The notes under the pieces: model-generated | Database searches by the model: none | Told to the model about the DNA's origin: nothing | What the model saw: the letters and a program-made list of their open reading frames with translations, nothing else | Translations under genes and position numbers: made by a program | Shown here: positions 1-64,000 of the stretch, in pieces | How positions within the stretch are numbered: position 1 is the first letter of the stretch | How the letters are laid out: the number at the start of each line of letters is the position of its first letter | Assembly (NCBI GenBank): GCA_018664825.1 | Contig: JABJNO010000017.1 | Location: 50,743-114,742 of the forward strand | Reading direction: 5' to 3' | DNA from: Candidatus Parcubacteria bacterium | GTDB taxonomy: Bacteria > Patescibacteriota > Patescibacteriia > UBA1558 > GWA2-36-10 | DNA: 64,000 nucleotides

Positions 1-296
1 CTTGAAATCATCGGTTCCCATAAAATCTACAAACATCTTCTCCAACTTTTTTATATTTTTTATTCCTAAAGTGTTAAATGATAATTCAAAATTCCTATAT
101 AAATTGCCAGTCAGAAAAAACTTTTCAATTTCTGCTCCTGTCCTACCAGCACTATAAAAAGCACCTATCAAAGCACCGATACTACAGCCAGATATAGCAC
201 TAAATTTATAATTTAGCTGATCCAAAACTTTTAAGACACCAATATGGGCTATTCCCCTGACGCCTCCTCCTGATAATACTAGTCCTACTTTTTTCA
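1..296 (-). CDS. Patatin-like phospholipase, N-terminal part (runs off the window start)
   Basis: Reverse translation of 1-296 gives MKKVGLVLSGGGVRGIAHIGVLKVL...GCSIGALIGAFYSAG, with the oxyanion GGGxRG and the GxSxG serine motif. The start ATG is the complement of 294-296. Confidence 0.6.
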
Positions 297-311
297 TATC
301 TTTATTAAAAT

Positions 312-662
312 TTATACTATTTGTTTAACAAAAAAATCCACGTCTTTGTCTTTTATGTCTGCTGTAGATGTGATTTTTAGATGCCGACGAAATTTTCCTG
401 TGCCCTCCAATATAGTTTTTGGATCTTTCATTTTGAAACCATGAGAAAATTCAAAAGAAACATGTTTTTTACTTGCAAAAAGACCACCAAAATCATCGGC
501 TAAAGAAAACATAATACCGCCATACATTATCCTTTCTTTTACCTTTGGATGTTGTTTGAAAACAATATCACGTAATTTTCGTAAAATATTAAATTTCTCA
601 TCATCAAGCGTCATCATGTCCGAAAGAAACTTATTAACTTGTTCATTTTTCGATTTTTTCAT
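312..662 (-). CDS. DUF1801 (YdhG-like) domain protein
   Basis: 116-aa ORF; the sequence pattern resembles the DUF1801 family. Confidence 0.45.
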   Translation of the reverse strand: MKKSKNEQVNKFLSDMMTLDDEKFNILRKLRDIVFKQHPKVKERIMYGGIMFSLADDFGGLFASKKHVSFEFSHGFKMKDPKTILEGTGKFRRHLKITSTADIKDKDVDFFVKQIV

Positions 663-729
663 AATTTAAGTATAACAAAAAATCACCTGTTTATAAAGTG
701 AGTCTTTGAGGGTGTATTATGCTTGGTTT

Positions 730-1098
730 TTATAAAAAATTCTCCTGTATATATGAGACAATGCTTTGCAGGTTGGAATCTGACTTAACAAAATAATGCA
801 TAACATTGTACTTTTTTGCAACACCTCTATCTTCTTCTTGACCTAAATTAGAGACAATAATTACTGGTGTTTCATTTTTGTCTTCCCGTATCTTTTGAAG
901 AAATGCGAAGCCATCCATTTTTGGCATAATGATATCCAATAATATCAAGTCAAATTTATCAGACTCCAGCTCCTTGACGGCCTCTGTACCATTGGCAGCT
1001 ATAGTGACAAGGAAATTTTCTTTTTGTAACTTAGCAGAAAGAACCTTTGATAAGCTTGCTTCATCCTCTACTACTAATATTTTTAATTTTTTGGACAT
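730..1098 (-). CDS. Stand-alone response-regulator receiver (CheY-like) domain protein
   Basis: LKILVVEDE...DLILLDIIMPKMDGF, with the acidic pocket and phospho-acceptor Asp typical of REC domains; 122 aa. Confidence 0.75.
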   Translation of the reverse strand: MSKKLKILVVEDEASLSKVLSAKLQKENFLVTIAANGTEAVKELESDKFDLILLDIIMPKMDGFAFLQKIREDKNETPVIIVSNLGQEEDRGVAKKYNVMHYFVKSDSNLQSIVSYIQENFL

Positions 1099-1234
1099 AT
1101 GTATAATAAGATTAATAACTCTAGTATAGCAAAAAACAATACATTTGACTACATTATTATTGACAAAACCCCATCAAAAGTGTTAGTTTGTAATGTCCGT
1201 TAAATTGAATAGTTCATTAAAAAAGGAGAGAAAA

Positions 1235-1780
1235 ATGTCAAAAGAACTGACAAGAGACGAGTTTGCTTTGTTGAAACAGGGAATCATTAGTATACGAGGA
1301 GAAATCACCACAGATACTCTTGATTATATGGAGTCTTGTATGCTCAATTTGGCTATTGTGGGAAATCCAGATATAGAGATCTGGTTTGCTAGCCACGGTG
1401 GCGATATCGAAGTAGGCGTTTGCATATTTGATATGATTCGTTTGTATCCGGGAGTGGTTACTGGTTATGTAGTTTCTTATGCTTATTCTTCTGCCGCTAT
1501 CATCCTCCAGGCCTGTGACTATAGAGTTGCGAGTCCTTCCTCTAGATTGATGATACACAACTGTAGTCTTACCAGAACCTATACCTACGATCAGATAAAA
1601 AAGGGTCTGATACCCAAAAAATCTATGAGCGTTATCGCTGAACCTCAAAAGAGAATAATTAGTATTCTAAAGGATGTGACAGGCCTAACAACTCAAGAGA
1701 TTCGCAAGATTCTCAAGCGGGGAGAAGTTGTCTCTGCCAAGGAAGCTAAGCGCATAGGGCTATTGGATGAAATACAATAA
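1235..1780 (+). CDS. clpP: ClpP-family serine protease subunit
   Basis: Catalytic-triad context: YSSAA (Ser), RLMIHN (His), GLLDEI (Asp). An AGGAG RBS lies 8 nt upstream of the ATG at 1235; the track ORF starts earlier at 1193. Confidence 0.75.
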   Translation: MSKELTRDEFALLKQGIISIRGEITTDTLDYMESCMLNLAIVGNPDIEIWFASHGGDIEVGVCIFDMIRLYPGVVTGYVVSYAYSSAAIILQACDYRVASPSSRLMIHNCSLTRTYTYDQIKKGLIPKKSMSVIAEPQKRIISILKDVTGLTTQEIRKILKRGEVVSAKEAKRIGLLDEIQ

Positions 1781-1793
1781 TCTCTCTATTTCA

Positions 1794-1831
1794 AAAGGTC
1801 TAGGATTTTATCCTAGACCTTTTTATTTTTG
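1794..1831 (+). terminator. Rho-independent terminator after clpP
   Basis: Hairpin aggtctaggattttatcctagacct followed by a T-run. Confidence 0.6.
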
Positions 1832-1878
1832 GCAGATTCATTGGGATTGCCACGTCGCTTTGCTCCTCGCAATGACGG
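1831..1878. repeat. 48-bp direct repeat copy (partner at 2089-2135 inside the mnmA 3' coding end)
   Basis: ggcagattcattgggattgcc[a/g]cgtcgct[t/c]tgctcctcgcaatgacg occurs twice with 2 mismatches. Confidence 0.8.
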
Positions 1879-1983
1879 GAATCTAAAGTATATTTGCACT
1901 ACAAATCAATTCATTATTTTTATATACAGCTAGTACTTGACCGGAGGCTACCCATTCGACTACGCTCAGGGTCTCTAAGTAAC

Positions 1984-3096
1984 CTATAATATCTTGCCAC
2001 TAGCAATAAGTTCGTCTTTTTTATAGATTGCTAGTATCTGACCTGATGCGACTCCTTTTTGTGGAGTTTTGAAGGTGGCGGTGTACATGGCAGATTCATT
2101 GGGATTGCCGCGTCGCTCTGCTCCTCGCAATGACGTTATTGTGACGTCTTGTTCGGCTTGTCTATATCTTATCTGAGCCTTGGCTTTGAGGGGTAATTTA
2201 TGTTCTTTGCCCAACCAGTGTAAGTCAGAAATTTGTACAGTTTTGTTGTACAGTTTTTCGTCATCAACATGCCCGACAATCAGCTTGTTGTTTTTTATAT
2301 CTTTGGTGACTACATACCAGGGGCCAGATCCTCCGATGTCCAGACCTTTGCGTTGGCCTATTGTATAGTACCAGACACCTTGGTGTGTACCCAGTACATT
2401 GCCATCGGTATCTACTATATCCCCTACTTTGGGTTTTATTTTTTGTTGGAGAAAAGTTTTGAGATCTACTTTACCGATAAAGCAAATACCTTGTGAGTCT
2501 TTGCGGTCGGCATTTGGTAGTTTGGCCTTGGTCGCTATCTTTCTGACTTCTGGTTTGATTATCTCTCCGATTGGAAACATTGTATAAGCTAGTTGGTCTT
2601 GAGTCAGCCCAGAAAGGAAGTAGGACTGATCTTTGTTTGGATCTTGGCCACGCAAGAGATGGAAATCATCCTCATCCTCTGTCACTTTGGCATAATGCCC
2701 CATAGCTATTTTATCAAAACCGAGTTCTTTGGCTTTTTTGAGGAAAAGTTTGAACTTGATTTCATTGTTGCATAGGATATCTGGATTTGGGGTCAGGCCA
2801 GCTTGGTAGCTATCAAAAATATAATCAACTATATGTTTGTGATATTGTTTTTCAAAATCAAGAGTTTGGATAGGTATGTCTAGATGAGCGGCTACTCGAT
2901 AGGCCATCAGGCGGTCTTCTTTCCATGGGCACTCACCTTTTATGTTTACAGACTCAGAAAAACACTTCATATAAGCAGCCTCTACTTGGTAGCCTTGCTC
3001 TTTGAGCAGATACAAAGCAACGGCGGAGTCTACTCCACCAGAAAGGCCTACTAGGATTTTTTGTTTTTTGGTCATTGTTTTACTATCTACCGTCAC
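1984..3096 (-). CDS. mnmA: tRNA-specific 2-thiouridylase MnmA
   Basis: PP-loop ILVGLSGGVDSAV and a conserved MnmA body. The start is probably the internal Met at 3075 (MTKKQK...). Confidence 0.85.
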   Translation of the reverse strand: MTVDSKTMTKKQKILVGLSGGVDSAVALYLLKEQGYQVEAAYMKCFSESVNIKGECPWKEDRLMAYRVAAHLDIPIQTLDFEKQYHKHIVDYIFDSYQAGLTPNPDILCNNEIKFKLFLKKAKELGFDKIAMGHYAKVTEDEDDFHLLRGQDPNKDQSYFLSGLTQDQLAYTMFPIGEIIKPEVRKIATKAKLPNADRKDSQGICFIGKVDLKTFLQQKIKPKVGDIVDTDGNVLGTHQGVWYYTIGQRKGLDIGGSGPWYVVTKDIKNNKLIVGHVDDEKLYNKTVQISDLHWLGKEHKLPLKAKAQIRYRQAEQDVTITSLRGAERRGNPNESAMYTATFKTPQKGVASGQILAIYKKDELIASGKIL

Positions 3097-3201
3097 TGCG
3101 AGTATATTATTGTTCGAGCTTGTCGAGAACTAAACTTCTCGATGCGCTTCGCTTACTCGAAGAATAAAAGATTTTGTTTCGTTTACTCGAAGAGTAAAGA
3201 G

Positions 3202-3489
3202 TTATTGGATTTTACCCCACTTACCTTTAATTAATTTTTCTTTTTTACTTCTATTCCAATTTTTGATTTGTTTTTCTCTATACCTAGCACATTCAAAGTC
3301 TTCATAGAGTTCCACGTATACAATTTGTTTTATACCATGCTTTGCAGTAAATTTTGAACCTAAACCACTTAGATGTTGGTCATAACGTTTACTTAAATCA
3401 TTTGTCATACCAACATAATATAAACTGTCTAAACATTCAATTATGTATACATACCAATTATTTTTTTGTCTCACCTCGTTAGAAATCAT
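3202..3489 (-). CDS. GIY-YIG nuclease domain protein
   Basis: YVYIIEC...YYVGMTNDLSKRYDQH, the classic GIY-YIG motif; 95 aa. Confidence 0.75.
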   Translation of the reverse strand: MISNEVRQKNNWYVYIIECLDSLYYVGMTNDLSKRYDQHLSGLGSKFTAKHGIKQIVYVELYEDFECARYREKQIKNWNRSKKEKLIKGKWGKIQ

Positions 3490-3609
3490 AGTAAAATAAA
3501 TTAATTATATTTCTTACGGGGTTTTATATATCTTTACAAAATATAGATTGTTTGTTAAGTTATGCGGGTCAAATGTTGTTTTTAAAACTCAAAACTCGGA
3601 GGTAACAAA

Positions 3610-3879
3610 ATGAATAAAGCGTTTCATATTGTACTGTTTTTACTACTAGGAGTCGTTGGTCCAGGTTTTTTGGCTCTCAATCTCAATCTCGGAAGGGAAT
3701 CTTTGGAAATTAGTAGATTAGCTGGTCTAATCTCTGTATTTGGCGTAGGTTCTATGGCCATGTTTCTCTATATTTCCATCCATTATTTTGTTTATAGATG
3801 TGAGCCCAATCAGGAACTTTCTAGATGGATAGGTATCTTATCTATCGTTTGTTTTTTACTTCCCAGTACAAATTTTTGA
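3610..3879 (+). CDS. Small membrane protein (hypothetical)
   Basis: GGAGG RBS 7 nt upstream, three hydrophobic segments, terminator downstream. Confidence 0.45.
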   Translation: MNKAFHIVLFLLLGVVGPGFLALNLNLGRESLEISRLAGLISVFGVGSMAMFLYISIHYFVYRCEPNQELSRWIGILSIVCFLLPSTNF

Positions 3880-3885
3880 GTTCAG

Positions 3886-3921
3886 ATAGCCAACCATCTT
3901 TATGGTTGGCTTTTTATTTTA
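3886..3921. terminator. Bidirectional hairpin terminator
   Basis: agccaaccatctttatggttggct followed by T-run; sits between convergent genes. Confidence 0.5.
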
Positions 3922-4197
3922 TTCTTCATCACCAAGCGCTTCATCGGCTAGTTTATCGAGATCTTCATTTTGCATACTACGCATAATAGTATTGAGCATA
4001 TCTCGTTTCATTTGTTCTCCTTTTTCAGGAGTGATATCGGCTAGTTGACGCTTGATAATCTCACGAGCTTTTTGATCGGCTTCATCGGCTAGTTTTTTTT
4101 CAGCCTCGGTGGCTAGTTTTTTTTTCAGCCTCATCTTCCAAATCATCCAAGATTTCATTTACTTGCCTTGATTCATTTGGATTATCAAAATTTTCCA
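3919..4197 (-). CDS. Small acidic coiled-coil protein, reading frame interrupted at an A9 homopolymer; translationally coupled to clpB
   Basis: The ATG at 4197 overlaps the clpB stop (TAATG). [27 protein letters not shown] runs into a +1 shift in an A9/A8 run, then continues in the other frame as LATEAEKKLADEADQ...ALGDEE. A 24-nt tandem repeat gctgaaaaaaaa(a)ctagcc[ac/ga] is present. Confidence 0.45.
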
Positions 4198-6774
4198 TTA
4201 TTTTATGGTTATTTTATTTTTATCAACGCTTATCTTTATTTTAGCATTTTCTGGGATTTTATTCTCTATAATACGCAAAGCAAGTTCATCCAAGATTTCG
4301 CTTTGGATCAAGCGTTTGAGTGGACGAGCACCAAACTGAGGATCAAATCCTTTTTTACCCAGATACTCGTAAACTGATTTATCAAACTCAAGGTTTATTT
4401 TTTTATTGTTTTGTAGTCTCTTGGCTACCATGTTGAGCTGGAGATCCACAATCTTTGTAATATCATCTTGAGATAATGAATGAAAAACAATCATATCGTC
4501 TAGACGATTGAGAAATTCTGGCTTGAAAGTATTTTTCATCAAGCCGTCGATTTGTTTGCGTAAGTTTTCATCTATTTTACCTTTGGCTTCTAGTATCAGA
4601 TCAGTACCTACATTTGAAGTCATGATAATGACAGTATTTTTGAAATTGACTGTTCTACCTTTGGCATCTGTCAGTCTACCGTCATCTAGTACTTGGAGCA
4701 AGATATTGAATACTTCGGGATGAGCTTTTTCTATTTCATCAAACAAAATTACAGAATATGGTCTACGACGGACAGCCTCGGTCAACTGACCACCTTCGTC
4801 ATATCCTACATATCCTGGAGGTGAACCGATCAATCTAGCGACGCTATGTTTTTCCATATATTCAGACATATCGATACGGATCATAGCTTCTTCTGAGCTA
4901 AACATAAATTCGGCCAGAGCTTTGGCGGTCTCGGTTTTGCCTACTCCGGTCGGTCCTAGGAATATAAAGCTACCAATAGGCTTGGTTTCCTCATTTATAC
5001 CAGCTCTAGAGCGTCTGACAGCGTTTGATACGGCCTTTATGGCCTCAGATTGACCAATTACCCTATTGCCCATATTTTGCTCCATTTTGGCCAATTTTGC
5101 GGTTTCTGACTCCAGCATTTTGTCGACTGGTACACCAGTCCAGCGAGAGACAACTTTGGCAATATCATTGGCTTCGACTTCTTCTTTGAGTAGTCTATTT
5201 TCAGTATTTATTTTGTTTAGTTTGGCAGTGTTGGCTTTTGTTTTCTTTTCTAGTTCAGGGATTTTGCCATAAGTGATTTCGGCTACTTTATTGAGCTCAC
5301 CGTCACGTTCGTATTTTTCAGCTTGAGCTTTGAGCTCTTCGATTTCTTTGGAAAATTTTTGGTTGCCATCAATCAAGTCTTTTTCGTTTTTCCACAAAAG
5401 TTCTAGTGATCTTTCTTGTTCTTTGAAATCAGCTAGCTGTTTGTCTATTTTTTTGAGTTCTTCTTTGTTTGATTTTTTATCTTTTTTCAAAGCTGCTTTG
5501 GATATTTCTAGTGAAGTGATTTTTCTTTTCAAAACATCTAGTTCAGTAGGTAGGCTGTCTATTTCTATTTTCAAAGCAGAAGTAGCTTCGTCTATCAGAT
5601 CAATAGCCTTGTCAGGTAAAAATCTATCAGTAATATATTTTTGGGATAGGTCTACGGCAGATAGGATTGCTTCGTCAGTAATATGGACACCGTGGTGGAC
5701 TTCGTATTTTTCTTTGAGACCACGGAGGATGTTGACCGTATCTTCAGAACTAGGCTCGCCGACATAGACAGGTTGAAAGCGTCTTTCGAGGGCAGCGTCT
5801 TTTTCGATATATTTTTGGTATTCTTTGAGAGTAGTTGCACCGATTGCATGTAGCTCACCGCGAGCTAGGGCTGGTTTGAGCATATTGCTGGCATCCATAG
5901 AGCCTTCGGCTCCACCAGCTCCAACGATAGTATGTAGCTCATCCATAAACAAGATCACTCCTCCTTGGGAATCTTGGATTTCTTTGAGGACTGTTTTGAG
6001 TCTATCTTCAAACTCACCTCTATATTTTGTACCTGCCAAAAGCAAGCCCATGTCTAGGGAAAGTAATTTTTTGTTTTTTAGAGATTCTGGTACATCGCCA
6101 GCGATGATTCTTTGGGCTAGTCCTTCTACTATAGCTGTCTTACCAGTACCGGGTTCACCGATCAAAACTGGGTTGTTTTTTGTGCGACGAGAAAGTACTT
6201 GCATTACTCTGCGAATCTCTTCGTCACGACCAATCACAGGATCTAGTTTTGAATCACTAGCTTGTTTGGTCATGTCGATTGTATATTTTTCCAAAGCTTG
6301 GATTTTGTTTTCAGGATTTTGGTCTGTAACTTTCATATTTCCTCTGACATCTTTCAGGATAGCCAAAAGTTTGTTTAAATCAAAATTGTCTTTGGCCAAA
6401 ATATCTTGGGCTATTTTAGAATTTTTGAGTAATGAGATCAAAAGATGTTCAACGCTCAAAAACTCATCTTTCATATCAGCTTTTTCATCTTCAGCATTTT
6501 TGAGTATTTTTTGAGTTTCTATAGATAAAGCTGGTTGAGCATCTTGTTCAACAACGGCCAGTTTGATGAGTTCTGCATCAGTAGTAATCAAAACACTATT
6601 TATATCAAGCTCAGCTTTTTCCCAGACTGACATTGCCATAGTATTTTTGGTACTAAGCAAAGACCACAAGACATGCAGTGGATCAATCTGGCTATTTTTT
6701 AGCTCCAAAGTTTTGCTATAGGCTGCTTGGATTACTTCGGCTAATTTCTCAGTTATGTTATTTGGATTTATCAT
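4198..6774 (-). CDS. clpB: Chaperone ClpB (AAA+ disaggregase, two NBDs plus middle coiled-coil)
   Basis: 858 aa with Walker A motifs GEPGTGKT and GPTGVGKT, a long coiled-coil M-domain and the ClpB C-terminus. Confidence 0.95.
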
Positions 6775-6929
6775 AATTTATTTTAGTATTAGATATTATA
6801 GTAATTATTGAGAAATATGTCAAGGATTTTGGCACTTATCCACAGATTTTTGACAAAATGCTGTATTTATTGTAATTTATGAATCTAGGTGTCCTTTAAA
6901 ACTTTATCATCACAACCAAGGAGTGAAAC

Positions 6930-7256
6930 ATGGGAAAATTTCCTAAGATCCCCGAAACACAAGATTGTCCAATGACTTATGGTTATGGTCAAGCAGAAAT
7001 CGATCTTCCAAACCTCAAAATGGGCCTTGTCAAAGAAATGATGGATGGTGCTGGTTATGCGACCGACAATGGAATACCAACTAGAAAAAACGGTGAACTT
7101 GTAGGTTGGGTACTTACCATCATGTATGAGCCCGAAAGAGAAACGGATTTTCTAGAAGACCTTCGCGTAGCCTGTCTACGCAACAGCCTGGTAGTCATAG
7201 CCGAAGTTCATACACCCATCAATGCAGAAGGAGATGAAGATGGCCAAAGAGTTTGA
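6930..7256 (+). CDS. Hypothetical protein (plus-strand islet, elevated GC)
   Basis: GGAG RBS; 108 aa; no recognisable family; local GC about 43% against about 33% in the flanks. Confidence 0.5.
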   Translation: MGKFPKIPETQDCPMTYGYGQAEIDLPNLKMGLVKEMMDGAGYATDNGIPTRKNGELVGWVLTIMYEPERETDFLEDLRVACLRNSLVVIAEVHTPINAEGDEDGQRV

Positions 7257-7539
7257 TTGTATAGTCTACATGAAGTCTATTCGTCTAGAAATCACCGTCC
7301 CGGTGACTTTTGTTTGGGAATTCATGTATGAGTTTGGCGAAGAGTTTGCTTTCAACAATCCCATGGAGGGAGGAAAGGACCATCACGCCGTTGATGACTA
7401 TCATGCTCATCCAAATGGATGGCACGTCATGGTCACTATCGCTCTCAACCAAGAAGAGCACTTCTACAAGTGGTTTGATGATTTTTGCAAAAAGCGTGAT
7501 ATCACTTTTCGTGGTCCCGATGATGATGATATGCTTTAG
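7240..7539 (+). CDS. Hypothetical acidic protein overlapping the previous gene
   Basis: AGGAG RBS 9 nt before the ATG at 7240; overlaps the upstream stop by 17 nt; ends in DDDDML. Confidence 0.5.
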   Translation: MAKEFDCIVYMKSIRLEITVPVTFVWEFMYEFGEEFAFNNPMEGGKDHHAVDDYHAHPNGWHVMVTIALNQEEHFYKWFDDFCKKRDITFRGPDDDDML

Positions 7540-7546
7540 TATAAAC

Positions 7547-7578
7547 AAGACCAGTCTTTTGACTGGTCTTTTATTTTG
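7547..7578 (+). terminator. Rho-independent terminator
   Basis: aagaccagtcttttgactggtctt followed by ttattttgg. Confidence 0.6.
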
Positions 7579-7630
7579 GTGTATCTTTATATCATATTGA
7601 TGTTTTTTTCAATGTCAAAGGAGGTGCACA

Positions 7631-7900
7631 ATGTGTACAGTCAAAGACAAGGACATTTTGATCGACATGGGTCATGTATTGGTCAAAATAGTTGTCTTGT
7701 CAAACATTGCTCAGGAAGTAGCTGCGGCGATCAGAATAGAAGGTAAGTTTTCCATCTACGCAGTGCTCAATCACGACGGCGGTCAGGTTCATATCCTGAT
7801 ATCTTTACGAAGTATTGATCGAGCTGCGCTTGATCAACATTTACGAAAGGTAGCTTCTGACCTGCGTTTGCGTCGAATTGGTCCACCGGAGACACCCTGA
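7631..7900 (+). CDS. Hypothetical protein
   Basis: Strong RBS aaggaggtgcacaATG; 89 aa. Confidence 0.5.
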   Translation: MCTVKDKDILIDMGHVLVKIVVLSNIAQEVAAAIRIEGKFSIYAVLNHDGGQVHILISLRSIDRAALDQHLRKVASDLRLRRIGPPETP

Positions 7901-7908
7901 GTAAAAAA

Positions 7909-7948
7909 TAAGCCCTTAACAAAATTGTTGAGGGCTTTTTATTTATTT
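7909..7948. terminator. Bidirectional terminator hairpin
   Basis: aagcccttaacaaaattgttgagggctt flanked by A- and T-runs. Confidence 0.55.
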
Positions 7949-8326
7949 TATAAAATCAAAATGTTTGAGGACTGGTATTATATTTGGGCCTAGCTTGTCG
8001 GGTAGATTGTCCAAATCGTGCCAATTCCATTCGCGGATGTCTGCACTTGGTTTTATCTCCCCTATTCTCTTGGCCAAAAAATGCACCAAGATTATATCCA
8101 TATTATCTTTGCTAGCATAGGTAATAAAAGGAGTGTTATCGATTATTTCTATATCAATCCCTAGTTCTTCCTTGGCTTTTCTTTTGGCAGTATCAATCAG
8201 GTTTTCTTCAAGGTCATTTACTCGTCCGCCGCAGAATTTCCAAAAATCAGTATCACCATGATTATCCAGTAGCACCTTGTTGTTTTCTACTATGACTGGC
8301 CCTGAGGCAATTATTATTTTTGGCAT
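7943..8326 (-). CDS. NUDIX hydrolase
   Basis: Nudix box GGRVNDLEENLIDTAKRKAKEELGI (GX5EX7REUXEEXGU). Confidence 0.8.
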   Translation of the reverse strand: MPKIIIASGPVIVENNKVLLDNHGDTDFWKFCGGRVNDLEENLIDTAKRKAKEELGIDIEIIDNTPFITYASKDNMDIILVHFLAKRIGEIKPSADIREWNWHDLDNLPDKLGPNIIPVLKHFDFIK

Positions 8327-8332
8327 ATATTT

Positions 8333-9829
8333 TTATTTACCTATCTTAAACAATGATATTTTTTCTAGAGCCTTATCAGCTAGACGTAGTCTATCTTTGG
8401 TACGGCCATAAAGGGTAAATAGTCTCTCCCCTTTTTTGACATGATCATCAAACTCTTTGTTGAGATAGATACCTGCTAGTTTGTCGGCTGGCGCACCAAG
8501 GATACGAGCTACTACATTGATAGCTTTATTGTCAGTAAAATTGATACGACCAGATTTTGGTGCGTTATAATATTTTTTTTGAGCACCAAGGACAATATCA
8601 TTTGGATCTATATCTGGATTACCACCTTGGAGTTTGATAATTTGTTGCATTTTTTTCCAAGCCTTGCCAGATTCTAGAACTTCCCAAGCCATGGCTGCGC
8701 CTTTACCTTTTTTGGCTTTGCCAGCTAGCTCGAGTAGCTCACCCGCTAGGTGGATAGATTTGTTTGCTAGATCTGCAGGGTAGTTGTCTTTTTGTTGTAA
8801 AACACGTAAAACATCACGAGCCTCAAGAGCAGGGCCTACACCCATACCTACAGGATCTTCGGTTTGGATAATAATTACTTTTATTTTGATGCCAAATTTG
8901 CTAGCTATATATTTGAATTTTGTTTCTAGCTCTTTGGCTATTTTCATGTTTGGAATCTTGGTAGTAGGTCCAACGGGCATATCAATCACTAGATGAGATA
9001 CTCCAGTAGCCACTTTTTTGGCCATAATACTGACCAACATTTTGTCATATGGTTCTAGAGAAAGCGGATAAGAAACTTTGAGTATTTTGTCATCAGCTGG
9101 AGCAAGATTGAGTCCTCCGCCCCAGACCAGGCAACCACCGGCTTTTTTGACTATTTTTTTTATTTCTTCAGCAGAAAAAGATACGCCAGCTAATACTTCC
9201 ATGGTATCTGATGTGCCAGCTGGAGAGGTGATAGCTCGAGATGAAGTCTTTGGGATAGTCAGACCAAGCGCAGCGATAATAGGTATGGCGACCATAGTAG
9301 TCCTGTTGCCAGCTAAGCCACCAACAGAATGTTTATCGACGGTCATCCCTGGGAATTTGAGCATTTCACCAGTTTCGGCCATAGCCTTGGTCATAAAGTA
9401 AAGTTCTTGATTGTCATAATCACGGATAAAACTAGAAGCTACAAAATATGTAGTTTCTGTTCGGGTCAAAATACCCTTTGAAATATCAGAAAATATTTGG
9501 TAAAAATCATCATAGCTTAGTTTTTTACCCAAGAGCCTTTTTTTGATAGCTTGGACAGACTTGGCACGTTCCAAAAAACTAATTTCCGCAATAGTATTTG
9601 GGGCAATCTTTATATTTTCCCAAATATCTCTATAAAGTCCGATATAGCCAGGCTTTACTGTTTTGCGACTAGTGTTGGCTTCGGCAATTATTGATTTGTC
9701 TTGCCATGTTATTTTTATTTTGTCACCAGCCTTGATGCCAAAACGCATAGCCTCGTCTACATTCAAAAGGGCAATATTTGATTGCCCGGTTTTTATGTCT
9801 AGTTTTTTTAGCTTGAGATAATAAGCCAT
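8333..9829 (-). CDS. Thymidine-phosphorylase-family enzyme, archaeal-type AMP phosphorylase-like
   Basis: 498 aa with an N-terminal extension of about 80 aa. The core motifs DKHSVGGLAGNRTT and KTSSRAITSPAGTSDTMEVL match AMP phosphorylase rather than the SGRGLGHTGGTLDKLE of thymidine phosphorylase. Confidence 0.7.
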   Translation of the reverse strand: MAYYLKLKKLDIKTGQSNIALLNVDEAMRFGIKAGDKIKITWQDKSIIAEANTSRKTVKPGYIGLYRDIWENIKIAPNTIAEISFLERAKSVQAIKKRLLGKKLSYDDFYQIFSDISKGILTRTETTYFVASSFIRDYDNQELYFMTKAMAETGEMLKFPGMTVDKHSVGGLAGNRTTMVAIPIIAALGLTIPKTSSRAITSPAGTSDTMEVLAGVSFSAEEIKKIVKKAGGCLVWGGGLNLAPADDKILKVSYPLSLEPYDKMLVSIMAKKVATGVSHLVIDMPVGPTTKIPNMKIAKELETKFKYIASKFGIKIKVIIIQTEDPVGMGVGPALEARDVLRVLQQKDNYPADLANKSIHLAGELLELAGKAKKGKGAAMAWEVLESGKAWKKMQQIIKLQGGNPDIDPNDIVLGAQKKYYNAPKSGRINFTDNKAINVVARILGAPADKLAGIYLNKEFDDHVKKGERLFTLYGRTKDRLRLADKALEKISLFKIGK

Positions 9830-9841
9830 ATTTTGTTTATT

Positions 9842-11848
9842 TTAAAATTTTATTACTTGTCCAGGATTTAGGACATTGTCATTGTTTGTGGGACCTGAGT
9901 TGTTCCCAGAAACAATCTTTGGTTTTCTAGCTTTCTTTTTCTCCTCTTTTTTCTTGGGTTGAGGTTTTGGAGTTTCTTTCTTTTTCTCCTCCTGGCCCAG
10001 GCCACCCTCTCCTCCAGAGGACCCTTTCTCGCTTCGCGATTCACCTTGTCTCGCTTCGCGATTCACCTTGTCTTTTTTAACTGGTTTTATTTCTGGTTCT
10101 TTTATTACTTCTTCTTTTTTTGTTTCGTCTTTTATTACCCTTGGCTTAGAAGAAGCTGATTTTCCAGCTGGTCCCATATTGAGAGCTTCAGATAAAGATA
10201 AAAATTCTTCTTTTGGCTGATTGGGTTTATCTTTGGAGGCAATCTTGATGCTAGATGGAGGTGGAATTTTGCCAGTTTTGGATAATGCCAAACACTCAGG
10301 ACAATAAATTGGTCGAGTAGGATCAGGTTCAAAGTTTATGATAGTGTCTTTACCACAAAAAGAACAATTTACTTCTTTGGCAGGAGTTGCACTTGGTCTT
10401 TTTGGCTTAGCATTATTAGCTGGCCTTGTATTGTTGGTAGGTCTAGTATTATTAGCTGGACGACTTGCTGCGGGGCGTGCATTGTTAAATGGTTTTGGAG
10501 CCGCACCTTTGTAGTTGTGGATAGTAGTTGGGATTGGTTTACCAACTTCTTCTTCTGGGCCTTTATTTTCGCTCCAACGGATAATTTTGTCTTCAATCAC
10601 AGCCCTTGGCTTGGCATATCGTTCACGAGTGACTTGGATAACTTTTTCTCTGATTAGAAAAGAATTTTCAGGTTCAGGTACCGGGGGAAGTGTACCGGCA
10701 GAAAAGCCATTTGAAGTGACTCCATCAATCATCAATTTTAGATAAACATCATACTTGGAGAGGTTTACCAAGTCTTCTTGGGTAAATGTTGGGAAGAATT
10801 CTTTTTCCAAAAACTCTGCATCGGCTGCTCCAATTCGAAAGGCTACAATAGTACCAACATTACCAAAAACAGCTGCTCGGACACCTTCTTCTACTTGTTC
10901 GATGTATTGATGAGCAATTACTAGGTTTAGTCGATATTTTCTGGCCTCAGATAAAATATTTGAAAATGATTCGGTGGCAAAGTTTTGGAACTCATCAACA
11001 TATAGATAAAAATCTTTACGTTCACTTTCGGGAGTATCTACTCTACTCATAGCTGCTAGTTGAATTTTGGTAATCATCATCGCACCAAGTAGAGCTGAGT
11101 TGTCCTCACCCACCCTACCTTTTGATAGGTTTAGGAGTAAGATTTTTTCTTCATCCATGATGTCACGCATAGCAAAAGATGATCTAACTTGACCCAAGAT
11201 GTTTCTAATCAAAGCAGAAGACAAGAAACGACCTACCTTATTTTGGATAGGAGCTATAGCTTCGGCTTGGAATCTATCTGGGTATTTACTATATTCTTCT
11301 ACCCAAAAGGCTTTGACTACGGGATCAGATATTTTTTCTACAACTCTTTTGCGAAAAGCCTTGTCAGTCAACATCCGCATGATGCCGAGCAAGGTAGAAC
11401 CTGGATATTCCAAAAGTGCAGAGATAGCATGATGCAATACATATTCCAAACGAGGTCCCCAAGAGTCAGCCCAGATTTTTTTGAATACACCAATCAGGCC
11501 AGAAACAACGAGATGTCTTTCTGCGGCAGATACTTTTTCCAAAACATTAAAACCAACCGGATTGTCTAGATCAGCTGGATTAAAATATATTGTGTCATTT
11601 ATCCTATGAGGTGGAATAAAGCCAAGTATTTTTTCGACCAAGTCACCATGAGGATCAACAACGCAGACACCTTTGCCCTCGTGGATGTCTTGGATAATCA
11701 TGTTTTCCAAAACAGTGGATTTTCCCATACCGGTTTTTCCAATAAAATACATATGACGGCGACGGTCGTCTTTTTTGATGCCAAATTTTACTTCAGAGTT
11801 TCGGTAGTTTGTTTTGGCAAACATTGTAACTGATGAGTTGTTATCCAT
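9842..11848 (-). CDS. FtsK/HerA-superfamily P-loop ATPase (VirB4/TraC- or TraD/VirD4-like), C-terminal half of a split module, with a zinc-ribbon and low-complexity tail
   Basis: RRRHMYFIGKTGMGKST...GKGVCVVDPHGDL, Walker B DFYLYVDEFQNF, and ARKYRLNLVIAHQYIEQ. The tail carries CSFCGKDTIINFEPDPTRPIYCPEC plus Asn/Pro/Lys-rich repeats. Confidence 0.7.
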   Translation of the reverse strand: MDNNSSVTMFAKTNYRNSEVKFGIKKDDRRRHMYFIGKTGMGKSTVLENMIIQDIHEGKGVCVVDPHGDLVEKILGFIPPHRINDTIYFNPADLDNPVGFNVLEKVSAAERHLVVSGLIGVFKKIWADSWGPRLEYVLHHAISALLEYPGSTLLGIMRMLTDKAFRKRVVEKISDPVVKAFWVEEYSKYPDRFQAEAIAPIQNKVGRFLSSALIRNILGQVRSSFAMRDIMDEEKILLLNLSKGRVGEDNSALLGAMMITKIQLAAMSRVDTPESERKDFYLYVDEFQNFATESFSNILSEARKYRLNLVIAHQYIEQVEEGVRAAVFGNVGTIVAFRIGAADAEFLEKEFFPTFTQEDLVNLSKYDVYLKLMIDGVTSNGFSAGTLPPVPEPENSFLIREKVIQVTRERYAKPRAVIEDKIIRWSENKGPEEEVGKPIPTTIHNYKGAAPKPFNNARPAASRPANNTRPTNNTRPANNAKPKRPSATPAKEVNCSFCGKDTIINFEPDPTRPIYCPECLALSKTGKIPPPSSIKIASKDKPNQPKEEFLSLSEALNMGPAGKSASSKPRVIKDETKKEEVIKEPEIKPVKKDKVNREARQGESRSEKGSSGGEGGLGQEEKKKETPKPQPKKKEEKKKARKPKIVSGNNSGPTNNDNVLNPGQVIKF
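10028..10071. repeat. Perfect 22-bp tandem duplication inside the ATPase tail CDS
   Basis: ctcgcttcgcgattcaccttgt occurs twice in tandem; 22 is not a multiple of 3. Confidence 0.85.
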
Positions 11849-11854
11849 TTTGTT

Positions 11855-13357
11855 TTAGGTAGGCAAATTAGGTGGTGGTGAACTCTTTGGTACATTAGTC
11901 GAAACAGTTTCGGGATCTTTTTTGACATGAGTTTCTTCGTATACTTTATTGTCAGTATTGATTTGTATTTTTTCAGTTGCAGCATTGAGCTGACCACGGA
12001 GAGCGTCAGAGATATCTCTTTGTTCATCCATAGGTCCAGTAGCAAATGGCAGAGATGAAGGTGGTTCGGCTTTTTTGGACTCTGTTCTTTGGAGTAAAGG
12101 CGCTCTGATAAATTTACTTGGGAAGTGCCAAAGAGTAGCTAGCTCTTCGATGCCCAAAATAAAAAAGTTATGTCCACGAGCACCACTACGATCTCGGTAA
12201 CCCTTCATTAGGTTTTCTCGACGGATTTTTTCACGTTGTTTTATAAAAAAATAGTTTATTTTTGTCTTGGTACGAGGATCTGGTTTGAAAGAGTTGAGAT
12301 CTAGAGCTGCAAATTGTTTGATACTACCAAAGACAGAAGATATTACCCTAGCTGGAGAATATACTTCTATTGGTGCGATATAAATAAGACGTATTTTACA
12401 TTCAAAGGCTAGCTTGGAAGCTTTTAGCTCTATAGCTTCGATCAGGCCTTTTTCTCCAGGAGTAAGATGAAGCATCATACTAGGCATGTCGTCTTTTTTG
12501 TTGGCACTAGCAGCTCCACCGGTTCCATCGCCTGGTAGTATAAAAGGCTCACCGGTAGAAAGAAAAAATAGTCCAAATATTGAGCCAAAAGTACTGGTTA
12601 TAAAATTTCCTTTTTTAGGAGGTGTTTTTTTACTAGCTATTTTATAAGCGAGTTCCATACTTTTTTTGACCCAATCAAAACCTGTGGGTTTGACCAATAT
12701 CTGGAACCAGACTTGTTCACCTGGTTGGATTTTACTCATAGTTTCCAGCATAGAAGCCAAAGGGTCTTTGAATCTTTCTTCGGCGGAAGGGTCTTCAAAA
12801 TGAGTATAAGTTTTGATAGGTATTGCTTGGTTTGTGACAGGAATTACTTCGGTACCCCAGATTTTGTGAGTTTCATTTGGGAAAGTGTATGGAGCATTTT
12901 GGACGTAATCCTCTACTTCAGTAATCTCAGCATCTGGATATTGTGAGTATATAGAGCTTTCTATCAAATCACGATAATGAGTCGGAGTCCAAATCAAAAA
13001 TTGGACATAACCATCTATACTTACTATTTCAAAAGAAAAGTGAAGCTGAAATTGACCCCACATGTACATCTCTTTGGCGTTGAGCATAGCATGAGCACCA
13101 GAGACAGTGGCAAACAATTGTTCGACAGCCTTTGGGGTTTGTTCGGTATCTTTTGGGACATCTACAGCTAGTAATACAAACTTGTTGGTACCGTACCATT
13201 TTATTTGTTGACCCATTAGCCAAATATCATAAGCACCCCAGCCAATGATATAAAGTATTATTACCCAACCTCCATGGGAAAAGAGATACCAAAAAGCAGG
13301 CCATGTTCCTTCATTGCCGAGATTGAGTAGTGGTGTAAAATCTATTACTATATCCAT
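11855..13357 (-). CDS. Membrane-anchored N-terminal partner domain of the split ATPase module (hypothetical)
   Basis: An N-terminal transmembrane helix is followed by a roughly 450-aa domain. HFSFEIVSIDGYVQFLIWTP is homologous to VFSLEIVSVNGLINFYAAIP at the N-terminus of the fused paralog at 31412-33859. The stop lies 7 nt before the ATPase start. Confidence 0.55.
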   Translation of the reverse strand: MDIVIDFTPLLNLGNEGTWPAFWYLFSHGGWVIILYIIGWGAYDIWLMGQQIKWYGTNKFVLLAVDVPKDTEQTPKAVEQLFATVSGAHAMLNAKEMYMWGQFQLHFSFEIVSIDGYVQFLIWTPTHYRDLIESSIYSQYPDAEITEVEDYVQNAPYTFPNETHKIWGTEVIPVTNQAIPIKTYTHFEDPSAEERFKDPLASMLETMSKIQPGEQVWFQILVKPTGFDWVKKSMELAYKIASKKTPPKKGNFITSTFGSIFGLFFLSTGEPFILPGDGTGGAASANKKDDMPSMMLHLTPGEKGLIEAIELKASKLAFECKIRLIYIAPIEVYSPARVISSVFGSIKQFAALDLNSFKPDPRTKTKINYFFIKQREKIRRENLMKGYRDRSGARGHNFFILGIEELATLWHFPSKFIRAPLLQRTESKKAEPPSSLPFATGPMDEQRDISDALRGQLNAATEKIQINTDNKVYEETHVKKDPETVSTNVPKSSPPPNLPT

Positions 13358-13413
13358 ATTATAAATTCTTATATATTATACCTTTTTTTTGCATTTTTTT
13401 AAAGTAAAATTTA

Positions 13414-13452
13414 AAAAAACAACAACCCGCATATTTTGGGTTGTTGTTTTTA
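13414..13452. terminator. Bidirectional terminator hairpin
   Basis: aacaacccgcatattttgggttgtt with T-runs on both sides. Confidence 0.55.
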
Positions 13453-13468
13453 TATGTTTTTTGTAAAT

Positions 13469-14629
13469 TTATTCTTGTTTTAGGAAATACCTTCCTTTTT
13501 CATCTCGGGCAAATCGATCTTTATTCATCAAAGCAAGAGTGATAGTAGTTTCTTTGATCATGCGTCTTTCCATAACTTCTTTGACAATTTCCTTTTTACT
13601 CATAGGTCTGCCAGTGTCATTTAGGATGTCAGCAATTACGTCTGATGCTACACCTGGTTTGTAGCCCCATTCTTTTAGGGCATAGATACCACGACCTACT
13701 AGGACATACTTTTTATCCAAGATAAGTTCATTGTGGATAGTCGCAGGATAAGCTTTGCGATGATCAAAACCTTTTTTATTGATAGTATTTGCAATTTCAG
13801 TAAAGTGAAGTGGCTTGGCTTCTTTCATCAAAACCAAATAGATTTTATCGTTCATTCTTTTTGGAGTGATACTAGGCCATTCTACCAATCCGTATTCTTC
13901 ATAAGGATTAGTTTCTAGCTTTTTGGTAATATCAATAAAGTTTACGATTACTTTATCAGTTAGATTATCATTTGATGTATAGAATTCAGCAGATTCAACT
14001 TTAGGAATCAATTCATCCAAGAGTAATGGATCACCGTGTTCTTTGATAAGACCACGAACACTATCTACAGAATCATGAAACAGGTCAACAGAGGCTTCTG
14101 GAGTTTTCCAAAAATCATTGTACTGCTTGTTACCTTTTATATATTGGAACCTATGTTTTAAAAGTTGATTTAAAACAAATTTGATAGCAGAACGATTTTC
14201 GTCGTTTTGGCCAGGTATCACAAGTAGTTCTCTGACTAAATTGTCTTCTGACATCATACCACCATGTTCAGCGAGAATTGCATTGGCTATTTGCTCTACT
14301 TCTTTTAGATAAGATTGATCAAAGTTCTTTATAATTTTCTTTAGTGAACTATTCTCAATTTGTCTTACCCTTTCACGAGTAACAGTATATTTTTTGCCAA
14401 TATCTTCTAAAGTTTTTTTGTCATAACCAGAAAGGCCGTGTCTGAGACGGATGATTTCTTGTTCGCGCTCTGACAAAGCCTCGAGAATACTTTCAAGAAT
14501 CTGATGAGGGTTGAAAGTTTTGAGGTTTGACAGGTGCTTAGATGTCATAACTTGATCTAGAATTGAATCCATATGCTTGATTATTATTAAATACGCCATT
14601 AGAATAACATATTTTTTAAAATTAGTCAA
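13469..14629 (-). CDS. Sigma-70 region-4 (HTH) domain protein with a long C-terminal domain
   Basis: LSEREQEIIRLRHGL...TLEDIGKKYTVTRERVRQIENSSLKKI matches sigma-70 region 4.2; about 380 aa; start ambiguous. Confidence 0.6.
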   Translation of the reverse strand: MTNFKKYVILMAYLIIIKHMDSILDQVMTSKHLSNLKTFNPHQILESILEALSEREQEIIRLRHGLSGYDKKTLEDIGKKYTVTRERVRQIENSSLKKIIKNFDQSYLKEVEQIANAILAEHGGMMSEDNLVRELLVIPGQNDENRSAIKFVLNQLLKHRFQYIKGNKQYNDFWKTPEASVDLFHDSVDSVRGLIKEHGDPLLLDELIPKVESAEFYTSNDNLTDKVIVNFIDITKKLETNPYEEYGLVEWPSITPKRMNDKIYLVLMKEAKPLHFTEIANTINKKGFDHRKAYPATIHNELILDKKYVLVGRGIYALKEWGYKPGVASDVIADILNDTGRPMSKKEIVKEVMERRMIKETTITLALMNKDRFARDEKGRYFLKQE

Positions 14630-14693
14630 CCCCCCAAGAGGTATTTCTTGGAGGGCTGTATATTTTTGCTAATTTTAGCTAAAATCTAGGATT

Positions 14694-15596
14694 TTAGGAT
14701 TTTTTGTGATTCCAGATAGAAAGTAGTGGTGAGGCAATAAATATAGAGGAGTACGTACCAATGATTACACCCAAAACAAGGGCTAAAACAAAGTTTTTGA
14801 TAGTTTCTCCTCCGAAAATATAGATAGCCAGCAACACAAATAAGGTGGTAATAGAAGTATTGAGTGACCTGACAATTGTTTGATTAACACTTAAGTTGAC
14901 AATTTCGTCAAATTTCATGTCTTGCTTTTTAAACAAGTTCTCTCGAGTTCTGTCAAAGGTAACAATAGTATCATGGATAGAAAACCCTAAAATTGTGAGT
15001 AAAGCAGTCACAAATAAACTATCTACTTCCATGCCAAAAAAATATCCAAAAGCAGAAAATATACCCGTGATAATCAAGATGTCATGTATTAGGGCAATAA
15101 TTGCAGAAATACCAAATTTCCATGAAGCGACTGGCTTGGATACTTTGCGGAAGGCATAGGCAATATAGATAACAATAAATATCAAGACAATAGCGATTGC
15201 TTGTAAGGCTTTGCTCTTGAGCTCATTTCCAATAATAGGCCCAATAAATTCATAACGTTTTTCTACAAATTCATTATCCTCCACTCCTTCAACTTGTATG
15301 TTTTGTAGATTTTCCAAAACTTGTTGGTGGGTTGGTTCATCGATATCTCCAAGTCTCAAAATAAAGTCGTTTTCTCCAGCTGGTTGTATTTTTAGACTAG
15401 CTAGACCTGAATCTTGCAGAGAGACTTCTACTTGGTTGATAGTTGGTCTAGTATCGTAGGATACTTCCATCAAACTACCGCCTGTAAAATCAATACCTAG
15501 TCGTAATCCCCAAACAAGAAGTGCCAATACTGATAAAGCCATGGCAATGCCAGAAAAAGTAAACCAAATGTTTTTCTTTTTTATAATTTCATACAT
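14694..15596 (-). CDS. secF: Protein-export membrane protein SecF
   Basis: 300 aa, six transmembrane helices, SecD/SecF family C-terminal motifs, immediately downstream of secD. Confidence 0.85.
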   Translation of the reverse strand: MYEIIKKKNIWFTFSGIAMALSVLALLVWGLRLGIDFTGGSLMEVSYDTRPTINQVEVSLQDSGLASLKIQPAGENDFILRLGDIDEPTHQQVLENLQNIQVEGVEDNEFVEKRYEFIGPIIGNELKSKALQAIAIVLIFIVIYIAYAFRKVSKPVASWKFGISAIIALIHDILIITGIFSAFGYFFGMEVDSLFVTALLTILGFSIHDTIVTFDRTRENLFKKQDMKFDEIVNLSVNQTIVRSLNTSITTLFVLLAIYIFGGETIKNFVLALVLGVIIGTYSSIFIASPLLSIWNHKKS

Positions 15597-15597
15597 A

Positions 15598-17256
15598 TTA
15601 TTTTCTTTTTATTCCGAACAAGGATAATTTATTTTCGATTTTTTTATTTACAATCATACGTAAAAAGGTACGGGTAACAGTAATAGCAGAAAACATTGAG
15701 ATCATAATACCGATCGCTAGGGTGATAGCAAATCCTTTGACAATAGAAGTACCAAACCAAGCCAAGATCAAACAAGTGATGATTGATGAGACATTTGAGT
15801 CTCTGATAGATGGCCAGGCTCTAGAAAATCCATTTTCAACAGCAGTATGTAGACTGCGACCTGTTTTTAGTTCTTCTTTGGTTCTTTCAAAAATCAATAT
15901 ATTGGCATCAACGGCCATACCAATAGACAAGATAAATCCAGCTACACCAGCCAGGGTAAGCACTACATTGAGGCTTTCAAAAATAGCTAGAGTCAAGATT
16001 GTATATATAGCCAAAGCAAGTACAGAGATAAGGCCAGGTAAACGATAAAATAAGAGCATAAATAAAGCTGCAGCCAAAAGTCCAATAATACCAGCCAGTA
16101 AACTTTTTTGTACAGAAATATGACCCAAGGTAGCCCCAACAGTCTGTTGGCTAATGATTTCTATAGGTACTGGTAAAGCACCTAGGTTGAGATCTTTGAT
16201 TAGGGTTTTTGCTTCTGGGATAGTAAAATTACCAGAAATCTGAGCTTGTCCGTCAGTGATTTTGTCTTGGACAACTGGACTAGACCTCAAGAAACCATCG
16301 AGGAAAATTGCCACAGGTTCACCGAGATGTTCTTCTGTTATTTTGGCAAATATATCTTTACCTTGATCATTGAAGTTTATTAGTACAAGTGGCTCTTGGG
16401 TGTTTTGTTGAAAAGCTAGTTGAGCTTTCTCGATATCTTTACCGGTTAGACCAGCGTCTACCCAATTTATATTATCAGTTAAAGCAGCTGCCTTCTGGAA
16501 TAAAACATGTGAAGACAATACTTCCATCTGACCTTGATCGTTTATTTTTTCGTCAATTTTGTTGATTATATGATAGCCAAGATCTGATTCTACAAGTTCT
16601 GGAGAGATATCTCCTACTTTCATGTCTTCAAAAACTGCTTTATCAAACTCTGGTACAAAGTAGCCAGCTAGTTGCCAACCGAGGTCTCCGCCATTTACAG
16701 CAGATCCTGGGTCTTCACTATATTCGGTGGCAAGATTTGCAAAATCTTCACCAGCCAAAGCACGGGCTAGTACATCTTCAGCATTTTGACGTACTTCGTC
16801 AATTTCTTGGATATCAGACTCCTCCTCTATTATAGGTTCACCTTGGACCTTAAATTCCAAAAGAGGTGTCTTGTCAATAATAGCTACTGCTTCATTGACA
16901 TCTTTGATACCAGCAAGCTCTACGATGATTCTATAGCTGTCACCACTGTAGTTTGTCTGGATAAGTGGTTCAGACACTCCATAGGCATTTACACGACGTT
17001 CTATGACGTCTCGAAGGGCTTCTACACCATCTTTTTTGACATCATCTTCCAATTGAGAGACATCAGCCTTGTAAACTAAATGGGTACCACCTTGTAAATC
17101 AAGTCCTAAACGGAGCTTGAAATTACCGAACCAGCCCGGGCTAGTAGGCCAAACCATCAGGGTTGTAAATATAGTAAGGAATACTATAAAAATAAAGCTA
17201 GCCCGTATTTGGTTGGTAGTCACTCTTTTTTGATTTGGTTTGTTGTAATTTGTCAT
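15598..17256 (-). CDS. secD: Protein-export membrane protein SecD (with a parvulin-like PPIase signature in the periplasmic domain)
   Basis: N-terminal transmembrane helix, P1 head, C-terminal 6-TM SecD core. Internally: FANLATEYSEDPGSAVNGGDLGWQLAGYFVPEFDKAVFEDMKVGDISPELVESDLGYHII. Confidence 0.85.
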   Translation of the reverse strand: MTNYNKPNQKRVTTNQIRASFIFIVFLTIFTTLMVWPTSPGWFGNFKLRLGLDLQGGTHLVYKADVSQLEDDVKKDGVEALRDVIERRVNAYGVSEPLIQTNYSGDSYRIIVELAGIKDVNEAVAIIDKTPLLEFKVQGEPIIEEESDIQEIDEVRQNAEDVLARALAGEDFANLATEYSEDPGSAVNGGDLGWQLAGYFVPEFDKAVFEDMKVGDISPELVESDLGYHIINKIDEKINDQGQMEVLSSHVLFQKAAALTDNINWVDAGLTGKDIEKAQLAFQQNTQEPLVLINFNDQGKDIFAKITEEHLGEPVAIFLDGFLRSSPVVQDKITDGQAQISGNFTIPEAKTLIKDLNLGALPVPIEIISQQTVGATLGHISVQKSLLAGIIGLLAAALFMLLFYRLPGLISVLALAIYTILTLAIFESLNVVLTLAGVAGFILSIGMAVDANILIFERTKEELKTGRSLHTAVENGFSRAWPSIRDSNVSSIITCLILAWFGTSIVKGFAITLAIGIMISMFSAITVTRTFLRMIVNKKIENKLSLFGIKRK

Positions 17257-17312
17257 AATTTATTTATACACAATGTCCACATTTTAGCACAATAATAAGT
17301 TTTGACAAGTCT

Positions 17313-18230
17313 TTAGAGACTTGTTTTTATCCAATAATCTAATAAATCTTCCAAGTTTATGCCGGCGGTCAACAAGCTTTTTGGCAATAAAGAGTTTTTA
17401 GTGATCCCAGGGATGGTATTTATCTCCAAAAAATAGATGTTTTTACCCGAAATTATAAAATCAGAACGACTCAAGTGCCTGGCACCGATGGTCTGATGTG
17501 CAAGCAAGGCTAGTCTTTGGAGCTCACTAGATAGTTTTTTGTCTATTGGTGCGGGACAGATTTCTTCTACCAAATCTGGATCATATTTACTTTGGTAATC
17601 AAAAAATTTATTTTTGGATCGAATCTCAATAACAGGTAAGGCAAATTCTTTTCCTTTATCTTCTATGATGGACACAGTAAATTCGTCACCTTTTATATAG
17701 TCTTCTACCAAAATAGTCTGATCGTATTTCAAGGCTTCTTTTAGGGCCTTGTCTAGTTGGACTTGATTACGAGCAATATTGATACCAATAGAGCTACCAC
17801 CCGCCAGTGGCTTGATTACTACTGGTTTTGAATATTTTAGTTTTGTTTGTTTCAAAATTTGAGACCCAGGAGTCTTGATACCAGCTTTTTCAACTAGTAG
17901 TTTTGAATTTTCTTTGTTCATACCTATAGCGTGAGCCTCGATGTCTGAAAAAATAAAAGGCACGCCTAGTGTTTTTAGGTAGCCTTGGACTGCTCCGTCT
18001 TCTCCACCGGGGCCATGAAATATTGGCACAGCTACATCAAAATTTTTATATTCTTTGGAAAACGTATCCAAGCCTTTGGGAAAATCAAAGACTTTTACAT
18101 TGTAGCGTTTTCGTAAACTAGCCAAAACATTTTTGGCTGACTGCAAAGCAACACTTCTTTCTGAGCTATCCCCTCCTGTCAGGACAGCTATTTTTATATC
18201 TTTATCTTGCATATTATTTTTTGATTGCAA
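17313..18230 (-). CDS. ddl: D-alanine--D-alanine ligase
   Basis: ATP-grasp fold with Ddl motifs (IAVLTGGDSSERSVALQSA ... EINTIPG). Confidence 0.9.
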   Translation of the reverse strand: MQSKNNMQDKDIKIAVLTGGDSSERSVALQSAKNVLASLRKRYNVKVFDFPKGLDTFSKEYKNFDVAVPIFHGPGGEDGAVQGYLKTLGVPFIFSDIEAHAIGMNKENSKLLVEKAGIKTPGSQILKQTKLKYSKPVVIKPLAGGSSIGINIARNQVQLDKALKEALKYDQTILVEDYIKGDEFTVSIIEDKGKEFALPVIEIRSKNKFFDYQSKYDPDLVEEICPAPIDKKLSSELQRLALLAHQTIGARHLSRSDFIISGKNIYFLEINTIPGITKNSLLPKSLLTAGINLEDLLDYWIKTSL

Positions 18231-19008
18231 AACTTTGGATAGCCGCTCCTAAATAAGGAAATATTTTACTAAGAGTTTTACGTTCTAAGTTTAGGTGAAT
18301 TTTATATCTAGTTTGCCAAAATTTATTTTCAGACCTAGCAAAATAATCATAAGTATAAAAATCTATTATTTCAAAATTTGCTCGGACCAACTGATCTTTT
18401 AGTTGTATCGGAATGTAGCTTTCGGCATCTGGCTCTATCAGGTGAGATGGTACGGGCTTTTCTTTTGTAAAAAGATGAAATATTTTTGAAAATATTCTAT
18501 TTATTATCCAAAGATAGAAAAATGGGTTATAAAATTTAAGAAAAGTAGCATTTGGCTCTCCCAGCATCACAAATGCACCACCAGGCTTCAAAACTCTATG
18601 GGCTTCTGCAAAAGTCTGTTCAACAGCAAAAAAATGATGTAACGAGCCGTTGATAATCACCATATCAAAAAAATTGTCTTCGTAGGACAGATTTATTACT
18701 TCACTACAGTCGAGTTTGAGTTGAGGATATTTTTGGCGAGCAATTTTCAATACCTCTTCTGATTGATCTACACCGTAGACTTCGTCAGAAATTTGGAGCA
18801 AGCTATTGCTCAATCTGCCTGTACCACAACCCAAGTCAAGTACCTTGTCTGTTTTTTTATGTTTTAAAAATTTTTTGAGATTTTCAAAATTCCAAGCGTC
18901 TACTATTTTGGCGCTAGGAGTTTCTACGTGCCACTGATCATATTCAGAGGCAGTACGGTCATAATATTCCCGTTGTGCTGTACTTTTTTTAGAATACTTA
19001 TTGTTCAT
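18214..19008 (-). CDS. Class I SAM-dependent methyltransferase
   Basis: Motif I VLDLGCGTGRLS; overlaps ddl by 17 nt. Confidence 0.75.
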   Translation of the reverse strand: MNNKYSKKSTAQREYYDRTASEYDQWHVETPSAKIVDAWNFENLKKFLKHKKTDKVLDLGCGTGRLSNSLLQISDEVYGVDQSEEVLKIARQKYPQLKLDCSEVINLSYEDNFFDMVIINGSLHHFFAVEQTFAEAHRVLKPGGAFVMLGEPNATFLKFYNPFFYLWIINRIFSKIFHLFTKEKPVPSHLIEPDAESYIPIQLKDQLVRANFEIIDFYTYDYFARSENKFWQTRYKIHLNLERKTLSKIFPYLGAAIQSFAIKK

Positions 19009-19020
19009 TTTTGGATATGA

Positions 19021-19052
19021 GTAAGCCGCCTCGGTCTGAGACCGAGGCGGTG
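19021..19052. terminator. GC-rich hairpin (terminator-like)
   Basis: gccgcctcggtctgagaccgaggcgg, with a T-run on the plus side. Confidence 0.4.
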
Positions 19053-19056
19053 AGGT

Positions 19057-21180
19057 TTATTTTTGTAGTTCTTTGTATGCTTCTTCGATATCAAGTGCAT
19101 TTACTTCTTCCCAGTCATTTTCATTTAGGACCGTGATTTCGTCTGCTCCGAGTATGTACATATAGTCATCTAGGTATATGGCTCGTTTTACATTGTTCAT
19201 AGCCACAACTTTGACTAGTTTTAACTCGTTGTTTTCATAAGAAAATACATAACCACCCTTTCCTCCAGGCATAAAGAATACTTCGTGATCTTTGTCTAGT
19301 AAAAAGGCATGATGATTTCGTAAAACTTCGGAATCATATTCATCTAGTTGATATTTATCTACTTCAGTTGGGTTGTTAGGATCTGATACATCAAATAAAG
19401 AAACCTTTACTTCACGATCTTCTTCTCCAATACCAAGGATGATATCATCAGAAATTGGATGTAGGTATGATGAAAATCCAGGGATCTTTAGCTCACCTTT
19501 TATTTCTGGATTTTTGGGATCTGATAAATCAAGAACATAAAATGGATCAATTTGGCGGAAAGTGACTAGATAAGCCTTGTCGCCGATAAATCTAGCAGAA
19601 TATATTTTTTCACCTAGACCCATGTCTTGGACAGAACCGATTATTTGTAAGTCGTCATTTAAAACATAAACATCGTTGGCACTAGAGTCACTTGTGCGGA
19701 AATTAAAGTTTTCACCGATAGTGGTGGCAATCCTTAGGTTTCCTTTGTATTCGTCAAGAGAAAATTGGTTCAAAGGATAACCAGGAACCATGCCATTGCT
19801 ATCTACTTTAAATTTGTCCAAATCAATTTTTACGATTTCAGTTTTCAAGAGCTTGCGTTTATTTTTTTCAAAATAATCACTCATACGATTTTCCATTTCA
19901 TTTTCTACCAACATTCTTTCAGCCTCAGCAAGGGATTGTTGCCATTCGTCCAAAACAATCTCTATCTCCATCATTTTTGTAGTAGCATTCAAATCATAAC
20001 CCTTTAACTTGTCTAATTTGGCAAGAATATCAGCAGGCATCAAGTCAGCACCCTCTGAAGTCAAGAAATCAAATAGAAAATCAAACATGTTCATCTGGTG
20101 ATTGTAGGTGATGTATAGAGATTCGGTAGACATGTAGACAGTAGAAGTATATCCCATACCAACTAGCGAAGCGGTATTTTTGATATCACCAGAATCAATC
20201 TCTATTTTCATTGCAGTAAAGGTGGTATCAATAGGTAGGGCTGCGGCTGGATGATAAATATCCAAACACCTTACTTCTGGTCCACCAACAACAGGGTTAA
20301 AGGGGCATGGTTGAGACCTATTGATATAATTCTTCGTCACCAAGTATAATTCTTCGTCATAAAGTCTAGAAGTGACAATAGAGGTATTGTTGTCTAGTTT
20401 TATATTCCATAATTGAGTAGGATCAGTGGTTTCGGATACATTGTAAGCAGTGATTTCTTGACCATAAAAAACCAGCAAAGTATCTTCTTCCAAAAGTAGT
20501 TGGCCACCCTTTGCAGGGATAATGCCGTCAAGATTTAGATCTTTTACAGGCCAAGCATTGATAAGATTTACCCTGGGTTGTTGATAGTTTGGTGGTAGAT
20601 AGATATCTTCTGAAGAAATATCCACATCTATAAGAGGTTCAGCATAATAATAATATTGTTCTCCGGTATAAAAAATATGTTGGCCGTCAGTTTTTACAAT
20701 ATCTGGCTCATCTATATTGGCTACTTGGACATTGGTCTCGGATACTCGTCCAGCTCCGCCGGCTCCATCATCAAAACCAAACTCAGCACTTCCATTTGAT
20801 TTTAAAGCAGAATCAAATGCTATATCAGCTTCTTGAACAAACTCGGCGCGTGGTGAAGCCATACCACCGTACATAAAACTTCTCATTTCATCACCCTCTT
20901 CAAGATAGGCCAAAAAATCTTCTTGAGAAGCAAAAGATTTTAAACCTGGGGCAATGTTTTGTTTTTGAATATTTTTGATGTGCCCTTTTTTGACTTTTAG
21001 TTTGGAGTCAGTATCAAATAACCCTCCAGTAGCAATCCAAGCCAAGCATACGGCAGAAAAAAGGATCAAAATCATAACCAATACTTGAGTATGTCCAAAT
21101 CGTCCTAAAAACAGCTTTTTTTTGGCCTTTTTGGTACGTGGAACAGCTTTTTTTCTTGTTGTTTTTGTTGTTTTTTTCAT
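19057..21180 (-). CDS. Secreted, membrane-anchored beta-propeller domain protein (Beta_propel / COG4880-like)
   Basis: Basic N-terminus plus a transmembrane helix; C-terminal YVLDLSDPKNPEIKGELKIPGFSSYLHPISDD is typical of the archaeal/bacterial beta-propeller family. Confidence 0.55.
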   Translation of the reverse strand: MKKTTKTTRKKAVPRTKKAKKKLFLGRFGHTQVLVMILILFSAVCLAWIATGGLFDTDSKLKVKKGHIKNIQKQNIAPGLKSFASQEDFLAYLEEGDEMRSFMYGGMASPRAEFVQEADIAFDSALKSNGSAEFGFDDGAGGAGRVSETNVQVANIDEPDIVKTDGQHIFYTGEQYYYYAEPLIDVDISSEDIYLPPNYQQPRVNLINAWPVKDLNLDGIIPAKGGQLLLEEDTLLVFYGQEITAYNVSETTDPTQLWNIKLDNNTSIVTSRLYDEELYLVTKNYINRSQPCPFNPVVGGPEVRCLDIYHPAAALPIDTTFTAMKIEIDSGDIKNTASLVGMGYTSTVYMSTESLYITYNHQMNMFDFLFDFLTSEGADLMPADILAKLDKLKGYDLNATTKMMEIEIVLDEWQQSLAEAERMLVENEMENRMSDYFEKNKRKLLKTEIVKIDLDKFKVDSNGMVPGYPLNQFSLDEYKGNLRIATTIGENFNFRTSDSSANDVYVLNDDLQIIGSVQDMGLGEKIYSARFIGDKAYLVTFRQIDPFYVLDLSDPKNPEIKGELKIPGFSSYLHPISDDIILGIGEEDREVKVSLFDVSDPNNPTEVDKYQLDEYDSEVLRNHHAFLLDKDHEVFFMPGGKGGYVFSYENNELKLVKVVAMNNVKRAIYLDDYMYILGADEITVLNENDWEEVNALDIEEAYKELQK

Positions 21181-21213
21181 AAAAATATTTTAATTTTTAC
21201 AGTTGTCTAATTA

Positions 21214-21252
21214 TATCATAAAACCGCCTTGAACAAAATTGTTGGCGGTTTA
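21214..21252 (-). terminator. Rho-independent terminator after uppS
   Basis: aaccgccttgaacaaaattgttggcggtt, followed on the minus strand by a U-run. Confidence 0.5.
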
Positions 21253-21258
21253 TGTATT

Positions 21259-21978
21259 TTAGTTTCCTCCGAATCTTCTTTGGCGTTTATTGAATTCATC
21301 AATAGCCTTGTCTAGCTCACTTGCATCAAAGTCAGGCCAAGTTGTATTAGGAAAATATAGTTCACTGTACACTGATTGCCAAGTCAAGAATCCAGAAAGT
21401 CTTTTTTCTCCCGAGGTACGGATAATCAATTCAGGGTCAGGAGTATCTCCACTGTATAGATATTTACGAAATGATTTTTCGTTTAGCTCATCAGGACCTA
21501 TCTTATCTTTGATAATATTTTTGACAGCATTTAATATTTCTAGCCGACCACCATAATTTAGGCAGACATTGAGTAGGCCTTTGGTATTATCTTTGGTTTT
21601 TTCTTCAGCATCTATGATGCCTTGGCGTAGTTCATCATCAAAGGCGGATATATCCCCCATTATTTTTAGTCTAATGTTTCTTTTGGATAGTGTGTTTACT
21701 TCTTTTTTTACCAAAAGTTTAAACAAGTCCATTAAATAGGCAACTTCTTCTTTACTTCGATTCCAGTTTTCTGTGGAAAATCCATAAACAGTCAAAGTGT
21801 TTACACCTATATCAAAAGCATAGGTGGCCACGTCTTTTAGGATATCAAATCCTTTTTTGTGACCCTGAAGAGTTGTTAAGCCTCTTTTTTTGGCCCAGCG
21901 TCTATTGCCATCCAAAATAATACCAATATGTTTGGGTATAATTTTATCCATTTTTATTTTATACAGTTTCGTTAGCAA
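21259..21978 (-). CDS. uppS: Isoprenyl transferase / undecaprenyl-diphosphate synthase
   Basis: HIGIILDGNRRWAKKRGL and the C-terminal RFGG are hallmark cis-prenyltransferase motifs. Confidence 0.9.
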   Translation of the reverse strand: MLTKLYKIKMDKIIPKHIGIILDGNRRWAKKRGLTTLQGHKKGFDILKDVATYAFDIGVNTLTVYGFSTENWNRSKEEVAYLMDLFKLLVKKEVNTLSKRNIRLKIMGDISAFDDELRQGIIDAEEKTKDNTKGLLNVCLNYGGRLEILNAVKNIIKDKIGPDELNEKSFRKYLYSGDTPDPELIIRTSGEKRLSGFLTWQSVYSELYFPNTTWPDFDASELDKAIDEFNKRQRRFGGN

Positions 21979-22345
21979 GAGATTCTAATACAAATCTAGA
22001 AATAGCATAAGCGGTCAATATGATGATAAGTCCAATCAAACTAGCCGTCATCACTTCTTTACTTTTACCTGTTTTGTCTGCATTTCCACCTGAGGTCATA
22101 TAACTGATACCACCAAAGATAATGCCGACTGTAGCAACAATACCCAAAAATCCTAGGGCAATATTTATCACTCCAGCGATTGTATCTCGCAGGCTTCTAG
22201 TGCCAAGATTCACATCATCTATATCATCATAGCCCCAGTCTGCTGTTGATTGAGCTTGAGCCAAAAGTGGCATGGCTAGTAGCATAAAAGTAAAGTATTT
22301 TAGCAATGTTTTTTTCATTTTTTGATTAAACAGTCTCGTTGGCAA
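21959..22345 (-). CDS. VirB2/TrbC-like pilin candidate (signal peptide plus two transmembrane helices), copy 2 of a tandem pair
   Basis: Signal peptide ...LLAQA, then two hydrophobic helices; conserved C-terminus SRFVLESLANETV; 128 aa. Confidence 0.5.
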   Translation of the reverse strand: MPTRLFNQKMKKTLLKYFTFMLLAMPLLAQAQSTADWGYDDIDDVNLGTRSLRDTIAGVINIALGFLGIVATVGIIFGGISYMTSGGNADKTGKSKEVMTASLIGLIIILTAYAISRFVLESLANETV

Positions 22346-22685
22346 GAGATTCTAATACAAATCTAGAGACAGCGTAGGCTGTAAGGATAACAGCTAAGCC
22401 AATAACACCGGCGCTGATAATCTTTTTTGCTTTATCAATTTTGTCAGTATTTCCAGCTGAAGTCATCCATTCGAAACCACCATATAGAATAAGTAGTGTG
22501 GCAAGGATTCCTAAAAATCCCAAAGCTATATTGATAATACCAGCGATTGTATCTCGTAGACTTCTAGTACCCAAGTTGACCTGATCTAAATCATCATAGC
22601 CCCATTCTGCTACTGATTGAGCTTGAGCCAAAAGTGGCATAGTTAGTAGTGCAAAAGTGAAGCACTTTAATCCTATTTTCTTCAT
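22326..22685 (-). CDS. VirB2/TrbC-like pilin candidate, copy 1 of a tandem pair
   Basis: 119 aa; about 65% identical to the neighbouring gene and has the same architecture and the same C-terminal SRFVLESLANETV. Confidence 0.5.
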   Translation of the reverse strand: MKKIGLKCFTFALLTMPLLAQAQSVAEWGYDDLDQVNLGTRSLRDTIAGIINIALGFLGILATLLILYGGFEWMTSAGNTDKIDKAKKIISAGVIGLAVILTAYAVSRFVLESLANETV

Positions 22686-22702
22686 GGTTTTTTATTAAGT
22701 TA

Positions 22703-23251
22703 TTAAAATTCACCTTCCAAAACATGTAGCTCGGGATTATTATCAAGTCCCAAGGCTGTTGTTTCTAAGGTTATTACTATTTTGTTATAAGATAATAATA
22801 TTTCAGGAAGTTCGGTACGTTCATAACTCAAGACATAATAGTTGTCTTGCTTTGTCAGTTTACCAGTAGAGACAAAAGAGTTTGGGTCAATACCGCCAGT
22901 CAACCAGCCTTCATAAAATTTGTCATCTCCCGGATCTGCTAAACCTGCTCGTACAGAGTGTATGTATATATCTAGGCCGTTTGTTTTTAGATTGGCAGTA
23001 CCAGCACCACTATAGTCGCCAACAGCTTCTAAAACTGTGCTACGAGTGATCAAATCTTCAATTATTCGATCTTCGTCTATTGGTTGAGTTGAGATTATGT
23101 CATCATCGTCAGTGTCCTCTAATAGTTCAATGACACCTGTATTATCATTGGTTTTGGTGATATTTTCATCAGCATCTTTGGTAGTTTTGAAAACCACAAC
23201 TACTATTGCAAGTACTAATATAAAAATTATAAAATAATTTAGATTTTTCAT
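22703..23251 (-). CDS. Membrane-anchored extracytoplasmic protein (hypothetical)
   Basis: N-terminal transmembrane helix, an acidic linker (DDDDIIS) and a C-terminal globular domain of about 110 aa. Confidence 0.45.
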   Translation of the reverse strand: MKNLNYFIIFILVLAIVVVVFKTTKDADENITKTNDNTGVIELLEDTDDDDIISTQPIDEDRIIEDLITRSTVLEAVGDYSGAGTANLKTNGLDIYIHSVRAGLADPGDDKFYEGWLTGGIDPNSFVSTGKLTKQDNYYVLSYERTELPEILLSYNKIVITLETTALGLDNNPELHVLEGEF

Positions 23252-23406
23252 AGAATTATAGTTTATTTAACAGAGTGATTATACCAATTAAATTGCAATT
23301 TGCCAATGTTTATTGACCTAGTGTTATATTTATGGTATATGTATAAGTCGTTCTTTGCACTGTTAAATTAGTTGGAAGCCTTTCAAAACAAAGCCAAGGA
23401 GAAAAA

Positions 23407-23964
23407 ATGGAGCTATCAACCTATATTCAAGAAGCGTTGGATCGGATTCAAGAATCTGACCTAATCGAACCCGAAGGTGAAGTCGCACCTGATGAAGAGG
23501 TGCTCGGAGTGCTTCCTCTGGAAGCTCGCAAGATTGATGCCTTAAGAACTCAGTTGGTTGGAAAACTCAGGGCTAATCTCAAAGATTGTCCTGAAGGAAT
23601 CTGTAACGAGTCTTCGGAAGTCTGCGGACGCTGTGAAGAGTTCAAATCAATCCTAACCCTTTTATCCTGTAGGTTTATTGAATCCGTCAAGTATGAATTC
23701 AAAAACTACTTTATTGAGGGCATTGGCCTTCGTCGTGGCTGGGTGGCTGTAAGTCTCCCTGCTGAGCGTGAGCACTCTATGCCGGATATGGATATGTTAC
23801 CCGAGATACTGGGTGATGCTATCGGTATGATGGTGATTGGATCTGATGGTACCCAAATTGTCGGTAGTGGTAGCGACGGCATGGATGATTTTCCCACTTT
23901 TCCTGGCGAGGTTCATACCGGAACAATGCGTCGTGGGAAAAATGGCAAGGGTGGCAAAGGCTAA
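23407..23964 (+). CDS. Hypothetical protein (plus-strand, elevated GC, Cys-rich central motif)
   Basis: AAGGAG RBS; CPEGICNESSEVCGRCEEF; Gly/Lys-rich C-terminus; strong terminator downstream. Confidence 0.5.
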   Translation: MELSTYIQEALDRIQESDLIEPEGEVAPDEEVLGVLPLEARKIDALRTQLVGKLRANLKDCPEGICNESSEVCGRCEEFKSILTLLSCRFIESVKYEFKNYFIEGIGLRRGWVAVSLPAEREHSMPDMDMLPEILGDAIGMMVIGSDGTQIVGSGSDGMDDFPTFPGEVHTGTMRRGKNGKGGKG

Positions 23965-23971
23965 CCAAAAA

Positions 23972-24012
23972 CACCCCGTTAGAAAATATTTTCTAACGGG
24001 GTTTTTATTTTT
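23972..24012. terminator. Strong bidirectional rho-independent terminator
   Basis: ccccgttagaaaatattttctaacgggg flanked by A- and T-runs. Confidence 0.65.
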
Positions 24013-24524
24013 TATATTTTTTTGATTGATTTGAGAAAGCCGTAAGCTATCACACCGCCTATCAAAGCTGTCGCTAGCTGAGGCCAGCTCATCACCCCAG
24101 ATACTTTGGCTGCTATCGGAGCTTGGACTATCAGATTAACTACTATAAAACTAGTAGCCCACAAAAACACAAACTTCAAAACACTACCTACTACAATGCC
24201 ACCGAAAAAGTTTTTTTCTCTAAAATAGTTGAATCCCAATACATAAATAGCATTACTAATAATGATAAAAGGTATCATTGGGGCCAAAGGGGCTGGCAAA
24301 AGTCCAACACTCAAGGCAATGGTACTAGGAATCAAGCCAAATAAGACAGCATTTTGGACACCGAGTAAAGATACAGCGACTATCAAAACAGCATTTACTA
24401 TCGGCCCAGTGAGCCATTGTTGGTGAAATAACGGCAAGATGGATATTACACCGAGCAAAGATACATATTGTATCATGGTAATTTGCTGAGCTTTGCTCAA
24501 GCTCATAGTTCTTGTTAGAGACAT
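24012..24524 (-). CDS. Small polytopic membrane protein (ECF-transporter S-component-like)
   Basis: 170 aa with five hydrophobic helices; no specific motif recognised. Confidence 0.45.
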   Translation of the reverse strand: MSLTRTMSLSKAQQITMIQYVSLLGVISILPLFHQQWLTGPIVNAVLIVAVSLLGVQNAVLFGLIPSTIALSVGLLPAPLAPMIPFIIISNAIYVLGFNYFREKNFFGGIVVGSVLKFVFLWATSFIVVNLIVQAPIAAKVSGVMSWPQLATALIGGVIAYGFLKSIKKI

Positions 24525-24539
24525 ATTTTTATATTTTAA

Positions 24540-26264
24540 TTACTTTTTAGGGAATACTTCTTTTTTCTTTTTCATAAATCCAGTATGGCAAACATTGTGA
24601 ACATTTTTGTGATCAGCCAAGAATTCGTCATAAATTTCTTTGACTATTGGACTGTCATCCGCTAGGCGTATTTTTTTGTTGGTATCTACAGTATATAGTC
24701 CGGCGGCTCGTTTTTGGCGTATCTCATCATTTACTGGTACAGGTTGGCCTCCTCCACCGATACAACCACCAAAACAAGACATTACTTCTATATAGTCATA
24801 CTTGTTTGGTTGTTTTTTTAATTCTTCTATTATTTTGCGAGCATTTGAAATACCATTTACTACTCCTACACTGACTGTGTTACCTTTGATTTTTATCTTA
24901 GCTTCTTTGAAGCCTTCCATGCCGCGGACTTGTTTGAACTCTATACGAGGCAATCTTTTGCCAGTAATCATCTTGGCGGCAGTTCTCAAGGCTGATTCCA
25001 TCACACCACCACTAGCTCCATAAATCACTCCAGCACCTGTAGGTATTCCTAGTGATGAGTCCAATTTTTCAGGTTTAAGATTTTTGAAATCAATTTTATT
25101 TTTTCGTATCAAGTGAGATAGTTCGCGGGTAGTCAATACTTGATCAACTGGATAAATTCCATTTATTTTCATTTCTGGACGTTTTATCTCATATTTTTTG
25201 GCTACACAGGGCATTATAGATACAACGGTAATGTCTTTTGCTTTGAGGCCCATTTTTTGAGCCCAGAAAGTTTTTATCAGACCACCCATGATAATTTGTG
25301 GACTACGAACTGTAGTGAGGTTTGGTAACAATTCTGGATGATAAAATTCTGCAAATTTTACCCAACCCGGACAACAAGAAGTAAACATCGGCATCTCACC
25401 TTTGTTTTGGATACGATCTATCAACTCAGTAGCTTCTTCGATAGTTGTGACGTCAGCTCCAACGCTGACATCAAAGACATGCTTGATACCCAAGGCACGT
25501 ATAGCAGCGATAAGTTGGCCAGTGACAACACTACCTGGGGGCATGCCAAATTCTTCACCAATGGTACTACGGATAGATGGAGCAAATTGGAAGACGACTG
25601 TTTTTTTGGTATTCAAAAGATGTTTGTCTACACCCTCAAACTCACCCACGCCTTCAAAAGCTCCGACGGGGCAATGAGTCAAACATTGTCCGCAATATAT
25701 ACAGTCTTTATCTTTTTTGTCACTAGGCATTACTTCAAAAAACTTGCCTTTCTTTTTGTATTCTAAAAAATCAACACCAACTTTGTGACAAGCTTCTATA
25801 CACAACCCACAATCAATACATTTACTACTATCAAATTCCAAGGCTGGCCCAAATTTGTGAACAGGATGATGTTTTTTTCTATCAGTAAACTTGTTTATTT
25901 TTACTTTGTATTTTTTGGCATAATTACGGATTGTGCAATTTTGATAATAAATACAATCACTGCATTCTTCGCAGTGCTCACTAAAAATAAGTTCTAGATT
26001 TATTTTTCTAGCTCTTTTTATATTTGGAGAATCAGTAGTTATCTTCATGCCATCGCTTACTTCCGTACTACAAGAAGTGTGTAAACCATTCTTCCCTTTT
26101 ATTTCTACATTACAAAGACGGCAACTACCTTGTATTTTTAGATCTGGGTGATGACATAAGGTGGTAATATAAATATCATTGGCACGAGCTACATCCAAAA
26201 TACTCTGACCAGAGTCAGCTTTATATTTTTTTCCGTTGATTGTAATGTTTATTTTTTTTGGCAT
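24540..26264 (-). CDS. hydA: [FeFe]-hydrogenase catalytic subunit (N-terminal 2Fe-2S and 4Fe-4S domains plus H-cluster domain)
   Basis: H-cluster motifs TSCCPGWV, MPCVAKKYE and EVMSCFGGCIGGGGQP; the N-terminus has ferredoxin-like Cys clusters. Confidence 0.85.
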   Translation of the reverse strand: MPKKINITINGKKYKADSGQSILDVARANDIYITTLCHHPDLKIQGSCRLCNVEIKGKNGLHTSCSTEVSDGMKITTDSPNIKRARKINLELIFSEHCEECSDCIYYQNCTIRNYAKKYKVKINKFTDRKKHHPVHKFGPALEFDSSKCIDCGLCIEACHKVGVDFLEYKKKGKFFEVMPSDKKDKDCIYCGQCLTHCPVGAFEGVGEFEGVDKHLLNTKKTVVFQFAPSIRSTIGEEFGMPPGSVVTGQLIAAIRALGIKHVFDVSVGADVTTIEEATELIDRIQNKGEMPMFTSCCPGWVKFAEFYHPELLPNLTTVRSPQIIMGGLIKTFWAQKMGLKAKDITVVSIMPCVAKKYEIKRPEMKINGIYPVDQVLTTRELSHLIRKNKIDFKNLKPEKLDSSLGIPTGAGVIYGASGGVMESALRTAAKMITGKRLPRIEFKQVRGMEGFKEAKIKIKGNTVSVGVVNGISNARKIIEELKKQPNKYDYIEVMSCFGGCIGGGGQPVPVNDEIRQKRAAGLYTVDTNKKIRLADDSPIVKEIYDEFLADHKNVHNVCHTGFMKKKKEVFPKK

Positions 26265-27244
26265 TATATCAATTTTTTAACAGCTGATCTCATAGGTGGG
26301 ACAACCATTTTTCCCAAAGCACAAAAACTAGTATTTTCTAAAACAAATAATAAATCATCCAAAACTTTTTTGTCTATACTTCTATCACGGATCATTTGCA
26401 TCAAACGATAGGTGCCTTCTCTACAAGGAGTACATTTGTCGCAGTTTTCTTCCATAAAAAACTCCATTATCCGACGCATAAATGCATAAGGGTCGGTATT
26501 GTTTTTATCATAAATCACAATAGAACCACTACCAATCACTTGGTGGTGTAGTTCGTTTTGCAAGAGTACTTCTCCGCTAGCCCCGCCACCCATTTGAACA
26601 AAAAAATCAAAGTCAGGTATATTGCGAGTATTTTCCAGAATTCGATCTATTGGCCAATTGATGGGTAGTTCAAAAACACCTTTATTTTTTACTTTACCCA
26701 AGATAGTGATTAGTCGAGTTTTTTCATAATCATCATCAGCTATCTTGGCAGCATAGTAAAAAGTCTCAATATTATTTATCAAAGTTGGGAAACCATAGAC
26801 GCCAGCTTGTCCTGGGAACGGTGGTTTGATGCGCGGACGAGCTATTTTATTTTCTATTTCTTGGCAGACGGTGGTTTCTTCACCAGACAAATATCCTCCC
26901 CTTTCTTTGAATATAGTAATTGGTAATTTACCAATTAATTTTTGCAACTTGGATTGGTATTTTTTGAAGTAGTCTTTTCGTAAATATATTATAGCTTCAC
27001 TGTGGTCAATAGCTTTTAAAGCAAGCTTAAGGCCCTCGATCAACAATTCGGGGTGATTTTTGACTATCCAACCATCTTTATTGGTATCTGGTTCGCCTTC
27101 TGAGCCATTGGCCACTATGTATTTTTTGGTAGCTTTTTGGTCTTTGACCATTTGCCACTTTAAGTATGTAGGAAAATTTGCTCCTCCCCTACCTTTTAGC
27201 TCAGCCTTTTTTAATTTTTGTATTATATTTTTGTTTTTCACCAA
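26264..27244 (-). CDS. NuoF-like (HndC/HydB-type) NAD(P)H-binding flavoprotein subunit, compact form
   Basis: GRGGANFPTYLKW, GGYLSGEETT, CDKCTPCREGT; 326 aa; its stop overlaps the hydA start. Confidence 0.75.
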   Translation of the reverse strand: MVKNKNIIQKLKKAELKGRGGANFPTYLKWQMVKDQKATKKYIVANGSEGEPDTNKDGWIVKNHPELLIEGLKLALKAIDHSEAIIYLRKDYFKKYQSKLQKLIGKLPITIFKERGGYLSGEETTVCQEIENKIARPRIKPPFPGQAGVYGFPTLINNIETFYYAAKIADDDYEKTRLITILGKVKNKGVFELPINWPIDRILENTRNIPDFDFFVQMGGGASGEVLLQNELHHQVIGSGSIVIYDKNNTDPYAFMRRIMEFFMEENCDKCTPCREGTYRLMQMIRDRSIDKKVLDDLLFVLENTSFCALGKMVVPPMRSAVKKLI

Positions 27245-27333
27245 GGTGTCACTTATTTGATAACTATATAATTATACAATATTTTTGCAAAACAAACAAA
27301 AAACTGTCAAAGATTTTTTGACAGTTTAAATTT

Positions 27334-28050
27334 TTATTTTGCATTTATGATTTGTATTGTTGCGGTATAAAGACCACCAAGTAACGCACTGTGCTTTTTG
27401 ACCTCAGTCTCCATGGATTTAAAATAATTGGATCTAGTACCTTCTACCCTATCTGGTTCGGTATTTTCCTGGAATCTCATGTATAGAGAATTTATTTGAT
27501 TTTCTATTGTTTGTATTGCTACAGATGTACGCTCTCTTGTTGCTGTGTCTAATTTTGGTAAAATATCTTCTTTTAATCTAGTGATCAAATCTTGGCTTAA
27601 TTGAAATTCTTTTAATAAAGTAATTTTTAGGAGTTCTTTTTCAGCATATTCTTTATTTTCTTTTATTTTTTCTATGTCTTGCAGATTTGCCTGTTCAGTG
27701 GCGTCACCCAATATTTTTTCAACACTAACATAACGGTGTTCTTCTTTGGGACTAACAGCGGTAATCCCAATTTCAGCACGTTCATCTCGGCTGATTTTTT
27801 TTCTTTCGATTCTTGCTAGAGCCAAGTCACTAGTATTTTGAGTTTCTTTGATGTTTTGCAATCTTTTTTGGATAGCAGTAAGCAATACCTCTTTGTGAGG
27901 ATTTTGAGATTTATCAAGCTCAAGGTCTATCTGCATATCCATCAAGGCGCCTGGTTCTATACTGCGGTTGATGTTATCAATTTTATCTTGAATTTCAATC
28001 GGTATATCAGTGCTAGGTAGTATATTAAATTGTGTTATTTTTTCTGGCAT
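27334..28050 (-). CDS. Hypothetical coiled-coil protein
   Basis: 238 aa, charged and helical, no recognisable motif. Confidence 0.45.
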   Translation of the reverse strand: MPEKITQFNILPSTDIPIEIQDKIDNINRSIEPGALMDMQIDLELDKSQNPHKEVLLTAIQKRLQNIKETQNTSDLALARIERKKISRDERAEIGITAVSPKEEHRYVSVEKILGDATEQANLQDIEKIKENKEYAEKELLKITLLKEFQLSQDLITRLKEDILPKLDTATRERTSVAIQTIENQINSLYMRFQENTEPDRVEGTRSNYFKSMETEVKKHSALLGGLYTATIQIINAK

Positions 28051-28177
28051 AGACTTATTTTACTATATATTTTGTATTAAGTAAAAACCTCCTTTTTAGG
28101 TTTTATTCAGCTGGGAACAACTTTATGTATCTAAAACAATCAAAAAACATCATTATTTTGTATAAATGTAGCTATTA

Positions 28178-28209
28178 TTGACATAAATAGTGTTTTGAGA
28201 TAGGATAAT
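28178..28209 (+). promoter_or_regulatory. Sigma-70-like promoter candidate for the HD-domain gene
   Basis: TTGACA, a 17-nt spacer, then TAGGAT(AAT), about 45 nt upstream of the ATG at 28252. Confidence 0.3.
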
Positions 28210-28251
28210 TTATTAGTTCTAGATCTTTTAAAAACCTCGAAAGGAGTCAAA

Positions 28252-28890
28252 ATGACATATTCGGAGCGGGTCTTGGAGAAAATCAAGGAACATAAAGCCG
28301 GTTGTAATCTGGGTCATACGTCTATGGTTTTTTTAGCTTTAATAAGTGTTAATCATGTTCTGGTCAAAGTTCATTGTGAGCGAGTAGCTCTCTTGGCTGA
28401 GAACGCAGCACGAGTATTGGACCTAGATGTAAAAGCAGCTTTTTTTGCTGGATTACTACACGATATAGGTAAATTGACCTTGCCATCTGGTTTATTTGAT
28501 GATGGAGAAATTGATGCTGAAGAGTATCAACAAATCAAAACGCACGCTATTGCTGCTTACGAAATTTTGGATGATTTTCATCTTTTTATCGCTTTGTGTG
28601 CTGGATTGCATCATGCAGTTTATGAACATGGCTATGGCTTAACAACCGAAGAACTTCCAAAAAATTGGCCAGTAGAGCTCAAAAACAAAGTAATCCGAAT
28701 AGCCACTTTGGTATCAATTTGTGATTTTGTTGACGCTGCAAGTCATCGTAAATCAAGGTTTATTGAGGCAAGCTCTCTTAAGGTACGAAAAGAAGATAGC
28801 TCTTTACGAGATAAGTTGATTGAGCAATATCCCAACAAGGAAACAACAATAGATGCTGTTCTTGAAGCAAATCAAGAATTTGTTGCTTAA
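28252..28890 (+). CDS. HD-domain phosphohydrolase
   Basis: H...HDIGK...D metal-binding pattern (LLHDIGKL); GGAG RBS. Confidence 0.7.
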   Translation: MTYSERVLEKIKEHKAGCNLGHTSMVFLALISVNHVLVKVHCERVALLAENAARVLDLDVKAAFFAGLLHDIGKLTLPSGLFDDGEIDAEEYQQIKTHAIAAYEILDDFHLFIALCAGLHHAVYEHGYGLTTEELPKNWPVELKNKVIRIATLVSICDFVDAASHRKSRFIEASSLKVRKEDSSLRDKLIEQYPNKETTIDAVLEANQEFVA

Positions 28891-28896
28891 ATCAAA

Positions 28897-28931
28897 ACAC
28901 CGTCGTGTAAATACACGACGGTTTTTATTTT
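28897..28931 (+). terminator. Rho-independent terminator
   Basis: accgtcgtgtaaatacacgacggt followed by tttttatttt. Confidence 0.65.
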
Positions 28932-29120
28932 ATAAAAAAAGCGAGCTTTATTGCTCGTTTTTATTTGGCTCGGGGCGCGGTCTATAGCTTACTTGGTCGC
29001 AGACCATGAGCGAGCAAAGCGAGTTGAATGGCTCGGGGCGCTGAGCTATTGCTCAGCATCTTAGGAGCCTCGTCTTTGACTCGGATTTATTGACCCGAGC
29101 CTGCGTTCACTACGTTCTCT

Positions 29121-29194
29121 TGGCTCGGGGACAGGGAGTCGAACCCCGATTCTCAGGACCAGAACCTGATGTCCTACCATTAGACGATCCCCGA
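29121..29194 (-). tRNA. tRNA-Gln (anticodon CTG), CCA encoded
   Basis: Minus-strand sequence TCGGGGA..TCAGG-TTCTGGT-CCTGA..CGGGGTTCGACTCCCTG-TCCCCGA-G-CCA. It has a 7-bp acceptor stem, a GGTTCGACTCC T-arm and an anticodon loop UUCUGGU. Confidence 0.85.
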
Positions 29195-29205
29195 ATAAGT
29201 ATAAT

Positions 29206-30720
29206 TTATACTATCTCACCGCCAAAGGTATCAAGAACATCAGTAACCTCTTTATCATTTTTACCCTTAAAAACTTCGTGATTTTCTTTGTAGTTGGCGT
29301 CAATTTGAAAATTGATATTTAGTTTTTTGTCCAAATATTTTTCAAATATCTCAGTCAGATTACTTTTGACCTGTGGTTTGTCCAATTGTTCAATATGAAA
29401 TGCATACTCCAAACCAATCATAATACTTTCATTGTCTACAGACAAAGGATGTCCAGTCAATAATATAGAAGATAAAGAGTGGTTTAGTGGTTTTGAATCA
29501 TTGATTATATTACTCCAGTTTTTTTCTAATTTTTTTATAGCTTCACTGGAATTGTCAGTAGCTGTTTTTGATTGTTCGGGACTAGCATCTGATTGAGTTG
29601 GTTTTGTTTCTTGGATACCAGATTTTGTTTCTTTATTCAACAAAAATTCTACACAAGCCAATTCTAGTGGTAGTTGATCAATAAGAGAATCTTTGATTGA
29701 CAATTTTTCCAACAAAATATTCAAAAGTCTAGATAAGTCACTAAGCGGAAATTCAGCTGCGTGTTTTTTGATAGAAACAACCAAGTCTTCAGAAAAATCC
29801 AAGTTAAAAGATGGTCCAATTGTCTGATAAAGCATTATCTGCCGTAAGTAATCAATCAAATTAACAGTAAAATTTTGCAAATCAATACCTTCGGAAACAA
29901 GCTTATTTAGTTGATTTAGGGCAGTAGATAGATTGTTGTGGCGTAAAGACTCTACCAGTATATCGATTTCTCCCCAGTTGCTGCTAGGTAGTACCAAAGA
30001 AGCTAGTTCATCTGTCACTTTGTCAGTACCCAAAGATATAATCTGACCCAACAATGACTCGGCATCACGGAGACATCCTTCTGAACGACGAGAGATCTCG
30101 GCCAATAGATAATCCGGTACGGTTATTTTTTCCCATTCTATGATTTCACTAAGACGTTTGATCATATCAACTTGAGGAATTTTTTTGAGGTCAAATCTTT
30201 GGCAACGAGAGATTATTGTCTCGGGCACTTTGTGTATCTCAGTAGTAGCTAATATAAATATCACAGATTTTGGTGGCTCTTCTAGGGTTTTTAGGAGTGC
30301 ATTGAAGGCAGACTTGGAGAGCATGTGGACTTCATCGATAATAAAAACTTTGTAGCCCTTGTTGTTGAATGGGGGCACTTGAGCGTTGGCAATAATATTT
30401 TCTCGAATATTATCAACACCAGTATGGGATGCGGCATCTACTTCTATAAAATCCATACTACGTCCAGAACTAATCAAATTACAAATCTCACAATCATTAC
30501 AAGGTTCTGATTCTTTATCTTTTCTTTTTAAACAATTTAAAGAACGGGCAAACAATCTTGCTAGCGTTGTCTTACCCGTACCACGTGGACCTACAAAAAG
30601 ATATGCGTGAGCGATATTACCAGAGGCTATTTCGCTTTGCAGGGTTACCTTGATAGGCTTTTGACCAACCACTTCTTTAAAAGTTTTTGGTCTATACTTA
30701 CGATAAATTACTTCGGACAT
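29206..30720 (-). CDS. dnaX: DNA polymerase III subunit gamma/tau
   Basis: YRPKTFKEVVGQ...GPRGTGKTT, an AAA+ clamp-loader N-terminus and a zinc module CNDCEIC. Confidence 0.9.
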   Translation of the reverse strand: MSEVIYRKYRPKTFKEVVGQKPIKVTLQSEIASGNIAHAYLFVGPRGTGKTTLARLFARSLNCLKRKDKESEPCNDCEICNLISSGRSMDFIEVDAASHTGVDNIRENIIANAQVPPFNNKGYKVFIIDEVHMLSKSAFNALLKTLEEPPKSVIFILATTEIHKVPETIISRCQRFDLKKIPQVDMIKRLSEIIEWEKITVPDYLLAEISRRSEGCLRDAESLLGQIISLGTDKVTDELASLVLPSSNWGEIDILVESLRHNNLSTALNQLNKLVSEGIDLQNFTVNLIDYLRQIMLYQTIGPSFNLDFSEDLVVSIKKHAAEFPLSDLSRLLNILLEKLSIKDSLIDQLPLELACVEFLLNKETKSGIQETKPTQSDASPEQSKTATDNSSEAIKKLEKNWSNIINDSKPLNHSLSSILLTGHPLSVDNESIMIGLEYAFHIEQLDKPQVKSNLTEIFEKYLDKKLNINFQIDANYKENHEVFKGKNDKEVTDVLDTFGGEIV

Positions 30721-30726
30721 GAATTT

Positions 30727-31314
30727 TTATAAGGTAATCTCGAAATCATCAGCAGAAGACTGTGATGAGCCATTTTTGTTTTTGATAATATTTTCAATTG
30801 CCGCCCACTCACAAGAGGCTTCTTTGGCTACTAGTATCACAGCTTCGTCGGCAACCTCACCCTTAAAATATGTAACACTTGCTAATAAAACTTTATACAC
30901 TTTATCACCAGCCAAAACTATAAATTCTCCGCTTTCATGATCTTTGACAATATGCCCAACCAAACGTTGTCGGTCAACTGGGGAAATCTGCTTAAAGATA
31001 AATGAACCGTCAGGCTCAATAGTAAGTTTTAATATATCTCCTTCTACCAATTTTGATTTGGAAGCATAGTTGGCTGGTACAGAATATTCTTTGCCATCTG
31101 GTCCGATCATAATTTGACCATTGAACACACCTTCAACAATAACACTATTTCCAATGTTTTCTTCAGAACCTACCCTACCAGCTGTTTTTAGATGATCGGC
31201 ATTATTTTGTTTTTTACCAGAAATTTCATTTAGGATTGTTTTACTACGTTGTAGGTCCAATTCCAAATTATATATAACAGATTCTAACTCTTTTATTTTT
31301 TCTTTTTTTGACAT
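30727..31314 (-). CDS. Hypothetical protein (beta-rich, two-domain)
   Basis: 195 aa; no family recognised; sits 6 nt upstream of dnaX. Confidence 0.45.
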   Translation of the reverse strand: MSKKEKIKELESVIYNLELDLQRSKTILNEISGKKQNNADHLKTAGRVGSEENIGNSVIVEGVFNGQIMIGPDGKEYSVPANYASKSKLVEGDILKLTIEPDGSFIFKQISPVDRQRLVGHIVKDHESGEFIVLAGDKVYKVLLASVTYFKGEVADEAVILVAKEASCEWAAIENIIKNKNGSSQSSADDFEITL

Positions 31315-31355
31315 TTTTATTTTTGTTTATTTCTGCGCTCATTTGTAATTTATCA

Positions 31356-31392
31356 TAAAAGCCCTATTTTGGCAATCAGGGCTTTTTATACT
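31356..31392. terminator. Bidirectional terminator hairpin
   Basis: aaagccctattttggcaatcagggcttt followed by a T-run. Confidence 0.55.
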
Positions 31393-31411
31393 AATTTTAG
31401 CTAAAAAATTC

Positions 31412-33859
31412 TTATATTATTACCCTTTGATCTACCTCTGCCTCGACTACTTTTCTATCCCGTCCATATTTAATACGAGAAAGCTCTTTGATGGCCATAG
31501 CTAGCTCATAATTGCCCTTTTCAGGCAACTGGGGTTGGAAGTTAAAGGCGGGTGGATTGGCGTTGTCTATCAATAATTTTATATAACAAGTGTACTTTGG
31601 CATATTGATCAAGTCATATTCAGAGACCACTGGAGCCATTTGTTTGGCTATGACCTCAGCATCTTCTACACCAATACGATATGAAATCAAAGTACCAACA
31701 TTACCAAAGATAGAATCTTTGATGCTGGTATCCCCTCCTTGAGTAAGTTGGGCAATGTACTGATGAGCAACTATAAGATTTAGTTTGTACTTTCGAGCTT
31801 CTGACAAAATACTAGCAATACTATCTGTCATAAAGTTTTGAAACTCATCGATATATAAATAAAAATCCTCACGTTGGTCTTCTTCTATGTCTACTCGACT
31901 CATAGCAGCAAACAATAATTTTCCGATTACAATCATACCAAGTAGGTTGCTATTCATTTCACCGATTTTACCCTTGGAAAGATTCAACAATATAATTTTG
32001 TTTTCATCCATGGCTTGGCGAAAATTGAAAGCAGATTTTTCTTGGGCAATAATAGGTCTGACCAAATCATTTGAGATAAAAGGAGTAAGTTTTGAGGTAA
32101 TATAAGGTACCATGTTGGCAAGAGATGCTTCACCGCCGGCTTTTTGAGCTTCTTTTTCCCAAAAGTCTTTGACGAATCTATTTTTTACTTTTGAGAGTTT
32201 ATATTTTCGGTAGTCATCATCAGCAAGTACTTTTGGAATCTCTAGCAAGGTAGCTCCACTTTCTTTGTCATCCATGATAAGCATCATGGCATTTCTCATA
32301 TATTGCTCAAACATCGGACCACCCGTAGCTTTGAGGTCGTAGAGTTTATCAAAAATATTTAATATCTCATTGATAACAAAAACCTTTTGTTCATCATTGT
32401 CATATTCGAGCATATTCATACCCAATGGTCTTTCAGCATCAGAAGGATCAAACAAAATTACATCCTCTGCCCTTTCTTTTGGTACATGGGTCAATGCCTT
32501 TTCTACCAAATCACCATGAGGATCAACCACGCAGACTCCTTTGCCAGCTTCAATGTCTTGTTTGATGAGCCCTTCCAAAAATACAGACTTACCAGTACCA
32601 GTTTGACCAATTTCGTACATATGACGACGACGGTCTGCTGGTTTCATACGTACTAGGGTTTCTTTGCCACGATAGCTATTTACACCCAAAATAATACCAT
32701 CTTCAGACATATTGTTTGGTGGCGGAGCTTTGACGGCTTCTAACCAGTCTATGTTTGGGGTTTCGGTAGTAGGTAATGGTAGATGCATGACACTGGTCAT
32801 TTCTTCGGAATTTAGCAACAACATATTTTTTGGTATGTAGTGTCGATAGATAAAATGATGTATCAAAGTATCTGGTTTTTTTGGAATAATAGCTTTAAAA
32901 CTATTACCAAATTCATAAATATTGTATTGACTATAACTATTTAATATATCGTTTAAAATAGCACTTGAACGGACCATTTCTTTTGTAGAAACAACAATCC
33001 TAGCATTTACCTCTAGGCCTGATTTTGAGGTTTTTTCTTCTAGGCCCTTGGCACGCTCTTGTTCCATACTCGACAATGGTTGGTGTGCTTCAGGAGTTGT
33101 TGAATCTTTATCACCTTGAGTTTGTACAAAACTAAATATAAAACCAAAAACTTTGCCTGCGGCAGCTAGTCCTCCGGTGCCTCCTGCTTTGTTTAGGGCC
33201 TTTTTATAAGTCATGCCACTTTGCATTTCAGTGGCAATCTTACGTCCTCTTTTGTGCCATTTTTTAGGAGCTGATCGGAAAACATACTGTACAGCAGCGG
33301 ATTCATTTTCGGTCAGCTTACTCATGCTATTGGTGATACTTTCTAGTGGATCAGTTTCAAATTGTTTGAAGGTTTTTATGGGTAAGCTAGCATCTCCGGT
33401 AAAACGTAAATGACCAGCGGCTATCTGGCTATCATTTTGAAAAATATTGTAATCACGCATATCCTCAAAGTATATTTTGGGATATACAGCCTGGAGTTGT
33501 TGAATAAAAAACTCTTTGTATATTTTTGGGATAGCGGCATAAAAGTTTATCAAGCCATTGACCGATACTATTTCTAGAGAAAAAACATCAGTCCTAGGAG
33601 CTAGGAATTTTTTATCTACTTTTAGGCCAGCCAAAGACATAAAAAGATTTTCTATTTTACCAAGAGCATTTTGAATATACTCTTTGGTCAACTCTTCTTT
33701 TTCTTGTTTGGTATACTTGGGGATTTTTATCAAAATGACCTCAAGTTCCAAATCCTTATTGGCTTTGGTTTGTAAGTTTGAGCGAACCAAATATAAAGCT
33801 AATGCTATGACAAAAGCAAGTCCTATAACGCCCCCAATTATAATAACTGTTGTGTCCAT
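31412..33859 (-). CDS. Fused membrane N-domain plus FtsK/HerA-superfamily ATPase (VirB4/TraC-like architecture); paralog of the split pair at 9842-13357
   Basis: 815 aa with an N-terminal transmembrane helix. Walker A near residue 425 (RRRHMYEIGQTGTGKSVF...GKGVCVVDPHGDL), Walker B DFYLYIDEFQNF, and ARKYKLNLIVAHQYIAQL. Confidence 0.7.
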   Translation of the reverse strand: MDTTVIIIGGVIGLAFVIALALYLVRSNLQTKANKDLELEVILIKIPKYTKQEKEELTKEYIQNALGKIENLFMSLAGLKVDKKFLAPRTDVFSLEIVSVNGLINFYAAIPKIYKEFFIQQLQAVYPKIYFEDMRDYNIFQNDSQIAAGHLRFTGDASLPIKTFKQFETDPLESITNSMSKLTENESAAVQYVFRSAPKKWHKRGRKIATEMQSGMTYKKALNKAGGTGGLAAAGKVFGFIFSFVQTQGDKDSTTPEAHQPLSSMEQERAKGLEEKTSKSGLEVNARIVVSTKEMVRSSAILNDILNSYSQYNIYEFGNSFKAIIPKKPDTLIHHFIYRHYIPKNMLLLNSEEMTSVMHLPLPTTETPNIDWLEAVKAPPPNNMSEDGIILGVNSYRGKETLVRMKPADRRRHMYEIGQTGTGKSVFLEGLIKQDIEAGKGVCVVDPHGDLVEKALTHVPKERAEDVILFDPSDAERPLGMNMLEYDNDEQKVFVINEILNIFDKLYDLKATGGPMFEQYMRNAMMLIMDDKESGATLLEIPKVLADDDYRKYKLSKVKNRFVKDFWEKEAQKAGGEASLANMVPYITSKLTPFISNDLVRPIIAQEKSAFNFRQAMDENKIILLNLSKGKIGEMNSNLLGMIVIGKLLFAAMSRVDIEEDQREDFYLYIDEFQNFMTDSIASILSEARKYKLNLIVAHQYIAQLTQGGDTSIKDSIFGNVGTLISYRIGVEDAEVIAKQMAPVVSEYDLINMPKYTCYIKLLIDNANPPAFNFQPQLPEKGNYELAMAIKELSRIKYGRDRKVVEAEVDQRVII

Positions 33860-33864
33860 GGTAG

Positions 33865-34356
33865 TTATTCTTTTTTATACATTTTCAATATAGCCTCCGC
33901 CTTTATTTTGGCTTCTTGCTCTATATAAAATTTATTTACTCTTGGGATTATCTTTAGCCAGTCAAAAATCAAAATAATCACTTGTTTTACTTTGACACCA
34001 GTCTGACGCATTAAAATTGCAATTTTTTGACTAGTTTCCTCCCCTTTTATTTTGAATTGTGCCTGAGTAGCAGCATCCATGGTCAAAAAAGCATTTTCCA
34101 TATCTTGTGATAAAACGCTCTCTATATTTTTTACTTCACCTGGATCAGCTGGTTGAGGAACTGGTTGAGCATCAACTGGAGCGGCAGGCAAGGGAGCTGG
34201 TTGAGGAGTTTGAGAGACCTCTTCAGCGACTTGTTCGGGAGTTACCTCTGGCTTTTGCTCTACACTAGGCTCTATTTGCTCAGCTTGAGGAACCGGGGTT
34301 TCTGGTACCGCGGGTTTGTCTGGGGTTATATTTGGTGTGTTTGTTAAATCTGGCAT
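33865..34356 (-). CDS. Pro/Glu-rich hypothetical protein, operon partner of the fused ATPase
   Basis: PxxP-rich N-terminal half and a helical C-terminus; its stop is 6 nt before the ATPase start. Confidence 0.45.
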   Translation of the reverse strand: MPDLTNTPNITPDKPAVPETPVPQAEQIEPSVEQKPEVTPEQVAEEVSQTPQPAPLPAAPVDAQPVPQPADPGEVKNIESVLSQDMENAFLTMDAATQAQFKIKGEETSQKIAILMRQTGVKVKQVIILIFDWLKIIPRVNKFYIEQEAKIKAEAILKMYKKE

Positions 34357-34382
34357 GAATATATTATAGCAGATTTAGGTAT

Positions 34383-34844
34383 TTATTGTAAGTTATTTTT
34401 TATAACTTTAAAAACTTTATTTCTATCTTTGATTCCAAACAAATATATTTTTTTATTATCTATCATCAAATAAATGCTGTCGTTATTGTGTTTTGCTATT
34501 TTTTCTATTCTATCCAAATCAAAGGATACGAGTTGTAAAAACTTATTTTCATCGCTTGCTTTGAGAAAGATAATACGCTGATCCGTTAGTAGATAAAAAT
34601 TGCCCTTGGTCAAGAGGAATTTTAGCAAAGTAAACAACAAAAATAATGTCCAGGCACACCATAACCAAAATCCTTGGTGCCCTGCCTGCCAAATAGGCCA
34701 CAGCATAAAAAAAGTAAGCACCAATAAAGACAAAACAAAGTAAATCCTTGGTGCTCTAGCCTTTGGTGTTATCAACAAAGTTAGCTCTTCCGTATTTTTA
34801 ATAAATTTGTTAAACTTATCCATAGTATGAATAGAAAAACCCAA
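34383..34844 (-). CDS. Membrane protein with a bacterial PH-like (bPH) domain
   Basis: Two transmembrane helices followed by YLLTDQRIIF-type strands. Confidence 0.4.
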   Translation of the reverse strand: MGFSIHTMDKFNKFIKNTEELTLLITPKARAPRIYFVLSLLVLTFFMLWPIWQAGHQGFWLWCAWTLFLLFTLLKFLLTKGNFYLLTDQRIIFLKASDENKFLQLVSFDLDRIEKIAKHNNDSIYLMIDNKKIYLFGIKDRNKVFKVIKNNLQ

Positions 34845-34925
34845 AAAATAGTCTGGATTATATTGTCATCATTTATTATCTTATCAATGTTGCTTTTTAC
34901 TATAGGAGTTGGCTACAATTACTAG

Positions 34926-36692
34926 CTAGCGCTTGAGTACAGCAAGATAGGCCTCTTGAGGTATGTCCACCTTGGCTCCTTTGGCCATTTTCTTTTTGCC
35001 TTTTTTCTGTTTTTCCAAAAGTTTACGCTTTCGAGTCACGTCACCACCATACAATTTGGCAGTAACATCCTTTCTGAGGGCAGATATTCTTTCTCCAGCA
35101 ATAATTTTACCTCCTACGGCAGCCTGTAGTTTTACTACAAATTGTTGTTTTGGTAGGACTTCTTTTAACTTTTGGACTATTTTTTTGCCAATTTTGTGAG
35201 CTTGGTCACGATAAACTAGTGTTGTAAGGGCCTCTACGGGATGCTCGGCAACCAAAATGTCCATTTTTACCAAGTCACACTTTCTATAATCCAAAAAATC
35301 ATAGTTTAATGAGGCATATCCCGATGATATGCTCTTTATATTGTCATAAAAATCTACCAAAATAGTAGATAGCGGTATATCGTAGTGTAAAATAACTCTA
35401 TCTTCATCTATATATTCAGTATTTTTGGAAATACCATAATTATCACTAACATATGACATCAAACCACCGATATGTTCTTTTGGTGTGACAATCTCTATTT
35501 TCATATATGGCTCTTCGGCATAGTCTATATTTGAAGGATCAGGCATTTCATTTGGTGTAGTCAGGTCAATGACTTTCTTATTTTGGAGATAAATTTTATA
35601 AGCAACCGTCGGAGTGGTCACTACCAACTCCAAATTAAATTCTCTATTCAATCTTTCTTGAAATATTTCTAAATGTAATAATCCCAAAAAACCACACCTA
35701 AAACCAAAGCCTAGGGCATGAGAACTAGCTGGCTCATAGACTAGACTAGAGTCACTGAGTTTTAATTTTAATATACCATCTCTCAACCTTTGGTAATCAC
35801 TACCTTCTTTGGGAAATATTCCAGCGTATACCATTGGCTTTATTTCTTTATATCCCGGCAACGCAGGTGTGTCACTTTTTACTTGAACAATAGTATCACC
35901 AACTTGAGCTTTTTCTAGATGTTTTACTCCTGTGACAAGATAGCCTATTTCACCATCATTCAAACCATCAGTTGAGTGCCAATCTGGCTTGAGGATGCCT
36001 ACATCCAAAACTTCTGTGATTTCTTCGGTAGCTACAAATTTTATTTTGTCACCTTTTTTTATTTGTCCACCAAAAAGTCTGACATATATAACAACTCCTC
36101 TAAACTCATCATAAGTAGAATCAAAGATCAGGGCTCGCAGATCTTCATTTTCTTTTTTTGGAGCTGGTACTTTTTCGACAACTGCATCCAAAACATCTTC
36201 TATCCCCTCACCTGTTTTGGCAGAGGTCAATATAATCTCTTTTTCTTCACAGCCCAAGAGATTTACAATTTCAGTACTTACTTTTTCCACATTGGCTGCG
36301 GGTAGGTCAATTTTGTTTATAACAGGGATTATTTTTAAATTTTGTTCCATCGCCAAGTATAGGTTTGCCAATGTTTGAGCTTCTATACCTTGGGTAGCAT
36401 CAACCAGAAGTATAGCACCCTCTACAGCAGCTAGAGATCTAGATACTTCATAGCTAAAATCAACATGTCCAGGGGTATCGATAAGGTTCAATGAAAAATC
36501 ACGCCACTTCATAGTAGCGGGTTGTAATTTTATGGTAATTCCTCTTTCTCGTTCCAAATCCATTTGATCCAAGATTTGGTTTTTCATTTTTCTTTTGTCG
36601 ATAGTATTGGTTACTTCCAACATTCTATCAGCTAAAGTAGATTTACCATGATCTATATGAGCGATGATGCAAAAATTACGTGTTTTTTCCAT
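34926..36692 (-). CDS. lepA: Elongation factor 4 (LepA)
   Basis: NFCIIAHIDHGKSTLADR, DTPGH and the LepA-specific C-terminal domain. Confidence 0.95.
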   Translation of the reverse strand: MEKTRNFCIIAHIDHGKSTLADRMLEVTNTIDKRKMKNQILDQMDLERERGITIKLQPATMKWRDFSLNLIDTPGHVDFSYEVSRSLAAVEGAILLVDATQGIEAQTLANLYLAMEQNLKIIPVINKIDLPAANVEKVSTEIVNLLGCEEKEIILTSAKTGEGIEDVLDAVVEKVPAPKKENEDLRALIFDSTYDEFRGVVIYVRLFGGQIKKGDKIKFVATEEITEVLDVGILKPDWHSTDGLNDGEIGYLVTGVKHLEKAQVGDTIVQVKSDTPALPGYKEIKPMVYAGIFPKEGSDYQRLRDGILKLKLSDSSLVYEPASSHALGFGFRCGFLGLLHLEIFQERLNREFNLELVVTTPTVAYKIYLQNKKVIDLTTPNEMPDPSNIDYAEEPYMKIEIVTPKEHIGGLMSYVSDNYGISKNTEYIDEDRVILHYDIPLSTILVDFYDNIKSISSGYASLNYDFLDYRKCDLVKMDILVAEHPVEALTTLVYRDQAHKIGKKIVQKLKEVLPKQQFVVKLQAAVGGKIIAGERISALRKDVTAKLYGGDVTRKRKLLEKQKKGKKKMAKGAKVDIPQEAYLAVLKR

Positions 36693-38265
36693 TTTTAAAT
36701 AATAATAATACCTTTTTCAACTTAGTACGCACTATAGCTATTTCATCGAGTTTAAATACTATAGCTAAAACAAGATAACTTAGCAAGCCAAATATTCCAG
36801 CTACAAAACCTTGGGTAAAGATGCTTATAAAAGTATCAGTGGTCATTACCAGAGATAGATAATATAAAACTGCATAAGTGACAGAACCTGAAGCAAAGGA
36901 GAACACGCAGATTTTTATCAGAGAGTTAAAAATTTTATTGTTATCAATAGTTTTTATTTTGAAATTTAAGAATACATACAATAAAAGCATATTTATAATA
37001 CTAGATATAGAGAAAGCTAGGGCTAATCCCAAAACACCAAAAGTCTGAGCCAAGAGCCAAGATAATAATATATTTAAAGATATACTAAATAGACTTATCA
37101 TCATTGGTGTTTTTGTATCTTCGTGAGCATAAAAAGATCGAGCTAGTAAGGGAATCAAGCCTTGGGCAAATATAGATATAGCAAAAAACCCCAAGGCTTG
37201 TGCTGTAGCTATTGTACTTGGCCAGTCAAATTTTCCACTACCCAGTATGACACGAACCAATTGGGCTCTCAGTATTACTACCCATACAGAGACTGGAATC
37301 AAGAGAAATAAGATTCTGCGTAGGCTGATAGAAAAATTTTCCGCAAACATCTTTGTATTTTTTTCACTGACAGCTTGAGTAAAAGTTGGAAATACAGCGA
37401 TTGCCAAAGAGATTGCAAACAAACTAACAGGTAAGCTCTGTAAGTTGTTGGCTAGATTAAACACAGCAATACTACCAGCTGCCAAAGTAGAAGCAATCAT
37501 AGTAGTAACCACGAGGTTTATTTGACCAGCTGCCAAACCAAGGGTGCGAGGTAACATTAGTTTTAAGATTCGCCGTAAATTTTTGTCAAAACGAAGGGAT
37601 AGCCTATAACGCCATCCATTTTTGATGACTTCCGGAAGTTGAACCAAAAGATGCATCACTGCACCAGCTACAACCCCCCAGGCCAAGCCAACTAAACCCA
37701 TCCTTGGTTCTAGAACTACAATACCAAAAATAATACCTATATTATAAAAACTAGCAGCCATGGAAAAAGTAAAAAACTTTTTCCATGAATTTAAGATACC
37801 ACCAATTACATTTGATCCCACAAAAAACAATATTGCCAAGAGCATCACCCTGGTAAGCAAAATAACCTTTGGTAATTGTTCGTTATCAAAACCAGGGGTG
37901 ATATAAGCCATTAATTGCGGAGTATAGAAGTAAGCTATTATTACTAATGCGCCTATAAATAATAAAAAGAAATTTAAGACTGAATTAGCCAGTATTAGGC
38001 CATCTTTTTTGTCTTTGGACCAAGCTTTTTGAAAAACAGGGATAAAGGCTGAGGTCAAAGCACCTAAAACCAATGTATTGAATATCAAGTCAGGTAGACG
38101 AAAAGCAGAATAATAAATATCTGCATCAGATCCGGCACCAAAGTTGTGAGCAATCAATCTATCTCTCAATAAAGCAAATATCTTTGATAAAAATGAAAAA
38201 AAGGCTATGATAAGAGCCCCTCCGGTAACTGAATTATTTATTTTGTGCCACACTTTTTGCCACAT
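36676..38265 (-). CDS. murJ: Lipid II flippase MurJ (MviN)
   Basis: 14 transmembrane helices with the conserved SAFIPVF and RDxxIAxxFG N-terminal motifs. Confidence 0.85.
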   Translation of the reverse strand: MWQKVWHKINNSVTGGALIIAFFSFLSKIFALLRDRLIAHNFGAGSDADIYYSAFRLPDLIFNTLVLGALTSAFIPVFQKAWSKDKKDGLILANSVLNFFLLFIGALVIIAYFYTPQLMAYITPGFDNEQLPKVILLTRVMLLAILFFVGSNVIGGILNSWKKFFTFSMAASFYNIGIIFGIVVLEPRMGLVGLAWGVVAGAVMHLLVQLPEVIKNGWRYRLSLRFDKNLRRILKLMLPRTLGLAAGQINLVVTTMIASTLAAGSIAVFNLANNLQSLPVSLFAISLAIAVFPTFTQAVSEKNTKMFAENFSISLRRILFLLIPVSVWVVILRAQLVRVILGSGKFDWPSTIATAQALGFFAISIFAQGLIPLLARSFYAHEDTKTPMMISLFSISLNILLSWLLAQTFGVLGLALAFSISSIINMLLLYVFLNFKIKTIDNNKIFNSLIKICVFSFASGSVTYAVLYYLSLVMTTDTFISIFTQGFVAGIFGLLSYLVLAIVFKLDEIAIVRTKLKKVLLLFKNGKNT

Positions 38266-38270
38266 AGATA

Positions 38271-40742
38271 TTATTTAGAGGAAATTATAAAACCATAATA
38301 TTGATCGCTAAATAAATTAACACTAAAAGTTACCAAATGATCAGTCACGCTGATTTGATCTTCCTCGGTAGCATTGTTCCATAAGACCTTTAGGCTGTCT
38401 GGTACAATCACCGATGAATTTAGAATTGTATTTTTATCTCCAGATTGAGACTGTACAACTAAACTATAATTATCAAGCTCTAAATCATGTCTAAAAATTT
38501 TACTTGCCCAATCATTTATTAGCGGATCTTTTGATTTGAGAGTAAATGGAAGTTTGTATTTCAATAAGACAGTTTGAGTTTCGCCGGGTTTGAGAGCAAC
38601 CCAGTTGGCGAAAACTGTTTTATCGAGGCTAGTAAAAATTTCTGTCCCTGATTCTCCATCAATCATTTTATTTTCTTCTTTGGAAATATCTGGATCAAGT
38701 TTGGCATTTGCTTCTGGACTTTTAAACAAATAGCTTGGCATTTTATCAAAACCAATAGCTTCTATGAGCTCACTATTTAGAGGGACATAAATTCGCATAT
38801 AACTTACGTTGCCACCCTCAAACCCAGCCAATGGGTTGTTGGAATCACCTTTATTTGTTCTAGTGATACGTACAGTGTTTATAACCTCGCCATTTTCTTG
38901 GATATTGGCCTGATGATCAATAGTTTGGAAAACATCTAGATCAGTTTTACCGCCAGCAATATTTGTGTTTATAACAGACAAATAATCACGATCATTTGCT
39001 ACCATACGACCTGACCAGCCAAAACTGTCAATTTTCTTTTCCATATCAACATCATTGGAATATATTTGGATATCTTTATCCATCAAGCTACTAATAAAAA
39101 CAGCCAAAATATCTTTTTGTTTTTCTTTTGAATTGAATAATTTATCCAAAACAACAGGTACCAAATCAGCGATTATTGCTTTTGGTTCGTCTTCATTTTT
39201 ATAATTGAATTCTACTTCTTCTTGAAGTACATCAAACAAATTTAAAGAGGTTATTGTTATGCCATATTCAGGCATAGAGACGGGGCCTAGGGTTTCTAAC
39301 AAATTTTTCAAAACTTCTGCATTGATACTAATCACTCCATTGACCGAAGAACCACCAGCTTGTTCGTATAGAGTTTCTATTTTTTTGGCAGAAGTAGGAT
39401 AATCAGCCCACCAGTTTGCATCCCAAATATTAAAATGAGGGTTTATCAAAGATAGTGGCTTTGGTCCTATTGTTTTATACTTTTGACCTGCTTCTAGGTC
39501 ATACAAGCCACCTTTTAGGGTTTCAATGTCTAAAATTTCGCCTTTATATATATCAATTAGAGAAAAACTACCAATAAATCCACCAGTTGCTCGAAGCTCG
39601 TTGTTGTTTTGAAATAAAACCAAATATCTTCTTTCAGCATCGTTGCCCAGCATCTGAAGTAACACTTCAAACATGTCATTTACCGAGTGCAGATTTTGAG
39701 TTAGTTCTGGTAGAGAAGCTTTTAGGTTATCAAAATATATTCTAAACTCATCAGGTAAGGCGTTGGTAGATATTTTTTGAATATCTGCATTTGCTTGATC
39801 AAGGTATGGGATGGTCTTGTTTATCTGAATATGTAAAAAATCTATATGCTCTGTCAGACGAGCATCTGATTTTAAACTTTCGTTCAAGATACTAGCAGCT
39901 TCTGATATATTTGTAGCTACTGCTAGCATGTTGCGACTCAGAGAAATTGGTTTTCCAACCATTGGCATGACTTCGGCAGTATCAAGTATCCATTGTTCGT
40001 ATTCATCTAGGACACCCTGAGCATCGTTAAAATTTGTAAGCGCTTTATCAAATTCACCCTGAGCATCATCATATGAATTTTCAGAAGCAGACAAAACACC
40101 AGCCTGCAAACTGAGTAATCCCTGTTGGCCGTATTGGATGGCTAGATTTTTGTGATCTTGGATTTTTCCAAAAAATACTAATCCTCGAATTGGTAACAAA
40201 ATCAAAGCTACTATGATAGCAAATAAAAATGACTTACTAAAAGCCAAACCAAGAGAAAGCTTTGGTAGTTTGGGTAATTTTGGAATTTTTAGGTTTATAG
40301 ACTTTTTAGGTTTGGATTCTTTTGGTGGTATATATAGTTCAGGTTCAATAAAATTTGTCTCTACTTTTTCCTTCTTTGAATGCTTTCCAAATTTAGGTAG
40401 TTGAAATTTCTTTTTTGGTTTTTGTTGAGACCCACGTAGATCAACTACATGTTCAGAAGTATAAACATTGGCGGCCTTGGTATACTCTACTGGAGGGGAT
40501 ATCTTTTTTATTTTTTGAGTAGTCTTTAAAGTATCTTTTGTGTCTTTTTTTATGGTTCGTAATATTTGAGAAAAACTCAAATCCTGCTTGATTAGTTTAT
40601 CAAGTTCAGCCAAAGCTTTTTGTCTCTGCCCCTTAATCTCTTGAGCTGATAAATTTTCATCAACCAAAAAATCGTCTATTTCATCTAGAAGCTCTTCTTT
40701 GAAATTAGCAGTACTATTTTTGATTTTTTTACCTGTCGACAT
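38271..40742 (-). CDS. DUF4012 domain membrane protein (cell-envelope associated)
   Basis: A transmembrane helix followed by RYLVLFQNNNELRATGGFIGSF, the DUF4012 signature; 823 aa; adjacent to the glycosyltransferase cluster. Confidence 0.7.
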   Translation of the reverse strand: MSTGKKIKNSTANFKEELLDEIDDFLVDENLSAQEIKGQRQKALAELDKLIKQDLSFSQILRTIKKDTKDTLKTTQKIKKISPPVEYTKAANVYTSEHVVDLRGSQQKPKKKFQLPKFGKHSKKEKVETNFIEPELYIPPKESKPKKSINLKIPKLPKLPKLSLGLAFSKSFLFAIIVALILLPIRGLVFFGKIQDHKNLAIQYGQQGLLSLQAGVLSASENSYDDAQGEFDKALTNFNDAQGVLDEYEQWILDTAEVMPMVGKPISLSRNMLAVATNISEAASILNESLKSDARLTEHIDFLHIQINKTIPYLDQANADIQKISTNALPDEFRIYFDNLKASLPELTQNLHSVNDMFEVLLQMLGNDAERRYLVLFQNNNELRATGGFIGSFSLIDIYKGEILDIETLKGGLYDLEAGQKYKTIGPKPLSLINPHFNIWDANWWADYPTSAKKIETLYEQAGGSSVNGVISINAEVLKNLLETLGPVSMPEYGITITSLNLFDVLQEEVEFNYKNEDEPKAIIADLVPVVLDKLFNSKEKQKDILAVFISSLMDKDIQIYSNDVDMEKKIDSFGWSGRMVANDRDYLSVINTNIAGGKTDLDVFQTIDHQANIQENGEVINTVRITRTNKGDSNNPLAGFEGGNVSYMRIYVPLNSELIEAIGFDKMPSYLFKSPEANAKLDPDISKEENKMIDGESGTEIFTSLDKTVFANWVALKPGETQTVLLKYKLPFTLKSKDPLINDWASKIFRHDLELDNYSLVVQSQSGDKNTILNSSVIVPDSLKVLWNNATEEDQISVTDHLVTFSVNLFSDQYYGFIISSK

Positions 40743-40780
40743 CTCGTATATTATAACAGATTTTTACAGAAATTAAAACA

Positions 40781-41095
40781 AAAAAATAGAGGGATACATT
40801 GCTGTACCCCTCCGTGAATGATTGATCTTTGACGATCGAACGAAATGGAATGAACTTTTGTGGAAAAATCGTGAAACTGAGCACCTTGCCAGTCTCCCGC
40901 CTATGGGGAGGAAAAGGATCGAACTTTTCGGCGCTTTGGGGAGCCAACCCAACAGATAGTCCAAAGACTAATTAGCCAGCACACTAGCCGTTTCTCCGAT
41001 ACAGGTCAACGGTTTCCGGTTGCCTACAGTAACCCACCCTTATTCACCCACGACTTCAGATAGGTTAATCTAATACTAGCGTATATTAAAAAAAT
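40781..41095 (-). ncRNA. Unassigned GC-rich structured RNA candidate (leader or sRNA) with a terminator at its 3' end
   Basis: About 50% GC against about 33% in the flanks. An extended palindromic hairpin GCGCCGAAAAG-UUCGAUC-CUUUUC..CUCCCCAUAGGCGG contains a T-loop-like GUUCGAUCC. The 3' end is GGAGGGGUACAGCAAUGUAUCCCUC followed by U7. No ORF is present. Confidence 0.3.
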
Positions 41096-41101
41096 CGTCA
41101 A

Positions 41102-42193
41102 TTACTTTTGTGAGTTATATATGTCCAATATAGCCCTTCCCATGGTGTCCCAAGAGTATTTTTTTAGCTGATTTTGGCCATTTTTTGCCAATATTTCAGC
41201 TAATTCAGGGGTTTTTATGAGCTCTTCTAGCTTATTCTGTAGATCTCCCTTATCTTTGGGGTCAAAATATAGCACAGATTGCCCCAATATCTCTGGTAAA
41301 CAAGAAGAATTTGAGGAAATTACAGGTGTACCATGGGTCATTGCCTCGAGTGGTGGCAATCCAAAACCTTCATAGAGTGAAGGGAAGACATAGGCAGTGG
41401 CATTTTTATAATAGCTAGAGATTTGATCATCTGGAACAAATCCAGGAAAAATTATATTTTGACAATTCGTTTCATTTTCTAATCTTTGATAAAAATAATT
41501 TTTATTACCAACCAAAATCAGATAGTACTCTGGATATTTTTTTATGAACTCCTCAAAAACTTTTATCAAGAATTCTAAATTTTTATGAGGATAAGCATTG
41601 CCTACATAAAGAAAGTAATTTTTTGGCAGGTCTACCATAGCATCATCAGAAGTTTTTACTATAGTGACGCCTTCATAAATAGTTTTTATTTTTTCAGACT
41701 CTTTATCTGAAAGTTTAAAATAATTTTTGATATCAGTTGCGGTAAATTTTGAAACAGCAATTATTTTTGTAGATTTTTTGACAGCATAAGTAATCACTTT
41801 TTTGTAAAACCAATATTTGATAAAAAAGAAATATTTATTTAGAGTACTTGCTCGCTTGCTGGGAAATTTTGTCATTATCAAGTCATGGATAGTAACGATA
41901 AATTTTCCTTTATAAAATATCGGTACATTGAAATGAGGAAAATGGACCAAGTCAGCATTTATTTTATTCAAGATCCCCGGTAAAACAAGTTGTTCTTTGA
42001 TGCTGTACCAACGACAGTCTACTATCTCAACAGCAAAATTATTCGGCAAATCTATCTTTGGGTTTTTTCTAAACAACAAAACATATTGATTTTGTGAATC
42101 AAGTTTTATGAGTTGGTCCAAAAGTTGTTGGTTGTACCTGCCTAAGCCACCATACTTTGGTCCGTATATTCGTAAATCAATAACAATCTTCAT
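41102..42193 (-). CDS. Glycosyltransferase family 4 (GT-B)
   Basis: EGFGLPPLEAM...PVISS motif. Confidence 0.8.
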   Translation of the reverse strand: MKIVIDLRIYGPKYGGLGRYNQQLLDQLIKLDSQNQYVLLFRKNPKIDLPNNFAVEIVDCRWYSIKEQLVLPGILNKINADLVHFPHFNVPIFYKGKFIVTIHDLIMTKFPSKRASTLNKYFFFIKYWFYKKVITYAVKKSTKIIAVSKFTATDIKNYFKLSDKESEKIKTIYEGVTIVKTSDDAMVDLPKNYFLYVGNAYPHKNLEFLIKVFEEFIKKYPEYYLILVGNKNYFYQRLENETNCQNIIFPGFVPDDQISSYYKNATAYVFPSLYEGFGLPPLEAMTHGTPVISSNSSCLPEILGQSVLYFDPKDKGDLQNKLEELIKTPELAEILAKNGQNQLKKYSWDTMGRAILDIYNSQK

Positions 42194-43311
42194 TTAGTTG
42201 TATTTTCAAAAATATTAAGTATTTTTTGAGTCTGTTTGGTCCAATTGGGTATTTCAAATTCTTTTGAGGACTCTATCAAGTCTTTTTTTAATGTATCATC
42301 ACAAACAAGTAATTTCAAGGCTTGATAGGTATCGGAAGTATTATAAGGATCAACATACAGTGCTTGCTGTTTCATTATTTCAGGCAAAGAGGTCTTGTAA
42401 CTTGCTATTACTGGTATTCCATGAAAAGTAGCTTCTAGTGGTGGAAAACCAAAGCCTTCATAAAAAGATGGCCAAATCAGTCCTTGGCTCATACAATACA
42501 AGGCGTCTTTTTCAGAACCTCTTACATAATCAAGATAATGAATATAACTTTTGGTATTTATCATCTTCATAATACCTTTGTATAACCATCCCTTACTACC
42601 AACAATTACCAGGTCAATGTCTTTGTGTTCTTTGTGTAGTCTATCAAAAGCTTTGATAATGTTCAAAATATTCTTTCTAGGCTCTATGGTACCCACGTAT
42701 AAAAAATATTTATTCTTTATATCAAATTTTTCAATAATTTTTTCAGCGGCTTCTTTATCTATTTTTGTGGCTGATGTTCCAGGATAAATTACTTCTACCT
42801 TGTCTTTTGGTACAGAAAAAAATCTTACAATATCTCTTTTTGTATTATCAGAAACAGCGATTATTTTGTCAGCCTGTTTGACCAGGCTATGTACTTTGAC
42901 CAACTTGTGCCAAAGTCTACGTTTTAGAGAATAAAATTCAGTGTTATGCAAAAAAGATAAGTCATGAATAGTTAGTATGGTGGGTATGTTTTTGTTGGAT
43001 TTATAAAAATTGAGGTTTGGCAACCAAAATAAATCTAGCTTTACTGGTGTTTTATTTGTAACATTGGGCCCAAGACCAGTCAAAATACCTCCATGCAAAA
43101 ATTTGTTGGGTATTTTGTAGTGAATATGATGCACATTGTCTTTTTTGATATCAAACCAAGTGCTAACGGTATCTCTATATCCAGAACTAAAAAGATAATA
43201 ATTATTTCTATTATCAATTTGTGCCAAAGTTTTTACAGAATTATAAATATAATTACCAATTCCACTCATTTGGCTATTTGATAAAGCCCTGATGTCGATA
43301 CCTATATTCAT
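42190..43311 (-). CDS. Glycosyltransferase family 4 (GT-B)
   Basis: EGFGFPPLEATFHGIPVIAS; 4-nt overlap with the downstream glycosyltransferase. Confidence 0.8.
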   Translation of the reverse strand: MNIGIDIRALSNSQMSGIGNYIYNSVKTLAQIDNRNNYYLFSSGYRDTVSTWFDIKKDNVHHIHYKIPNKFLHGGILTGLGPNVTNKTPVKLDLFWLPNLNFYKSNKNIPTILTIHDLSFLHNTEFYSLKRRLWHKLVKVHSLVKQADKIIAVSDNTKRDIVRFFSVPKDKVEVIYPGTSATKIDKEAAEKIIEKFDIKNKYFLYVGTIEPRKNILNIIKAFDRLHKEHKDIDLVIVGSKGWLYKGIMKMINTKSYIHYLDYVRGSEKDALYCMSQGLIWPSFYEGFGFPPLEATFHGIPVIASYKTSLPEIMKQQALYVDPYNTSDTYQALKLLVCDDTLKKDLIESSKEFEIPNWTKQTQKILNIFENTTK

Positions 43312-43316
43312 CCTTA

Positions 43317-44417
43317 TTAAATATTATTTATAAGTTCTAATACTTTTTGCCTAAACACTTTTTCATCAAATTTTTTGGCGTGTTCACGAATGTTAATAGA
43401 ATTATAATTTTTATTATCAAATCTCAAAATTTTGTGAGCCAATGATTCCCAGGTCTGTTCATCAAAAAAAGTACCACTCAATCCCTCAACCACAGTTTCT
43501 AGGGCTCCACCTTTTTTCAAAGCTATTACTGGCCTACCAGAAGCCATGGCCTCGATGGCAGTGATGCCAAAATCTTCTATTTGTGGATATATAAAAGCTT
43601 TGCAACGAGCAAGGTATCGGTTTCTTTCTTCGTCTGATATTTCACCCAAAAATTCTATATTAGAATGAGCTAGTTTTTTTAATCTGCTCATTTCAGAGCC
43701 ACTACCTATTATCTTGAGTGGAAGTTTTAGATTGTTGAATGCATGGATAGCCATATCAACTTTTTTGTACGGCCTCAAACGACTGACCAACAAATAATAG
43801 TCCTCTATTTCATTAGAAATATGAAAATCATCTACATTAACGGGTGGATATATTACCTGGGCATCTTTTTTGTAATGTTTGGCTATCTTTTTGGCAATAA
43901 AATTTGAGTTGGCAATAAAATGATCCACATTTTGGGCTTTGTCATAATCCCATTGTTGTAATCTATCTAATAAACGAGGTAAAAAAGTTTTCAAAAACTT
44001 TCCCTCTGGCAAATTACCGATATATTCTTCTTGATCATCCCAAAGATATCTAGTTGGAGCATGGCAATAACATATATGGACAGCGCCTTCTTTTTTGTTT
44101 AGACCTTTTACAAAAGCAGACGAAGAACTAATAATCAGATCGTAGTCATCAAAATTTATCGCTTCCCAAGCTTTGGGCATAGATAACAAAAAATATCTAA
44201 ACATTTTGTTGATTAACGGGATTTTTTGAAGGTAAGAAGTGTATATTTTGTCCTGATCCAAAATTTGTTTGGTAATCTTTGGATTGTTTATCAATGTAAA
44301 AATAGGTGCTGTTTTGTCTAAAGATGCCAATACAACCAAGACTCTTTCTGCACCACCAATTTGAAACAAATGATCATGAGCAAGGGCAATTTTTTGCATA
44401 TTATGTTTGATCATCAC
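43317..44417 (-). CDS. Glycosyltransferase family 4 (GT-B)
   Basis: EDFGITAIEAMASGRPVIAL. Confidence 0.8.
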   Translation of the reverse strand: MMIKHNMQKIALAHDHLFQIGGAERVLVVLASLDKTAPIFTLINNPKITKQILDQDKIYTSYLQKIPLINKMFRYFLLSMPKAWEAINFDDYDLIISSSSAFVKGLNKKEGAVHICYCHAPTRYLWDDQEEYIGNLPEGKFLKTFLPRLLDRLQQWDYDKAQNVDHFIANSNFIAKKIAKHYKKDAQVIYPPVNVDDFHISNEIEDYYLLVSRLRPYKKVDMAIHAFNNLKLPLKIIGSGSEMSRLKKLAHSNIEFLGEISDEERNRYLARCKAFIYPQIEDFGITAIEAMASGRPVIALKKGGALETVVEGLSGTFFDEQTWESLAHKILRFDNKNYNSINIREHAKKFDEKVFRQKVLELINNI

Positions 44418-45813
44418 TAAGCATTGCTCTTGGAGTTTTGATTAAAATAATCATATCCAAAAGCAGTGACCAATTTTCAATATAAAATATATCTAGTTTA
44501 GCTTCTTCGGCAAAAAGTAAGTTGGCCCTACCTGATACTTGAGCCATACCGGTCATACCAGGTTTGATAGTCAAGAGTTTTTTATAACCCTTTTGATAAC
44601 GAGAGACTTCTTCTGGCTCATGTGGACGTGGCCCAACTAGGCTCATATTGCCTATTATGACGTTGAATAGCTGAGGTAACTCATCAAGAGAGGTTTTGCG
44701 TAGCCAACGACCAGCTTTTGTGACACGAGGGTCATTTTTTATTTTAAACAAAGGTCCGTCAGTGCGTTCATTTTGAGCCATGATGTCAGCTTTTAGCTTT
44801 TGAGCATCTTTGACCATAGAACGGAACTTGTACATTGTAAATATCCTACCCTTTCTACCTACACGAGACATTTTTACAAACACAGGACCTCTTGTGTCAG
44901 TTTTTATGAATATTGCAATCAAAATAAACAAAGGTGATAAAACTATAGTCAATAAAATAGAAACTATAATATCAAAAGTCCGCTTGGCAACTCGTCGCCA
45001 ACCATCAAGTGGTGTGCCTTGGATTTCTATGATTGGGATTCCGGCAATACTGTTGAGATCAATATTTAGATTTTGAGCTTGAAAAAGATTGGCTACATAA
45101 CGAAGAGTGATTTGATTTTCCTGACAAAAGGTAAGTAGGTTTAGAGCGTTATCTTTGTTGATTGAAGAATCAGATTGAAATATATTGTCTATTTCCTTTT
45201 CTTCAATCATTTGCATTGCTCCGGGATGACTCTGTAGTTGTTCTAGTGTTTCAAATTCATCTATTACTTTGAAACCTAGTTTTGGACGAGTATTATAATT
45301 TTCTACAATAATTTTTCGAGCAGACTCAGGACCTAGTACTATCACCCTAGCTAGACCTTTTCCTTTTTTTAAAAATAAATTTCTAACGGCGAAAACAAAT
45401 ATTCTAGATGTAAAGATATAAATAATACCAAGAGCCCAACTCAATATAATAATAAAACGGGAAGAAAATAATTCTCTTTGCCAAAATATAGCTAGCACAA
45501 TAAAAATAAGCAGAGTAGAAACTCCTGTGATTATCTGAGGCAATTCTCGGGCTAGTTTTTTGGTCTTCATAGTATAAAAACCAGATATAGCAAAAACAAT
45601 AATGGCGAATACAGCAATTTTTAAAATTAAAATTAAATACTCATCATAAGGCATTTCATAAAAAACAGGCCTCATATTGCTAATAAAATCAGAGAAACGC
45701 AAAAAATAGGCTGATATCCCAGCTAGGATTACCAGTCCAAAGTCTATAAAAACCAATGAAATATTGGTAATAAAATCGGCCTTTTTCATATATAAATAGT
45801 ACCATATTATCAA
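44401..45813 (-). CDS. Polyprenyl-phosphate hexose-1-phosphate transferase (WbaP/WcaJ-like priming sugar transferase)
   Basis: N-terminal transmembrane helices plus C-terminal RGPVFVKMSRVGRKGRIFTMYKFRSM...DELPQLFNV...LVGPRP. Confidence 0.85.
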   Translation of the reverse strand: MIIWYYLYMKKADFITNISLVFIDFGLVILAGISAYFLRFSDFISNMRPVFYEMPYDEYLILILKIAVFAIIVFAISGFYTMKTKKLARELPQIITGVSTLLIFIVLAIFWQRELFSSRFIIILSWALGIIYIFTSRIFVFAVRNLFLKKGKGLARVIVLGPESARKIIVENYNTRPKLGFKVIDEFETLEQLQSHPGAMQMIEEKEIDNIFQSDSSINKDNALNLLTFCQENQITLRYVANLFQAQNLNIDLNSIAGIPIIEIQGTPLDGWRRVAKRTFDIIVSILLTIVLSPLFILIAIFIKTDTRGPVFVKMSRVGRKGRIFTMYKFRSMVKDAQKLKADIMAQNERTDGPLFKIKNDPRVTKAGRWLRKTSLDELPQLFNVIIGNMSLVGPRPHEPEEVSRYQKGYKKLLTIKPGMTGMAQVSGRANLLFAEEAKLDIFYIENWSLLLDMIILIKTPRAMLSDDQT

Positions 45814-45825
45814 ATTTTAGCAATA

Positions 45826-46179
45826 AAAAAAGGCTTAAAACCTAATAAGCCGAATTCTGTACCCCGAAGGGCGGTAATCATCTATCTAGGATGTGTATTG
45901 CTACACATCTCAAGCAACCTACCCGTTCCATAAAGGAACCAACTTGGTCTTGCACCTAATAAAAGTTTACCTCTTTCGGTATGTCACCATACTGACGCGT
46001 TAGCTAATTATCTAACGTTTTCACCCTTATCCGCAAGCGGAAGGAATATTCTCTGTTGCACTTGTTCTATTACTAGCTCACACTAGCAACGGTTGGCGTT
46101 ACCAACTATCATTTAATGGTGTTCGGACTTTCCTCTCCCTGAGTAAACTCAGGCAGCGATTACCTTGGTTTTAAGCCTT
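45826..46179 (-). ncRNA. rnpB: RNase P RNA (bacterial type A-like)
   Basis: On the minus strand: P1 AAGGCUUAAAACC pairs with GGUUUUAAGCCUU; P4 5' strand GAGAGGAAAGUCCGAAC; AUAAGGGUGAAAACG; CCUAGAUAGAUGAUUACC; P4 3' strand GGGGUACAGAAUUCGGCUUAUUAGG; a U8 tail. Confidence 0.85.
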
Positions 46180-46215
46180 ATGCATATATATACCATATTT
46201 ATGATATTTTGTCAA

Positions 46216-46773
46216 CTATTTAGCTATTATTATTCTACCCCTAACTTGTCCATTACGTTCCAATTCCATGATCTTGTCTTCGGTAATTTTTTGGTATGAA
46301 TCAGGATTAAGATAGACGTCTCCTTCAATTACAATATTTTTAAAAAACATAGCTGGGTCAATATCACGATCTTTTAAAAATAAATCTCCCTTTAGTCGCA
46401 CCTCCATAAAAGATGAATCTTTTAGGCCCAGTTTATCTTGATTGGTAAACGCAAAGGCATTTAATTCTGAATAACTATCATCTATTGTTAATTTAAACAT
46501 GTGTCCACCTGGTTTTGCAAATCTAATATATTCCCCAGTATCAATACCTCCATAATTTTTGGAAACAATCTTTTGTATTTGCATATGTTTAACACGAGCA
46601 TTGACTTCATGCACTACAATATAAAAATTAGTTAGATTACTTTTAATTTCATAACTCATTTTACGGATATTTTCTCTAGTAAATTCATCGTTATAAAAAC
46701 TAGACATCTTTTCGAGGTAAGTTTGTAACTTTTGATAGAGTTGTTTTAATTTTGGGCAATGTTGTTTATCCAT
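46216..46773 (-). CDS. Array protein i: N-terminal Cys-helix module plus C-terminal LRR-like (KGDxxL) repeats
   Basis: MDKQHCPKLKQLYQKLQTYLEKM; C-terminus ELERNGQVRGRIIIA resembles that of members c and e. Confidence 0.5.
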   Translation of the reverse strand: MDKQHCPKLKQLYQKLQTYLEKMSSFYNDEFTRENIRKMSYEIKSNLTNFYIVVHEVNARVKHMQIQKIVSKNYGGIDTGEYIRFAKPGGHMFKLTIDDSYSELNAFAFTNQDKLGLKDSSFMEVRLKGDLFLKDRDIDPAMFFKNIVIEGDVYLNPDSYQKITEDKIMELERNGQVRGRIIIAK

Positions 46774-46776
46774 AAA

Positions 46777-47385
46777 CTATCCTTTCGTTTTCCAACCTTT
46801 AATTCTTTCATTATCTTTTAAATTGTCCAAAACCTGCCCACCTATATCTGATGCTTGTTTGGGTGACAAAACAATAAAACCATCAACGGTAAAATAACTT
46901 TGAACAACATTTATAAAATGTGGATGTACAAAATTTAAACTAGCAACGTCTAGATCACCTTTATAAACAATACTTACAGGTTTTAATATGGGGTCAGTTA
47001 GTCTATCCATATGCAAAAATAACCAAGATCTAAATGCAGGAGAGCCCTGGTTTATTATAAGTTCAGCATCTTTAGAATTGTAATCTAAGTATTTACTAGC
47101 CATCTCGGGACTAATGGGATCTACAATACCGGTTCCGGTAATTTTTTCTTCCCTCAAAAGAAGCTTTGATTGACTGTGTAAACGATCCATAAATTTTAAT
47201 ACTTCCAAAAGTTCATGAACAATATCATAATCATCCCCCATGTCTGCGTCTATATTTCGGAATTTAGCTATCCAGTCCTTACTGTTGTCACGAGTAAGCT
47301 CAATATTTTCTGGCAAACCCAAAAGCTCGGCTTGTTTTTTTAGCTTGGCAATATATTCATTGAGTTGTAAGCAAAATTTATTCAT
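46777..47385 (-). CDS. Array protein h: Cys-helix N-module plus KGD..FVH..DG C-module (family f/g/h)
   Basis: MNKFCLQLNEYIAKLKKQAELL; VYKGDLDVASLNFVHPHFINVVQSYFTVDGFIVLS. Confidence 0.5.
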   Translation of the reverse strand: MNKFCLQLNEYIAKLKKQAELLGLPENIELTRDNSKDWIAKFRNIDADMGDDYDIVHELLEVLKFMDRLHSQSKLLLREEKITGTGIVDPISPEMASKYLDYNSKDAELIINQGSPAFRSWLFLHMDRLTDPILKPVSIVYKGDLDVASLNFVHPHFINVVQSYFTVDGFIVLSPKQASDIGGQVLDNLKDNERIKGWKTKG

Positions 47386-47386
47386 A

Positions 47387-47965
47387 TTAATCTTCTAATC
47401 TATAATCATGTATTTGCCCCGTCCTTCGGGCATCCAATAAACTAGCCATGATACTTACGTTTGTTTTTTCTCTAGAAATAATTATATTAGCATCTATCAT
47501 AATAAAATCTGGCCATGGTTCTAAAACAATATCATCAAATCCTACGTCATTATTTATCAATACTTTTTTGATACCAAATTTCTTCAGCCTTGATCTGTCT
47601 TCATTAAAAAAATTAATAAGATGTGTTGTATAAAGATTTTCGGGAACATTGCTCAAAATCAACATCTCATTTTCTAGTGTGGTATTTTTATCAAATATTT
47701 TATGAAATGCCACTAAACTGCCAATAGTCATTGTTTCCCCTTCAGATTTAAAGGCTTTTCTAGCATATTTTATTAGCTCACTACCCAAAAGGTCCTTTCC
47801 CATGGATAATCCTACAATTTTATCTATGTTTATTAAGATAGAATTTTTTGTAGCATGAGCTATATCAAAATCACCAATTTTTAAAGCTTCAGCAAGGCTT
47901 ATAAAAAGTTTTTGAGCATTAACTATATATCCTCTAGCTTTTTTACATTTTTGTTTTTTTGTCAT
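47387..47965 (-). CDS. Array protein g (PWPDF family)
   Basis: KQKCKKARGYIVNAQKLFISLAEAL; LINFFNEDRS...EPWPDFIMID. Confidence 0.5.
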   Translation of the reverse strand: MTKKQKCKKARGYIVNAQKLFISLAEALKIGDFDIAHATKNSILINIDKIVGLSMGKDLLGSELIKYARKAFKSEGETMTIGSLVAFHKIFDKNTTLENEMLILSNVPENLYTTHLINFFNEDRSRLKKFGIKKVLINNDVGFDDIVLEPWPDFIMIDANIIISREKTNVSIMASLLDARRTGQIHDYRLED

Positions 47966-48588
47966 CCTACAATTTTATAATCCTTTATAAATCCCTTTCT
48001 TTTGTGGTGCTCCAAAATATTCATAGCATCATCATTTCCATCTATTTGTTCTTGACCCACTATCAGTGTACCATCTGTGTGTACAAAATCAGGCCAAGGC
48101 TTTGTATGAACCCACGCAAAAGAAACGTCGCCCTTAAATTTTAATGTCTTTACTGCAAACTTTTTTTGTCTTTGTCCTATTTTATCAAAACTAAGTCCTG
48201 TTCCTGAAAAAAAATTAATCAAATTGGCAATAAACTTTGGATCACCCATATTTTTTATTTCCAATGTCGCATCATCTTCAAAATTAACATGTCTCAAAAC
48301 GCTCATGCTCAAATTTTTTTCAACTTCAGGTGATATTTCTTTTCCTTCTTTTTTCTTGTCTTCCTCTATGTAGGCCCTAAAATCCTCAGTAAAACCTATT
48401 TTTGTAAGTATTTTTTTGGCGTCGATGATGTTTATGAGAACCTCTTTTTTGAATAAACCAATAGAGGGTGCCCCACCTCCTTGTTTGTACTCAGCCACGC
48501 TAGCCAAAGCCAAGTCATAATGATACTTGGCTTGCCCAAGGTAATCCTTTAAAGCAAGGCAATATAATTCTTTAGTTGATTTATCCAT
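47962..48588 (-). CDS. Array protein f (PWPDF family)
   Basis: KELYCLALKDYLGQAKYHYDLALASV; LINFFSGTGL...KPWPDFVHTDGTLIV; 4-nt overlap. Confidence 0.5.
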   Translation of the reverse strand: MDKSTKELYCLALKDYLGQAKYHYDLALASVAEYKQGGGAPSIGLFKKEVLINIIDAKKILTKIGFTEDFRAYIEEDKKKEGKEISPEVEKNLSMSVLRHVNFEDDATLEIKNMGDPKFIANLINFFSGTGLSFDKIGQRQKKFAVKTLKFKGDVSFAWVHTKPWPDFVHTDGTLIVGQEQIDGNDDAMNILEHHKRKGFIKDYKIVG

Positions 48589-49195
48589 TGTTGTATATTA
48601 CATTTTTACTTCTTATCCTGCCGTCAGCTACTGCTTGTTCGGCTATATCTTTTAGCTTGTATGAGCAAGCTAGTGTATTGCAGTTTAGGTCTACGGGCAA
48701 TTCTGTTATATTCGTATCACTAATATCCAACGTTCCCCTTACTGTCAAATTTCTTGGTAATTTTTTGACTCCTGTACCTTTTAGGCCTAGCGTACCTTTT
48801 ATAGTAAGGCTAGAGGGTAATTCTATAACCTCTTTTTGGTCAGTTAAATATAGATCGTTATTAAAGGTAGGTTTATTGAAATCATCAAATTTTAGATACT
48901 TTATCAAAACATTATGATCTAGAAAATTTTCAAGCCAATCAAAGACTCGCGTTCGAGCAGTAATCAAAGTAAAGGCAGTTTTTACTTTTTGATTAAATCC
49001 TTTTATACGCATATCGGCCTCAGTAAAATCTTTAGTGACAACTATATTGGGAATATCAGTAGAAAAACTAACCAACTCCTCTGCTGCCCACTCCAAATCT
49101 GTACGAGCTTTATCACAAAGCTGTATTCTTTCCATTTTTTCTTGAGCAGTCTTAACTTTATTTCTATCTTTCCATGCTTTATCAAAATCTGACAT
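48581..49195 (-). CDS. Array protein e (LRR-like repeat family)
   Basis: IQLCDKARTDLEWAAEEL; 20-aa repeats LPSSLTIKGTLGLKGTGVKK / LPRNLTVRGTLDISDTNITE / LPVDLN... Confidence 0.5.
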   Translation of the reverse strand: MSDFDKAWKDRNKVKTAQEKMERIQLCDKARTDLEWAAEELVSFSTDIPNIVVTKDFTEADMRIKGFNQKVKTAFTLITARTRVFDWLENFLDHNVLIKYLKFDDFNKPTFNNDLYLTDQKEVIELPSSLTIKGTLGLKGTGVKKLPRNLTVRGTLDISDTNITELPVDLNCNTLACSYKLKDIAEQAVADGRIRSKNVIYNNG

Positions 49196-49196
49196 A

Positions 49197-49427
49197 TTAT
49201 GACATATTTTTAATATTTCTTATTCTACTACGCATATGTCCAATATTCCACTTTAAAGATGCGAGGTATGGTTTGGCACTTTGGTTGAATAGCAATTTAC
49301 TTCTACTCTCAGCCGTGGCTTTGATAGCACGTCCAAAATCTTCAATAATATCCTTATTTGCTGCAATAGAATTCTTCACAAATTGACATCGTTCTGATTT
49401 TAGTTGGTTTTTTGTTTGTTTATTCAT
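49197..49427 (-). CDS. Array protein d (76 aa, N-module only)
   Basis: SERCQFVKNSIAANKDIIEDF. Confidence 0.45.
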   Translation of the reverse strand: MNKQTKNQLKSERCQFVKNSIAANKDIIEDFGRAIKATAESRSKLLFNQSAKPYLASLKWNIGHMRSRIRNIKNMS

Positions 49428-49430
49428 AAA

Positions 49431-49997
49431 TTAGGCTACAATTATTTTGCCTGCTATCTTGCCAGCATCCTTTAGTCTTTGGGCTTCTTTTAGCTGATTT
49501 TTATTTACACTTATACCTCCTTGTACTTCCAATGTATCAGGAAGGTGTCCTATACCTGACATTTCTATCCGTAAAGTACCCTTGATTACTAAATTTTCCG
49601 GCAATGATTTTATAGCTATATTGTCAACATTTAAATCTGTATATATGTATATATTTTTAGCTTCATACGCCACATTCTGCATTTCCCATTTACCAAATTT
49701 ATCATCAACAGCTCTTGGCCATAAATCTTTCAAAAACCTCCTAAAAGCTGCACTACTATGTGCCCTTAGCTCCTTTTCAATAGATTTTCGTTTATTTCTT
49801 AACTCTTTTATTCCAAAAACAAGCACCGATAAATACCGCTGAAATGGCTCAGATCTTTTATTTTTAATAGCATTATCTAGTGCGTGCTCAAAAACCCCCA
49901 AGTTACCTTTGACTGATGAAATAATACCTTTAGCCTCCTGACACAATTGAGGGAGTGGTATTGGTTTTTTTTCTTGTTCTTCTTGTCCTGGATGCAT
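49431..49997 (-). CDS. Array protein c (LRR-like repeat family)
   Basis: PQLCQEAKGIISSVKGNLGVFEHAL; repeats LPENLVIKGTLRIEMSGIGH / LPDTLEVQGGISVNKNQLKE; C-terminus GKIAGKIIVA. Confidence 0.5.
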   Translation of the reverse strand: MHPGQEEQEKKPIPLPQLCQEAKGIISSVKGNLGVFEHALDNAIKNKRSEPFQRYLSVLVFGIKELRNKRKSIEKELRAHSSAAFRRFLKDLWPRAVDDKFGKWEMQNVAYEAKNIYIYTDLNVDNIAIKSLPENLVIKGTLRIEMSGIGHLPDTLEVQGGISVNKNQLKEAQRLKDAGKIAGKIIVA

Positions 49998-49998
49998 A

Positions 49999-50265
49999 TT
50001 AAAATTTCTTTAAAAAATTTTCATCATCTTTATCAATATCTACTGTTATGACATCTTTACTAAAAACAAATAAAGGGTCAATGTTATCTATTACTAAATT
50101 AATTATTTTGCCTTTTTCAACTACAAAAACCCTTTTTGATTCTTTTAATTCTCCTGAATCTTTTGGATTCGGCACTAATTCATCAAAGGCTTGTCTAGTA
50201 ATCTTTAATTGATAATAAAGTTGTCGGCATTTTTTGGTTCTATGTTTTGATCTACCTTTATCCAT
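49999..50265 (-). CDS. Array protein b (88 aa; NPKD family)
   Basis: KKCRQLYYQLKITRQAFDELVPNPKD. Confidence 0.45.
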   Translation of the reverse strand: MDKGRSKHRTKKCRQLYYQLKITRQAFDELVPNPKDSGELKESKRVFVVEKGKIINLVIDNIDPLFVFSKDVITVDIDKDDENFLKKF

Positions 50266-50482
50266 TTTTTTTGTTTATTATCATACTATGCCTAGCAAGC
50301 TCAAAGCCAGGACAACTAATTTCTACCAAGTTGGTTAACATATTTATTTCTTTGTCATAATCTTCACCAAAAAAATTTAAAAGTTTGTCTTTTGGATTCA
50401 AGGGTATTTTTTCTAGAGCACTTTTAGCATTTCCTAATTGAGCATAGAGTGTGACGCATCTATTCTTTTTATCTCTAAGCAT
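50258..50482 (-). CDS. Array protein a (74 aa; NPKD family)
   Basis: NRCVTLYAQLGNAKSALEKIPLNPKD; overlaps b by 8 nt. Confidence 0.45.
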   Translation of the reverse strand: MLRDKKNRCVTLYAQLGNAKSALEKIPLNPKDKLLNFFGEDYDKEINMLTNLVEISCPGFELARHSMIINKKNG

Positions 50483-50483
50483 A

Positions 50484-51578
50484 TTATTTCAAAATAAAAT
50501 CTAAAGTTTCTCTAGCACATTTTTCCCAAGAAAACTGACGAGATCTTTGTAATCCTTTGATAGCCAATGTTTCTTGAAGCTTTTCATCAGTTGTTATTTT
50601 ATCCATCTTTTGAGCAATATCATCTATGTTGTCAGGATCAAAATAAAGCGCTGAATCAACAGCAACCTCTCTAAAAACAGGTATATCAGAGGCCAAAATT
50701 GGCACCTTACAGGCCATTGCTTCTATAAGTGGTATCCCAAAGCCCTCAAACTTACTAGGAAACACAAAGGCTCGCGCAGAAGCCATAAGTCTCGGGTAGT
50801 TGGCTTGACTGACATAGCCCAATATTATTATATCATCTTTTATTTCAGGATCATTGGCCAATCTCTCTATCTCGTCATAACCAAAATTACCAGGTCTACC
50901 ACCAAGCACCAATGGCCATTTACGATTTGTCTTTTTATAAGCCTTTATCAAATTGGCCACATTTTTTTTGGTTTCTAGTCGTCCGATATATAAAAAGAAG
51001 TCATCGGGCAAATCATGAATATCAATAAATTGCATTTTTTCATGTTTTTCCAAAATTTTAAAAGTGTCAGCATTGTATCCTAGATGAGTCACCTTTATTT
51101 CCTCTTTGTACTTTGGAAAATATTTTTTGATATCTTTTTTTGTAGCTTCTGATACTGTAACTATCTTTTTGGCTTTTTTGACTGCAAGCTTATGAGATAT
51201 CTGCTGGTATATTCTTTCTAGTGGATGATATAGTTCTGGGTTTCGGAAAAAACCTAAATCATGGATAGTGACTATCACCTCACCCTTTGTAAGTAGTGGT
51301 ACAGCATTGCTAGCAAAAAATTTATCAACTGGATTTTTGATTAGTTCCAAACTCAGGCGCATGTGTGTCCAAAACTTTTTGAAAGGCCAGGGCAAGTTTT
51401 TGATAACAAAATTAGCTGGCGTTTCTTTGAGAGCGTCAGCTAAAATATTATTATAATAGACCACAAATTTATTCTCGTGGTCAAGTTTTTTGAATTGTTG
51501 CAAAAGGTGCCAAGCATACCATTCGGTGCCGGTCTTATATTTTTTGTTTGCCCGGGTTGCTTCTAGACCTATAGTCAT
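50484..51578 (-). CDS. Glycosyltransferase family 4 (GT-B)
   Basis: EGFGIPLIEAMACKVPILASD. Confidence 0.8.
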   Translation of the reverse strand: MTIGLEATRANKKYKTGTEWYAWHLLQQFKKLDHENKFVVYYNNILADALKETPANFVIKNLPWPFKKFWTHMRLSLELIKNPVDKFFASNAVPLLTKGEVIVTIHDLGFFRNPELYHPLERIYQQISHKLAVKKAKKIVTVSEATKKDIKKYFPKYKEEIKVTHLGYNADTFKILEKHEKMQFIDIHDLPDDFFLYIGRLETKKNVANLIKAYKKTNRKWPLVLGGRPGNFGYDEIERLANDPEIKDDIIILGYVSQANYPRLMASARAFVFPSKFEGFGIPLIEAMACKVPILASDIPVFREVAVDSALYFDPDNIDDIAQKMDKITTDEKLQETLAIKGLQRSRQFSWEKCARETLDFILK

Positions 51579-51590
51579 TTGCTTTAAAAT

Positions 51591-52604
51591 TTATTTTGCA
51601 GATAAAATACTTCGTTTGTATGATTCCAAATTTTCGAGGGCTATTCCAGTACCCCTGGCCACACACAACAATGCGTCATCAGCTACATAAGCAGGTACTC
51701 CAGTTGCCTGTGACAAAAGCTTGTCCATGTTGCGTAGTAGTGATGTACCACCAGACAATACCATACCCTTATCCATAATGTCGGCTGATAGTTCGGGAGG
51801 AGTTTGATACAAGACAGATTTTACAGCAGATATCAATCCTTGGAGCTCATTTTGTAGAGCCTCAGTGACATCATCAGAGTTTACAATGATAGTTTTTGGT
51901 AAACCAGTGACCATATCTCTACCTTTTATTTCCATGTCTATTTTTTCATCTTTGGGTAAATATTGTGCAGAGCCAATTTTTATTTTTACATCTTCAGCAG
52001 TTCTCTCACCAATAGCCAAATTATATTTTTTCTTTATATACTCACCAATAGCAAGGTCATATTTGTTACCACCAATCCGAACTGAAGTGTTGGCTACAAC
52101 ACCACCCAGGGATATTACTGCAATTTCACTAGTACCTCCACCCATATCAACAATCATATGACCACTAGCACTACCAATAGGAATATCAGCTCCTATAGCA
52201 GCCGCGATAGGCTCTTTGATGATATAAGCTGCTTTTGCACCAGCATTTAGAGTGGCGTCAATCACAGCTCTTCGTTCGGTAGATGTGATACCAGCAGGTA
52301 CAGCAATCATGACTTCAGGACGAAAAATCTTCATACCACCAACTGCTTTGTTGATAAAGTATTTAAGCATGTTTTCGGTAGTTTTGTAATCAGCTATTAC
52401 TCCGTTTTTTAAAGGGCGAGAAGCAACGATAGAATCGGGTGTCCGACCAATCATTTCTTTGGCTTCGTCCCCTACTGCCATTACTTTTTTATCCAAAACA
52501 GACATAGCTACCACAGATGGCTCATGTATTACAATCCCACGTTTTGGTATATAGACCAAAGTATAAGTTGTTCCTAGATCAATGCCTATTTTTTTTATAA
52601 ACAT
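51591..52604 (-). CDS. mreB: MreB-family actin homolog (second copy, Mbl/MreBH-like)
   Basis: GIDLGTTYTLVY, DMGGGTSEIAVISLGG and the actin-fold phosphate and adenosine motifs. Confidence 0.85.
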   Translation of the reverse strand: MFIKKIGIDLGTTYTLVYIPKRGIVIHEPSVVAMSVLDKKVMAVGDEAKEMIGRTPDSIVASRPLKNGVIADYKTTENMLKYFINKAVGGMKIFRPEVMIAVPAGITSTERRAVIDATLNAGAKAAYIIKEPIAAAIGADIPIGSASGHMIVDMGGGTSEIAVISLGGVVANTSVRIGGNKYDLAIGEYIKKKYNLAIGERTAEDVKIKIGSAQYLPKDEKIDMEIKGRDMVTGLPKTIIVNSDDVTEALQNELQGLISAVKSVLYQTPPELSADIMDKGMVLSGGTSLLRNMDKLLSQATGVPAYVADDALLCVARGTGIALENLESYKRSILSAK

Positions 52605-52605
52605 A

Positions 52606-53064
52606 CTAATTTATCTCCAAAACTTTATAATGAGTCACCCCGCTTGGTAATTCAACTTCGATGATGTCACCTATCTTTTTATCCATAAGCGCTTCACCTA
52701 TTGGAGACTCTAGAGAAATTCTATTGTTTGCAGGATCTGCTTCTGTACTACCAACAATAGTAAATTCAGATTGAAGGCCGTCTTTTTCTACTTTTACCTT
52801 ACAGCCCACCCCAACAGTTTCTCCTCCGCTATTTGCTTGTACAATAGTAGATGTCTTGGTCAGGTGCTCAAGTTCCATGATTCTACCCTCAATAAAAGCC
52901 CGTTCTTCTTTGGCTTCTTGATATTCTGCATTTTCGGATAAATCTCCATATTCTTTAGCAGTTTTTATACGTTCAGCAACGCGAATACGACCATCTGTCT
53001 TTAGACCTTCTAACTCTAGCATTAATTTATCAAACCCTTCTTGGGTTAATACCTTTTTACTCAT
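52606..53064 (-). CDS. greA: Transcription elongation factor GreA
   Basis: N-terminal coiled-coil with the GDLSENAEY motif; C-terminal FKBP-like domain. Confidence 0.9.
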   Translation of the reverse strand: MSKKVLTQEGFDKLMLELEGLKTDGRIRVAERIKTAKEYGDLSENAEYQEAKEERAFIEGRIMELEHLTKTSTIVQANSGGETVGVGCKVKVEKDGLQSEFTIVGSTEADPANNRISLESPIGEALMDKKIGDIIEVELPSGVTHYKVLEIN

Positions 53065-53107
53065 AATGTTTTATTTCTTTCTTAAATGTAAATTAAATAT
53101 TATCAAA

Positions 53108-55018
53108 TTATTGTGAAAAATACCACTCCATAAACTCACGAGCCACAGTGACAGCCAAACCAGTATCCCCACCCTCTTCTACAAGTACTGTTATTACTAT
53201 TTTTGGGTCATCATATGGGGCAAATCCCGCAAACCATGAATGAGGGTCTTTATTCCTATTAAATTGGGCTGTACCAGTCTTACCAGCAACAGGTACAGAT
53301 ATTGATTGCATGCTCTGAGCAGTACCCCTGGTGACCGTCATGCGCATACCAGTCCTTATAGTATTTAAGTTATCAGATGAAACCTTATCAGTCAAAGATA
53401 TTTGGACTGGTTCATATGGATTTATTTGATCATCAACGATGGTTTCTTTGATAAAATGGGGTTGATATATTATACCATTATTTGCAAAATAAGACATAAG
53501 AGTAGCTCCTTGTAGTGGTGTAGCAGTCAAAAAGCCCTGCCCAATTGATAAGTTGTAGGTATCCCCAAGATACCAACGCTCTCCAAGGGCTTCTTCTTTC
53601 CAGGCTTTGCTGGGCAAAAAACCACTAGCCTCAGAAGACAAATCAATACCGGTTGTTTCACCAAGTCCAAATTTTTTAGAATATTCTATGATTTTATCTG
53701 CACCAAGTCCCAAGCTCAAAAAGTCATTGTTGCCACCACCGATAGAATAAAAAAATGTATTTACCGAATCAGCAATTGCCCAATAAATATCTGTCATGCC
53801 ATGTCCACTTGGTCGCCAATCAGGAAAAAACCTACCACCAACCAAAATACCCCCTGTACTATTTACCCTAAAGCTATCATCTATGATGCCTTCTTGTAAG
53901 GCGGCACTGCCTATTACTGCTTTAAATACAGAACCCAAGGGATAAGCTCCACTAACCACTCTATTGAGTAATGGATTATTTTGGTTATTTATTATATTTG
54001 AATATTCTTCTTGGTTTAATATTGTAGTAAAAATATTGTTATCATAACCAGGTAAGCTACTCATAGCCAAAACTCCACCATCAACTGGATCCAAAACTAC
54101 AGCTGCCATTTTTGGTTTTCCCCTGAGCTTAGCTTGTCTAGACATTATCTCAAAAAGTTTTTCTTGAGCTTTTGCATCAATAGTCAAAACCACATCATGT
54201 CCATCTATAGGGTCTGTCATAGACAAGATACTTTTTTCTCTAAACAAAGCATCTACCTCTATCTGCCGGACACCATCTCGACCACGCAAAGTATCTTCAT
54301 AAGTAAGTTCCAGACCATTTTTACCTATTCGATCATGAAAATTATATTTATTATTTTTCATGTCTTCTTCTGTCACAGAACTCAAGTATCCCAAACTATG
54401 CGACATACCGAGCTCAGGAAAATATTGCCTACGAGGCTCAAAGCTTACTTGAACACTAGGCTCGTTTTCTGACAAAATCATCAATTTTATCGCTGCTTCA
54501 TATTCAAGATTTTCAAAAATCAATATTTTATCTGATTCATCTTGTTTTTTTTCAATTCTATCAAGTAATTCTTGTCTTTCAATGCCCAAAGTATCTGATA
54601 ATTTATCAAAAAACACGTTTTTAGCCTCATCTTCTTGAGGAAAAGCATCAGGTACAAGGTATAAAAAGAAATAAGAGATGTTTTTTACCAATAAATCACC
54701 AAAACGATCATAGATAAGACCACGATTTGCCTTGATGACATCATTACGAATACGATTACCTTCAGCAACGCCCAAATAATAATCTCCCTTCACAATCTGT
54801 AAATAAAAAGTTCTTCCAAATAATACAAATAAAACAAAAGCAAAAATTAAAAATAATTTCCGAACTTTAGTTTCTTTAAAAAACTTACCAAGCCTTTCAG
54901 CTTTTTCTGCAATACCCAAATCTAGGTAGTCACCACTTTTTTTATCTTTGATAAAACTACCTATCTTTCCATCACGGATAGAACCTTCCTGAATTTTAAA
55001 AGGATTGTCTTTGTCCAT
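53108..55018 (-). CDS. mrdA: Penicillin-binding protein 2 (elongasome transpeptidase)
   Basis: N-terminal transmembrane helix, PBP dimerisation domain, transpeptidase motifs SVFK, SSN-like and KTGTA. Confidence 0.85.
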   Translation of the reverse strand: MDKDNPFKIQEGSIRDGKIGSFIKDKKSGDYLDLGIAEKAERLGKFFKETKVRKLFLIFAFVLFVLFGRTFYLQIVKGDYYLGVAEGNRIRNDVIKANRGLIYDRFGDLLVKNISYFFLYLVPDAFPQEDEAKNVFFDKLSDTLGIERQELLDRIEKKQDESDKILIFENLEYEAAIKLMILSENEPSVQVSFEPRRQYFPELGMSHSLGYLSSVTEEDMKNNKYNFHDRIGKNGLELTYEDTLRGRDGVRQIEVDALFREKSILSMTDPIDGHDVVLTIDAKAQEKLFEIMSRQAKLRGKPKMAAVVLDPVDGGVLAMSSLPGYDNNIFTTILNQEEYSNIINNQNNPLLNRVVSGAYPLGSVFKAVIGSAALQEGIIDDSFRVNSTGGILVGGRFFPDWRPSGHGMTDIYWAIADSVNTFFYSIGGGNNDFLSLGLGADKIIEYSKKFGLGETTGIDLSSEASGFLPSKAWKEEALGERWYLGDTYNLSIGQGFLTATPLQGATLMSYFANNGIIYQPHFIKETIVDDQINPYEPVQISLTDKVSSDNLNTIRTGMRMTVTRGTAQSMQSISVPVAGKTGTAQFNRNKDPHSWFAGFAPYDDPKIVITVLVEEGGDTGLAVTVAREFMEWYFSQ

Positions 55019-55502
55019 GCTTTCTTATCCAAAAATTATAAAATAAAACGTGTAAGATTATTACTGCTGATATATTTATCGGCAATGTTTTTAGAATATT
55101 AAATAAAATTACTTTATCAAACAGATAAATTCCCCAACCAAACAAGACGTGAGCTCCCCAAAATATCAACCAAAAAAGTACAAAGGCTAAAATTGTCAAT
55201 AATATAATTGTCAAAATATTTTTTGAAGTTAAGATAGTGAGTTGTAAAGTTTTTAGAATAAAGATTATAAATAAAAATATAAGAGCATGTAAGCCAAAAA
55301 CACCACTCAATGAATCAATAAATAATCCCGCCAGTAAAGCAAAACCATAATACAACCAATTGTTTTCAACGTTAAAATAAATCAGTAACGCAGCGATTAA
55401 AAAAGGTTGCACAAATTGCCAACCGTAGTTATATAGATTTAAAACTGTAAAAAAATAAGCAGCTATTAAATAAATTAATATTAGAAATAAATACTTTATC
55501 AT
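54996..55502 (-). CDS. mreD: Rod shape-determining protein MreD (polytopic membrane protein)
   Basis: 168 aa, five transmembrane helices, lies between mreC and the PBP2 gene. Confidence 0.55.
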   Translation of the reverse strand: MIKYLFLILIYLIAAYFFTVLNLYNYGWQFVQPFLIAALLIYFNVENNWLYYGFALLAGLFIDSLSGVFGLHALIFLFIIFILKTLQLTILTSKNILTIILLTILAFVLFWLIFWGAHVLFGWGIYLFDKVILFNILKTLPINISAVIILHVLFYNFWIRKHGQRQSF

Positions 55503-56239
55503 AAGGATGTTATTACTGCTACAAATCCCAAAGTATTATAATCAATCAATGGCGAAACAGCGGCATTTTTAAATAATTCTTCTTGAGAAAAATTTGTACT
55601 TTCGATTTTCCCAACCACCAATCCCGCTGGTATCAAGTCATCTATATCAGAACTAACTACCAAATCATTCTTTTTTATCTCCTGTTCTTGGGGAATATAG
55701 CTAAGATCCATACCGAGGCCCAGGCTACCACTCAAAACACCAGAAACCCGACGATCATCACCAACTTTTACAGCTAACTTACTAAAATTGTCAGTCAAAA
55801 GACGGACTTTGGCAGAATCAACACTAGTATCAATGACCTTACCTACTATAATGCCATTATTGACCACTACTGCCTGACCAACAGCTATATTTTGACCTAA
55901 GCCTGAATTGATAATCAATATATTACGATTGACTGGATCACGATTTATTATATTTGCCACAACAAGATTGTATTGTTTTTCTTTTTTAAAGTTCAATAAT
56001 TCTTTCAGTTGATTATTTTCTTCTTCTAGATTTTTGAGCTTATTGTTTTCTACCAAAAGATCCTTGTATTGCTCTTGGAGTTCTGGACTTGGATCCAATA
56101 GACTATTGACTGTTTTATTTGTATAGATAGTATTTCTAAATATAAAACCCAAATCAAAAATTTGTCCGTTTTTGAAAAGGATAAATAAAAAAACTACCAC
56201 AATAAATAGAAAAAAAATTCTTAAGTTATCTTTTAGCAT
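55499..56239 (-). CDS. mreC: Rod shape-determining protein MreC
   Basis: N-terminal transmembrane helix, coiled coil, and beta-domains carrying the GxxVV..G.(I/V)VG(K/R)V motifs. Confidence 0.8.
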   Translation of the reverse strand: MLKDNLRIFFLFIVVVFLFILFKNGQIFDLGFIFRNTIYTNKTVNSLLDPSPELQEQYKDLLVENNKLKNLEEENNQLKELLNFKKEKQYNLVVANIINRDPVNRNILIINSGLGQNIAVGQAVVVNNGIIVGKVIDTSVDSAKVRLLTDNFSKLAVKVGDDRRVSGVLSGSLGLGMDLSYIPQEQEIKKNDLVVSSDIDDLIPAGLVVGKIESTNFSQEELFKNAAVSPLIDYNTLGFVAVITSL

Positions 56240-56252
56240 ATAATTGGTCTAT

Positions 56253-57296
56253 TTACATGTCTTTGGTAGACGGCAACAATATATCTTTTAGGTTATCTAT
56301 CTCGTCCAATACTTTGCCGGTACCACGGACAACTGCAGTCAATGGTTCGTCGGTGATATGTACGGGCATTTTTGTTTCTTGAGATATTAGCTCATCTAGT
56401 CCACGCAACAATGCTCCGCCGCCAGTCAGCACCATACCCTTTTCGTACAAGTCAGAAACTAGCTCTGGAGGAGTATTTTCAATGGTAGATTTTATATTTT
56501 CTACTATCAACTTGATTGGTTTGGCAATAGACTCTCTGATATTGGCATCCGTGATCTCAACTTGCTTTGGTAGCCCAGTCAATAAGTCTCTACCACGCAT
56601 TATGGCTTCTATTGGTTCTTTCAAAGGAATTACAGAACCTATTTGCATTTTTATTTTTTCAGCAGTCATTTCACCCAACAAAATATTGAATTTGTCGCGA
56701 GCATATTGGATGATTGATTCATTTAGTTTGTCCCCTGCTAGTTTCAATGATTTCCAAGAAACAACACCACCAAGAGATATCACGGCAATTTCTGTAGTAC
56801 CCCCACCAATATCTACTATCATACTTCCAGTTGCCTCTTGGATCGGTAATCCAGCCCCAATAGCAGAAGCCATTGGCTCTTCTATAAGTAATACCTGAGA
56901 AGCACCAGCGCCCATGACAGCATCTTCGACGGCCTTTCTTTCTACTTCTGTCACATCAAGTGGGATAGCAATCACTACTCTAGGACGTGGCATAAAAGTA
57001 AAAGAATCTCGGTGAACTTTTTCTATAAAATGCTTGATCATTTTTTCTGAAATTTCAAAATCAGAAATCACACCATCGATAAGTGGTCTACTAACAGTAA
57101 TGTGTTGAGGAGTTTTTCCGAGCATGATTTTTGCGTCTTCACCAATCGCTACAATTTTTTCTGTACGATTATTGATAGCAACTACTGAGGGCTCGTTTAT
57201 GACAATACCTTGGTCTTTTACATAAACCAAAGTATTGGCAGTCCCCAAATCCATACCTATGTCTTTTGAAAAATTTTTAAAAACTTTTTTAAACAT
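56253..57296 (-). CDS. mreB: Rod shape-determining protein MreB
   Basis: GMDLGTANTLVYV, DIGGGTTEIAVISLGG; lies upstream of mreCD. Confidence 0.9.
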   Translation of the reverse strand: MFKKVFKNFSKDIGMDLGTANTLVYVKDQGIVINEPSVVAINNRTEKIVAIGEDAKIMLGKTPQHITVSRPLIDGVISDFEISEKMIKHFIEKVHRDSFTFMPRPRVVIAIPLDVTEVERKAVEDAVMGAGASQVLLIEEPMASAIGAGLPIQEATGSMIVDIGGGTTEIAVISLGGVVSWKSLKLAGDKLNESIIQYARDKFNILLGEMTAEKIKMQIGSVIPLKEPIEAIMRGRDLLTGLPKQVEITDANIRESIAKPIKLIVENIKSTIENTPPELVSDLYEKGMVLTGGGALLRGLDELISQETKMPVHITDEPLTAVVRGTGKVLDEIDNLKDILLPSTKDM

Positions 57297-58540
57297 TATT
57301 TATAGAATTCCTTTAGCTTTTTATCAACATTGTCCAAGCTTGCCATTTCTTTTTTGTGATCAGCTCGAGCAACTAGTTCTAAATCTTCATTTTTGTCGCT
57401 GACTATGAGCTGCCAACAGATACCTAGTAGGTCAGCATCTTTAAATTTTTTACCAAAAGAGATATCTCTCTCGTCGTACAAAACATCCCAACCTAAATCA
57501 GTCAATTTTTGGTATATTTCATCAGCTCTTTTACTTGTTTTATCAGTTTTTGCTAAATTAAGCAAATGTATATGATATGGGCTTGTGGCCGCTGTCCAGA
57601 CGATACCATCCTTGTCATGACTAGCCTCTACAACAGTACCCATCACCCTACCTAGGCCAATACCATAAGAGCCCATCAAGACGTCATTTTTCTTGCCCTC
57701 TTTGTCAGTATATTGAAGTCCTAATGCAGATGAATACTTTGTACCTAGGCGGAAAATATTGCCAGCTTCAACAGTTTTTTCTTCAATTACTTTTTCTCCG
57801 CATTTTGGACATTTTTCACCATTTTTGACTTGGGCAATTTCTTTGTTTTGAGCCCAAGCACATTTTTTGCATAAAATAGTAATATCTTCCCCAGCTTCGG
57901 TAATTACCATAAACTCATGAGAAAATTCTTTACTCATAGAACCACCAGAAGCTTCTACTGAAAATGCTTCTAATCCAAGACGTTTGTAAATCTTTAAATA
58001 AGCATCATGACAAACCATATAAAATTTATCCAGATCTTCTTGATTGGTATGAAAACTATACAAATCTTTCATAGAAAATTCACGACCACGTAATAGTCCA
58101 GACTTGGCTCTTTTTTCATTACGAAATTTGTCTTGAATTTGATAGACAAACATTGGTAAATCTTTGTAAGAATTTATTTGCTGTCTAGCTATTTCGGTGA
58201 CAACTTCTTCGTGTGTAGTAGCTAGCCCTACTTCGCTACCATGGCCATCTTTGAATTGGTACATAATGTCAGCCATTTCATCCCAACGACCAGTTTTTTG
58301 CCAAAGTTCTTTTGGTTGAAGAGCTGTCATCAGCATTTCTTGACCATCTATAGCATCCATTTCTTCACGGATTACATTTTCAACTTTACGGAAAACTCTC
58401 AAACCCAATGGTAGATAATTGTAAACTCCGGCCATATGTTTTTCTATATAGCCTGCCTTGGTAAGTAACTCGGCATTGATACTTTTTTCGTCTTTACTCA
58501 CCTCTTTTCGAGTTTTGCCAAATAATTTTGATTGTTTCAT
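57296..58540 (-). CDS. proS: Proline--tRNA ligase (compact bacterial type without the INS editing domain; contains a Cys4 insertion)
   Basis: Class II motifs (FRNEKRAKSGLLRGREFSMKDLYSF), a C-terminal anticodon-binding domain, and CKKCAWAQ...CPKCGEK. Confidence 0.85.
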   Translation of the reverse strand: MKQSKLFGKTRKEVSKDEKSINAELLTKAGYIEKHMAGVYNYLPLGLRVFRKVENVIREEMDAIDGQEMLMTALQPKELWQKTGRWDEMADIMYQFKDGHGSEVGLATTHEEVVTEIARQQINSYKDLPMFVYQIQDKFRNEKRAKSGLLRGREFSMKDLYSFHTNQEDLDKFYMVCHDAYLKIYKRLGLEAFSVEASGGSMSKEFSHEFMVITEAGEDITILCKKCAWAQNKEIAQVKNGEKCPKCGEKVIEEKTVEAGNIFRLGTKYSSALGLQYTDKEGKKNDVLMGSYGIGLGRVMGTVVEASHDKDGIVWTAATSPYHIHLLNLAKTDKTSKRADEIYQKLTDLGWDVLYDERDISFGKKFKDADLLGICWQLIVSDKNEDLELVARADHKKEMASLDNVDKKLKEFYK

Positions 58541-58543
58541 ATA

Positions 58544-58828
58544 TTAAGTGTTTAATAAACTAATTATGCGTTGCTTTTCTTGTTCCAACAATTCGCCATC
58601 ATAATCACCGCTATGAGCTGTATGACTTTCATAACAAGCTGCTTTTTGATCAAGGTGGATAGAAACTTGTAGTCCTTCATCGCGCTGATTTAAATAAACA
58701 TGGAATCGCGGGAATTCTCCATTACTAAGCCTCTTTGCATAACTATCTTTATTTCTATGAGGATGATAACCCAAGCGCCTCATCAAGTGCAATGGATTAC
58801 CACTTGTATTTTGTAAAACAAATTTCAT
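58544..58828 (-). CDS. Hypothetical small protein
   Basis: 94 aa, His-rich, no family recognised. Confidence 0.4.
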   Translation of the reverse strand: MKFVLQNTSGNPLHLMRRLGYHPHRNKDSYAKRLSNGEFPRFHVYLNQRDEGLQVSIHLDQKAACYESHTAHSGDYDGELLEQEKQRIISLLNT

Positions 58829-59931
58829 TAAAACATATTTTTAAATGATTCCCAAATACCACCGCCATATTTTGCAACATCACGGAAGGTCACTACCAAA
58901 AATAATAGCATCAAGAGTATGAAACCACTATTGTGAATCCAATTTTCTATACTTGGTTTTACTTTTTTACGAGTAATACCCTCTAAGGCAATAAATATAA
59001 ATCTACCACCATCTAGCGCTGGGAATGGTAAAAAGTTTATAACACCTAGGTTGATAGAAAGTACGGCAATAAATTGAATAATAAATACAAAGCCCATTCG
59101 CACCATCTGTCCTGTAATAACAGCCACACCTACTGGACCAGAAAACTCTGGAGCCATATGCTTGTTCACTACCAAGTCATGTATCATCAATCCAAAGGCT
59201 TCTATAATTCGCCATATCAAGATACCTGTAGTGCGTAATCCTTGCCAGATACTTTGGAAAAATCCATAGTCTATGACACCCGTATCTACCATACCAACGC
59301 CTACAATCCAATCATCTTGTTCTTGGTTATAGCGTGGTGTCACTTTTATGTCCTGTTTGTCACCACGTCGATTTATACTTAGCTCAATTTCTTCTTCACC
59401 TATATCTTGAATTTTGTAGTATAGGTCATCTGAATTTGCGATTGGCTGACCGTTGAGACCGATCAATTCATCACCAACCATGATTTCTTTCATAAAAGCT
59501 GGACTATCTTCCAACACTTCTACTACCACTATACTATGTTGCGTGTAGCTATCCGCAGGCGTATCTTTTTCTATGGCCTGTGGTAAGCCAAAATAAAATG
59601 CAAATGATAAGAAAATAAAAGCCAAGAAAAAATTCATAACTACACCAGCAGAAACTATCAAGGCTCTTTTCCAAACTGGTTGTACAGAAAAACTATGAGG
59701 ATCTTCTTTATGATCCCCAGATTCACCCTTTATCTTTACATAACCACCAAGTGGTATCCAGCCAATCGAATATTTGATGCCCTTGCGGGTAAAACTAAAC
59801 ATTCTAGGTGGAAAACCTATAGAAAATTCTTCTACAGCCACTCCTAGCTTGATTGCAGTGATAAAGTGTCCTAATTCATGTACGAGGATTAATAATCCCA
59901 GTACTAATATAAAAGATATTATTGTTAACAT
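58828..59931 (-). CDS. rseP: RIP metalloprotease RseP (site-2 protease, M50 with PDZ)
   Basis: HELGHF zinc motif within transmembrane helix 1, a PDZ domain, and the LDG motif (LDGGRF). Confidence 0.85.
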   Translation of the reverse strand: MLTIISFILVLGLLILVHELGHFITAIKLGVAVEEFSIGFPPRMFSFTRKGIKYSIGWIPLGGYVKIKGESGDHKEDPHSFSVQPVWKRALIVSAGVVMNFFLAFIFLSFAFYFGLPQAIEKDTPADSYTQHSIVVVEVLEDSPAFMKEIMVGDELIGLNGQPIANSDDLYYKIQDIGEEEIELSINRRGDKQDIKVTPRYNQEQDDWIVGVGMVDTGVIDYGFFQSIWQGLRTTGILIWRIIEAFGLMIHDLVVNKHMAPEFSGPVGVAVITGQMVRMGFVFIIQFIAVLSINLGVINFLPFPALDGGRFIFIALEGITRKKVKPSIENWIHNSGFILLMLLFLVVTFRDVAKYGGGIWESFKNMF

Positions 59932-60486
59932 TTAGATTGTCATTACTTCTTTTTCTTTTTCGTCGCTAATTAATTTGATTTTGTCGTTGTACTCCTTGGT
60001 CAAAACATCTAGGTCTTTCAGGGCTTGGAATCTATCATCTTCTGTTATTTCCTTTGCCTTTTCCAAAGACATTACCTCTTCTTTTATCTTTTCTCGCTGT
60101 GACCGTAAAGTTATGCGTGAGTCCTCTGCTTTTTTGTGCAAACTTTTGACCAATTCCTTTCTTGATTCTTCTGTCAAAGGAGGAAAGTTCAAACGAACCA
60201 CTTCACCATCTACAACTGGATTTACATTTAGGTCAGAAGCAGATAGAGCTTTTTCAATATCTTTGAGAATACTCTTGTCCCACGGCTTGATTGTGATACT
60301 TTGTGGTTCAGGACTAGTGATTGAGGCCAGCTGCATCAATTCGGTGGTTGCTCCATATGATTCTACTCCAATACCTTCTACAATACTCGGAGAAATCCTA
60401 CCAGTTCGCAGAGAGGTGATATCTTGTTGAAAAAACTCCAAGGTTTTTTCGTAATGTTCTTTATTTTTTTCTATAACAGCATGCAT
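59932..60486 (-). CDS. frr: Ribosome recycling factor
   Basis: 184 aa with RRF family conservation throughout. Confidence 0.9.
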   Translation of the reverse strand: MHAVIEKNKEHYEKTLEFFQQDITSLRTGRISPSIVEGIGVESYGATTELMQLASITSPEPQSITIKPWDKSILKDIEKALSASDLNVNPVVDGEVVRLNFPPLTEESRKELVKSLHKKAEDSRITLRSQREKIKEEVMSLEKAKEITEDDRFQALKDLDVLTKEYNDKIKLISDEKEKEVMTI

Positions 60487-60500
60487 ATTAAAATTGTTAA

Positions 60501-61658
60501 TTATTTTTCTATTCTCAATGCACCAAGGTACAAAAATCTATTGTCTGATGAAAATTCTAAACTTCTAGCAACATGAGTAGTTGGCAATGAGTCTATGGTC
60601 CAATTTTGCCCATTGTCTATAGAGTGATACAAGGCATTGCCAGAACCATAAAATATCTCGTTGGTGTTGCCTGGATTTACGGCTACAGAATATATAGTCT
60701 CTTGCCTATCTCGTGTAAGTAACCTTACTTGCTGCCAAACATTATCTTCATTCAATCTAAACAATCCTACCCTATTGGCATAAATAATACCATCATCTAC
60801 ACTAAAATCTTGATTAAATGTAATCACTGTTTCTGAACCACGAATATCTCGTAAGGTAGCATTTTCTGCATTGACGACAATGTCAGGAAAATTGTATGAC
60901 TCTCGTACACCAGCCTCAGTAGTACCTTCTTGAGCATTTACATGCAAGTCCAATAAATTTTGCCAGTTTTCACCGCTATTTTTGGACTTATGAATACCAG
61001 TACTTGCGGTAACTACATACATCACTTCATCGTCATAATGATTTTGGACTACTATATCCAAAATTTTATTGTTGAACATATGCAATACTTTCCAGCTTAT
61101 GCCTCCGTCTTCACTACGCAACAAGTCTCCAATAGAATTACCAGCAAACACAATATTTGTATTGTCGCCCTTGATAGCCAATGAGGTAATAAACACACCA
61201 GCTCTCGGCTCAAAATAAAGTCTTTCCCATTTTCTAGAACAATCAGTTGTCTTATAGATCTCAGTGTGAGCTGCAGCAAAAAGCGTACATTTGTCCTTTG
61301 GATCTACCTGAACTGAGTTGATAGTACCTTTTCCAGTCAATGTCCTAAACCATCCATTACCATAATTGTAGCTATAAAAAATACCATCGTGTTGAGATCC
61401 TAAATATACCGCCGCTGGATCTTGGGCATCAAAAGATATATTCAAAATATTAGAAGCATTAAAATTTGTAACCTCACCACCAGGTGTGTACATAGTAGTG
61501 ACATGTTTCCAGGTAACCGCCTTGTCATTACTTCGGAAAAATCCACCAAAATTACCAGCAGTCTTATCACTTTTTATACTGATACATCCACTCAAAAATA
61601 TTGGCAGCACCAGTATCAGAGCGATTACTTTGAATTTGTTAAGTTTTTGTTTTAGCAT
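60501..61658 (-). CDS. Lipoprotein with BNR/Asp-box repeats (beta-propeller, Ycf48-like)
   Basis: Lipobox LSGC; Asp-boxes SEDGGISW, SKNSGENW, SIDNGQNW, SNDKAVTW. Confidence 0.6.
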   Translation of the reverse strand: MLKQKLNKFKVIALILVLPIFLSGCISIKSDKTAGNFGGFFRSNDKAVTWKHVTTMYTPGGEVTNFNASNILNISFDAQDPAAVYLGSQHDGIFYSYNYGNGWFRTLTGKGTINSVQVDPKDKCTLFAAAHTEIYKTTDCSRKWERLYFEPRAGVFITSLAIKGDNTNIVFAGNSIGDLLRSEDGGISWKVLHMFNNKILDIVVQNHYDDEVMYVVTASTGIHKSKNSGENWQNLLDLHVNAQEGTTEAGVRESYNFPDIVVNAENATLRDIRGSETVITFNQDFSVDDGIIYANRVGLFRLNEDNVWQQVRLLTRDRQETIYSVAVNPGNTNEIFYGSGNALYHSIDNGQNWTIDSLPTTHVARSLEFSSDNRFLYLGALRIEK

Positions 61659-61659
61659 A

Positions 61660-62733
61660 CTATTTTAGACTTAAGAGTAAATTTTCCCACAAAAGTTGTG
61701 GCGAAATATTGTATTTTAATTTATTTTTTATTTTATTCAACGATAATAGGTTTTTAAGCAATTTTTCTTCGCTAAAGCTAGCAGATAAATCAACTAGCTG
61801 ATCTTTGTACATTTCGTTTACAATCGGCCTATCAAGCTTTATCCATAACAAATCTCTCAAAAATACTTCCATCAAATCAAGGTATTGCTTGGTCAGGATC
61901 CCTAGTTCATATACTTTGTAGCCAGGATATTCTTTTTTTAAAACAGCAAACCATTTATCAACTGCCTGCATAAAGTGAAAGGTATTACTAGATAATAATT
62001 TTAAAATAAAGTTTGAGCTTTTTTTAAAATTTTCTAAATCATCATCCATCATCCGCAGGGCTAATCCAGGTCTTCCAAAAGATAAATTTATGATTGTTTC
62101 TTTTTCTTCGGGTGTCAATTTATAATTGCTCAACCAAGCTTCCATGTCTTGACGACGTAAGCTTTGAAATTTTAGCAATTGAGCACGAGAAATGACAGTG
62201 GCTGGTAAATTTACTATGGAGTCGGCCAACAAAATAATAGTAGTATTAGCTGGTGGTTCTTCCAAGGTTTTCAAAAGTGCGTTGGCACTATGAATATTTA
62301 TGGTTTCTGTATTGTAAATAATTGCCAATTTATGATCTGCGTTTATTTTTGATAAAGATAAATTACGCAAAAATTCACGAATATTTTCAGCATTGAGCTC
62401 TTCTCGACTACCTATCTTATAAAAATCTAAAAAAGTATTTTTTTCAATCATACGACAATGATAACACTTGTCGCATGGTTTTTGCTTGGCGTCCTGACAA
62501 AATAGGCTTTTAGCAAAATAATGAGCTATAGTTTTTTTCCCTAGACCACTAGGACCATAAAATAAATAAGTATTAGCCAATTTGTCTTGGCTAATGGTTT
62601 CTTGTAAAAATTTTAACTGGTTTTGATGACCATAAATTGGCCATTTAAAATCATATAACATCATACTTAAAATACCATTTTTGCAGCTAAAAATCAATCC
62701 CATGCTCTTTTGTGGATAAAATAAAAAACTCAC
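61660..62733 (-). CDS. holB: DNA polymerase III subunit delta'
   Basis: YLFYGPSGLGKKT, a Zn module CQD...CDKCYHC, SRC-like (SRAQ); the true start is probably the internal Met (MMLYDF). Confidence 0.8.
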   Translation of the reverse strand: MSFLFYPQKSMGLIFSCKNGILSMMLYDFKWPIYGHQNQLKFLQETISQDKLANTYLFYGPSGLGKKTIAHYFAKSLFCQDAKQKPCDKCYHCRMIEKNTFLDFYKIGSREELNAENIREFLRNLSLSKINADHKLAIIYNTETINIHSANALLKTLEEPPANTTIILLADSIVNLPATVISRAQLLKFQSLRRQDMEAWLSNYKLTPEEKETIINLSFGRPGLALRMMDDDLENFKKSSNFILKLLSSNTFHFMQAVDKWFAVLKKEYPGYKVYELGILTKQYLDLMEVFLRDLLWIKLDRPIVNEMYKDQLVDLSASFSEEKLLKNLLSLNKIKNKLKYNISPQLLWENLLLSLK

Positions 62734-62759
62734 CTATAAAAAGGTGAATTTTGGGGGCT

Positions 62760-63155
62760 TTATCGATTATCCAAAGCTTTATTTACCAAGGCATCAGCTT
62801 CTTTGTTTTTTTCTCGACGAACATGGGTAAAGGTAATATGTTTAAATTTCACGGTCAAATTCCAAACCTTTACAAAAAGCTTGGCCAATTCTTTGTCTTT
62901 TACTTTGTATCTTTTGTTTAGTTGTTCTACTATCAGCTGACTATCCAAAAAACAATCCAGTTCCAAAATATTTTTTTCTAAAGCAAGCTCCACACCCCGA
63001 AGGATTGCCCTGTACTCTGCTTGATTGTTGGTGGCCTCCCCTATGTATTCAGAAAAATTTGCGAATTCAGTATCACCATCATACAAAACTCCACCGATGG
63101 CTGCTGGGCCTGGGTTGTTTCTAGCTCCACCATCTGTAAAAAGTCTATGACTCAT
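62760..63155 (-). CDS. RNase H-like (RNase HI family) protein
   Basis: TDGGARNNPGPAAIG...NNQAEYRA...DSQLIV, i.e. the DEDD residues in RNase H order. Confidence 0.7.
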   Translation of the reverse strand: MSHRLFTDGGARNNPGPAAIGGVLYDGDTEFANFSEYIGEATNNQAEYRAILRGVELALEKNILELDCFLDSQLIVEQLNKRYKVKDKELAKLFVKVWNLTVKFKHITFTHVRREKNKEADALVNKALDNR

Positions 63156-64000
63156 GTTGTTTTATATCTCTAATAATTAATTGGATTTCACGATTACCAT
63201 TCCATTGGTTGATGTTTACATTGTACACCAGATCTAGATGATTACCGATCTCTACTTCTTGCTTACCAAAACCAAAAGCAATTGCTCCTAATTTTTTATT
63301 TTCTTTTACTAGTTCCAATTTTAGATGTTTACCATCATTTCCAACTTTACGAGCATCTGTAACGATCACATCTTTTGATAAAAACGTAGGTTCTTCGTTT
63401 GAGTGACCAAAGGGTTTGAATTTTTCTACCAAATCTGCCATTTCCCAATTGATCTCAGTAAAATCAACTACCAGCTCAATGTCTATAGAATTTTCAAATT
63501 CTTGATCTTTCAAGTTGTCATTGGCATATTTTATGATTCTTTTTCTAAATTCGTCTAAGTTTTCTTTTTTTATAGTAAAACCAGCTGCTTGTGGATGCCC
63601 ACCATAGCGCTCTAGTATATCCTCTATGCTTTTTAAGCCTTCTGTGATGTTGAATCCCTTGATACTCCTACCAGATCCAACTATATGGTCACCTACGTCA
63701 GTCAAAACAAAAGCAGGTCGCGCATAAGTCCTCACTAGGCGTCCAGCGACCAAGCCTGTCAGACCAGCTGACCAATCTGCTTGATAAAAAACAAACAAAC
63801 TATCAGCCAAGTTTATCTCTTGAGCTTTTGCTTGACGGACAATAGTTTCGGTCAGTTTTTGTCTATCGACATTTGATTGATTGAGTTCAGCAGCTTGTTT
63901 GGTAGCTTCTTCTGGGTCTGTCTCTTTTAGAAGATAATAAGCTAAATTAGCATGATCCATACGACCAGCTGCATTTATTCTTGGCCCAATAGTAAATCCA
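63145..64000 (-). CDS. recJ: Single-stranded-DNA-specific exonuclease RecJ, C-terminal part (continues beyond the window end)
   Basis: DHHA1 motif GGHPQAAGFTI; the frame upstream reads IGPRINAAGRMDHANLA (RecJ DHH region) and continues past position 64000. Confidence 0.8.
   Translation of the reverse strand, partial: GFTIGPRINAAGRMDHANLAYYLLKETDPEEATKQAAELNQSNVDRQKLTETIVRQAKAQEINLADSLFVFYQADWSAGLTGLVAGRLVRTYARPAFVLTDVGDHIVGSGRSIKGFNITEGLKSIEDILERYGGHPQAAGFTIKKENLDEFRKRIIKYANDNLKDQEFENSIDIELVVDFTEINWEMADLVEKFKPFGHSNEEPTFLSKDVIVTDARKVGNDGKHLKLELVKENKKLGAIAFGFGKQEVEIGNHLDLVYNVNINQWNGNREIQLIIRDIKQHES

Follow-up and report, generated by a model that had tools for sequence, protein, structure and literature searches.

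A T4CP-like ATPase module encoded once as two genes and once as one on a Parcubacteria chromosome

A stretch of 64 kb from a Candidatus Parcubacteria genome (hereafter the window) raises the question of what conjugation-type ATPases do among housekeeping genes, and why one of them is encoded in two pieces. The window carries two such paralogs, and all features described here lie on the minus strand. Paralog 1 consists of ORF A (11855-13357; 500 aa), a DUF8128 protein corresponding to the split-off N-terminal module of a coupling protein (T4CP), and of ORF B (9842-11848; 668 aa), a T4CP-type ATPase with a C-terminal zinc finger and a low-complexity tail. The stop codon of ORF A (TAA, 11855-11857) is followed by a gap of 6 nt (aacaaa) and then by the ATG of ORF B; the initial annotation was right about this adjacency and gave the spacing as 7 nt. 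Paralog 2 is a single gene encoding 815 aa (31412-33859), with a transmembrane helix (33770-33859), a DUF8128 module (32678-33769), a T4CP ATPase (31415-32677), and no zinc finger. The alignment of ORF A covers residues 9-384 of the fused protein (22% identity over 428 columns, E=1e-18), and residues 14-422 of ORF B match residues 395-809 of that protein (44% identity, E=7e-116). Reciprocally, the HMM of the ORF A family matches the fused protein (E=6e-28) and the HMM of the fused N-terminal part matches ORF A (E=7e-40). These comparisons bear out the earlier proposal that one genome carries the same module both split and fused, and they indicate that ORF A and ORF B are the two-polypeptide counterpart of the single-polypeptide paralog.

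The best 120 homologues of ORF A are all about 500 aa long with DUF8128 as their sole domain, and DUF8128 is absent from all of the best 120 homologues of ORF B. Since 120 out of 120 homologues of each half show the same split, it is not a sequencing accident. None of the 150 listed 50%-identity clusters departs from the split form, and in 55 of 80 species-level loci the ATPase gene directly follows the ORF A homologue; about a quarter of the ORF A homologues lack an ATPase within 7 kb. ORF A homologues are 42-79% identical and ORF B orthologues 58-97%, the latter all matching PF10412 and PF23477 and none DUF8128. These sequences indicate that both halves are strongly conserved and that the split copy is stable in this lineage. 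In an NJ tree, each paralog forms a clade with a support of 100/100 and both paralogs group together with 87/100; we place the duplication of the module within the Patescibacteria phylum.

To which class does the motor belong? Residues 15-424 of ORF B (10577-11806) form an FtsK/HerA-superfamily motor with an all-alpha insertion, i.e., the nucleotide-binding and all-alpha domains of a T4CP. All motifs quoted by the initial annotation occur in the translations. Those of ORF B are the Walker A motif GKTGMGKST (aa 37-45, G37-T45, RRRHMYFIGKTGMGKST..GKGVCVVDPHGDL; 11714-11740), the Walker B region DFYLYVDEF (aa 279-287, D279-F287; 10988-11014), and ARKYRLNLVIAHQYIEQ (aa 302-318, A302-Q318; 10895-10945), a conserved C-terminal motor motif inside the TraG-D_C match (aa 281-348); HFSFEIVSIDGYVQFLIWTP is in ORF A. 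The fused copy has GQTGTGKS and YLYIDEF where ORF B has GKTGMGKST and YLYVDEF. Among 56 fused orthologues, the Walker A equivalents (G418, G421, G423, K424), the Walker B residues (D671, E672, F673), and those of the ARKY/HQ motif (A688, R689, K690, Y691, H699, Q700) are invariant. With both Walker motifs intact and, as in T4CPs, an all-alpha domain between them, the motor is shown to be an FtsK/HerA-superfamily P-loop ATPase that is catalytically intact and combines T4CP sequence signatures with an all-alpha insertion.

The motor exceeds the Pfam cut-offs of TrwB_AAD_bind (45.3 and 37.9 bits against 20.5), TraG-D_C (25.5 against 22), and T4SS-DNA_transf (21.6 and 33.8 against 20.1), and it also matches DUF87. 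Its top NCBIfam matches are TraD and the VirD4-like CD1115 family, at scores that do not make it a member of a named T4CP subfamily (TIGR03743, the best, 45-48 bits against a cut-off of 366; NF045973, 33-37 against 250). The nearest PDB sequences are TrwB (E=6e-5) and also DotL, and the family profile retrieves TrwB at 2e-5, DotL at 6e-4, and VirB4 (4ag5) at only 2.1. The alpha/beta/gamma domains and four-TM N-terminus of FtsK/SpoIIIE were not found in the protein, and its best profile matches are not to non-secretion FtsK/HerA clades. The above-cut-off T4CP domains support the earlier placement in the conjugation/secretion branch of the superfamily. Within this branch, the initial annotation had hedged between VirB4/TraC and TraD; profile searches favor the coupling-protein side, and orthology to VirB4 did not hold at the sequence level. 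The motif it had quoted for TraD (HLLVNGATGTGKS..GDRMVIVDPNGDM) is, by alignment, the sequence of TrwB, the coupling protein of R388.

Beyond the motor, ORF B carries a treble-clef zinc finger, CxxC-x17-CxxC (aa 492-521; 10286-10375; Pfam zf_Tbcl_2, 9.6e-9; NCBIfam TIGR04272, 8.5e-9), followed by a tail of low-complexity composition (aa 522-668; 9845-10285). The finger is found in 43 of the 53 adjacent ATPases of related loci and in essentially all top ORF B homologues. Residues 431-668 are rich in Lys (37), Pro (31), Glu (23), and Asn (20), and are net basic (48 K+R against 29 D+E).

ORF A is 100% identical to HN859_00455 of Candidatus Parcubacteria, and a precomputed match to PF26449 (DUF8128) is present on this identical database protein and on all its homologues. 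The structures of both proteins discussed here are AlphaFold predictions. In the AF2 model, residues 18-57 of ORF A (13187-13306) form a single long N-terminal helix (pLDDT 83-94), aromatic-rich and of moderate hydrophobicity (Kyte-Doolittle about 1.47), which probably inserts in the membrane as an anchor. The fused paralog starts with a strong transmembrane helix (aa 1-30, KD 2.78); ORF B has no N-terminal anchor and would rely on the helix of ORF A. Residues 58-437 (12047-13186) are modeled as two soluble alpha/beta sub-domains (60-240 and 291-410) linked via a disordered, partly hydrophobic loop. Hence, the membrane domain proposed by the initial annotation goes too far, the N-terminal helix being the only probable membrane segment of ORF A. 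The DUF8128 module is predicted to fold like the N-terminal domain of VirB4, which supports the view that an N-domain of about 400 aa followed by a C-terminal ATPase mirrors the VirB4/TraC arrangement. ORF A has a nearly invariant C-terminal motif, PPPNLP (aa 494-499; 11861-11878), with P495, N497, L498, and P499 nearly invariant in the family alignment. PxNLP tails are repeated across related loci, and the fused paralog has in its NTD-ATPase linker the consensus PPxNxPxEG, which resembles this motif. We infer a docking role for the PxNLP tail of ORF A.

Canonical VirD4-family T4CPs (TrwB of R388, TraD of F and SXT, VirD4, DotL, Cag-beta) have a short two-helix anchor, replaced here by a VirB4-NTD-like domain of roughly 350 aa. 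Their genes accompany a relaxase or a T4SS on mobile elements, whereas the genes studied here are chromosomal, relaxase-less, and duplicated, with one copy split into two genes and bearing a zinc-finger tail. VirB4, TraC, and TrwK share with them the succession of a VirB4-type N-terminal domain, predicted in our case, and an FtsK/HerA motor. TrsD, of the split TrsD+TrsE pair (pGO1-type), has been described as a remote homologue of the N-terminal portion of VirB4 and may be a precedent for an N-module with a gene of its own; it is common in Patescibacteria. The similarity to EccE of the mycobacterial ESX type VII system is far weaker, comes without sequence signal, and may reflect only a shared ferredoxin-like sandwich.

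The same two-module architecture is found in proteins of Bacillus sp. BC1-43 (WP_229762801), B. subtilis NRS6107 (WP_213380696), Embleya (WP_331738717), and Halococcus (WP_244706688). In plasmid conjugation clusters of Bacillus and Embleya (Actinobacteria), the DUF8128+T4CP protein is always fused and adjoins a relaxase of the replication-relaxation family, and these clusters also hold VirB4, VirB3 (PrgI), VirB6-like (TrbL-like), and TcpE-family genes and a cell-wall hydrolase (NlpC/P60); within the stretch fetched around the Halococcus gene, no relaxase or VirB4 is annotated. The fused N-terminal HMM matches the plasmid T4CPs with E-values from 4e-6 (Halococcus) and 3.5e-14 (Embleya) to 7e-19 and 1e-26 (Bacillus), and it matches none of the VirB4s tested from the Bacillus and Embleya clusters. 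Comparison of the ORF A family with the 904-aa Bacillus protein by hhalign gives a probability of 96.7% (E=4.6e-10). The ATPase domains align with those of the plasmid T4CPs over their full length (25-31% identity) and with their VirB4s only locally at the P-loop; these VirB4s do match AAA_10 and TraC_F_IV. The plasmid homologues hold the coupling-protein position in their clusters, not that of VirB4. We did not find the combination of an N-domain unrelated to VirB4 and relatives devoid of T4SS components. The CxxC zinc finger of ORF B is absent from all four plasmid proteins. We found no paper on DUF8128 plasmid coupling proteins, and experimental studies of them seem to be lacking. Judging from sequence, the Parcubacteria module is a monoderm-type T4CP that was domesticated and duplicated, one copy being stably split.

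The plasmid homologues are linked to relaxase and T4SS genes; the Parcubacteria copies are not. No T4SS part, VirB4, or relaxase was found in the window, as the initial annotation had remarked for the immediate neighborhood, and none of the flanks of about 7 kb of 80 related loci (eight query proteins) contains a relaxase or T4SS gene. Adjoining VirB3, VirB6, or VirB8 genes were found neither in the window nor in the 80 loci. Because of this lack of components in the window and in the flanks, the link of the paralogs to a T4SS is inferential only. The paralogs are chromosomal, with SecDF, DnaX, and LepA as housekeeping neighbors, and GC is uniform. Immediately upstream of ORF A, and linked to it by synteny only, is the gene of a 386-aa protein with a sigma-70 region 4 and a HARE-HTH domain (13469-14629; Pfam). 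In 58 of 80 GTDB loci such a gene immediately precedes the ORF A homologue, and the pairing extends to Saccharibacteria and remains even when no ATPase is adjacent. In the intergenic region (13375-13451), a consensus scan, which implies no functional evidence, picked out a hairpin with a 15-bp stem after the sigma-like gene (13415-13451) and a promoter-like TTTAAA-17-TATAAT before ORF A (13403-13375). Upstream of the fused paralog, two small genes (33865-34844) encode a 163-aa protein with a conserved helical C-terminus and a 153-aa protein with two TM helices. The former family is conserved beside fused orthologues in the related loci L005 and L006 (E=1e-30 to 1e-40) and the latter in L005 (E=6e-20). 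A conserved 195-aa protein encoded between the fused paralog and dnaX (30727-31314) is 55-61% identical in both loci and has no match in Pfam, NCBIfam, or PADLOC.

T4CP homologues were counted in 2,918 of 3,035 Patescibacteria genomes, with 5,713 copies or about two per genome; only 148 are near virB4, and only 109 relaxases were found (Quinonero-Coronel et al. 2025, PMC12102498). The genes of the window share with these homologues a number of about two per genome, a location that is seldom close to virB4, and the lack of a relaxase. In a Tn-seq study of S. epibionticum, SEML1_0142, a T4CP-like protein with an N-extension of roughly 380 aa, is essential, as is the T4SS (Wang et al. 2023, PMC10633639 Table S1). 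In this genome, SEML1_0294 (Sigma70_r4+HARE-HTH) precedes SEML1_0293, in the same order as before ORF A/B, and the layout of SEML1_0140-0142 is similar to that of the fused paralog and its small upstream partners. If counterparts are assigned by synteny and domain layout, the only grounds for orthology here, the split copy would correspond to a dispensable gene and the fused copy to an essential one (PMC10633639). Both Saccharibacteria copies are fused (921 and 1,019 aa), whereas paralog 1 of Parcubacteria is split. The paralogs of the window almost certainly belong to the T4CP homologues of PMC12102498 and to the SEML1_0293/SEML1_0142 family. Neither study goes into the N-domain, the split, or the synteny, and neither discusses that SEML1_0142 is essential. 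The family is already annotated (under NCBI names) and counted; the literature searched contains no description of its predicted VirB4-like fold, of the split, or of the housekeeping setting.

We lean towards the view that both copies are a monoderm-type T4CP domesticated in Patescibacteria, whose partner is probably the T4SS of the phylum. ORF A would be held in the membrane through its N-terminal helix and, as the VirB4 NTD, act as a membrane-proximal docking or oligomerization collar, with its conserved PxNLP tail gripping ORF B. ORF B would assemble into a ring that, powered by ATP, drives either DNA or unfolded protein as its substrate towards a membrane channel, and its zinc finger and basic tail could serve as a substrate or adaptor receptor, like the C-terminal extensions of TraD and DotL. 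Domestication would have left the module on the chromosome among housekeeping genes, without relaxase, duplicated in the phylum, and with one copy split. The most likely channel would be the MPF-FATA-like T4SS encoded elsewhere, whose clusters in Patescibacteria generally have no coupling protein of their own.

The paralogs might instead be a T4SS-independent housekeeping translocase for DNA or protein at the membrane, which we consider rather unlikely. Its partners could be the DNA-binding sigma-r4/HARE-HTH protein for paralog 1 and the small membrane and helical proteins for paralog 2, and it might handle DNA in division, move DNA out of or into the cell, or export envelope proteins. The neighbors SecDF, DnaX, and LepA, the conserved small partners, and the depth of the sigma-r4/HARE-HTH synteny, down to SEML1_0294-0293, fit this reading, although synteny in related genomes is not independent and may just be conserved gene order. 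T4CP homologues are more widespread than VirB4 (96% against 80% of genomes; PMC12102498) and rarely near it, but incompleteness of the MAGs may explain some or all of this gap. The zinc finger and basic tail are compatible with nucleic-acid binding, and a likely split-copy counterpart that is dispensable alongside an essential T4SS counts against T4SS coupling. Against this, every relative with a characterized context is a T4SS coupling protein. The paralogs are not a replacement of FtsK, since S. epibionticum has a canonical, essential FtsK.

It is very improbable that the pair is a divergent VirB4 orthologue, i.e., an assembly or pilus-biogenesis ATPase split like TrsD/TrsE. There is no match to CagE_TrbE_VirB, AAA_10, or TraC_F_IV at E<=0.1, TIGR00929 gives 19.2 bits against a cut-off of 643, and the family profile prefers TrwB to 4ag5. 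Patescibacteria have their own VirB4 clade, and the unmatched models and the genuine VirB4 coexisting in plasmid clusters with a homologue beside the relaxase largely refute this orthology. An anti-phage or conflict HerA-type ATPase, kin of DptH, HerA-SIR2/DUF, or MADS mad8, has an equally slim chance: these matches are superfamily-level and no stronger than those to T4CPs, no other defense component is adjacent, and the family is near-universal in the phylum, highly conserved, in two copies per genome and in fixed housekeeping synteny, whereas defense islands are patchy. It is scarcely credible that the locus is what is left of an integrated conjugative element in decay, in which a frameshift or nonsense mutation made ORF A/ORF B a pseudogene, even if the relatives are plasmid or ICE genes and the split falls in the inter-domain linker. 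This reading is refuted by the conservation of the split and of both halves described above, with intact catalytic motifs, no integrase, relaxase, or other ICE gene in the window, and no compositional anomaly.

DUF8128 coupling proteins may keep the ancestral two-domain architecture common to VirB4 and VirD4, and the domesticated paralogs would be a relaxase-independent core translocation machine of epibionts, one copy being essential (cf. SEML1_0142) and the other wired to an essential sigma-region-4/HARE-HTH protein that binds DNA. We put this forward as a doubtful, speculative proposal. If it were true, such a machine could move DNA, be it host-derived or self, or effector proteins, instead of a mobile element.

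The window, part of the chromosome of a Candidatus Parcubacteria bacterium (Patescibacteria/CPR), encodes a module split between two adjacent genes, ORF A (11855-13357, minus strand, 500 aa) and ORF B, an ATPase of the type IV coupling protein (T4CP) type (9842-11848, minus strand, 668 aa), with only 6 nt between the stop codon of the former and the ATG of the latter. In the protein database, ORF A has a 100% identical match, HN859_00455. Both halves are found again in a single polypeptide of 815 aa (31412-33859, minus strand), where ORF A aligns with residues 9-384 (22% identity, E=1e-18) and ORF B with residues 395-809 (44% identity, E=7e-116). These two relations were also reproduced by profile searches. 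The initial annotation had proposed precisely such a split module with a fused paralog, with each half homologous to one part of the fused protein; this is borne out and all the motifs it quoted were found. It had also rightly placed ORF A directly upstream of the ATPase, albeit with a gap of 7 nt.

The gene content around the two copies is that of housekeeping and envelope functions (ClpB, SecDF, Ddl, PBP2, MurJ, DnaX, LepA, and glycosyltransferases). Nearly all genes are on the minus strand and the GC content is uniform across the window (0.32-0.40). The steady fall of the cumulative GC skew is consistent with a single replichore. The window also encodes a class A bacterial RNase P RNA (45830-46175, minus strand, 219.7 bits), a tRNA-Gln(CTG) (29121-29194, minus strand), and, in this small-genome bacterium, the large subunit of an [FeFe] hydrogenase with Fer2_4/Fer4 domains (24540-27244, minus strand) adjoining a NuoF-like (Complex1_51K) subunit. 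Three small ORFs (108, 105, and 89 aa) at 6930-7900 on the plus strand break the prevailing gene orientation.

To which family does the motor belong? Both paralogs match the Pfam profiles TrwB_AAD_bind, TraG-D_C, T4SS-DNA_transf, and DUF87, each above the gathering cut-off. In NCBIfam, the best matches are TraD and VirD4-like families, far under their equivalog cut-offs, and the motor did not match the models of VirB4, the sister secretion ATPase. The nearest solved structures by sequence are the coupling proteins TrwB and DotL: a profile of 56 sequences of the family, searched against the PDB sequences, gave E-values of 2e-5 for TrwB and 6e-4 for DotL, but only 2.1 for VirB4 (4ag5). Within the family, no variation is seen in Walker A, Walker B, or the ARKY/HQ residues of the C-terminus, and these motifs indicate a catalytically intact motor of the T4CP type. 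On the strength of the profile matches and invariant motifs, we place it with the VirD4-family coupling proteins. In the AlphaFold model of the fused paralog (pLDDT of 85.6), an all-alpha block sits between Walker A and Walker B, and structural models alone cannot tell VirB4 from VirD4 for this motor.

The N-terminal module was harder to identify. ORF A has no match in our local Pfam, NCBIfam, or PADLOC libraries, and its comparison with the sequences of PDB chains revealed no relative, only noise (the best match being ribosomal protein S6, E=0.25). Hence, a search at the level of the fold was needed. In the protein database, both ORF A and the N-terminal region of the fused paralog have a precomputed match to PF26449 (DUF8128). 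In the literature searched, we found no paper on this family, nor one describing a VirB4-like N-domain in coupling proteins; TrsD, described as a remote homologue of the N-terminal portion of VirB4, is a separate protein (PMC12102498). The AlphaFold model of ORF A, built from 61 homologues (pLDDT of 78.5, pTM of 0.71), comprises one long N-terminal helix, two alpha/beta sub-domains separated by a disordered, partly hydrophobic loop, and a disordered tail. The predicted fold of the module resembles that of the VirB4 N-terminal domain (NTD). The initial annotation had read the ATPase as either VirB4/TraC- or TraD-like, with an N-domain before it as in VirB4/TraC, and had named profile searches among the means to decide. 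The searches fall with the T4CP models, which upholds the TraD/VirD4 side of that reading and not the VirB4 one, and the structural model agrees with the VirB4/TraC-like arrangement. In other words, its observation was correct and its interpretation broadly so.

Relatives of the module are found on plasmids. The search of plasmids with the motor of ORF B (tblastn) returned 387 records, mainly from Streptomyces, Bacillus, Staphylococcus, Sulfolobus, and haloarchaea. In Bacillus plasmids, the match is a "DUF87" protein of 904-913 aa, directly followed by a relaxase of the replication-relaxation family, conjugal-transfer and TcpE-family proteins, and an AAA_10 VirB4. In a linear plasmid of Embleya, it is a protein of 812 aa lying between VirB4, which has PrgI and a TrbL-like protein upstream, and a relaxase with an NlpC/P60 hydrolase. 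The N-termini of the plasmid proteins are homologous to DUF8128 (hhalign probability of 96.7%, E=4.6e-10; hmmsearch E-values of 1e-26, 7e-19, and 3.5e-14, and 4e-6 for a Halococcus protein), and the VirB4s tested from the Bacillus and Embleya clusters gave no DUF8128 signal. The motor domains align over their full length within the DUF8128-T4CP group, but only around the P-loop with those VirB4s. These conjugation clusters thus have, beside their relaxase and VirB4, a protein homologous to the paralogs of the window in both modules. The cluster contexts and the homology of N-termini and motors together indicate that DUF8128 with a T4CP motor is the coupling protein of one class of monoderm and archaeal conjugative elements. 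The genes in the window are chromosomal descendants of that coupling protein. A different case is a stand-alone ATPase of 395 aa encoded by an alphaproteobacterial plasmid of Sulfitobacter mediterraneus (L007, NZ_CP081110.1, 99994-101181). Its identity to ORF B (41%) exceeds that of all other plasmid proteins. It lacks the N-module and adjoins transposases; it may reflect a horizontal transfer involving a Patescibacteria-like lineage.

The split is stable. The best 120 homologues of ORF A have about 500 aa and DUF8128 as sole domain, and an exhaustive profile search yielded 3,180 clusters (50% identity level, E<=1e-3), the best 150 of which are all of the split type. Conversely, the best 120 homologues of ORF B (58-97% identical) carry the T4CP domain and a CxxC-x17-CxxC zinc finger, never DUF8128. 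An apparent fusion of the two halves (1,016 aa, locus L042, 5242-8292) is an artefact of masked N, a run of X, at the junction. A nearly invariant PxNLP motif is found at the C-terminal end of ORF A. It resembles a motif of the fused paralog's linker, and the break between the two genes therefore appears to fall within the linker that joins the domains. Orthologues of the fused paralog are 53-83% identical, and contigs of matching length in the two hit tables show both paralogs in the same genomes. In a crude neighbor-joining tree of the top hits (100 replicates), each paralog clade is monophyletic (100/100), and in 87/100 replicates the two clades group to the exclusion of the plasmid proteins sampled, which points to a duplication within the phylum.

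The housekeeping synteny of the two copies is also conserved. Among 80 species-level loci with an ORF A homologue, the ATPase immediately follows this homologue in 55, and the gene immediately before it encodes a sigma-70-region-4/HARE-HTH protein in 58; SecDF is upstream in 33-34. In around a quarter of the loci (about 19-25 of 80), genes unrelated to the ATPase are downstream while the sigma-like neighbour is kept. For example, the split DUF8128 gene is followed by a GT4 glycosyltransferase, DUF4012, DUF11, and TGT, with no ATPase, in L021, L026, L027, L030, L032, L033, and others, and by BacA and DnaE in L024. In the window, the sigma-like protein (13469-14629, minus strand, 386 aa) has region 4 at its N-terminus and a HARE-HTH/winged helix at its C-terminus. 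Its matches to MzaA defence sigma-factor models are confined to region 4. Small proteins with no assigned function adjoin the fused paralog: one of 163 aa with a conserved helical C-terminus (33865-34356, minus strand) and one of 195 aa, which precedes dnaX (30727-31314, minus strand; 55-61% identical in two relatives, one distant). Both are kept in the two relatives examined, one only 55% identical, as is the downstream dnaX. A further such neighbour of 153 aa, with two TM helices and a weak bPH_3 hint (34383-34844, minus strand), was matched in one of them.

How do these genes compare with published data? A survey of 3,035 Patescibacteria genomes (Quinonero-Coronel et al. 2025, PMC12102498) counted 5,713 VirD4-type homologues, spread over 2,918 genomes and near virB4 in only 148 cases, VirB4 itself in 2,417 genomes, and no more than 109 relaxases; it raises exaptation as a possibility. 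The Tn-seq tables for Southlakia epibionticum (Table S1 of Wang et al. 2023, PMC10633639) include two relevant genes. SEML1_0293 (921 aa, T4CP domain from residue 402) is non-essential and lies directly downstream of SEML1_0294, an essential Sigma70_r4+HARE-HTH protein annotated "RpoS", the same pairing as that of the sigma-like gene and ORF A in the window. SEML1_0142 (1,019 aa, P-loop domain at 381-800) is called essential and is preceded by genes for a 139-aa protein, likewise called essential, and a 117-aa membrane protein, much like the 163-aa and 153-aa genes before the fused paralog. None of these genes figures in the paper's main text, where the locus tags of SEML1_0142 and of the 139-aa gene do not occur. 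Orthology with the genes of the window is based on synteny and domain layout: SEML1_0142 is likely the counterpart of the fused copy and SEML1_0293 that of the split copy. The survey's statement that the ML1 t4cp homologue is non-essential appears to refer only to SEML1_0293.

[quoted passage not shown] ORF A, tethered to the membrane, would form a docking or oligomerisation collar, by analogy with the R388 machine, where the VirB4 NTDs are membrane-embedded, connect protomers, and make contact with VirB3 and VirB8 (FEMS review PMC12857230). Its tail would hold ORF B, whose ring would drive the substrate to the channel, with the zinc finger and the basic tail possibly acting as a receptor module. 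A role of the paralogs independent of the T4SS is a serious rival. Coupling proteins are dispensable for pilus biogenesis in Agrobacterium and in conjugative systems, and the non-essentiality of one paralog is therefore no argument against T4SS coupling. A replacement of FtsK was rejected on the lack of FtsK domains in the Pfam searches and on the canonical essential FtsK of S. epibionticum, a genome with no annotated relaxase (PMC10633639). A defence system, with only weak superfamily-level PADLOC matches, was rejected on distribution and context, and a pseudogene or ICE remnant on conservation and composition.

The family is already annotated and counted in the literature. In the literature searched, we found no description of the VirB4-type fold predicted for the N-module or of its occurrence throughout a lineage of coupling proteins, nor of the stable split or the deep sigma-r4/HARE synteny. 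The essentiality call for the gene that likely corresponds to the fused copy was not found there either and seems to have been overlooked. Should coupling to the T4SS be the right reading, with nothing else unusual, this would be an informative but ordinary family assignment. Patescibacteria, which live on other cells, account for a large part of bacterial diversity. No T4SS before theirs had been shown to be essential for the growth of the cell that bears it, and its clusters are devoid of coupling protein and relaxase. Two near-universal T4CP-like genes are obvious candidates to feed it, or to serve a separate machine. The VirB4-like N-domain, the essential likely counterpart of one copy, and the synteny linking the other to an essential sigma-like DNA-binding protein provide handles for experiments in one tractable species. 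More broadly, a coupling-protein lineage with a predicted VirB4-type N-domain in Firmicutes, Actinobacteria, Archaea, and Patescibacteria bears on the origin of the VirB4/VirD4 pair.

Follow-up and report, generated by a model that had tools for sequence, protein, structure and literature searches.

Two short open reading frames lie in tandem on the minus strand of a 64,000-nt stretch of DNA from a Candidatus Parcubacteria MAG, one of the ultra-small candidate phyla radiation bacteria (the whole stretch is called the window below), where both are annotated as hypothetical. The original prediction read them as type IV secretion system (T4SS) pilins of the VirB2/TrbC type and joined them to a membrane-anchored neighbour and to two ATPases encoded elsewhere in the window as parts of one dispersed apparatus. 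The locus thus raises the question of whether these proteins are pilins at all and, if they are, which of the genes around them belong to the same system.

The gene pair and its protein family

All of the predicted open reading frames were present on the minus strand, and the two candidate pilin genes are as follows.

22326-22685, minus strand: P2 ('type A', NCBI HON36_03050), ATG start, 119 aa, exact match to MBT4849805.1
21959-22318, minus strand: P1 ('type B', NCBI HON36_03045), ATG at 22318, 119 aa

P1 had first been listed as 21959-22345, a 128-aa protein with a TTG start and an overlap of 20 nt with the end of P2. Translated from the ATG at 22318, the protein begins MKKTLLKYF and aligns to P2 without a gap, and this start agrees with both the homologs and the NCBI call HON36_03045. 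The 128-aa form was therefore rejected as a TTG over-extension; the tandem paralogy that had been proposed stands, with both members of the true pair 119 aa long. The two proteins are identical at 87 of 119 positions (73%, with 74% identity at the DNA level), and a repeat finder, working independently of the alignment, returned a direct repeat of 367 nt at P1/P2, so that their likeness is far beyond chance. The sequence ...MPLLAQA|QS is identical in the two, as had been noted, and so is the C-terminal SRFVLESLANETV.

For the assignment to a protein family, we compared both sequences with the Pfam model T4SS_pilin (PF18895, gathering cut-off 26.6 bits), which was matched by P1 with 32.4 bits and by P2 with 36.2 bits over 70 or 71 of its 71 positions, and also by all 86 of their aligned relatives. 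The TrbC/VirB2 model that had been suggested as a check (PF04956, cut-off 27.9 bits) gave a partial answer: P1 reached 17.9 bits (E 0.0036), below the cut-off, P2 had no match, and about half of the relatives (43/86) matched at E<=0.01, the best at 3e-6, all of them sub-threshold. When the family profile was aligned by hhalign with A. tumefaciens VirB2 (PDB 8cue), the two were in register (E 3.3e-4, probability 38%). The proposal that these are VirB2/TrbC-type pilin candidates was thus upheld, and based on these data we consider it fairly probable that P1 and P2 are paralogous members of the already-known Patescibacteria family of VirB2-like pilins (PF18895). That family is large, with 29,800 representatives at 50% identity (E<=1e-3), and the relatives whose names identify a taxon are all Patescibacteria, while some 30 of 80 genome records carry the uninformative title 'uncultured Gammaproteobacteria'. 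A search of PDB sequences with the family profile (hmmsearch) found no solved pilin and only GPCR noise at E>0.04, and a tblastn search of 72,556 plasmids with P2 gave no match.

Proteins with two hydrophobic helices match many membrane families weakly, and here Pfam returned such matches to MFS_1, DUF456 and EMC6_arch (E 0.01-0.04); a fold search was likewise non-specific and did not discriminate the helical hairpin. The Pfam assignment might on these grounds reflect hydrophobic composition, with P1 and P2 being unrelated small membrane proteins of a holin-like, YqaE-like or similar kind. We regard this as extremely improbable, given that P1, P2 and every one of the relatives score above the PF18895 cut-off, that the signal peptide is conserved, and that the non-hydrophobic positions LGFLGI, GG, G78 and G96 are invariant in the family. 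A PHROGs scan yielded no holin family, only a weak 'head protein' match.

Topology and the two subtypes

P1 and P2 each carry a candidate Sec-type signal peptide ending AQA|QS. Across the family alignment a proline occupies position -6 in 85 of 86 sequences and an alanine position -3 in 74, and 76 of the 86 satisfy a simple check of the n/h/c regions and of residues -3 and -1. In P2 the signal peptide (residues 1-22) is followed by TM1 (about 43-72), the loop NTDKIDKAKK, TM2 (about 86-106) and the C-tail; P1 has the same layout except for its loop, GGNADKTGKSKE, which is without the W and AKK motifs. The two hydrophobic helices expected of each pilin were predicted by both Kyte-Doolittle analysis (P2 segments 43-75 and 86-115) and, at high confidence, AlphaFold2 (P2 helices 2-20, 43-75 and 80-118; pLDDT 78.5). 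Segment charges in P2 are -3 for the N-terminus, +2 for the loop and -1 for the C-tail, and the positive-inside rule is thus obeyed. The precursors would be inserted through Sec and, to judge from the residues around the site, cut by signal peptidase I after Ala22, leaving a mature pilin of 97 residues that is predicted to form a membrane hairpin with its acidic N-terminus and short C-tail outside and its Lys-rich loop in the cytoplasm. By prediction, this is the topology of VirB2 and TraA.

The differences between P1 and P2 are not spread over the protein but fall mainly in the central loop region and also in the inner TM halves. P2 is the canonical type A, and P1 the divergent type B, whose motif also occurs in L024, L037, P0018, P0036 and P0045; the A and B subtypes and the mosaic pattern of conservation were seen in three genomes. 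A modest new point of this analysis is that P1 and P2 represent two conserved subtypes, with termini common within a genome and a different central loop. Counted by codon, 31 differ only synonymously and 32 non-synonymously, which shows purifying selection on each of the two genes, and because of these 31 synonymous-only codons, some of them within the conserved N-terminal half, recent gene conversion is an unlikely source of the 73% identity.

The same exposed termini combined with a different loop and different inner TM halves fit two subunits that enter one assembly, either as major and minor or as alternative components. A more specific proposal, which we put forward as speculative and rather improbable, is that the DnaX-uppS locus encodes a two-component filament in which type A and a locus-specific type B are co-assembled. 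The outward termini would be kept alike within a genome, by co-evolution or gene conversion, and would diverge between species, the loops facing the lumen or cytoplasm would be type-specific, and the genes would be unlinked to virB4. If true, the pilus surface would be uniform within each species, contrary to the antigenic variation that has been proposed for Patescibacteria arrays.

Neighbouring genes and the coupling-protein-like ATPases

The pair lies between a hydrogenase block and uppS, and the features that bear on its possible partners are listed here.

23278-23306, minus strand: candidate sigma-70-like promoter, TTGGCA-17 nt-TGxTATAAT, 11/12 matches (predicted by consensus scan)
22703-23251, minus strand: membrane-anchored β-sandwich protein, probably of the RskA_C family, 182 aa (HON36_03055)
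21259-21951, minus strand: uppS, undecaprenyl diphosphate synthase (Pfam Prenyltransf, 275 bits), which begins 7 nt beyond the stop codon of P1
31412-33859, minus strand: fused 815-aa protein with an N-terminal domain (DUF8128 in relatives), a VirD4/TraD/TrwB-like ATPase and one N-terminal TM helix
9842-13357, minus strand: split paralog of the ATPase module, a 500-aa ORF (11855-13357) and then a 668-aa ATPase (9842-11848)

The immediate arrangement of the genes is in keeping with the dispersed apparatus that had been proposed, T4SS-like or a pilus, in which the 182-aa protein would stand in for VirB8 and act together with the pilins and both ATPases. The 182-aa gene, P2, P1 and uppS follow one another with gaps of 17, 7 and 7 nt, a single strong promoter-like site lies 27 nt upstream of the ATG of the 182-aa gene, and no terminator-like site was found in 21700-23500, so the 182-aa gene and the pilin genes are probably co-transcribed here. 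Two further observations point the same way: both ATPases pass Pfam coupling-protein models, and in Komeilibacteria-like relatives the fused ATPase module is followed, after only about 2.5 kb, by a pilin gene.

The 182-aa protein does have the bitopic layout that had been described: residues 5-23 form its single TM helix, residues 24-66 or so a linker that is acidic and disordered, and residues 68-181 a folded domain. Its likeness to VirB8 did not survive closer analysis. In VirB8, PrgL and TcpC one TM helix is followed by an alpha+beta domain of the NTF2-like fold, and that fold was not found in the 182-aa protein, whose domain is a Cu/Zn-SOD-like β-sandwich, probably of the RskA_C family. 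The protein itself has no Pfam match at E<=1; it is 47-50% identical to proteins that match RskA_C (PF10099; E 1e-28), and 53 of its 55 homologs match that model. It resembles RskA in its single TM helix, linker and extracytoplasmic β-sandwich and differs from it in having no cytoplasmic anti-sigma (zinc-finger) domain, since the sequence begins MKNLNYFIIFILVLAIVVVVF and enters the TM helix at residue 5. Judged from its sequence and from what is established for RskA, it therefore cannot bind a sigma factor in the manner of RskA.

Conservation of gene order was assessed in species-representative genomes, over 10 kb around each of the 80 pilin loci closest to this one. The homologs of the 182-aa protein occur in unrelated gene neighbourhoods, and only one of the 80 loci had a homolog within 10 kb of a pilin; there the pilin is not its neighbour, and it adjoins uppS and the hydrogenase block. 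In L037 the homolog remains next to the NuoF/hydrogenase block, on the side that faces away from the pilin, and in L006, L008, L010 and L011 none stands beside the pilins. We accordingly rejected the RskA_C-like gene as a conserved pilin partner; although it is probably co-transcribed with the pilin genes here, it is not conserved with them. Conserved downstream of the pilin gene or genes is uppS (in L006-L009, L011, L017, L019, L024 and L097), and the gene most often found beside pilins of this subfamily encodes an SBP_bac_1/8 protein and lies directly adjacent on the same strand (40/80 loci). VirB4, VirB6, VirB3 and TrsD had no match within the 64-kb window and none in the 10 kb around these 80 pilin loci, so that the link of P1 and P2 to a T4SS is by homology only.

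The two ATPases, which had been called VirB4/TraD-like, proved to be of the VirD4/TraD type and not of the VirB4 type. For TrwB_AAD_bind (cut-off 20.5 bits) they scored 45.3 and 37.9 bits, the latter belonging to the 815-aa protein, which also exceeded the cut-off for T4SS-DNA_transf with 33.8 bits, and homologs of theirs are listed by NCBI under the name 'type IV secretory system conjugative DNA transfer family protein'. Against VirB4 models they fell far short (TIGR00929, 19.2 versus a cut-off of 643 bits; NF045975 VirB4_plasma, 23.4 versus 590), and Pfam CagE_TrbE_VirB matched neither. The two are paralogous (phmmer E 1e-110); the 668-aa protein, a coupling-protein-like ATPase, is soluble and carries a CxxC zinc finger at its C-terminus, the 500-aa ORF upstream of it corresponds by homology to the first 400 aa of the 815-aa protein (phmmer E ~1e-12), and PF26449 was found on homologs of the latter.

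Among 80 diverse loci with the ATPase module, examined over 10 kb around, a pilin was present in one, and the conserved partners were instead an ORF of about 160 aa, an ORF of about 195 aa and dnaX. Gene neighbourhood thus gives no support for joining the ATPases to the pilins, and we rejected the module as a general pilin partner; the two could still serve one machine from unlinked genes. Patescibacteria genomes carry about two coupling-protein homologs each, which rarely lie near virB4, and the one in Southlakia epibionticum is non-essential (PMC12102498). With the SOD-like fold and the unrelated contexts of the 182-aa protein added to this, we consider a dispersed apparatus of these parts very unlikely, and we concluded that the 182-aa protein and the two ATPases are most likely neighbours and not components of the pilin system.

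Known relatives and the proposed role of the pair

The closest known counterparts are the pilins of other Patescibacteria, for example those of the S. epibionticum ML1 array or of the array in Nanosynbacter lyticus TM7x described as 'Sec-secreted', which likewise score above the PF18895 cut-off and share with P1 and P2 their size, signal peptide and hairpin, tandem arrangement, chromosomal location and monoderm host. VirB2-like pilins were described in 1,948 VirB4-bearing Patescibacteria assemblies, in 1,135 of which a pilin gene is near virB4, with 441 arrays of 2-11 genes (PMC12102498). The S. epibionticum array lies inside an essential T4SS cluster (PMC10633639, PMC12857230), whereas P1 and P2 are without virB4 in the 64-kb window; proximity to virB4 is thus a frequent but not a defining trait of PF18895 pilins, and it is absent here. 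The identity of P1 and P2, at 73%, also exceeds the maximum of 54% within arrays (PMC12102498).

Agrobacterium VirB2, RP4 TrbC and F-type TraA resemble the pair in that a leader precedes two hydrophobic helices with a basic loop, and the profile similarity to VirB2, tentative at a probability of 38%, runs in register through both helices and the W-M motif. The cleavage context of VirB2, AAA|QSAGG, resembles the AQA|QS of P1 and P2. In contrast, the leaders of these diderm proteins are 47-51 residues long where P1 and P2 have a short Sec-type peptide; P1 and P2 fall below the PF04956 cut-off, their bacterium lacks an outer membrane, and no VirB5, VirB7, VirB9 or VirB10 partners accompany them. 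The best NCBIfam match of both was Mbov_0395/MMCAP2_0565 of Mycoplasma ICEs (NF045849), at 31.5 and 31.9 bits against a cut-off of 40 bits, over pilin residues 42-111 and 70 of 80 model positions. Mbov_0395 is likewise VirB2-like and from a wall-less/monoderm lineage, but the ICE context is missing here, with no relaxase or VirB4_plasma gene near P1 and P2. To our knowledge, other monoderm T4SSs are without VirB2-like pilins.

For P1 and P2 as pilins, homology and S. epibionticum genetics suggest that a membrane pool of both would be taken up by the monoderm-type T4SS (VirB4, VirB6, VirB3 and TrsD homologs) common to most Patescibacteria, whose genes would here have to lie outside the 64-kb window, and that the subunits may build a pilus or stalk-like surface filament for host-cell contact.

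The PF18895-type module is also found at the N-terminus of proteins of 2,600-3,500 aa, fused to Ig-like domains (Big_5); it also occurs with a Cys-rich extension attached and in polypeptides that contain 2-8 copies of it; a literature search on the giant proteins gave only an unrelated Omnitrophota paper. An anchoring role would fit these architectures as well as a polymerising pilin does. The hairpin could accordingly be a general envelope-anchoring or membrane-scaffold module, with P1 and P2 resident in the membrane and never polymerised, for example as a platform with co-encoded SBP-like or surface proteins. Consistent with this, the commonest neighbour is the SBP_bac_1/8 gene and not a T4SS gene, VirB4 is not nearby, and no observation of a pilus in Patescibacteria is reported in PMC10633639 or PMC12857230. 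Against it stand the detectable TrbC/VirB2 sequence similarity of the family, the genes adjoining virB4 in many other Patescibacteria and the position of the S. epibionticum array in an essential cluster, and pilin-adhesin fusions would be compatible with a real pilus too. We regard the anchoring role as a serious but rather unlikely alternative, and retain the assignment of P1 and P2 to the VirB2-like pilins.

Nothing in the Patescibacteria T4SS is less expected than its VirB2-like pilins, whose arrays are essential in the sole species tested. The present locus adds nothing categorically new to them, and two tempting mis-assignments, a 'VirB8-like' neighbour and 'VirB4-like' ATPases, have been corrected along the way; what it offers is a small and clear case, away from any T4SS cluster, of two well-conserved and evidently selected subunits that belong to two subtypes. 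Should the mosaic pattern prove wider, it would constrain models of pilin packing and of the host-exposed surface in these bacteria.

The tandem pilin genes

Both pilin genes, and one further gene directly upstream, are on the minus strand; the chromosome has a low GC content of about 36%:

22703-23251, minus strand: 182-residue RskA_C-like protein (HON36_03055)
22326-22685, minus strand: pilin candidate P2, 119 residues (HON36_03050)
21959-22318, minus strand: pilin candidate P1, 119 residues, with the ATG at 22318 as the best start (HON36_03045)

All three proteins exactly match NCBI entries of a Candidatus Parcubacteria MAG (241-kb contig), each labelled 'hypothetical protein'. The earlier 128-residue reading of P1 has a TTG start within the 3' end of P2; the alignment of P1 with P2, which has no gaps, the relatives, which all start MKK, and the NCBI call speak against it. 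Elsewhere the window carries housekeeping genes of the kind usual in Patescibacteria: ClpB, SecDF, Ddl, UppS, DnaX, LepA, MurJ, MreBCD/PBP2, glycosyltransferases and RNase P RNA. The SecD (15598-17256, minus strand) has a PPIC-type peptidyl-prolyl isomerase domain inserted at residues ~147-236, between the first periplasmic subdomain and the P1 head, as do the relatives in loci L006 and L008. Adjoining the RNase P RNA gene (45830-46175) are six tandem soluble ORFs of 185-208 residues without a Pfam match (46216-49997, minus strand), with weak pairwise similarity and two pairs at 32-37% identity.

Both P1 (32.4 bits) and P2 (36.2 bits) passed the cut-off of PF18895 (T4SS_pilin; 26.6 bits) over nearly the whole model. 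For PF04956 (TrbC/VirB2), P1 scored 17.9 bits, below its cut-off, and P2 had no match in the Pfam scan; the best NCBIfam match of both, also below cut-off, was the Mycoplasma-ICE 'Mbov_0395 pilin-like conjugal transfer protein'. PF18895 was present in all 257 relatives from a word-indexed search, some of which bear the source names Komeilibacteria, Buchananbacteria or 'pilin [Patescibacteria group bacterium]', and in 86/86 sequences of the family alignment, 43 of which also matched PF04956 (E<=0.01). Against A. tumefaciens VirB2 (sequence from PDB 8cue), hhalign gave an in-register alignment of the family profile (E 3.3e-4, probability 38%) that starts at the mature N-terminus, spans helix 1 and the W-M motif and reaches into helix 2. 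An exhaustive phmmer search of 1.84 billion cluster representatives returned 29,800 matches at E<=1e-3, 5,461 of them with E<=1e-10. The core of the original prediction, VirB2/TrbC-type pilin candidates, was right.

This is the correct recognition of an already known kind of pilin, as three publications make clear. Quinonero-Coronel et al. (2025) searched 3,035 Patescibacteria genomes with PF18895 and PF04956 and found VirB2-like pilins in 1,948 VirB4-bearing assemblies, with a pilin gene near virB4 in 1,135 of them, and 441 arrays of 2-11 pilin genes with a mean within-array identity of 25% (PMC12102498). By Tn-seq, Wang et al. (2023) found the T4SS cluster of Southlakia epibionticum, including a series of predicted pilins, to be essential for epibiotic growth, and remarked that a pilus is normally missing from T4SSs of Gram-positive bacteria (PMC10633639). 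A 2025 review of T4SS nomenclature treats Patescibacteria pilins as a recognised peculiarity (PMC12857230). The locus adds an ordinary case, hitherto without annotation, to a family well documented in Patescibacteria, a phylum throughout which the assembly of a pilus by such pilins is unproven.

The precursors begin with MKK and a hydrophobic core, followed by a proline at -6 (conserved in 85/86 relatives) and A-Q-A at -3 to -1 (alanine at -3 in 74/86), after which a putative signal-peptide cleavage site is placed. Two hydrophobic helices follow at residues 43-75 and 80-118 (AlphaFold2, pLDDT ~90 there). Net charges are -3/-4 in the mature N-terminal segment, +2/+1 in the inter-helix loop and -1 in the C-tail, from which the positive-inside rule predicts an N-out, loop-in, C-out topology as in VirB2/TraA.

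The same organism has a second pilin array (L001, 7562-10824, whose contig codes for a protein identical to HON36_05000), in the order SBP_bac_1/8-like protein, 215-residue pilin with a Cys-rich extension, and pilins of 107, 115 and 132 residues. In 40/80 related GTDB loci (L017-L096) an orphan solute-binding-protein-like gene directly adjoins a same-strand pilin ORF, and the largest arrays there have 15 pilin ORFs in 20 kb. Single polypeptides can also contain the pilin module 2-8 times over (among P0202-P0348), and some of these could be gene-calling fusions of arrays; the module is further present at the N-terminus of proteins of 2,600-3,500 residues, and fused to Big_5 Ig-like domains (556 residues; L085, 9995-11665).

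The upstream protein and the hydrogenase block

The 182-residue protein consists of a TM helix (5-23), a disordered acidic linker and a folded domain (68-181), modelled by AlphaFold2 at pLDDT 82 overall and >90 in the folded domain. The layout previously described as VirB8-like in shape was therefore borne out, but not VirB8-like identity: the folded domain is predicted to be an all-beta sandwich, and its best 60 structural matches contain no VirB8/NTF2-like chain. PF10099 (RskA_C) was matched by 53/55 homologs and not by the protein itself. Since the protein has no cytoplasmic domain, it is not an anti-sigma factor; identity as SOD was likewise rejected, by inference, because only two histidines, H98 and H176, are conserved.

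In the window genome this gene is probably co-transcribed with the pilins and uppS, given a strong promoter-like site (23306-23278), gaps of 17, 7 and 7 nt along the 182-residue gene, P2, P1 and uppS, and no terminator-like site within that stretch. A near-perfect palindromic, terminator-like hairpin (23969-24006) ends the upstream hydrogenase unit. It sits just past a lone 185-residue ORF (23407-23964, plus strand) wedged among minus-strand genes, and resembles a bidirectional terminator common to this ORF and the converging 170-residue membrane-protein gene. The lone ORF product is acidic, with several Cys, a Gly/Lys-rich tail and no family match, and the closest relative, L005, lacks the ORF at the corresponding site.

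Comparative context sets the 182-residue protein apart from the pilins. Komeilibacteria-like relatives show the order LepA, ~155 aa, ~160 aa, 817-aa ATPase, ~195 aa, DnaX, pilin(s), UppS, beta-propeller protein, methyltransferase, Ddl, SecD, SecF, in which the RskA_C-like gene is absent. The window has an extra block of ~6.5 kb between DnaX and the pilins, encoding an HD protein, a 238-aa ORF, NuoF-like, [FeFe]-hydrogenase-like and 170-aa membrane proteins, the plus-strand ORF and the RskA_C-like protein. In L037 this block is found on the opposite side of the pilin, with the RskA_C-like gene adjoining uppS; in L010 three pilins are followed by hydrogenase genes and the RskA_C-like gene is absent. 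More distant homologs have unrelated neighbourhoods, and among 80 species-representative pilin loci only L037 has the gene within 10 kb of a pilin. The genes for the NuoF-like protein, the [FeFe]-hydrogenase-like protein, the polytopic membrane protein of 170 residues and, in genomes that have it, the RskA_C-like protein (24012-27244 and 22703-23251 in the window) shift in position relative to the pilins and uppS among L037, L010 and L005, which suggests that the hydrogenase block is a movable unit.

Coupling-protein-like ATPases

9842-13357, minus strand: split module copy, 500-aa ORF then 668-aa ATPase (9842-11848)
31412-33859, minus strand: fused module copy, 815 aa

Both ATPases, earlier described as VirB4/TraD-like, passed coupling-protein models (TrwB_AAD_bind) and failed VirB4 models. 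They are paralogous (E 1e-110), and the 500-aa ORF shows homology to the first 400 residues of the 815-aa protein. One module is thus present twice in the window, once split and once fused; it joins ~400-500 N-terminal residues (PF26449, DUF8128, in the corresponding region of relatives) to a coupling-protein-like ATPase. In the split copy the ATPase lacks a TM helix and ends in a CxxC zinc finger. According to the literature, Patescibacteria have about two coupling-protein homologs per genome, seldom close to virB4, and the one in S. epibionticum is non-essential.

When 80 metagenomic loci with the fused form (39-70% identity) were searched with the pilin profile, only the closest relative matched; the recurrent neighbours were a ~160-aa ORF upstream, a ~195-aa ORF and often dnaX, not T4SS genes. 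Conversely, Walker A ORFs of at least 450 residues in 80 pilin loci comprised, besides this module, DnaX (assigned by clustering with the window DnaX) and FtsK, SMC, an ATP synthase subunit and DnaA (representatives confirmed by Pfam), a tally that leaves out L067 (singleton, 507 aa) and L085 (461 aa). The idea of a dispersed apparatus thus finds no support in gene neighbourhood.

Pilin subtypes and mosaic conservation

P1 and P2 are identical at 87/119 residues (73%) and 74% of DNA, more alike than any within-array pair in PMC12102498 (maximum 54%), and were found independently as a 367-nt direct repeat. Their codons comprise 57 identical, 31 with synonymous differences only and 32 residue-changing, so both copies are old enough for drift and under purifying selection.

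Each copy represents a recognisable subtype. P2 and most relatives are type A, with the family-typical loop GGFxWMTSxGxxDK(V/I)DxAKK; type B (P1, L024, L037, P0018, P0036, P0045 among others) has GG(F/I)xxMTSGGNA(D/E)K..., without W or AKK. The 80 representative loci contain 371 pilin ORFs, and among these type B was confined to the DnaX-uppS locus, where pilin content by genome is A, B, A+A, B+A, A+B or B+A+A.

Conservation was mosaic in all three genomes carrying both types, a small sample. Within a genome, the closest A/B pairs had mature N-termini 82-89% identical, against 66% for the type-A copy of L010 that is more distant, and C-tails were 63-94% identical (closest pairs 73-94%); the same type in different genomes was less alike at the termini (N-terminus 51-67%, C-tail 57-73%). 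At residues 60-100 the order was mostly reversed, with 56-75% for the same type across genomes versus 48-58% for A/B within a genome, ranges that touch. The C-tail of HON36_05000, a third close paralog from the same MAG in the second array, is identical. The 73% pair identity, the two subtypes and the mosaic conservation are mildly new, and if these pilins pack like VirB2/TraA, the homogenised parts would, going by published pilus structures, be the exposed parts.

Follow-up and report, generated by a model that had tools for sequence, protein, structure and literature searches.

A clade-restricted tandem array of cysteine-helix and short leucine-rich-repeat proteins between a glycosyltransferase gene and rnpB in a Patescibacteria bacterium

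The nine consecutive open reading frames at positions 46216–50482 of the window (the whole 64,000-nucleotide stretch of DNA that was analyzed) descend from one ancestral gene by a tandem expansion that is clade-restricted; the bacterium is a marine or aquatic member of the Patescibacteria (CPR). Six of the nine proteins are predicted from their sequences to join a Cys-containing coiled-coil helix to a very short leucine-rich-repeat (LRR) domain with a binding function. The array is a real, clade-restricted orphan family and is neither a toxin/immunity system nor a mobile island. Taken as a whole, the proteins are best explained as a set of diversified, oligomeric, soluble binding adaptors derived by tandem duplication, a proposal with roughly an even chance of being correct.

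Locus and gene content

All nine frames are located on the minus strand and encode proteins of 74–208 residues. The packing described in an earlier note on this DNA was confirmed, and the ORF coordinates proved exact. Three junctions are overlaps of 8, 8, and 4 nt and the others are spacers of 1–3 nt. On the upstream side, the gene for a GT4-family glycosyltransferase (GT4up; 50484–51578, minus strand) was identified using Pfam (Glycos_transf_1, 2.6e-35), the junction sequence, and synteny. Its stop codon lies 1 nt ahead of the ATG of gene a, and the gene is kept in most relatives examined but is absent from L013. On the downstream side, the promoter of rnpB (46187–46215, minus strand) directly follows the gene i stop codon, and L091 has retained it. 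It was read from the sequence as TTGACA, a 17 nt spacer with TG, and TATATA; it escaped a consensus scan, since its −10 hexamer ends in A. The rnpB gene itself, for a bacterial class A RNase P RNA (45830–46175, minus strand; Rfam RF00010, 219.7 bits), borders the array, as the earlier note had placed it, at 40 nt downstream of gene i, and has the same position in 7 relatives. It is followed by the gene for an initiating sugar transferase (Bac_transf; 44401–45813, minus strand; Pfam 3.7e-67). Glycosyltransferase and sugar-transferase genes are thus found on both sides of the array, in agreement with the neighborhood first described. The array lies between the conserved GT4 gene and the rnpB promoter and has no promoter of its own. 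From the 1 nt GT4 junction and the location of the rnpB promoter after gene i, the array genes are probably cotranscribed with the mreB–GT4 operon.

Gene a (50258–50482, minus strand as for all array genes; 74 aa) and its paralog gene b (49999–50265; 88 aa) encode the N-terminal module only, with Cys9 and an LLNFFGED motif in a and Cys13 in b (hhalign 1.4e-4 for the pair). Gene a is the most conserved member, with 93% identity to its ortholog and a dN/dS of 0.10. Gene c (49431–49997; 188 aa) encodes a coiled-coil helical N-domain with Cys19, two LRR units of the FlrP type, and a C-cap; 140/141 external LRR proteins were matched in support of its LRR part. Gene d (49197–49427; 76 aa; Cys14) is an N-domain-only paralog of c with orthologs in L092 and L091. 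Gene e (48581–49195; 204 aa) encodes a helical N-domain with Cys27, three FlrP-type LRR units, and a C-cap. In the product of gene f (47962–48588; 208 aa), a helical N-domain with Cys10 precedes a degenerate LRR-like C-terminal part (KPWPDF) and a cap. Residues 150–208 of protein f were modeled by AlphaFold2 with a pLDDT of 70–87 and the strand–strand–strand–helix–strand order of protein e; the L091 ortholog is truncated to a 63-aa N-domain. Gene g (47387–47965; 192 aa; Cys7) is a full-length paralog of f, and its ortholog (P0013/L090) is 54% identical. Gene h (46777–47385; 202 aa) encodes a helical N-domain with Cys5, a degenerate LRR-like part, and a cap, and its orthologs are 70% (L090) and 54% (L091) identical. 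Its nearest paralog, gene i (46216–46773; 185 aa), encodes a helical N-domain with Cys6, an LRR-like unit, and a clear C-cap (ITEDKIMELERNGQVRGRII).

Paralogy, conservation, and the N-terminal module

The relatedness of the nine proteins claimed in the earlier note was supported using hhalign. Full-length comparisons provided values of 2.6e-15 for f–g, 8.7e-8 over 136 columns for c–e, and 1.2e-5 over 172 columns for h–i, which are mutual nearest paralogs. A value of 2e-6 over 60 columns for c–d identifies d as the N-domain of c. Swapped C-terminal modules had been proposed. Domain shuffling was rejected since N- and C-terminal similarity co-varies along whole proteins and the nearest paralog of every array protein is its physical neighbor; these two features indicate whole-gene tandem duplication plus truncation. 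The neighboring pairs a/b, c/e, f/g, and h/i arose by whole-gene duplication. The N-domain-only forms (a, b, d, and the L091 ortholog of f) are products of truncation, d having originated from a c-like copy.

The division of the C-terminal parts into three distinct modular families (a/b, f/g/h, and c/e/i) was not sustained. One external LRR-plus-cap profile detects proteins c (6e-8), e (1.7e-11), and i (8.8e-4 over 51 columns with the cap included). Proteins g, h, and f align to the same profile in the same register at values that are not significant (0.047, 0.12, and 0.68), and one additional weak LRR-type match among these three was obtained at 0.0066. Protein h falls outside f/g, and i has no specific partner in c/e. 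By transitivity and from the weak same-register matches (0.0066–0.68), f, g, and h are tentatively assigned as LRR proteins. The ancestral protein consisted of three parts. The N-terminal helix follows an a/d heptad pattern, has the invariant Cys at the first core position, and is continued by more helix. Two or three FlrP-type LRR units of 20–21 residues form a short β-solenoid, and a family-specific cap comprises one helix and a terminal strand (G-x-I-x-G-x-I).

The early invariant Cys and the helix that follows it, both proposed previously, are well supported. The Cys is found within residues 5–27 in 9/9 proteins and is the sole Cys in six of them. A Cys in residues 2–27 is present in just 15% of the 59 other proteins encoded in the window (P about 4e-8 for 9/9), and random placement of each protein's own cysteines provided a P of 9e-7. 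It is retained in 14/14 orthologous sequences from two related populations. The Cys is the first core residue ("a") in a strict heptad pattern with a unique register; positions C+3, +7, +10, +14, and +17 are hydrophobic in 110/115 cells (23 sequences) versus 26% elsewhere. Both TGC and TGT codons are used, and no DNA-level motif was found. When the N-module segments were compared alone, similarity was significant within clusters (a–b 3e-5, b–x 2e-5, c–d 5e-7, c–e 8e-4, e–g 2e-4, and h–i 6e-5; x denotes the gene that opens the L091 array, of 95 aa) and marginal between clusters (0.002–0.1). The significance of the shared module, one of the checks suggested at the outset, therefore stands within clusters only. 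Because a leave-one-family-out HMM of the N-module did not separate held-out members from decoy ORFs, a shared ancestor of a/b and the long proteins can be suggested only tentatively (0.012–0.1).

Related loci were collected with the initiating sugar transferase as the synteny anchor, and 80 of the 566 found were kept. Orthologous arrays are present beside rnpB at the same site in two related populations (L092/L090 and L091), so that the recurrence that the earlier note proposed to check is observed. The array is thus at one position in three lineages, whose flanking proteins are 76–96% identical. The number of members, another point that the note had proposed to check, varies (nine in the window, five in L091), but gene order is conserved and not shuffled. 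With dN/dS values of 0.10–0.45 versus 0.02–0.09 for the flanks, the array genes evolve 4–8 times faster than their neighbors and are still under purifying selection; these values and the orthologous arrays establish the nine ORFs as real genes. In five relatives (L010, L016, L017, L018, and L038; sugar transferase 59–66% identical), GT4 and rnpB are immediate neighbors; no gene is annotated in the spacers of 43–405 nt, and that of L038 contains one 57-aa ORF. No match to any array protein was found within 10 kb of the anchor gene in the 80 kept loci. The array is accordingly an accessory insertion that interrupts a conserved cell-envelope locus, as first proposed, and it is lineage-restricted. 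Unrelated ORFans occupy the GT4–rnpB junction in L015 and L014. The idea that rnpB served as an integration hotspot was not supported: the array is on the 5′ side, upstream of the conserved rnpB promoter, its position is stable in the three lineages, and no integrase, transposase, or att-like repeat was found at the array.

Proposed function and alternatives

As the earlier note had stated, the proteins belong to no recognized family; searches of Pfam, PHROGs, NCBIfam, and PADLOC provided no match above threshold. No signal peptide or transmembrane segment was detected (maximum Kyte–Doolittle 19-residue window ≤1.2), and the proteins are probably soluble. The Cys-helix may act as an oligomerization module. 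In a parallel bundle the cysteines would fall in one core layer and could provide a disulfide staple or a metal site. A lone cytoplasmic Cys does not normally form a stable disulfide, which counts against this proposal. The N-domain was predicted by AlphaFold2 as a helical hairpin at a low pLDDT of 50–65, so the heptad core could instead serve intramolecular hairpin packing. The full-length members would supply LRR heads that bind a protein target, the N-only members would enter the same bundles without a head, and the overall role would be that of diversified binding adaptors. In favor of this role, the sole characterized relative is FlrP, a protein-binding spacer (bioRxiv 10.64898/2025.12.04.692373).

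Two alternatives are unlikely, to a similar degree. The proteins could be exported host-interaction factors, with the Cys-helix acting as a nonclassical signal for targeting, anchoring, or loading and the LRR heads binding cell or surface proteins of the episymbiont's host. CPR bacteria are host-dependent, the LRR is a classic module for interactions, and secreted effectors use the 20-residue bacterial subtype; the multirepeat relative P0098 weakly matches XopL (8e-5) and SlrP (3e-3) in NCBIfam. Fast evolution, varying copy number, and the order of small helical proteins ahead of longer ones (a and b before c, d before e), loosely LXG/Lap-like, would also fit. However, the signal peptide, lipobox, and transmembrane segment are absent from ORFs that are already maximal, and the residues ahead of the Cys are charged, vary in length from 4 to 26, and have no hydrophobic core. 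No WxG/LXG motif was found on reading the array sequences, and no secretion genes adjoin the array. The two VirD4/TrwB-like coupling ATPases encoded in the window, which could be taken as favoring export, are more than 12 kb distant.

The array could equally be domesticated cargo of a mobile element (anti-defense or defense genes of a phage or plasmid) that landed at a variable spot beside rnpB and was then duplicated. Plasmids often encode FlrP-type LRR proteins (131 PLSDB records), and others are known from phages, both in the early region of Edwardsiella phage Edno5 and among IMG/VR and BFVD phage proteins. Fusions of such proteins to PcfJ-like, amidoligase, and MutS_I domains, which are characteristic of mobile elements, also exist. 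The ORFans at the junction in L015 and L014 and the slightly lower GC content of the array (0.26–0.35 versus 0.34–0.39 in its neighbors) point the same way. Weighing against such an origin are the lack of integrase, transposase, or att repeat, the empty PADLOC and PHROGs searches, the embedding in a housekeeping operon through a 1 nt junction, stable inheritance at one site, and the absence of the N-domain from external proteins among 1.84 billion representatives.

The effector/immunity architecture of the earlier note, a polymorphic toxin system in which C-terminal modules are swapped behind a constant N-terminal handle, is largely refuted and very improbable. The common Cys-helix, the array of small genes, and their fast evolution would suit it, but the C-terminal parts are mutually homologous LRR-type modules rather than unrelated toxins, N- and C-terminal similarity co-varies, and gene order is kept between populations. 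Toxin, nuclease, deaminase, peptidase, and other enzymatic domains are absent in every library, and no cognate secretion system adjoins the array. The least probable proposal of all is that the Cys is a thioester-forming catalytic nucleophile in a small helical enzyme domain with the LRR as substrate-recognition arm, by analogy with LRR-plus-NEL E3 ligases: a single invariant Cys in an all-helical domain does adjoin a bacterial 20-residue LRR, and BFVD matches include phage proteins annotated as E3 ubiquitin ligases (aligned via their LRR), but no sequence or profile match to NEL or any enzyme family was obtained, the Cys is located in the heptad core, as structural residues typically are, the domain has just 60–110 residues, and there is no further invariant polar residue with which an active site could be completed.

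Comparison with known systems

The likeness of the array to the type III-secreted 20-residue LRR effectors (YopM, IpaH/SspH/SlrP, and XopL) is at the generic LRR level only; the array has no NEL or effector domain and no T3SS. In the LXG/WXG100 arrays of Gram-positive type VII secretion, genes for small helical partners lie upstream of the gene for a protein whose N-domain is helical. The nine-gene array differs in having no WxG/LXG motif and no toxin domain, and EssC-type ATPase and other T7SS genes are absent from the window. The hairpin match is nonspecific, in a region of low model confidence. The Mycoplasma Vlp/Vsa lipoproteins, an example of variable tandem paralog families in reduced-genome bacteria, are likewise fast-evolving tandem paralogs with a conserved N-terminal region containing one Cys. 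Their Cys is lipidated and comes after a lipobox and a hydrophobic signal peptide, whereas the array Cys is preceded by 4–26 charged residues.

FlrP is a leucine-rich-repeat protein of the polar flagellar motor of Vibrio alginolyticus (PDB 8z5u/8z5w/8z60; bioRxiv 10.64898/2025.12.04.692373). This periplasmic, flagellum-associated protein is confined to the Vibrionaceae; it is made with a Sec signal peptide, contains about seven or eight repeats, and lacks a helical N-domain. The array proteins, with 2–3 repeats, a Cys-coiled-coil N-domain, no signal peptide, and a CPR genome, are not FlrP orthologs. The same repeat is found in uncharacterized plasmid and phage proteins (for example, Citrobacter plasmid protein WP_007372303.1, Edwardsiella phage Edno5_0047, and metagenomic PcfJ-like–LRR fusions). 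These external FlrP-type LRR proteins have five or more repeats, are encoded by single genes rather than arrays, and carry PcfJ-like, amidoligase_2, MutS_I, or C-terminal YRENCGY partner domains; the N-terminal Cys-helix is present in none of them. A metagenomic subset (P0084, P0106, P0116, P0123, P0139, P0141, and P0150) also shares the C-terminal cap, TP(L/I)S.KYT.EEI.KMIEDKGG.V.G.I, which aligns to the end of protein i.

Gene array and genomic setting

The nine genes of the array occupy minus-strand ORFs at 50258–50482 (a), 49999–50265 (b), 49431–49997 (c), 49197–49427 (d), 48581–49195 (e), 47962–48588 (f), 47387–47965 (g), 46777–47385 (h), and 46216–46773 (i), in exact agreement with the positions called in the earlier note. 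The genes overlap by 8, 8, and 4 nt at three junctions and are otherwise separated by 1–3 nt. The stop codon of the upstream GT4 glycosyltransferase gene (50484–51578) lies 1 nt ahead of the ATG of gene a. A scan for promoters and terminators internal to the array found nothing convincing, and the array has no promoter of its own. The gene for rnpB (45830–46175; RF00010, 219.7 bits) is on the same strand as the array, and its promoter (TTGACA, a 17-nt spacer containing TG, and TATATA) appears at 46215–46187, directly after the stop codon of gene i. The initiating sugar transferase (44401–45813, minus strand) and three further glycosyltransferases are located 3′ of rnpB. The same nine-gene locus is carried by nine other metagenome contigs at ≥99.9% identity. 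In one related contig (L001), which is otherwise 99.9% identical and aligns to the window with one gap in total, the glycosyltransferase downstream of the sugar transferase (9794–10899; 43317–44417 in the window) is called as two ORFs of 281 and 98 aa, a split that may stem from a frameshift variant or from an assembly error. Shine-Dalgarno-like sequences are absent upstream of all 13 genes checked (44401–53064), including mreB and greA, where the sequence is simply A/T-rich. The organism may not use SD-led initiation.

The sugar transferase was used as the anchor to fetch 80 related loci. The order mreB-mreC-mreD-pbp2-greA-mreB-GT4-rnpB-sugar transferase-GT-GT is kept in the examined relatives at 59–66% identity, and the two mreB paralogs (51591–52604 and 56253–57296, minus strand) flank mreC-mreD-pbp2-greA in all close relatives examined. 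In five of the loci (L010, L016, L017, L018, and L038) the array is absent and rnpB comes next after GT4, across spacers of 43–405 nt; the spacer of L038 contains a 57-aa ORF. The surrounding order is also kept in L013, with the GT4 gene missing at this position. When the nine proteins were compared by phmmer with all ORFs lying up to 10 kb from the anchor in the 80 loci, 0 matches were obtained. Given these array-free syntenic relatives and the lack of any match, the array is a lineage-restricted insertion at the GT4-rnpB junction. Unrelated ORFans, both lacking a Pfam match, occupy the same junction, which behaves as a variable spot: one of 390 aa (8251–9423 in L015) and one of 601 aa whose N-terminus is hydrophobic (685–2490 in L014). 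CPR/Patescibacteria genomes are rich in lineage-specific ORFans.

Of the features of an island integrated at an RNA gene, presence/absence polymorphism among related genomes at a syntenic site is seen here, and neither an integrase or recombinase nor direct repeats of the 3′ end of the RNA gene were found. The array block consists of nine ORFs only, with no integrase, and a search for att or inverted repeats delimiting it gave no meaningful flanking repeats. Its GC content is just slightly below that of its neighbors. The block sits 5′ of rnpB, upstream of the rnpB promoter, and does not represent a classical RNA-gene island as suggested by the term integration hotspot.

N-terminal Cys-helix and paralogy of the array proteins

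The proteins gave nothing above threshold in Pfam, PHROGs, NCBIfam, or PADLOC, in line with the earlier note, which recognized no family match. A Cys is found within residues 5–27 of each of the nine proteins, as the earlier note had reported, and is the sole Cys in six of them. A Cys in residues 2–27 occurs in just 15% of 59 other window proteins, and the placement in nine of nine therefore has P ~4e-8; random placement of the proteins' own cysteines provides a value of 9e-7. The residue is retained in all 14 orthologous sequences. TGC and TGT both occur and the surrounding DNA is not conserved; a motif at the nucleotide level was therefore rejected, and selection acts on the Cys residue itself.

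Relative to the Cys, hydrophobic residues fill 110 of the 115 cells at positions +3, +7, +10, +14, and +17 of 23 sequences (96%), compared with 26% elsewhere. A high score was obtained for one register alone, with Cys at the heptad a position, and position +11 is mainly K, R, or Q. The a/d periodicity of a coiled coil or helical bundle is present over at least two heptads, and the heptad pattern therefore provides the motif C-x-x-h-[KRY]-x-x-h-x-x-h-[KRQ]-x-x-h-x-x-h, where h is hydrophobic. This motif is predicted from the sequences to be a coiled-coil or helical-bundle segment with Cys as its first core residue. A profile search of the PDB with the N-domain alignment returned insignificant coiled coils only, such as occludin and SKA1.

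The N-terminal segments alone were aligned by hhalign with ortholog profiles. E-values of 3e-5 (a-b), 2e-5 (b with x, the 95-aa first gene of the L091 array described below), 5e-7 (c-d), 8e-4 (c-e), 2e-4 (e-g), and 6e-5 (h-i) were obtained, and all significant alignments are in the Cys register. The similarity proposed for the N-terminal module is thus significant within clusters and marginal between them (0.002–0.1). A generic HMM of the module, evaluated by leave-one-family-out against 4603 decoy ORFs, was not significant, the best decoys being coiled-coil noise from a Peribacteria locus. The common N-terminal feature is genuine; on sequence alone, a single ancestry of all nine modules is unproven.

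The division of the C-terminal parts into three families was not reproduced. With ortholog-enriched profiles, full-length similarity links physical neighbors instead: c-e (8.7e-8, 136 columns), f-g (2.6e-15, 183 columns), h-i (1.2e-5, 172 columns), and a-b (1.4e-4). Protein d matches c across 60 columns (2e-6) and corresponds to its N-domain. Module swapping is contradicted by the covariation of N- and C-terminal similarity and by the adjacency of the nearest paralogs, and the same two observations identify whole-gene tandem duplication followed by truncation as the origin of the array.

Two diverged orthologous arrays were identified, and genes a to i are genuine genes. In the PJEL metagenome the array is carried on two contigs (L092 and L090, the latter found with a hand-made 63-nt degenerate pattern) in the same gene order (a b c d e f ... 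f g h i). The hits listed from automatic pattern scans of metagenome and viral contigs with the g profile were spurious. The protein identities to the window are 93 (a), 52 (b), 48 (c), 59 (d), 61 (e), 69 (f), 54 (g), and ~69–70% (h). The Logan contig L091 has five genes only, between the same GT4 gene and rnpB, and the rnpB promoter is kept. These genes encode x, which resembles a and b; orthologs of d (43% in the BLAST local alignment and 36.5% in the full alignment), e (70%), and h (54%); and a 63-aa protein consisting of the N-domain of f only. Member number thus varies between populations, with nine in the window, at least eight in PJEL, and five in L091. Between the window and L091 the flanking proteins share 76–96% identity, and the array has thus been inherited vertically within a small clade. 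The dN/dS values are 0.10–0.45 for the array genes versus 0.02–0.09 for the flanking genes, and dN is 4–8 times that of the adjacent GT4 gene; the array genes are therefore constrained yet fast-evolving.

C-terminal LRR domain and its relatives

Word-indexed homology searches with f, with a six-paralog profile, and with an 11-sequence profile returned self or near-orthologs only. Across 1.84 billion representative proteins, an exhaustive profile search gave 594 hits, 89 of them at ≤1e-10. Nearly all 594 were obtained through profile positions 115–165, in 3–23 stretches per protein, and the external hits are multi-repeat proteins with the unit LPxNLxVxGxLxLxxTxIxx. Full-length hits beyond the window population were limited to three proteins (P0009, P0013, and P0052), each an ortholog. 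By phmmer, c and e match 140 of 141 external family members. A match to FlrP, an LRR protein of the Vibrio alginolyticus polar flagellar motor, was obtained at E = 2.1e-11. Proteins f, g, h, and i each match one external LRR protein marginally, and decoys were never matched.

An independent external profile was constructed from the last two repeats and the recurrent cap TP(L/I)S.KYT.EEI.KMIEDKGG.V.G.I. Values of 1.7e-11 for e, 6e-8 for c, and 8.8e-4 for i (over 51 columns, cap included) were obtained. Those for g (0.047), h (0.12), and f (0.68) are in the same register and none is significant. The f/g profile aligns with the h/i profile at 0.0066 over 57 columns, and in the AlphaFold2 model of f the elements follow the order seen in e, at pLDDT 70–87. 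An ORF at 1193–1780 with a marginal match to the cap profile reads as a ClpP-like protease, and the match was taken as chance. Tandem 20–21-residue repeats with the FlrP-type consensus LPxxLxVxGxLxLxxTxI are present in c and e, and the fold is the β-solenoid of the LRR superfamily. The profile matches demonstrate for c and e, and support more weakly for i, a C-terminal FlrP-type LRR of two to three units with a cap; f, g, and h likely end in the same way. The third LRR unit of e has extra cysteines at residues 172 and 176, in segments (DLNCNTLACS, DLFCNTLCCS, and DLHCGVLCCS) kept in all three orthologs.

FlrP-type LRR proteins are found on 131 plasmid records from Citrobacter, Klebsiella, Sodalis, Vibrio, and relatives, in the early region of Edwardsiella phage Edno5, and on one IMG/VR contig. 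In BFVD, small proteins of uncultured phages labeled "Leucine-rich repeat" are of the same type. The plasmid and phage proteins are annotated as hypothetical throughout. Metagenomic members (P0012, P0039, P0030, and P0100) repeatedly combine such arrays with a PcfJ-like domain at the N-terminus that has an HC(V/T)GG-type motif; other fusion partners are amidoligase_2 and MutS_I. A common second C-terminal domain (...YRENCGY..RTIFA.W.GKEFRI.AGCFFGSI..FE.AV..KY...), absent from the array proteins, is shared by Edno5_0047 (L094, 5001–5744), an IMG/VR protein (L095, 7938–8447), P0065, and P0146. The gene for Edno5_0047 is part of the early region, with the cI repressor on one side and exo/recT on the other. 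A literature search on PcfJ, and on Patescibacteria with LRR, found nothing relevant. The FlrP-type LRR appears to be a large, uncharacterized, mobile-element-associated family without a dedicated Pfam repeat model. The sole functional datum for these proteins is that FlrP acts as a protein-binding spacer (bioRxiv 10.64898/2025.12.04.692373). From this role and the plasmid and phage distribution, the repeat is a promiscuous module for binding that mobile elements commonly carry, and the array's founder may have arrived by horizontal transfer.

Functional readings and comparison with known systems

The nine "hypothetical proteins" now constitute a defined two-domain family, restricted to one clade and expanded by tandem duplication, in which a new Cys-anchored coiled-coil N-domain is joined to a known LRR type, and the array is tied to the large and almost wholly uncharacterized FlrP-type class of plasmids and phages. 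The structural hypothesis is a coiled coil with a core Cys that carries a mini-LRR binding head. In the mechanism that we favor, the proteins would be soluble and transcribed together with the mreB-GT4 operon. The Cys-helix would drive homo- or hetero-oligomerization, with the cysteines of one core layer forming a disulfide staple or a metal site, and the LRR heads would bind a protein target. The members having the N-domain only (a, b, d, and the truncated f of L091) would join the same assemblies headless. The descriptive part of this explanation is held with high confidence, the functional part is tentative and has rather less than an even chance, and the explanation as a whole is evenly poised. 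If mixed oligomers are formed through the Cys layer, the array would illustrate in compact form how a minimal genome can diversify its binders combinatorially; otherwise it is an ordinary case of tandem paralogs that have multiplied at a variable junction between genes.

The proteins could instead be host-interaction factors exported by a nonclassical signal. No hydrophobic-core signal peptide with a lipobox before the Cys was found in any array protein: 4–26 residues precede the Cys, K, R, Q, E, or N predominate at −4 to −1, the hydrophobicity windows reach at most 1.2, and there is no signal peptide or transmembrane segment. Export is considered unlikely. Domesticated mobile-element cargo, such as anti-defense proteins, would accord with the plasmid and phage distribution of the repeat; the array block has no integrase, and this reading is likewise improbable. 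A stronger form of the favored mechanism is that the Cys-anchored helix is an undescribed assembly or targeting module through which up to nine paralogs co-assemble into covalently or metal-stapled hetero-oligomers, a multiheaded combinatorial LRR binder by which the CPR episymbiont recognizes or manipulates its host. Its composition would then be tuned by gene gain and loss (nine versus five) and by fast sequence divergence. This extension is quite improbable.

A polymorphic toxin/immunity system, as raised in the earlier note, is very unlikely. The C-terminal parts are homologous LRR-type modules instead of variable, unrelated toxin domains, and no toxin family was found on a to i in Pfam, NCBIfam, PADLOC, or PHROGs. 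The genetic linkage to a secretion system (T5, T6, T7, or others) and to cognate immunity genes that such a system would show is not seen among the neighbors, which are mreB, GT4, rnpB, and sugar transferases. In the set of large window genes that was scanned, possible relevance to secretion was limited to two distant VirD4-like ATPases. These are large proteins with TrwB/VirD4-type coupling-protein domains (T4SS-like ATPases) at 9842–11848 and 31412–33859 (both minus strand), one of which also has a treble-clef zinc finger. The window further encodes an [FeFe]-hydrogenase large subunit with 2Fe-2S and 4Fe-4S domains (24540–26264, minus strand; Pfam 4.6e-91), consistent with fermentative CPR metabolism. 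A catalytic-Cys enzyme with an LRR arm would agree with the invariant Cys; the core heptad position of that Cys speaks against it, and this is the least probable reading. The earlier observation was largely right and the Cys was well recognized, and the modular polymorphic system at an integration hotspot is unsupported.

Among the closest known systems is FlrP, and the array proteins do not belong with it beyond the repeat. FlrP has a Sec signal peptide, a periplasmic location, and a place in the flagellar motor, none of which applies to the array proteins, and no flagellar genes were found among the window genes examined. Unlike FlrP, the array proteins lack a hydrophobic N-terminus, have only two to three repeats, and possess a helical N-domain that FlrP is without.
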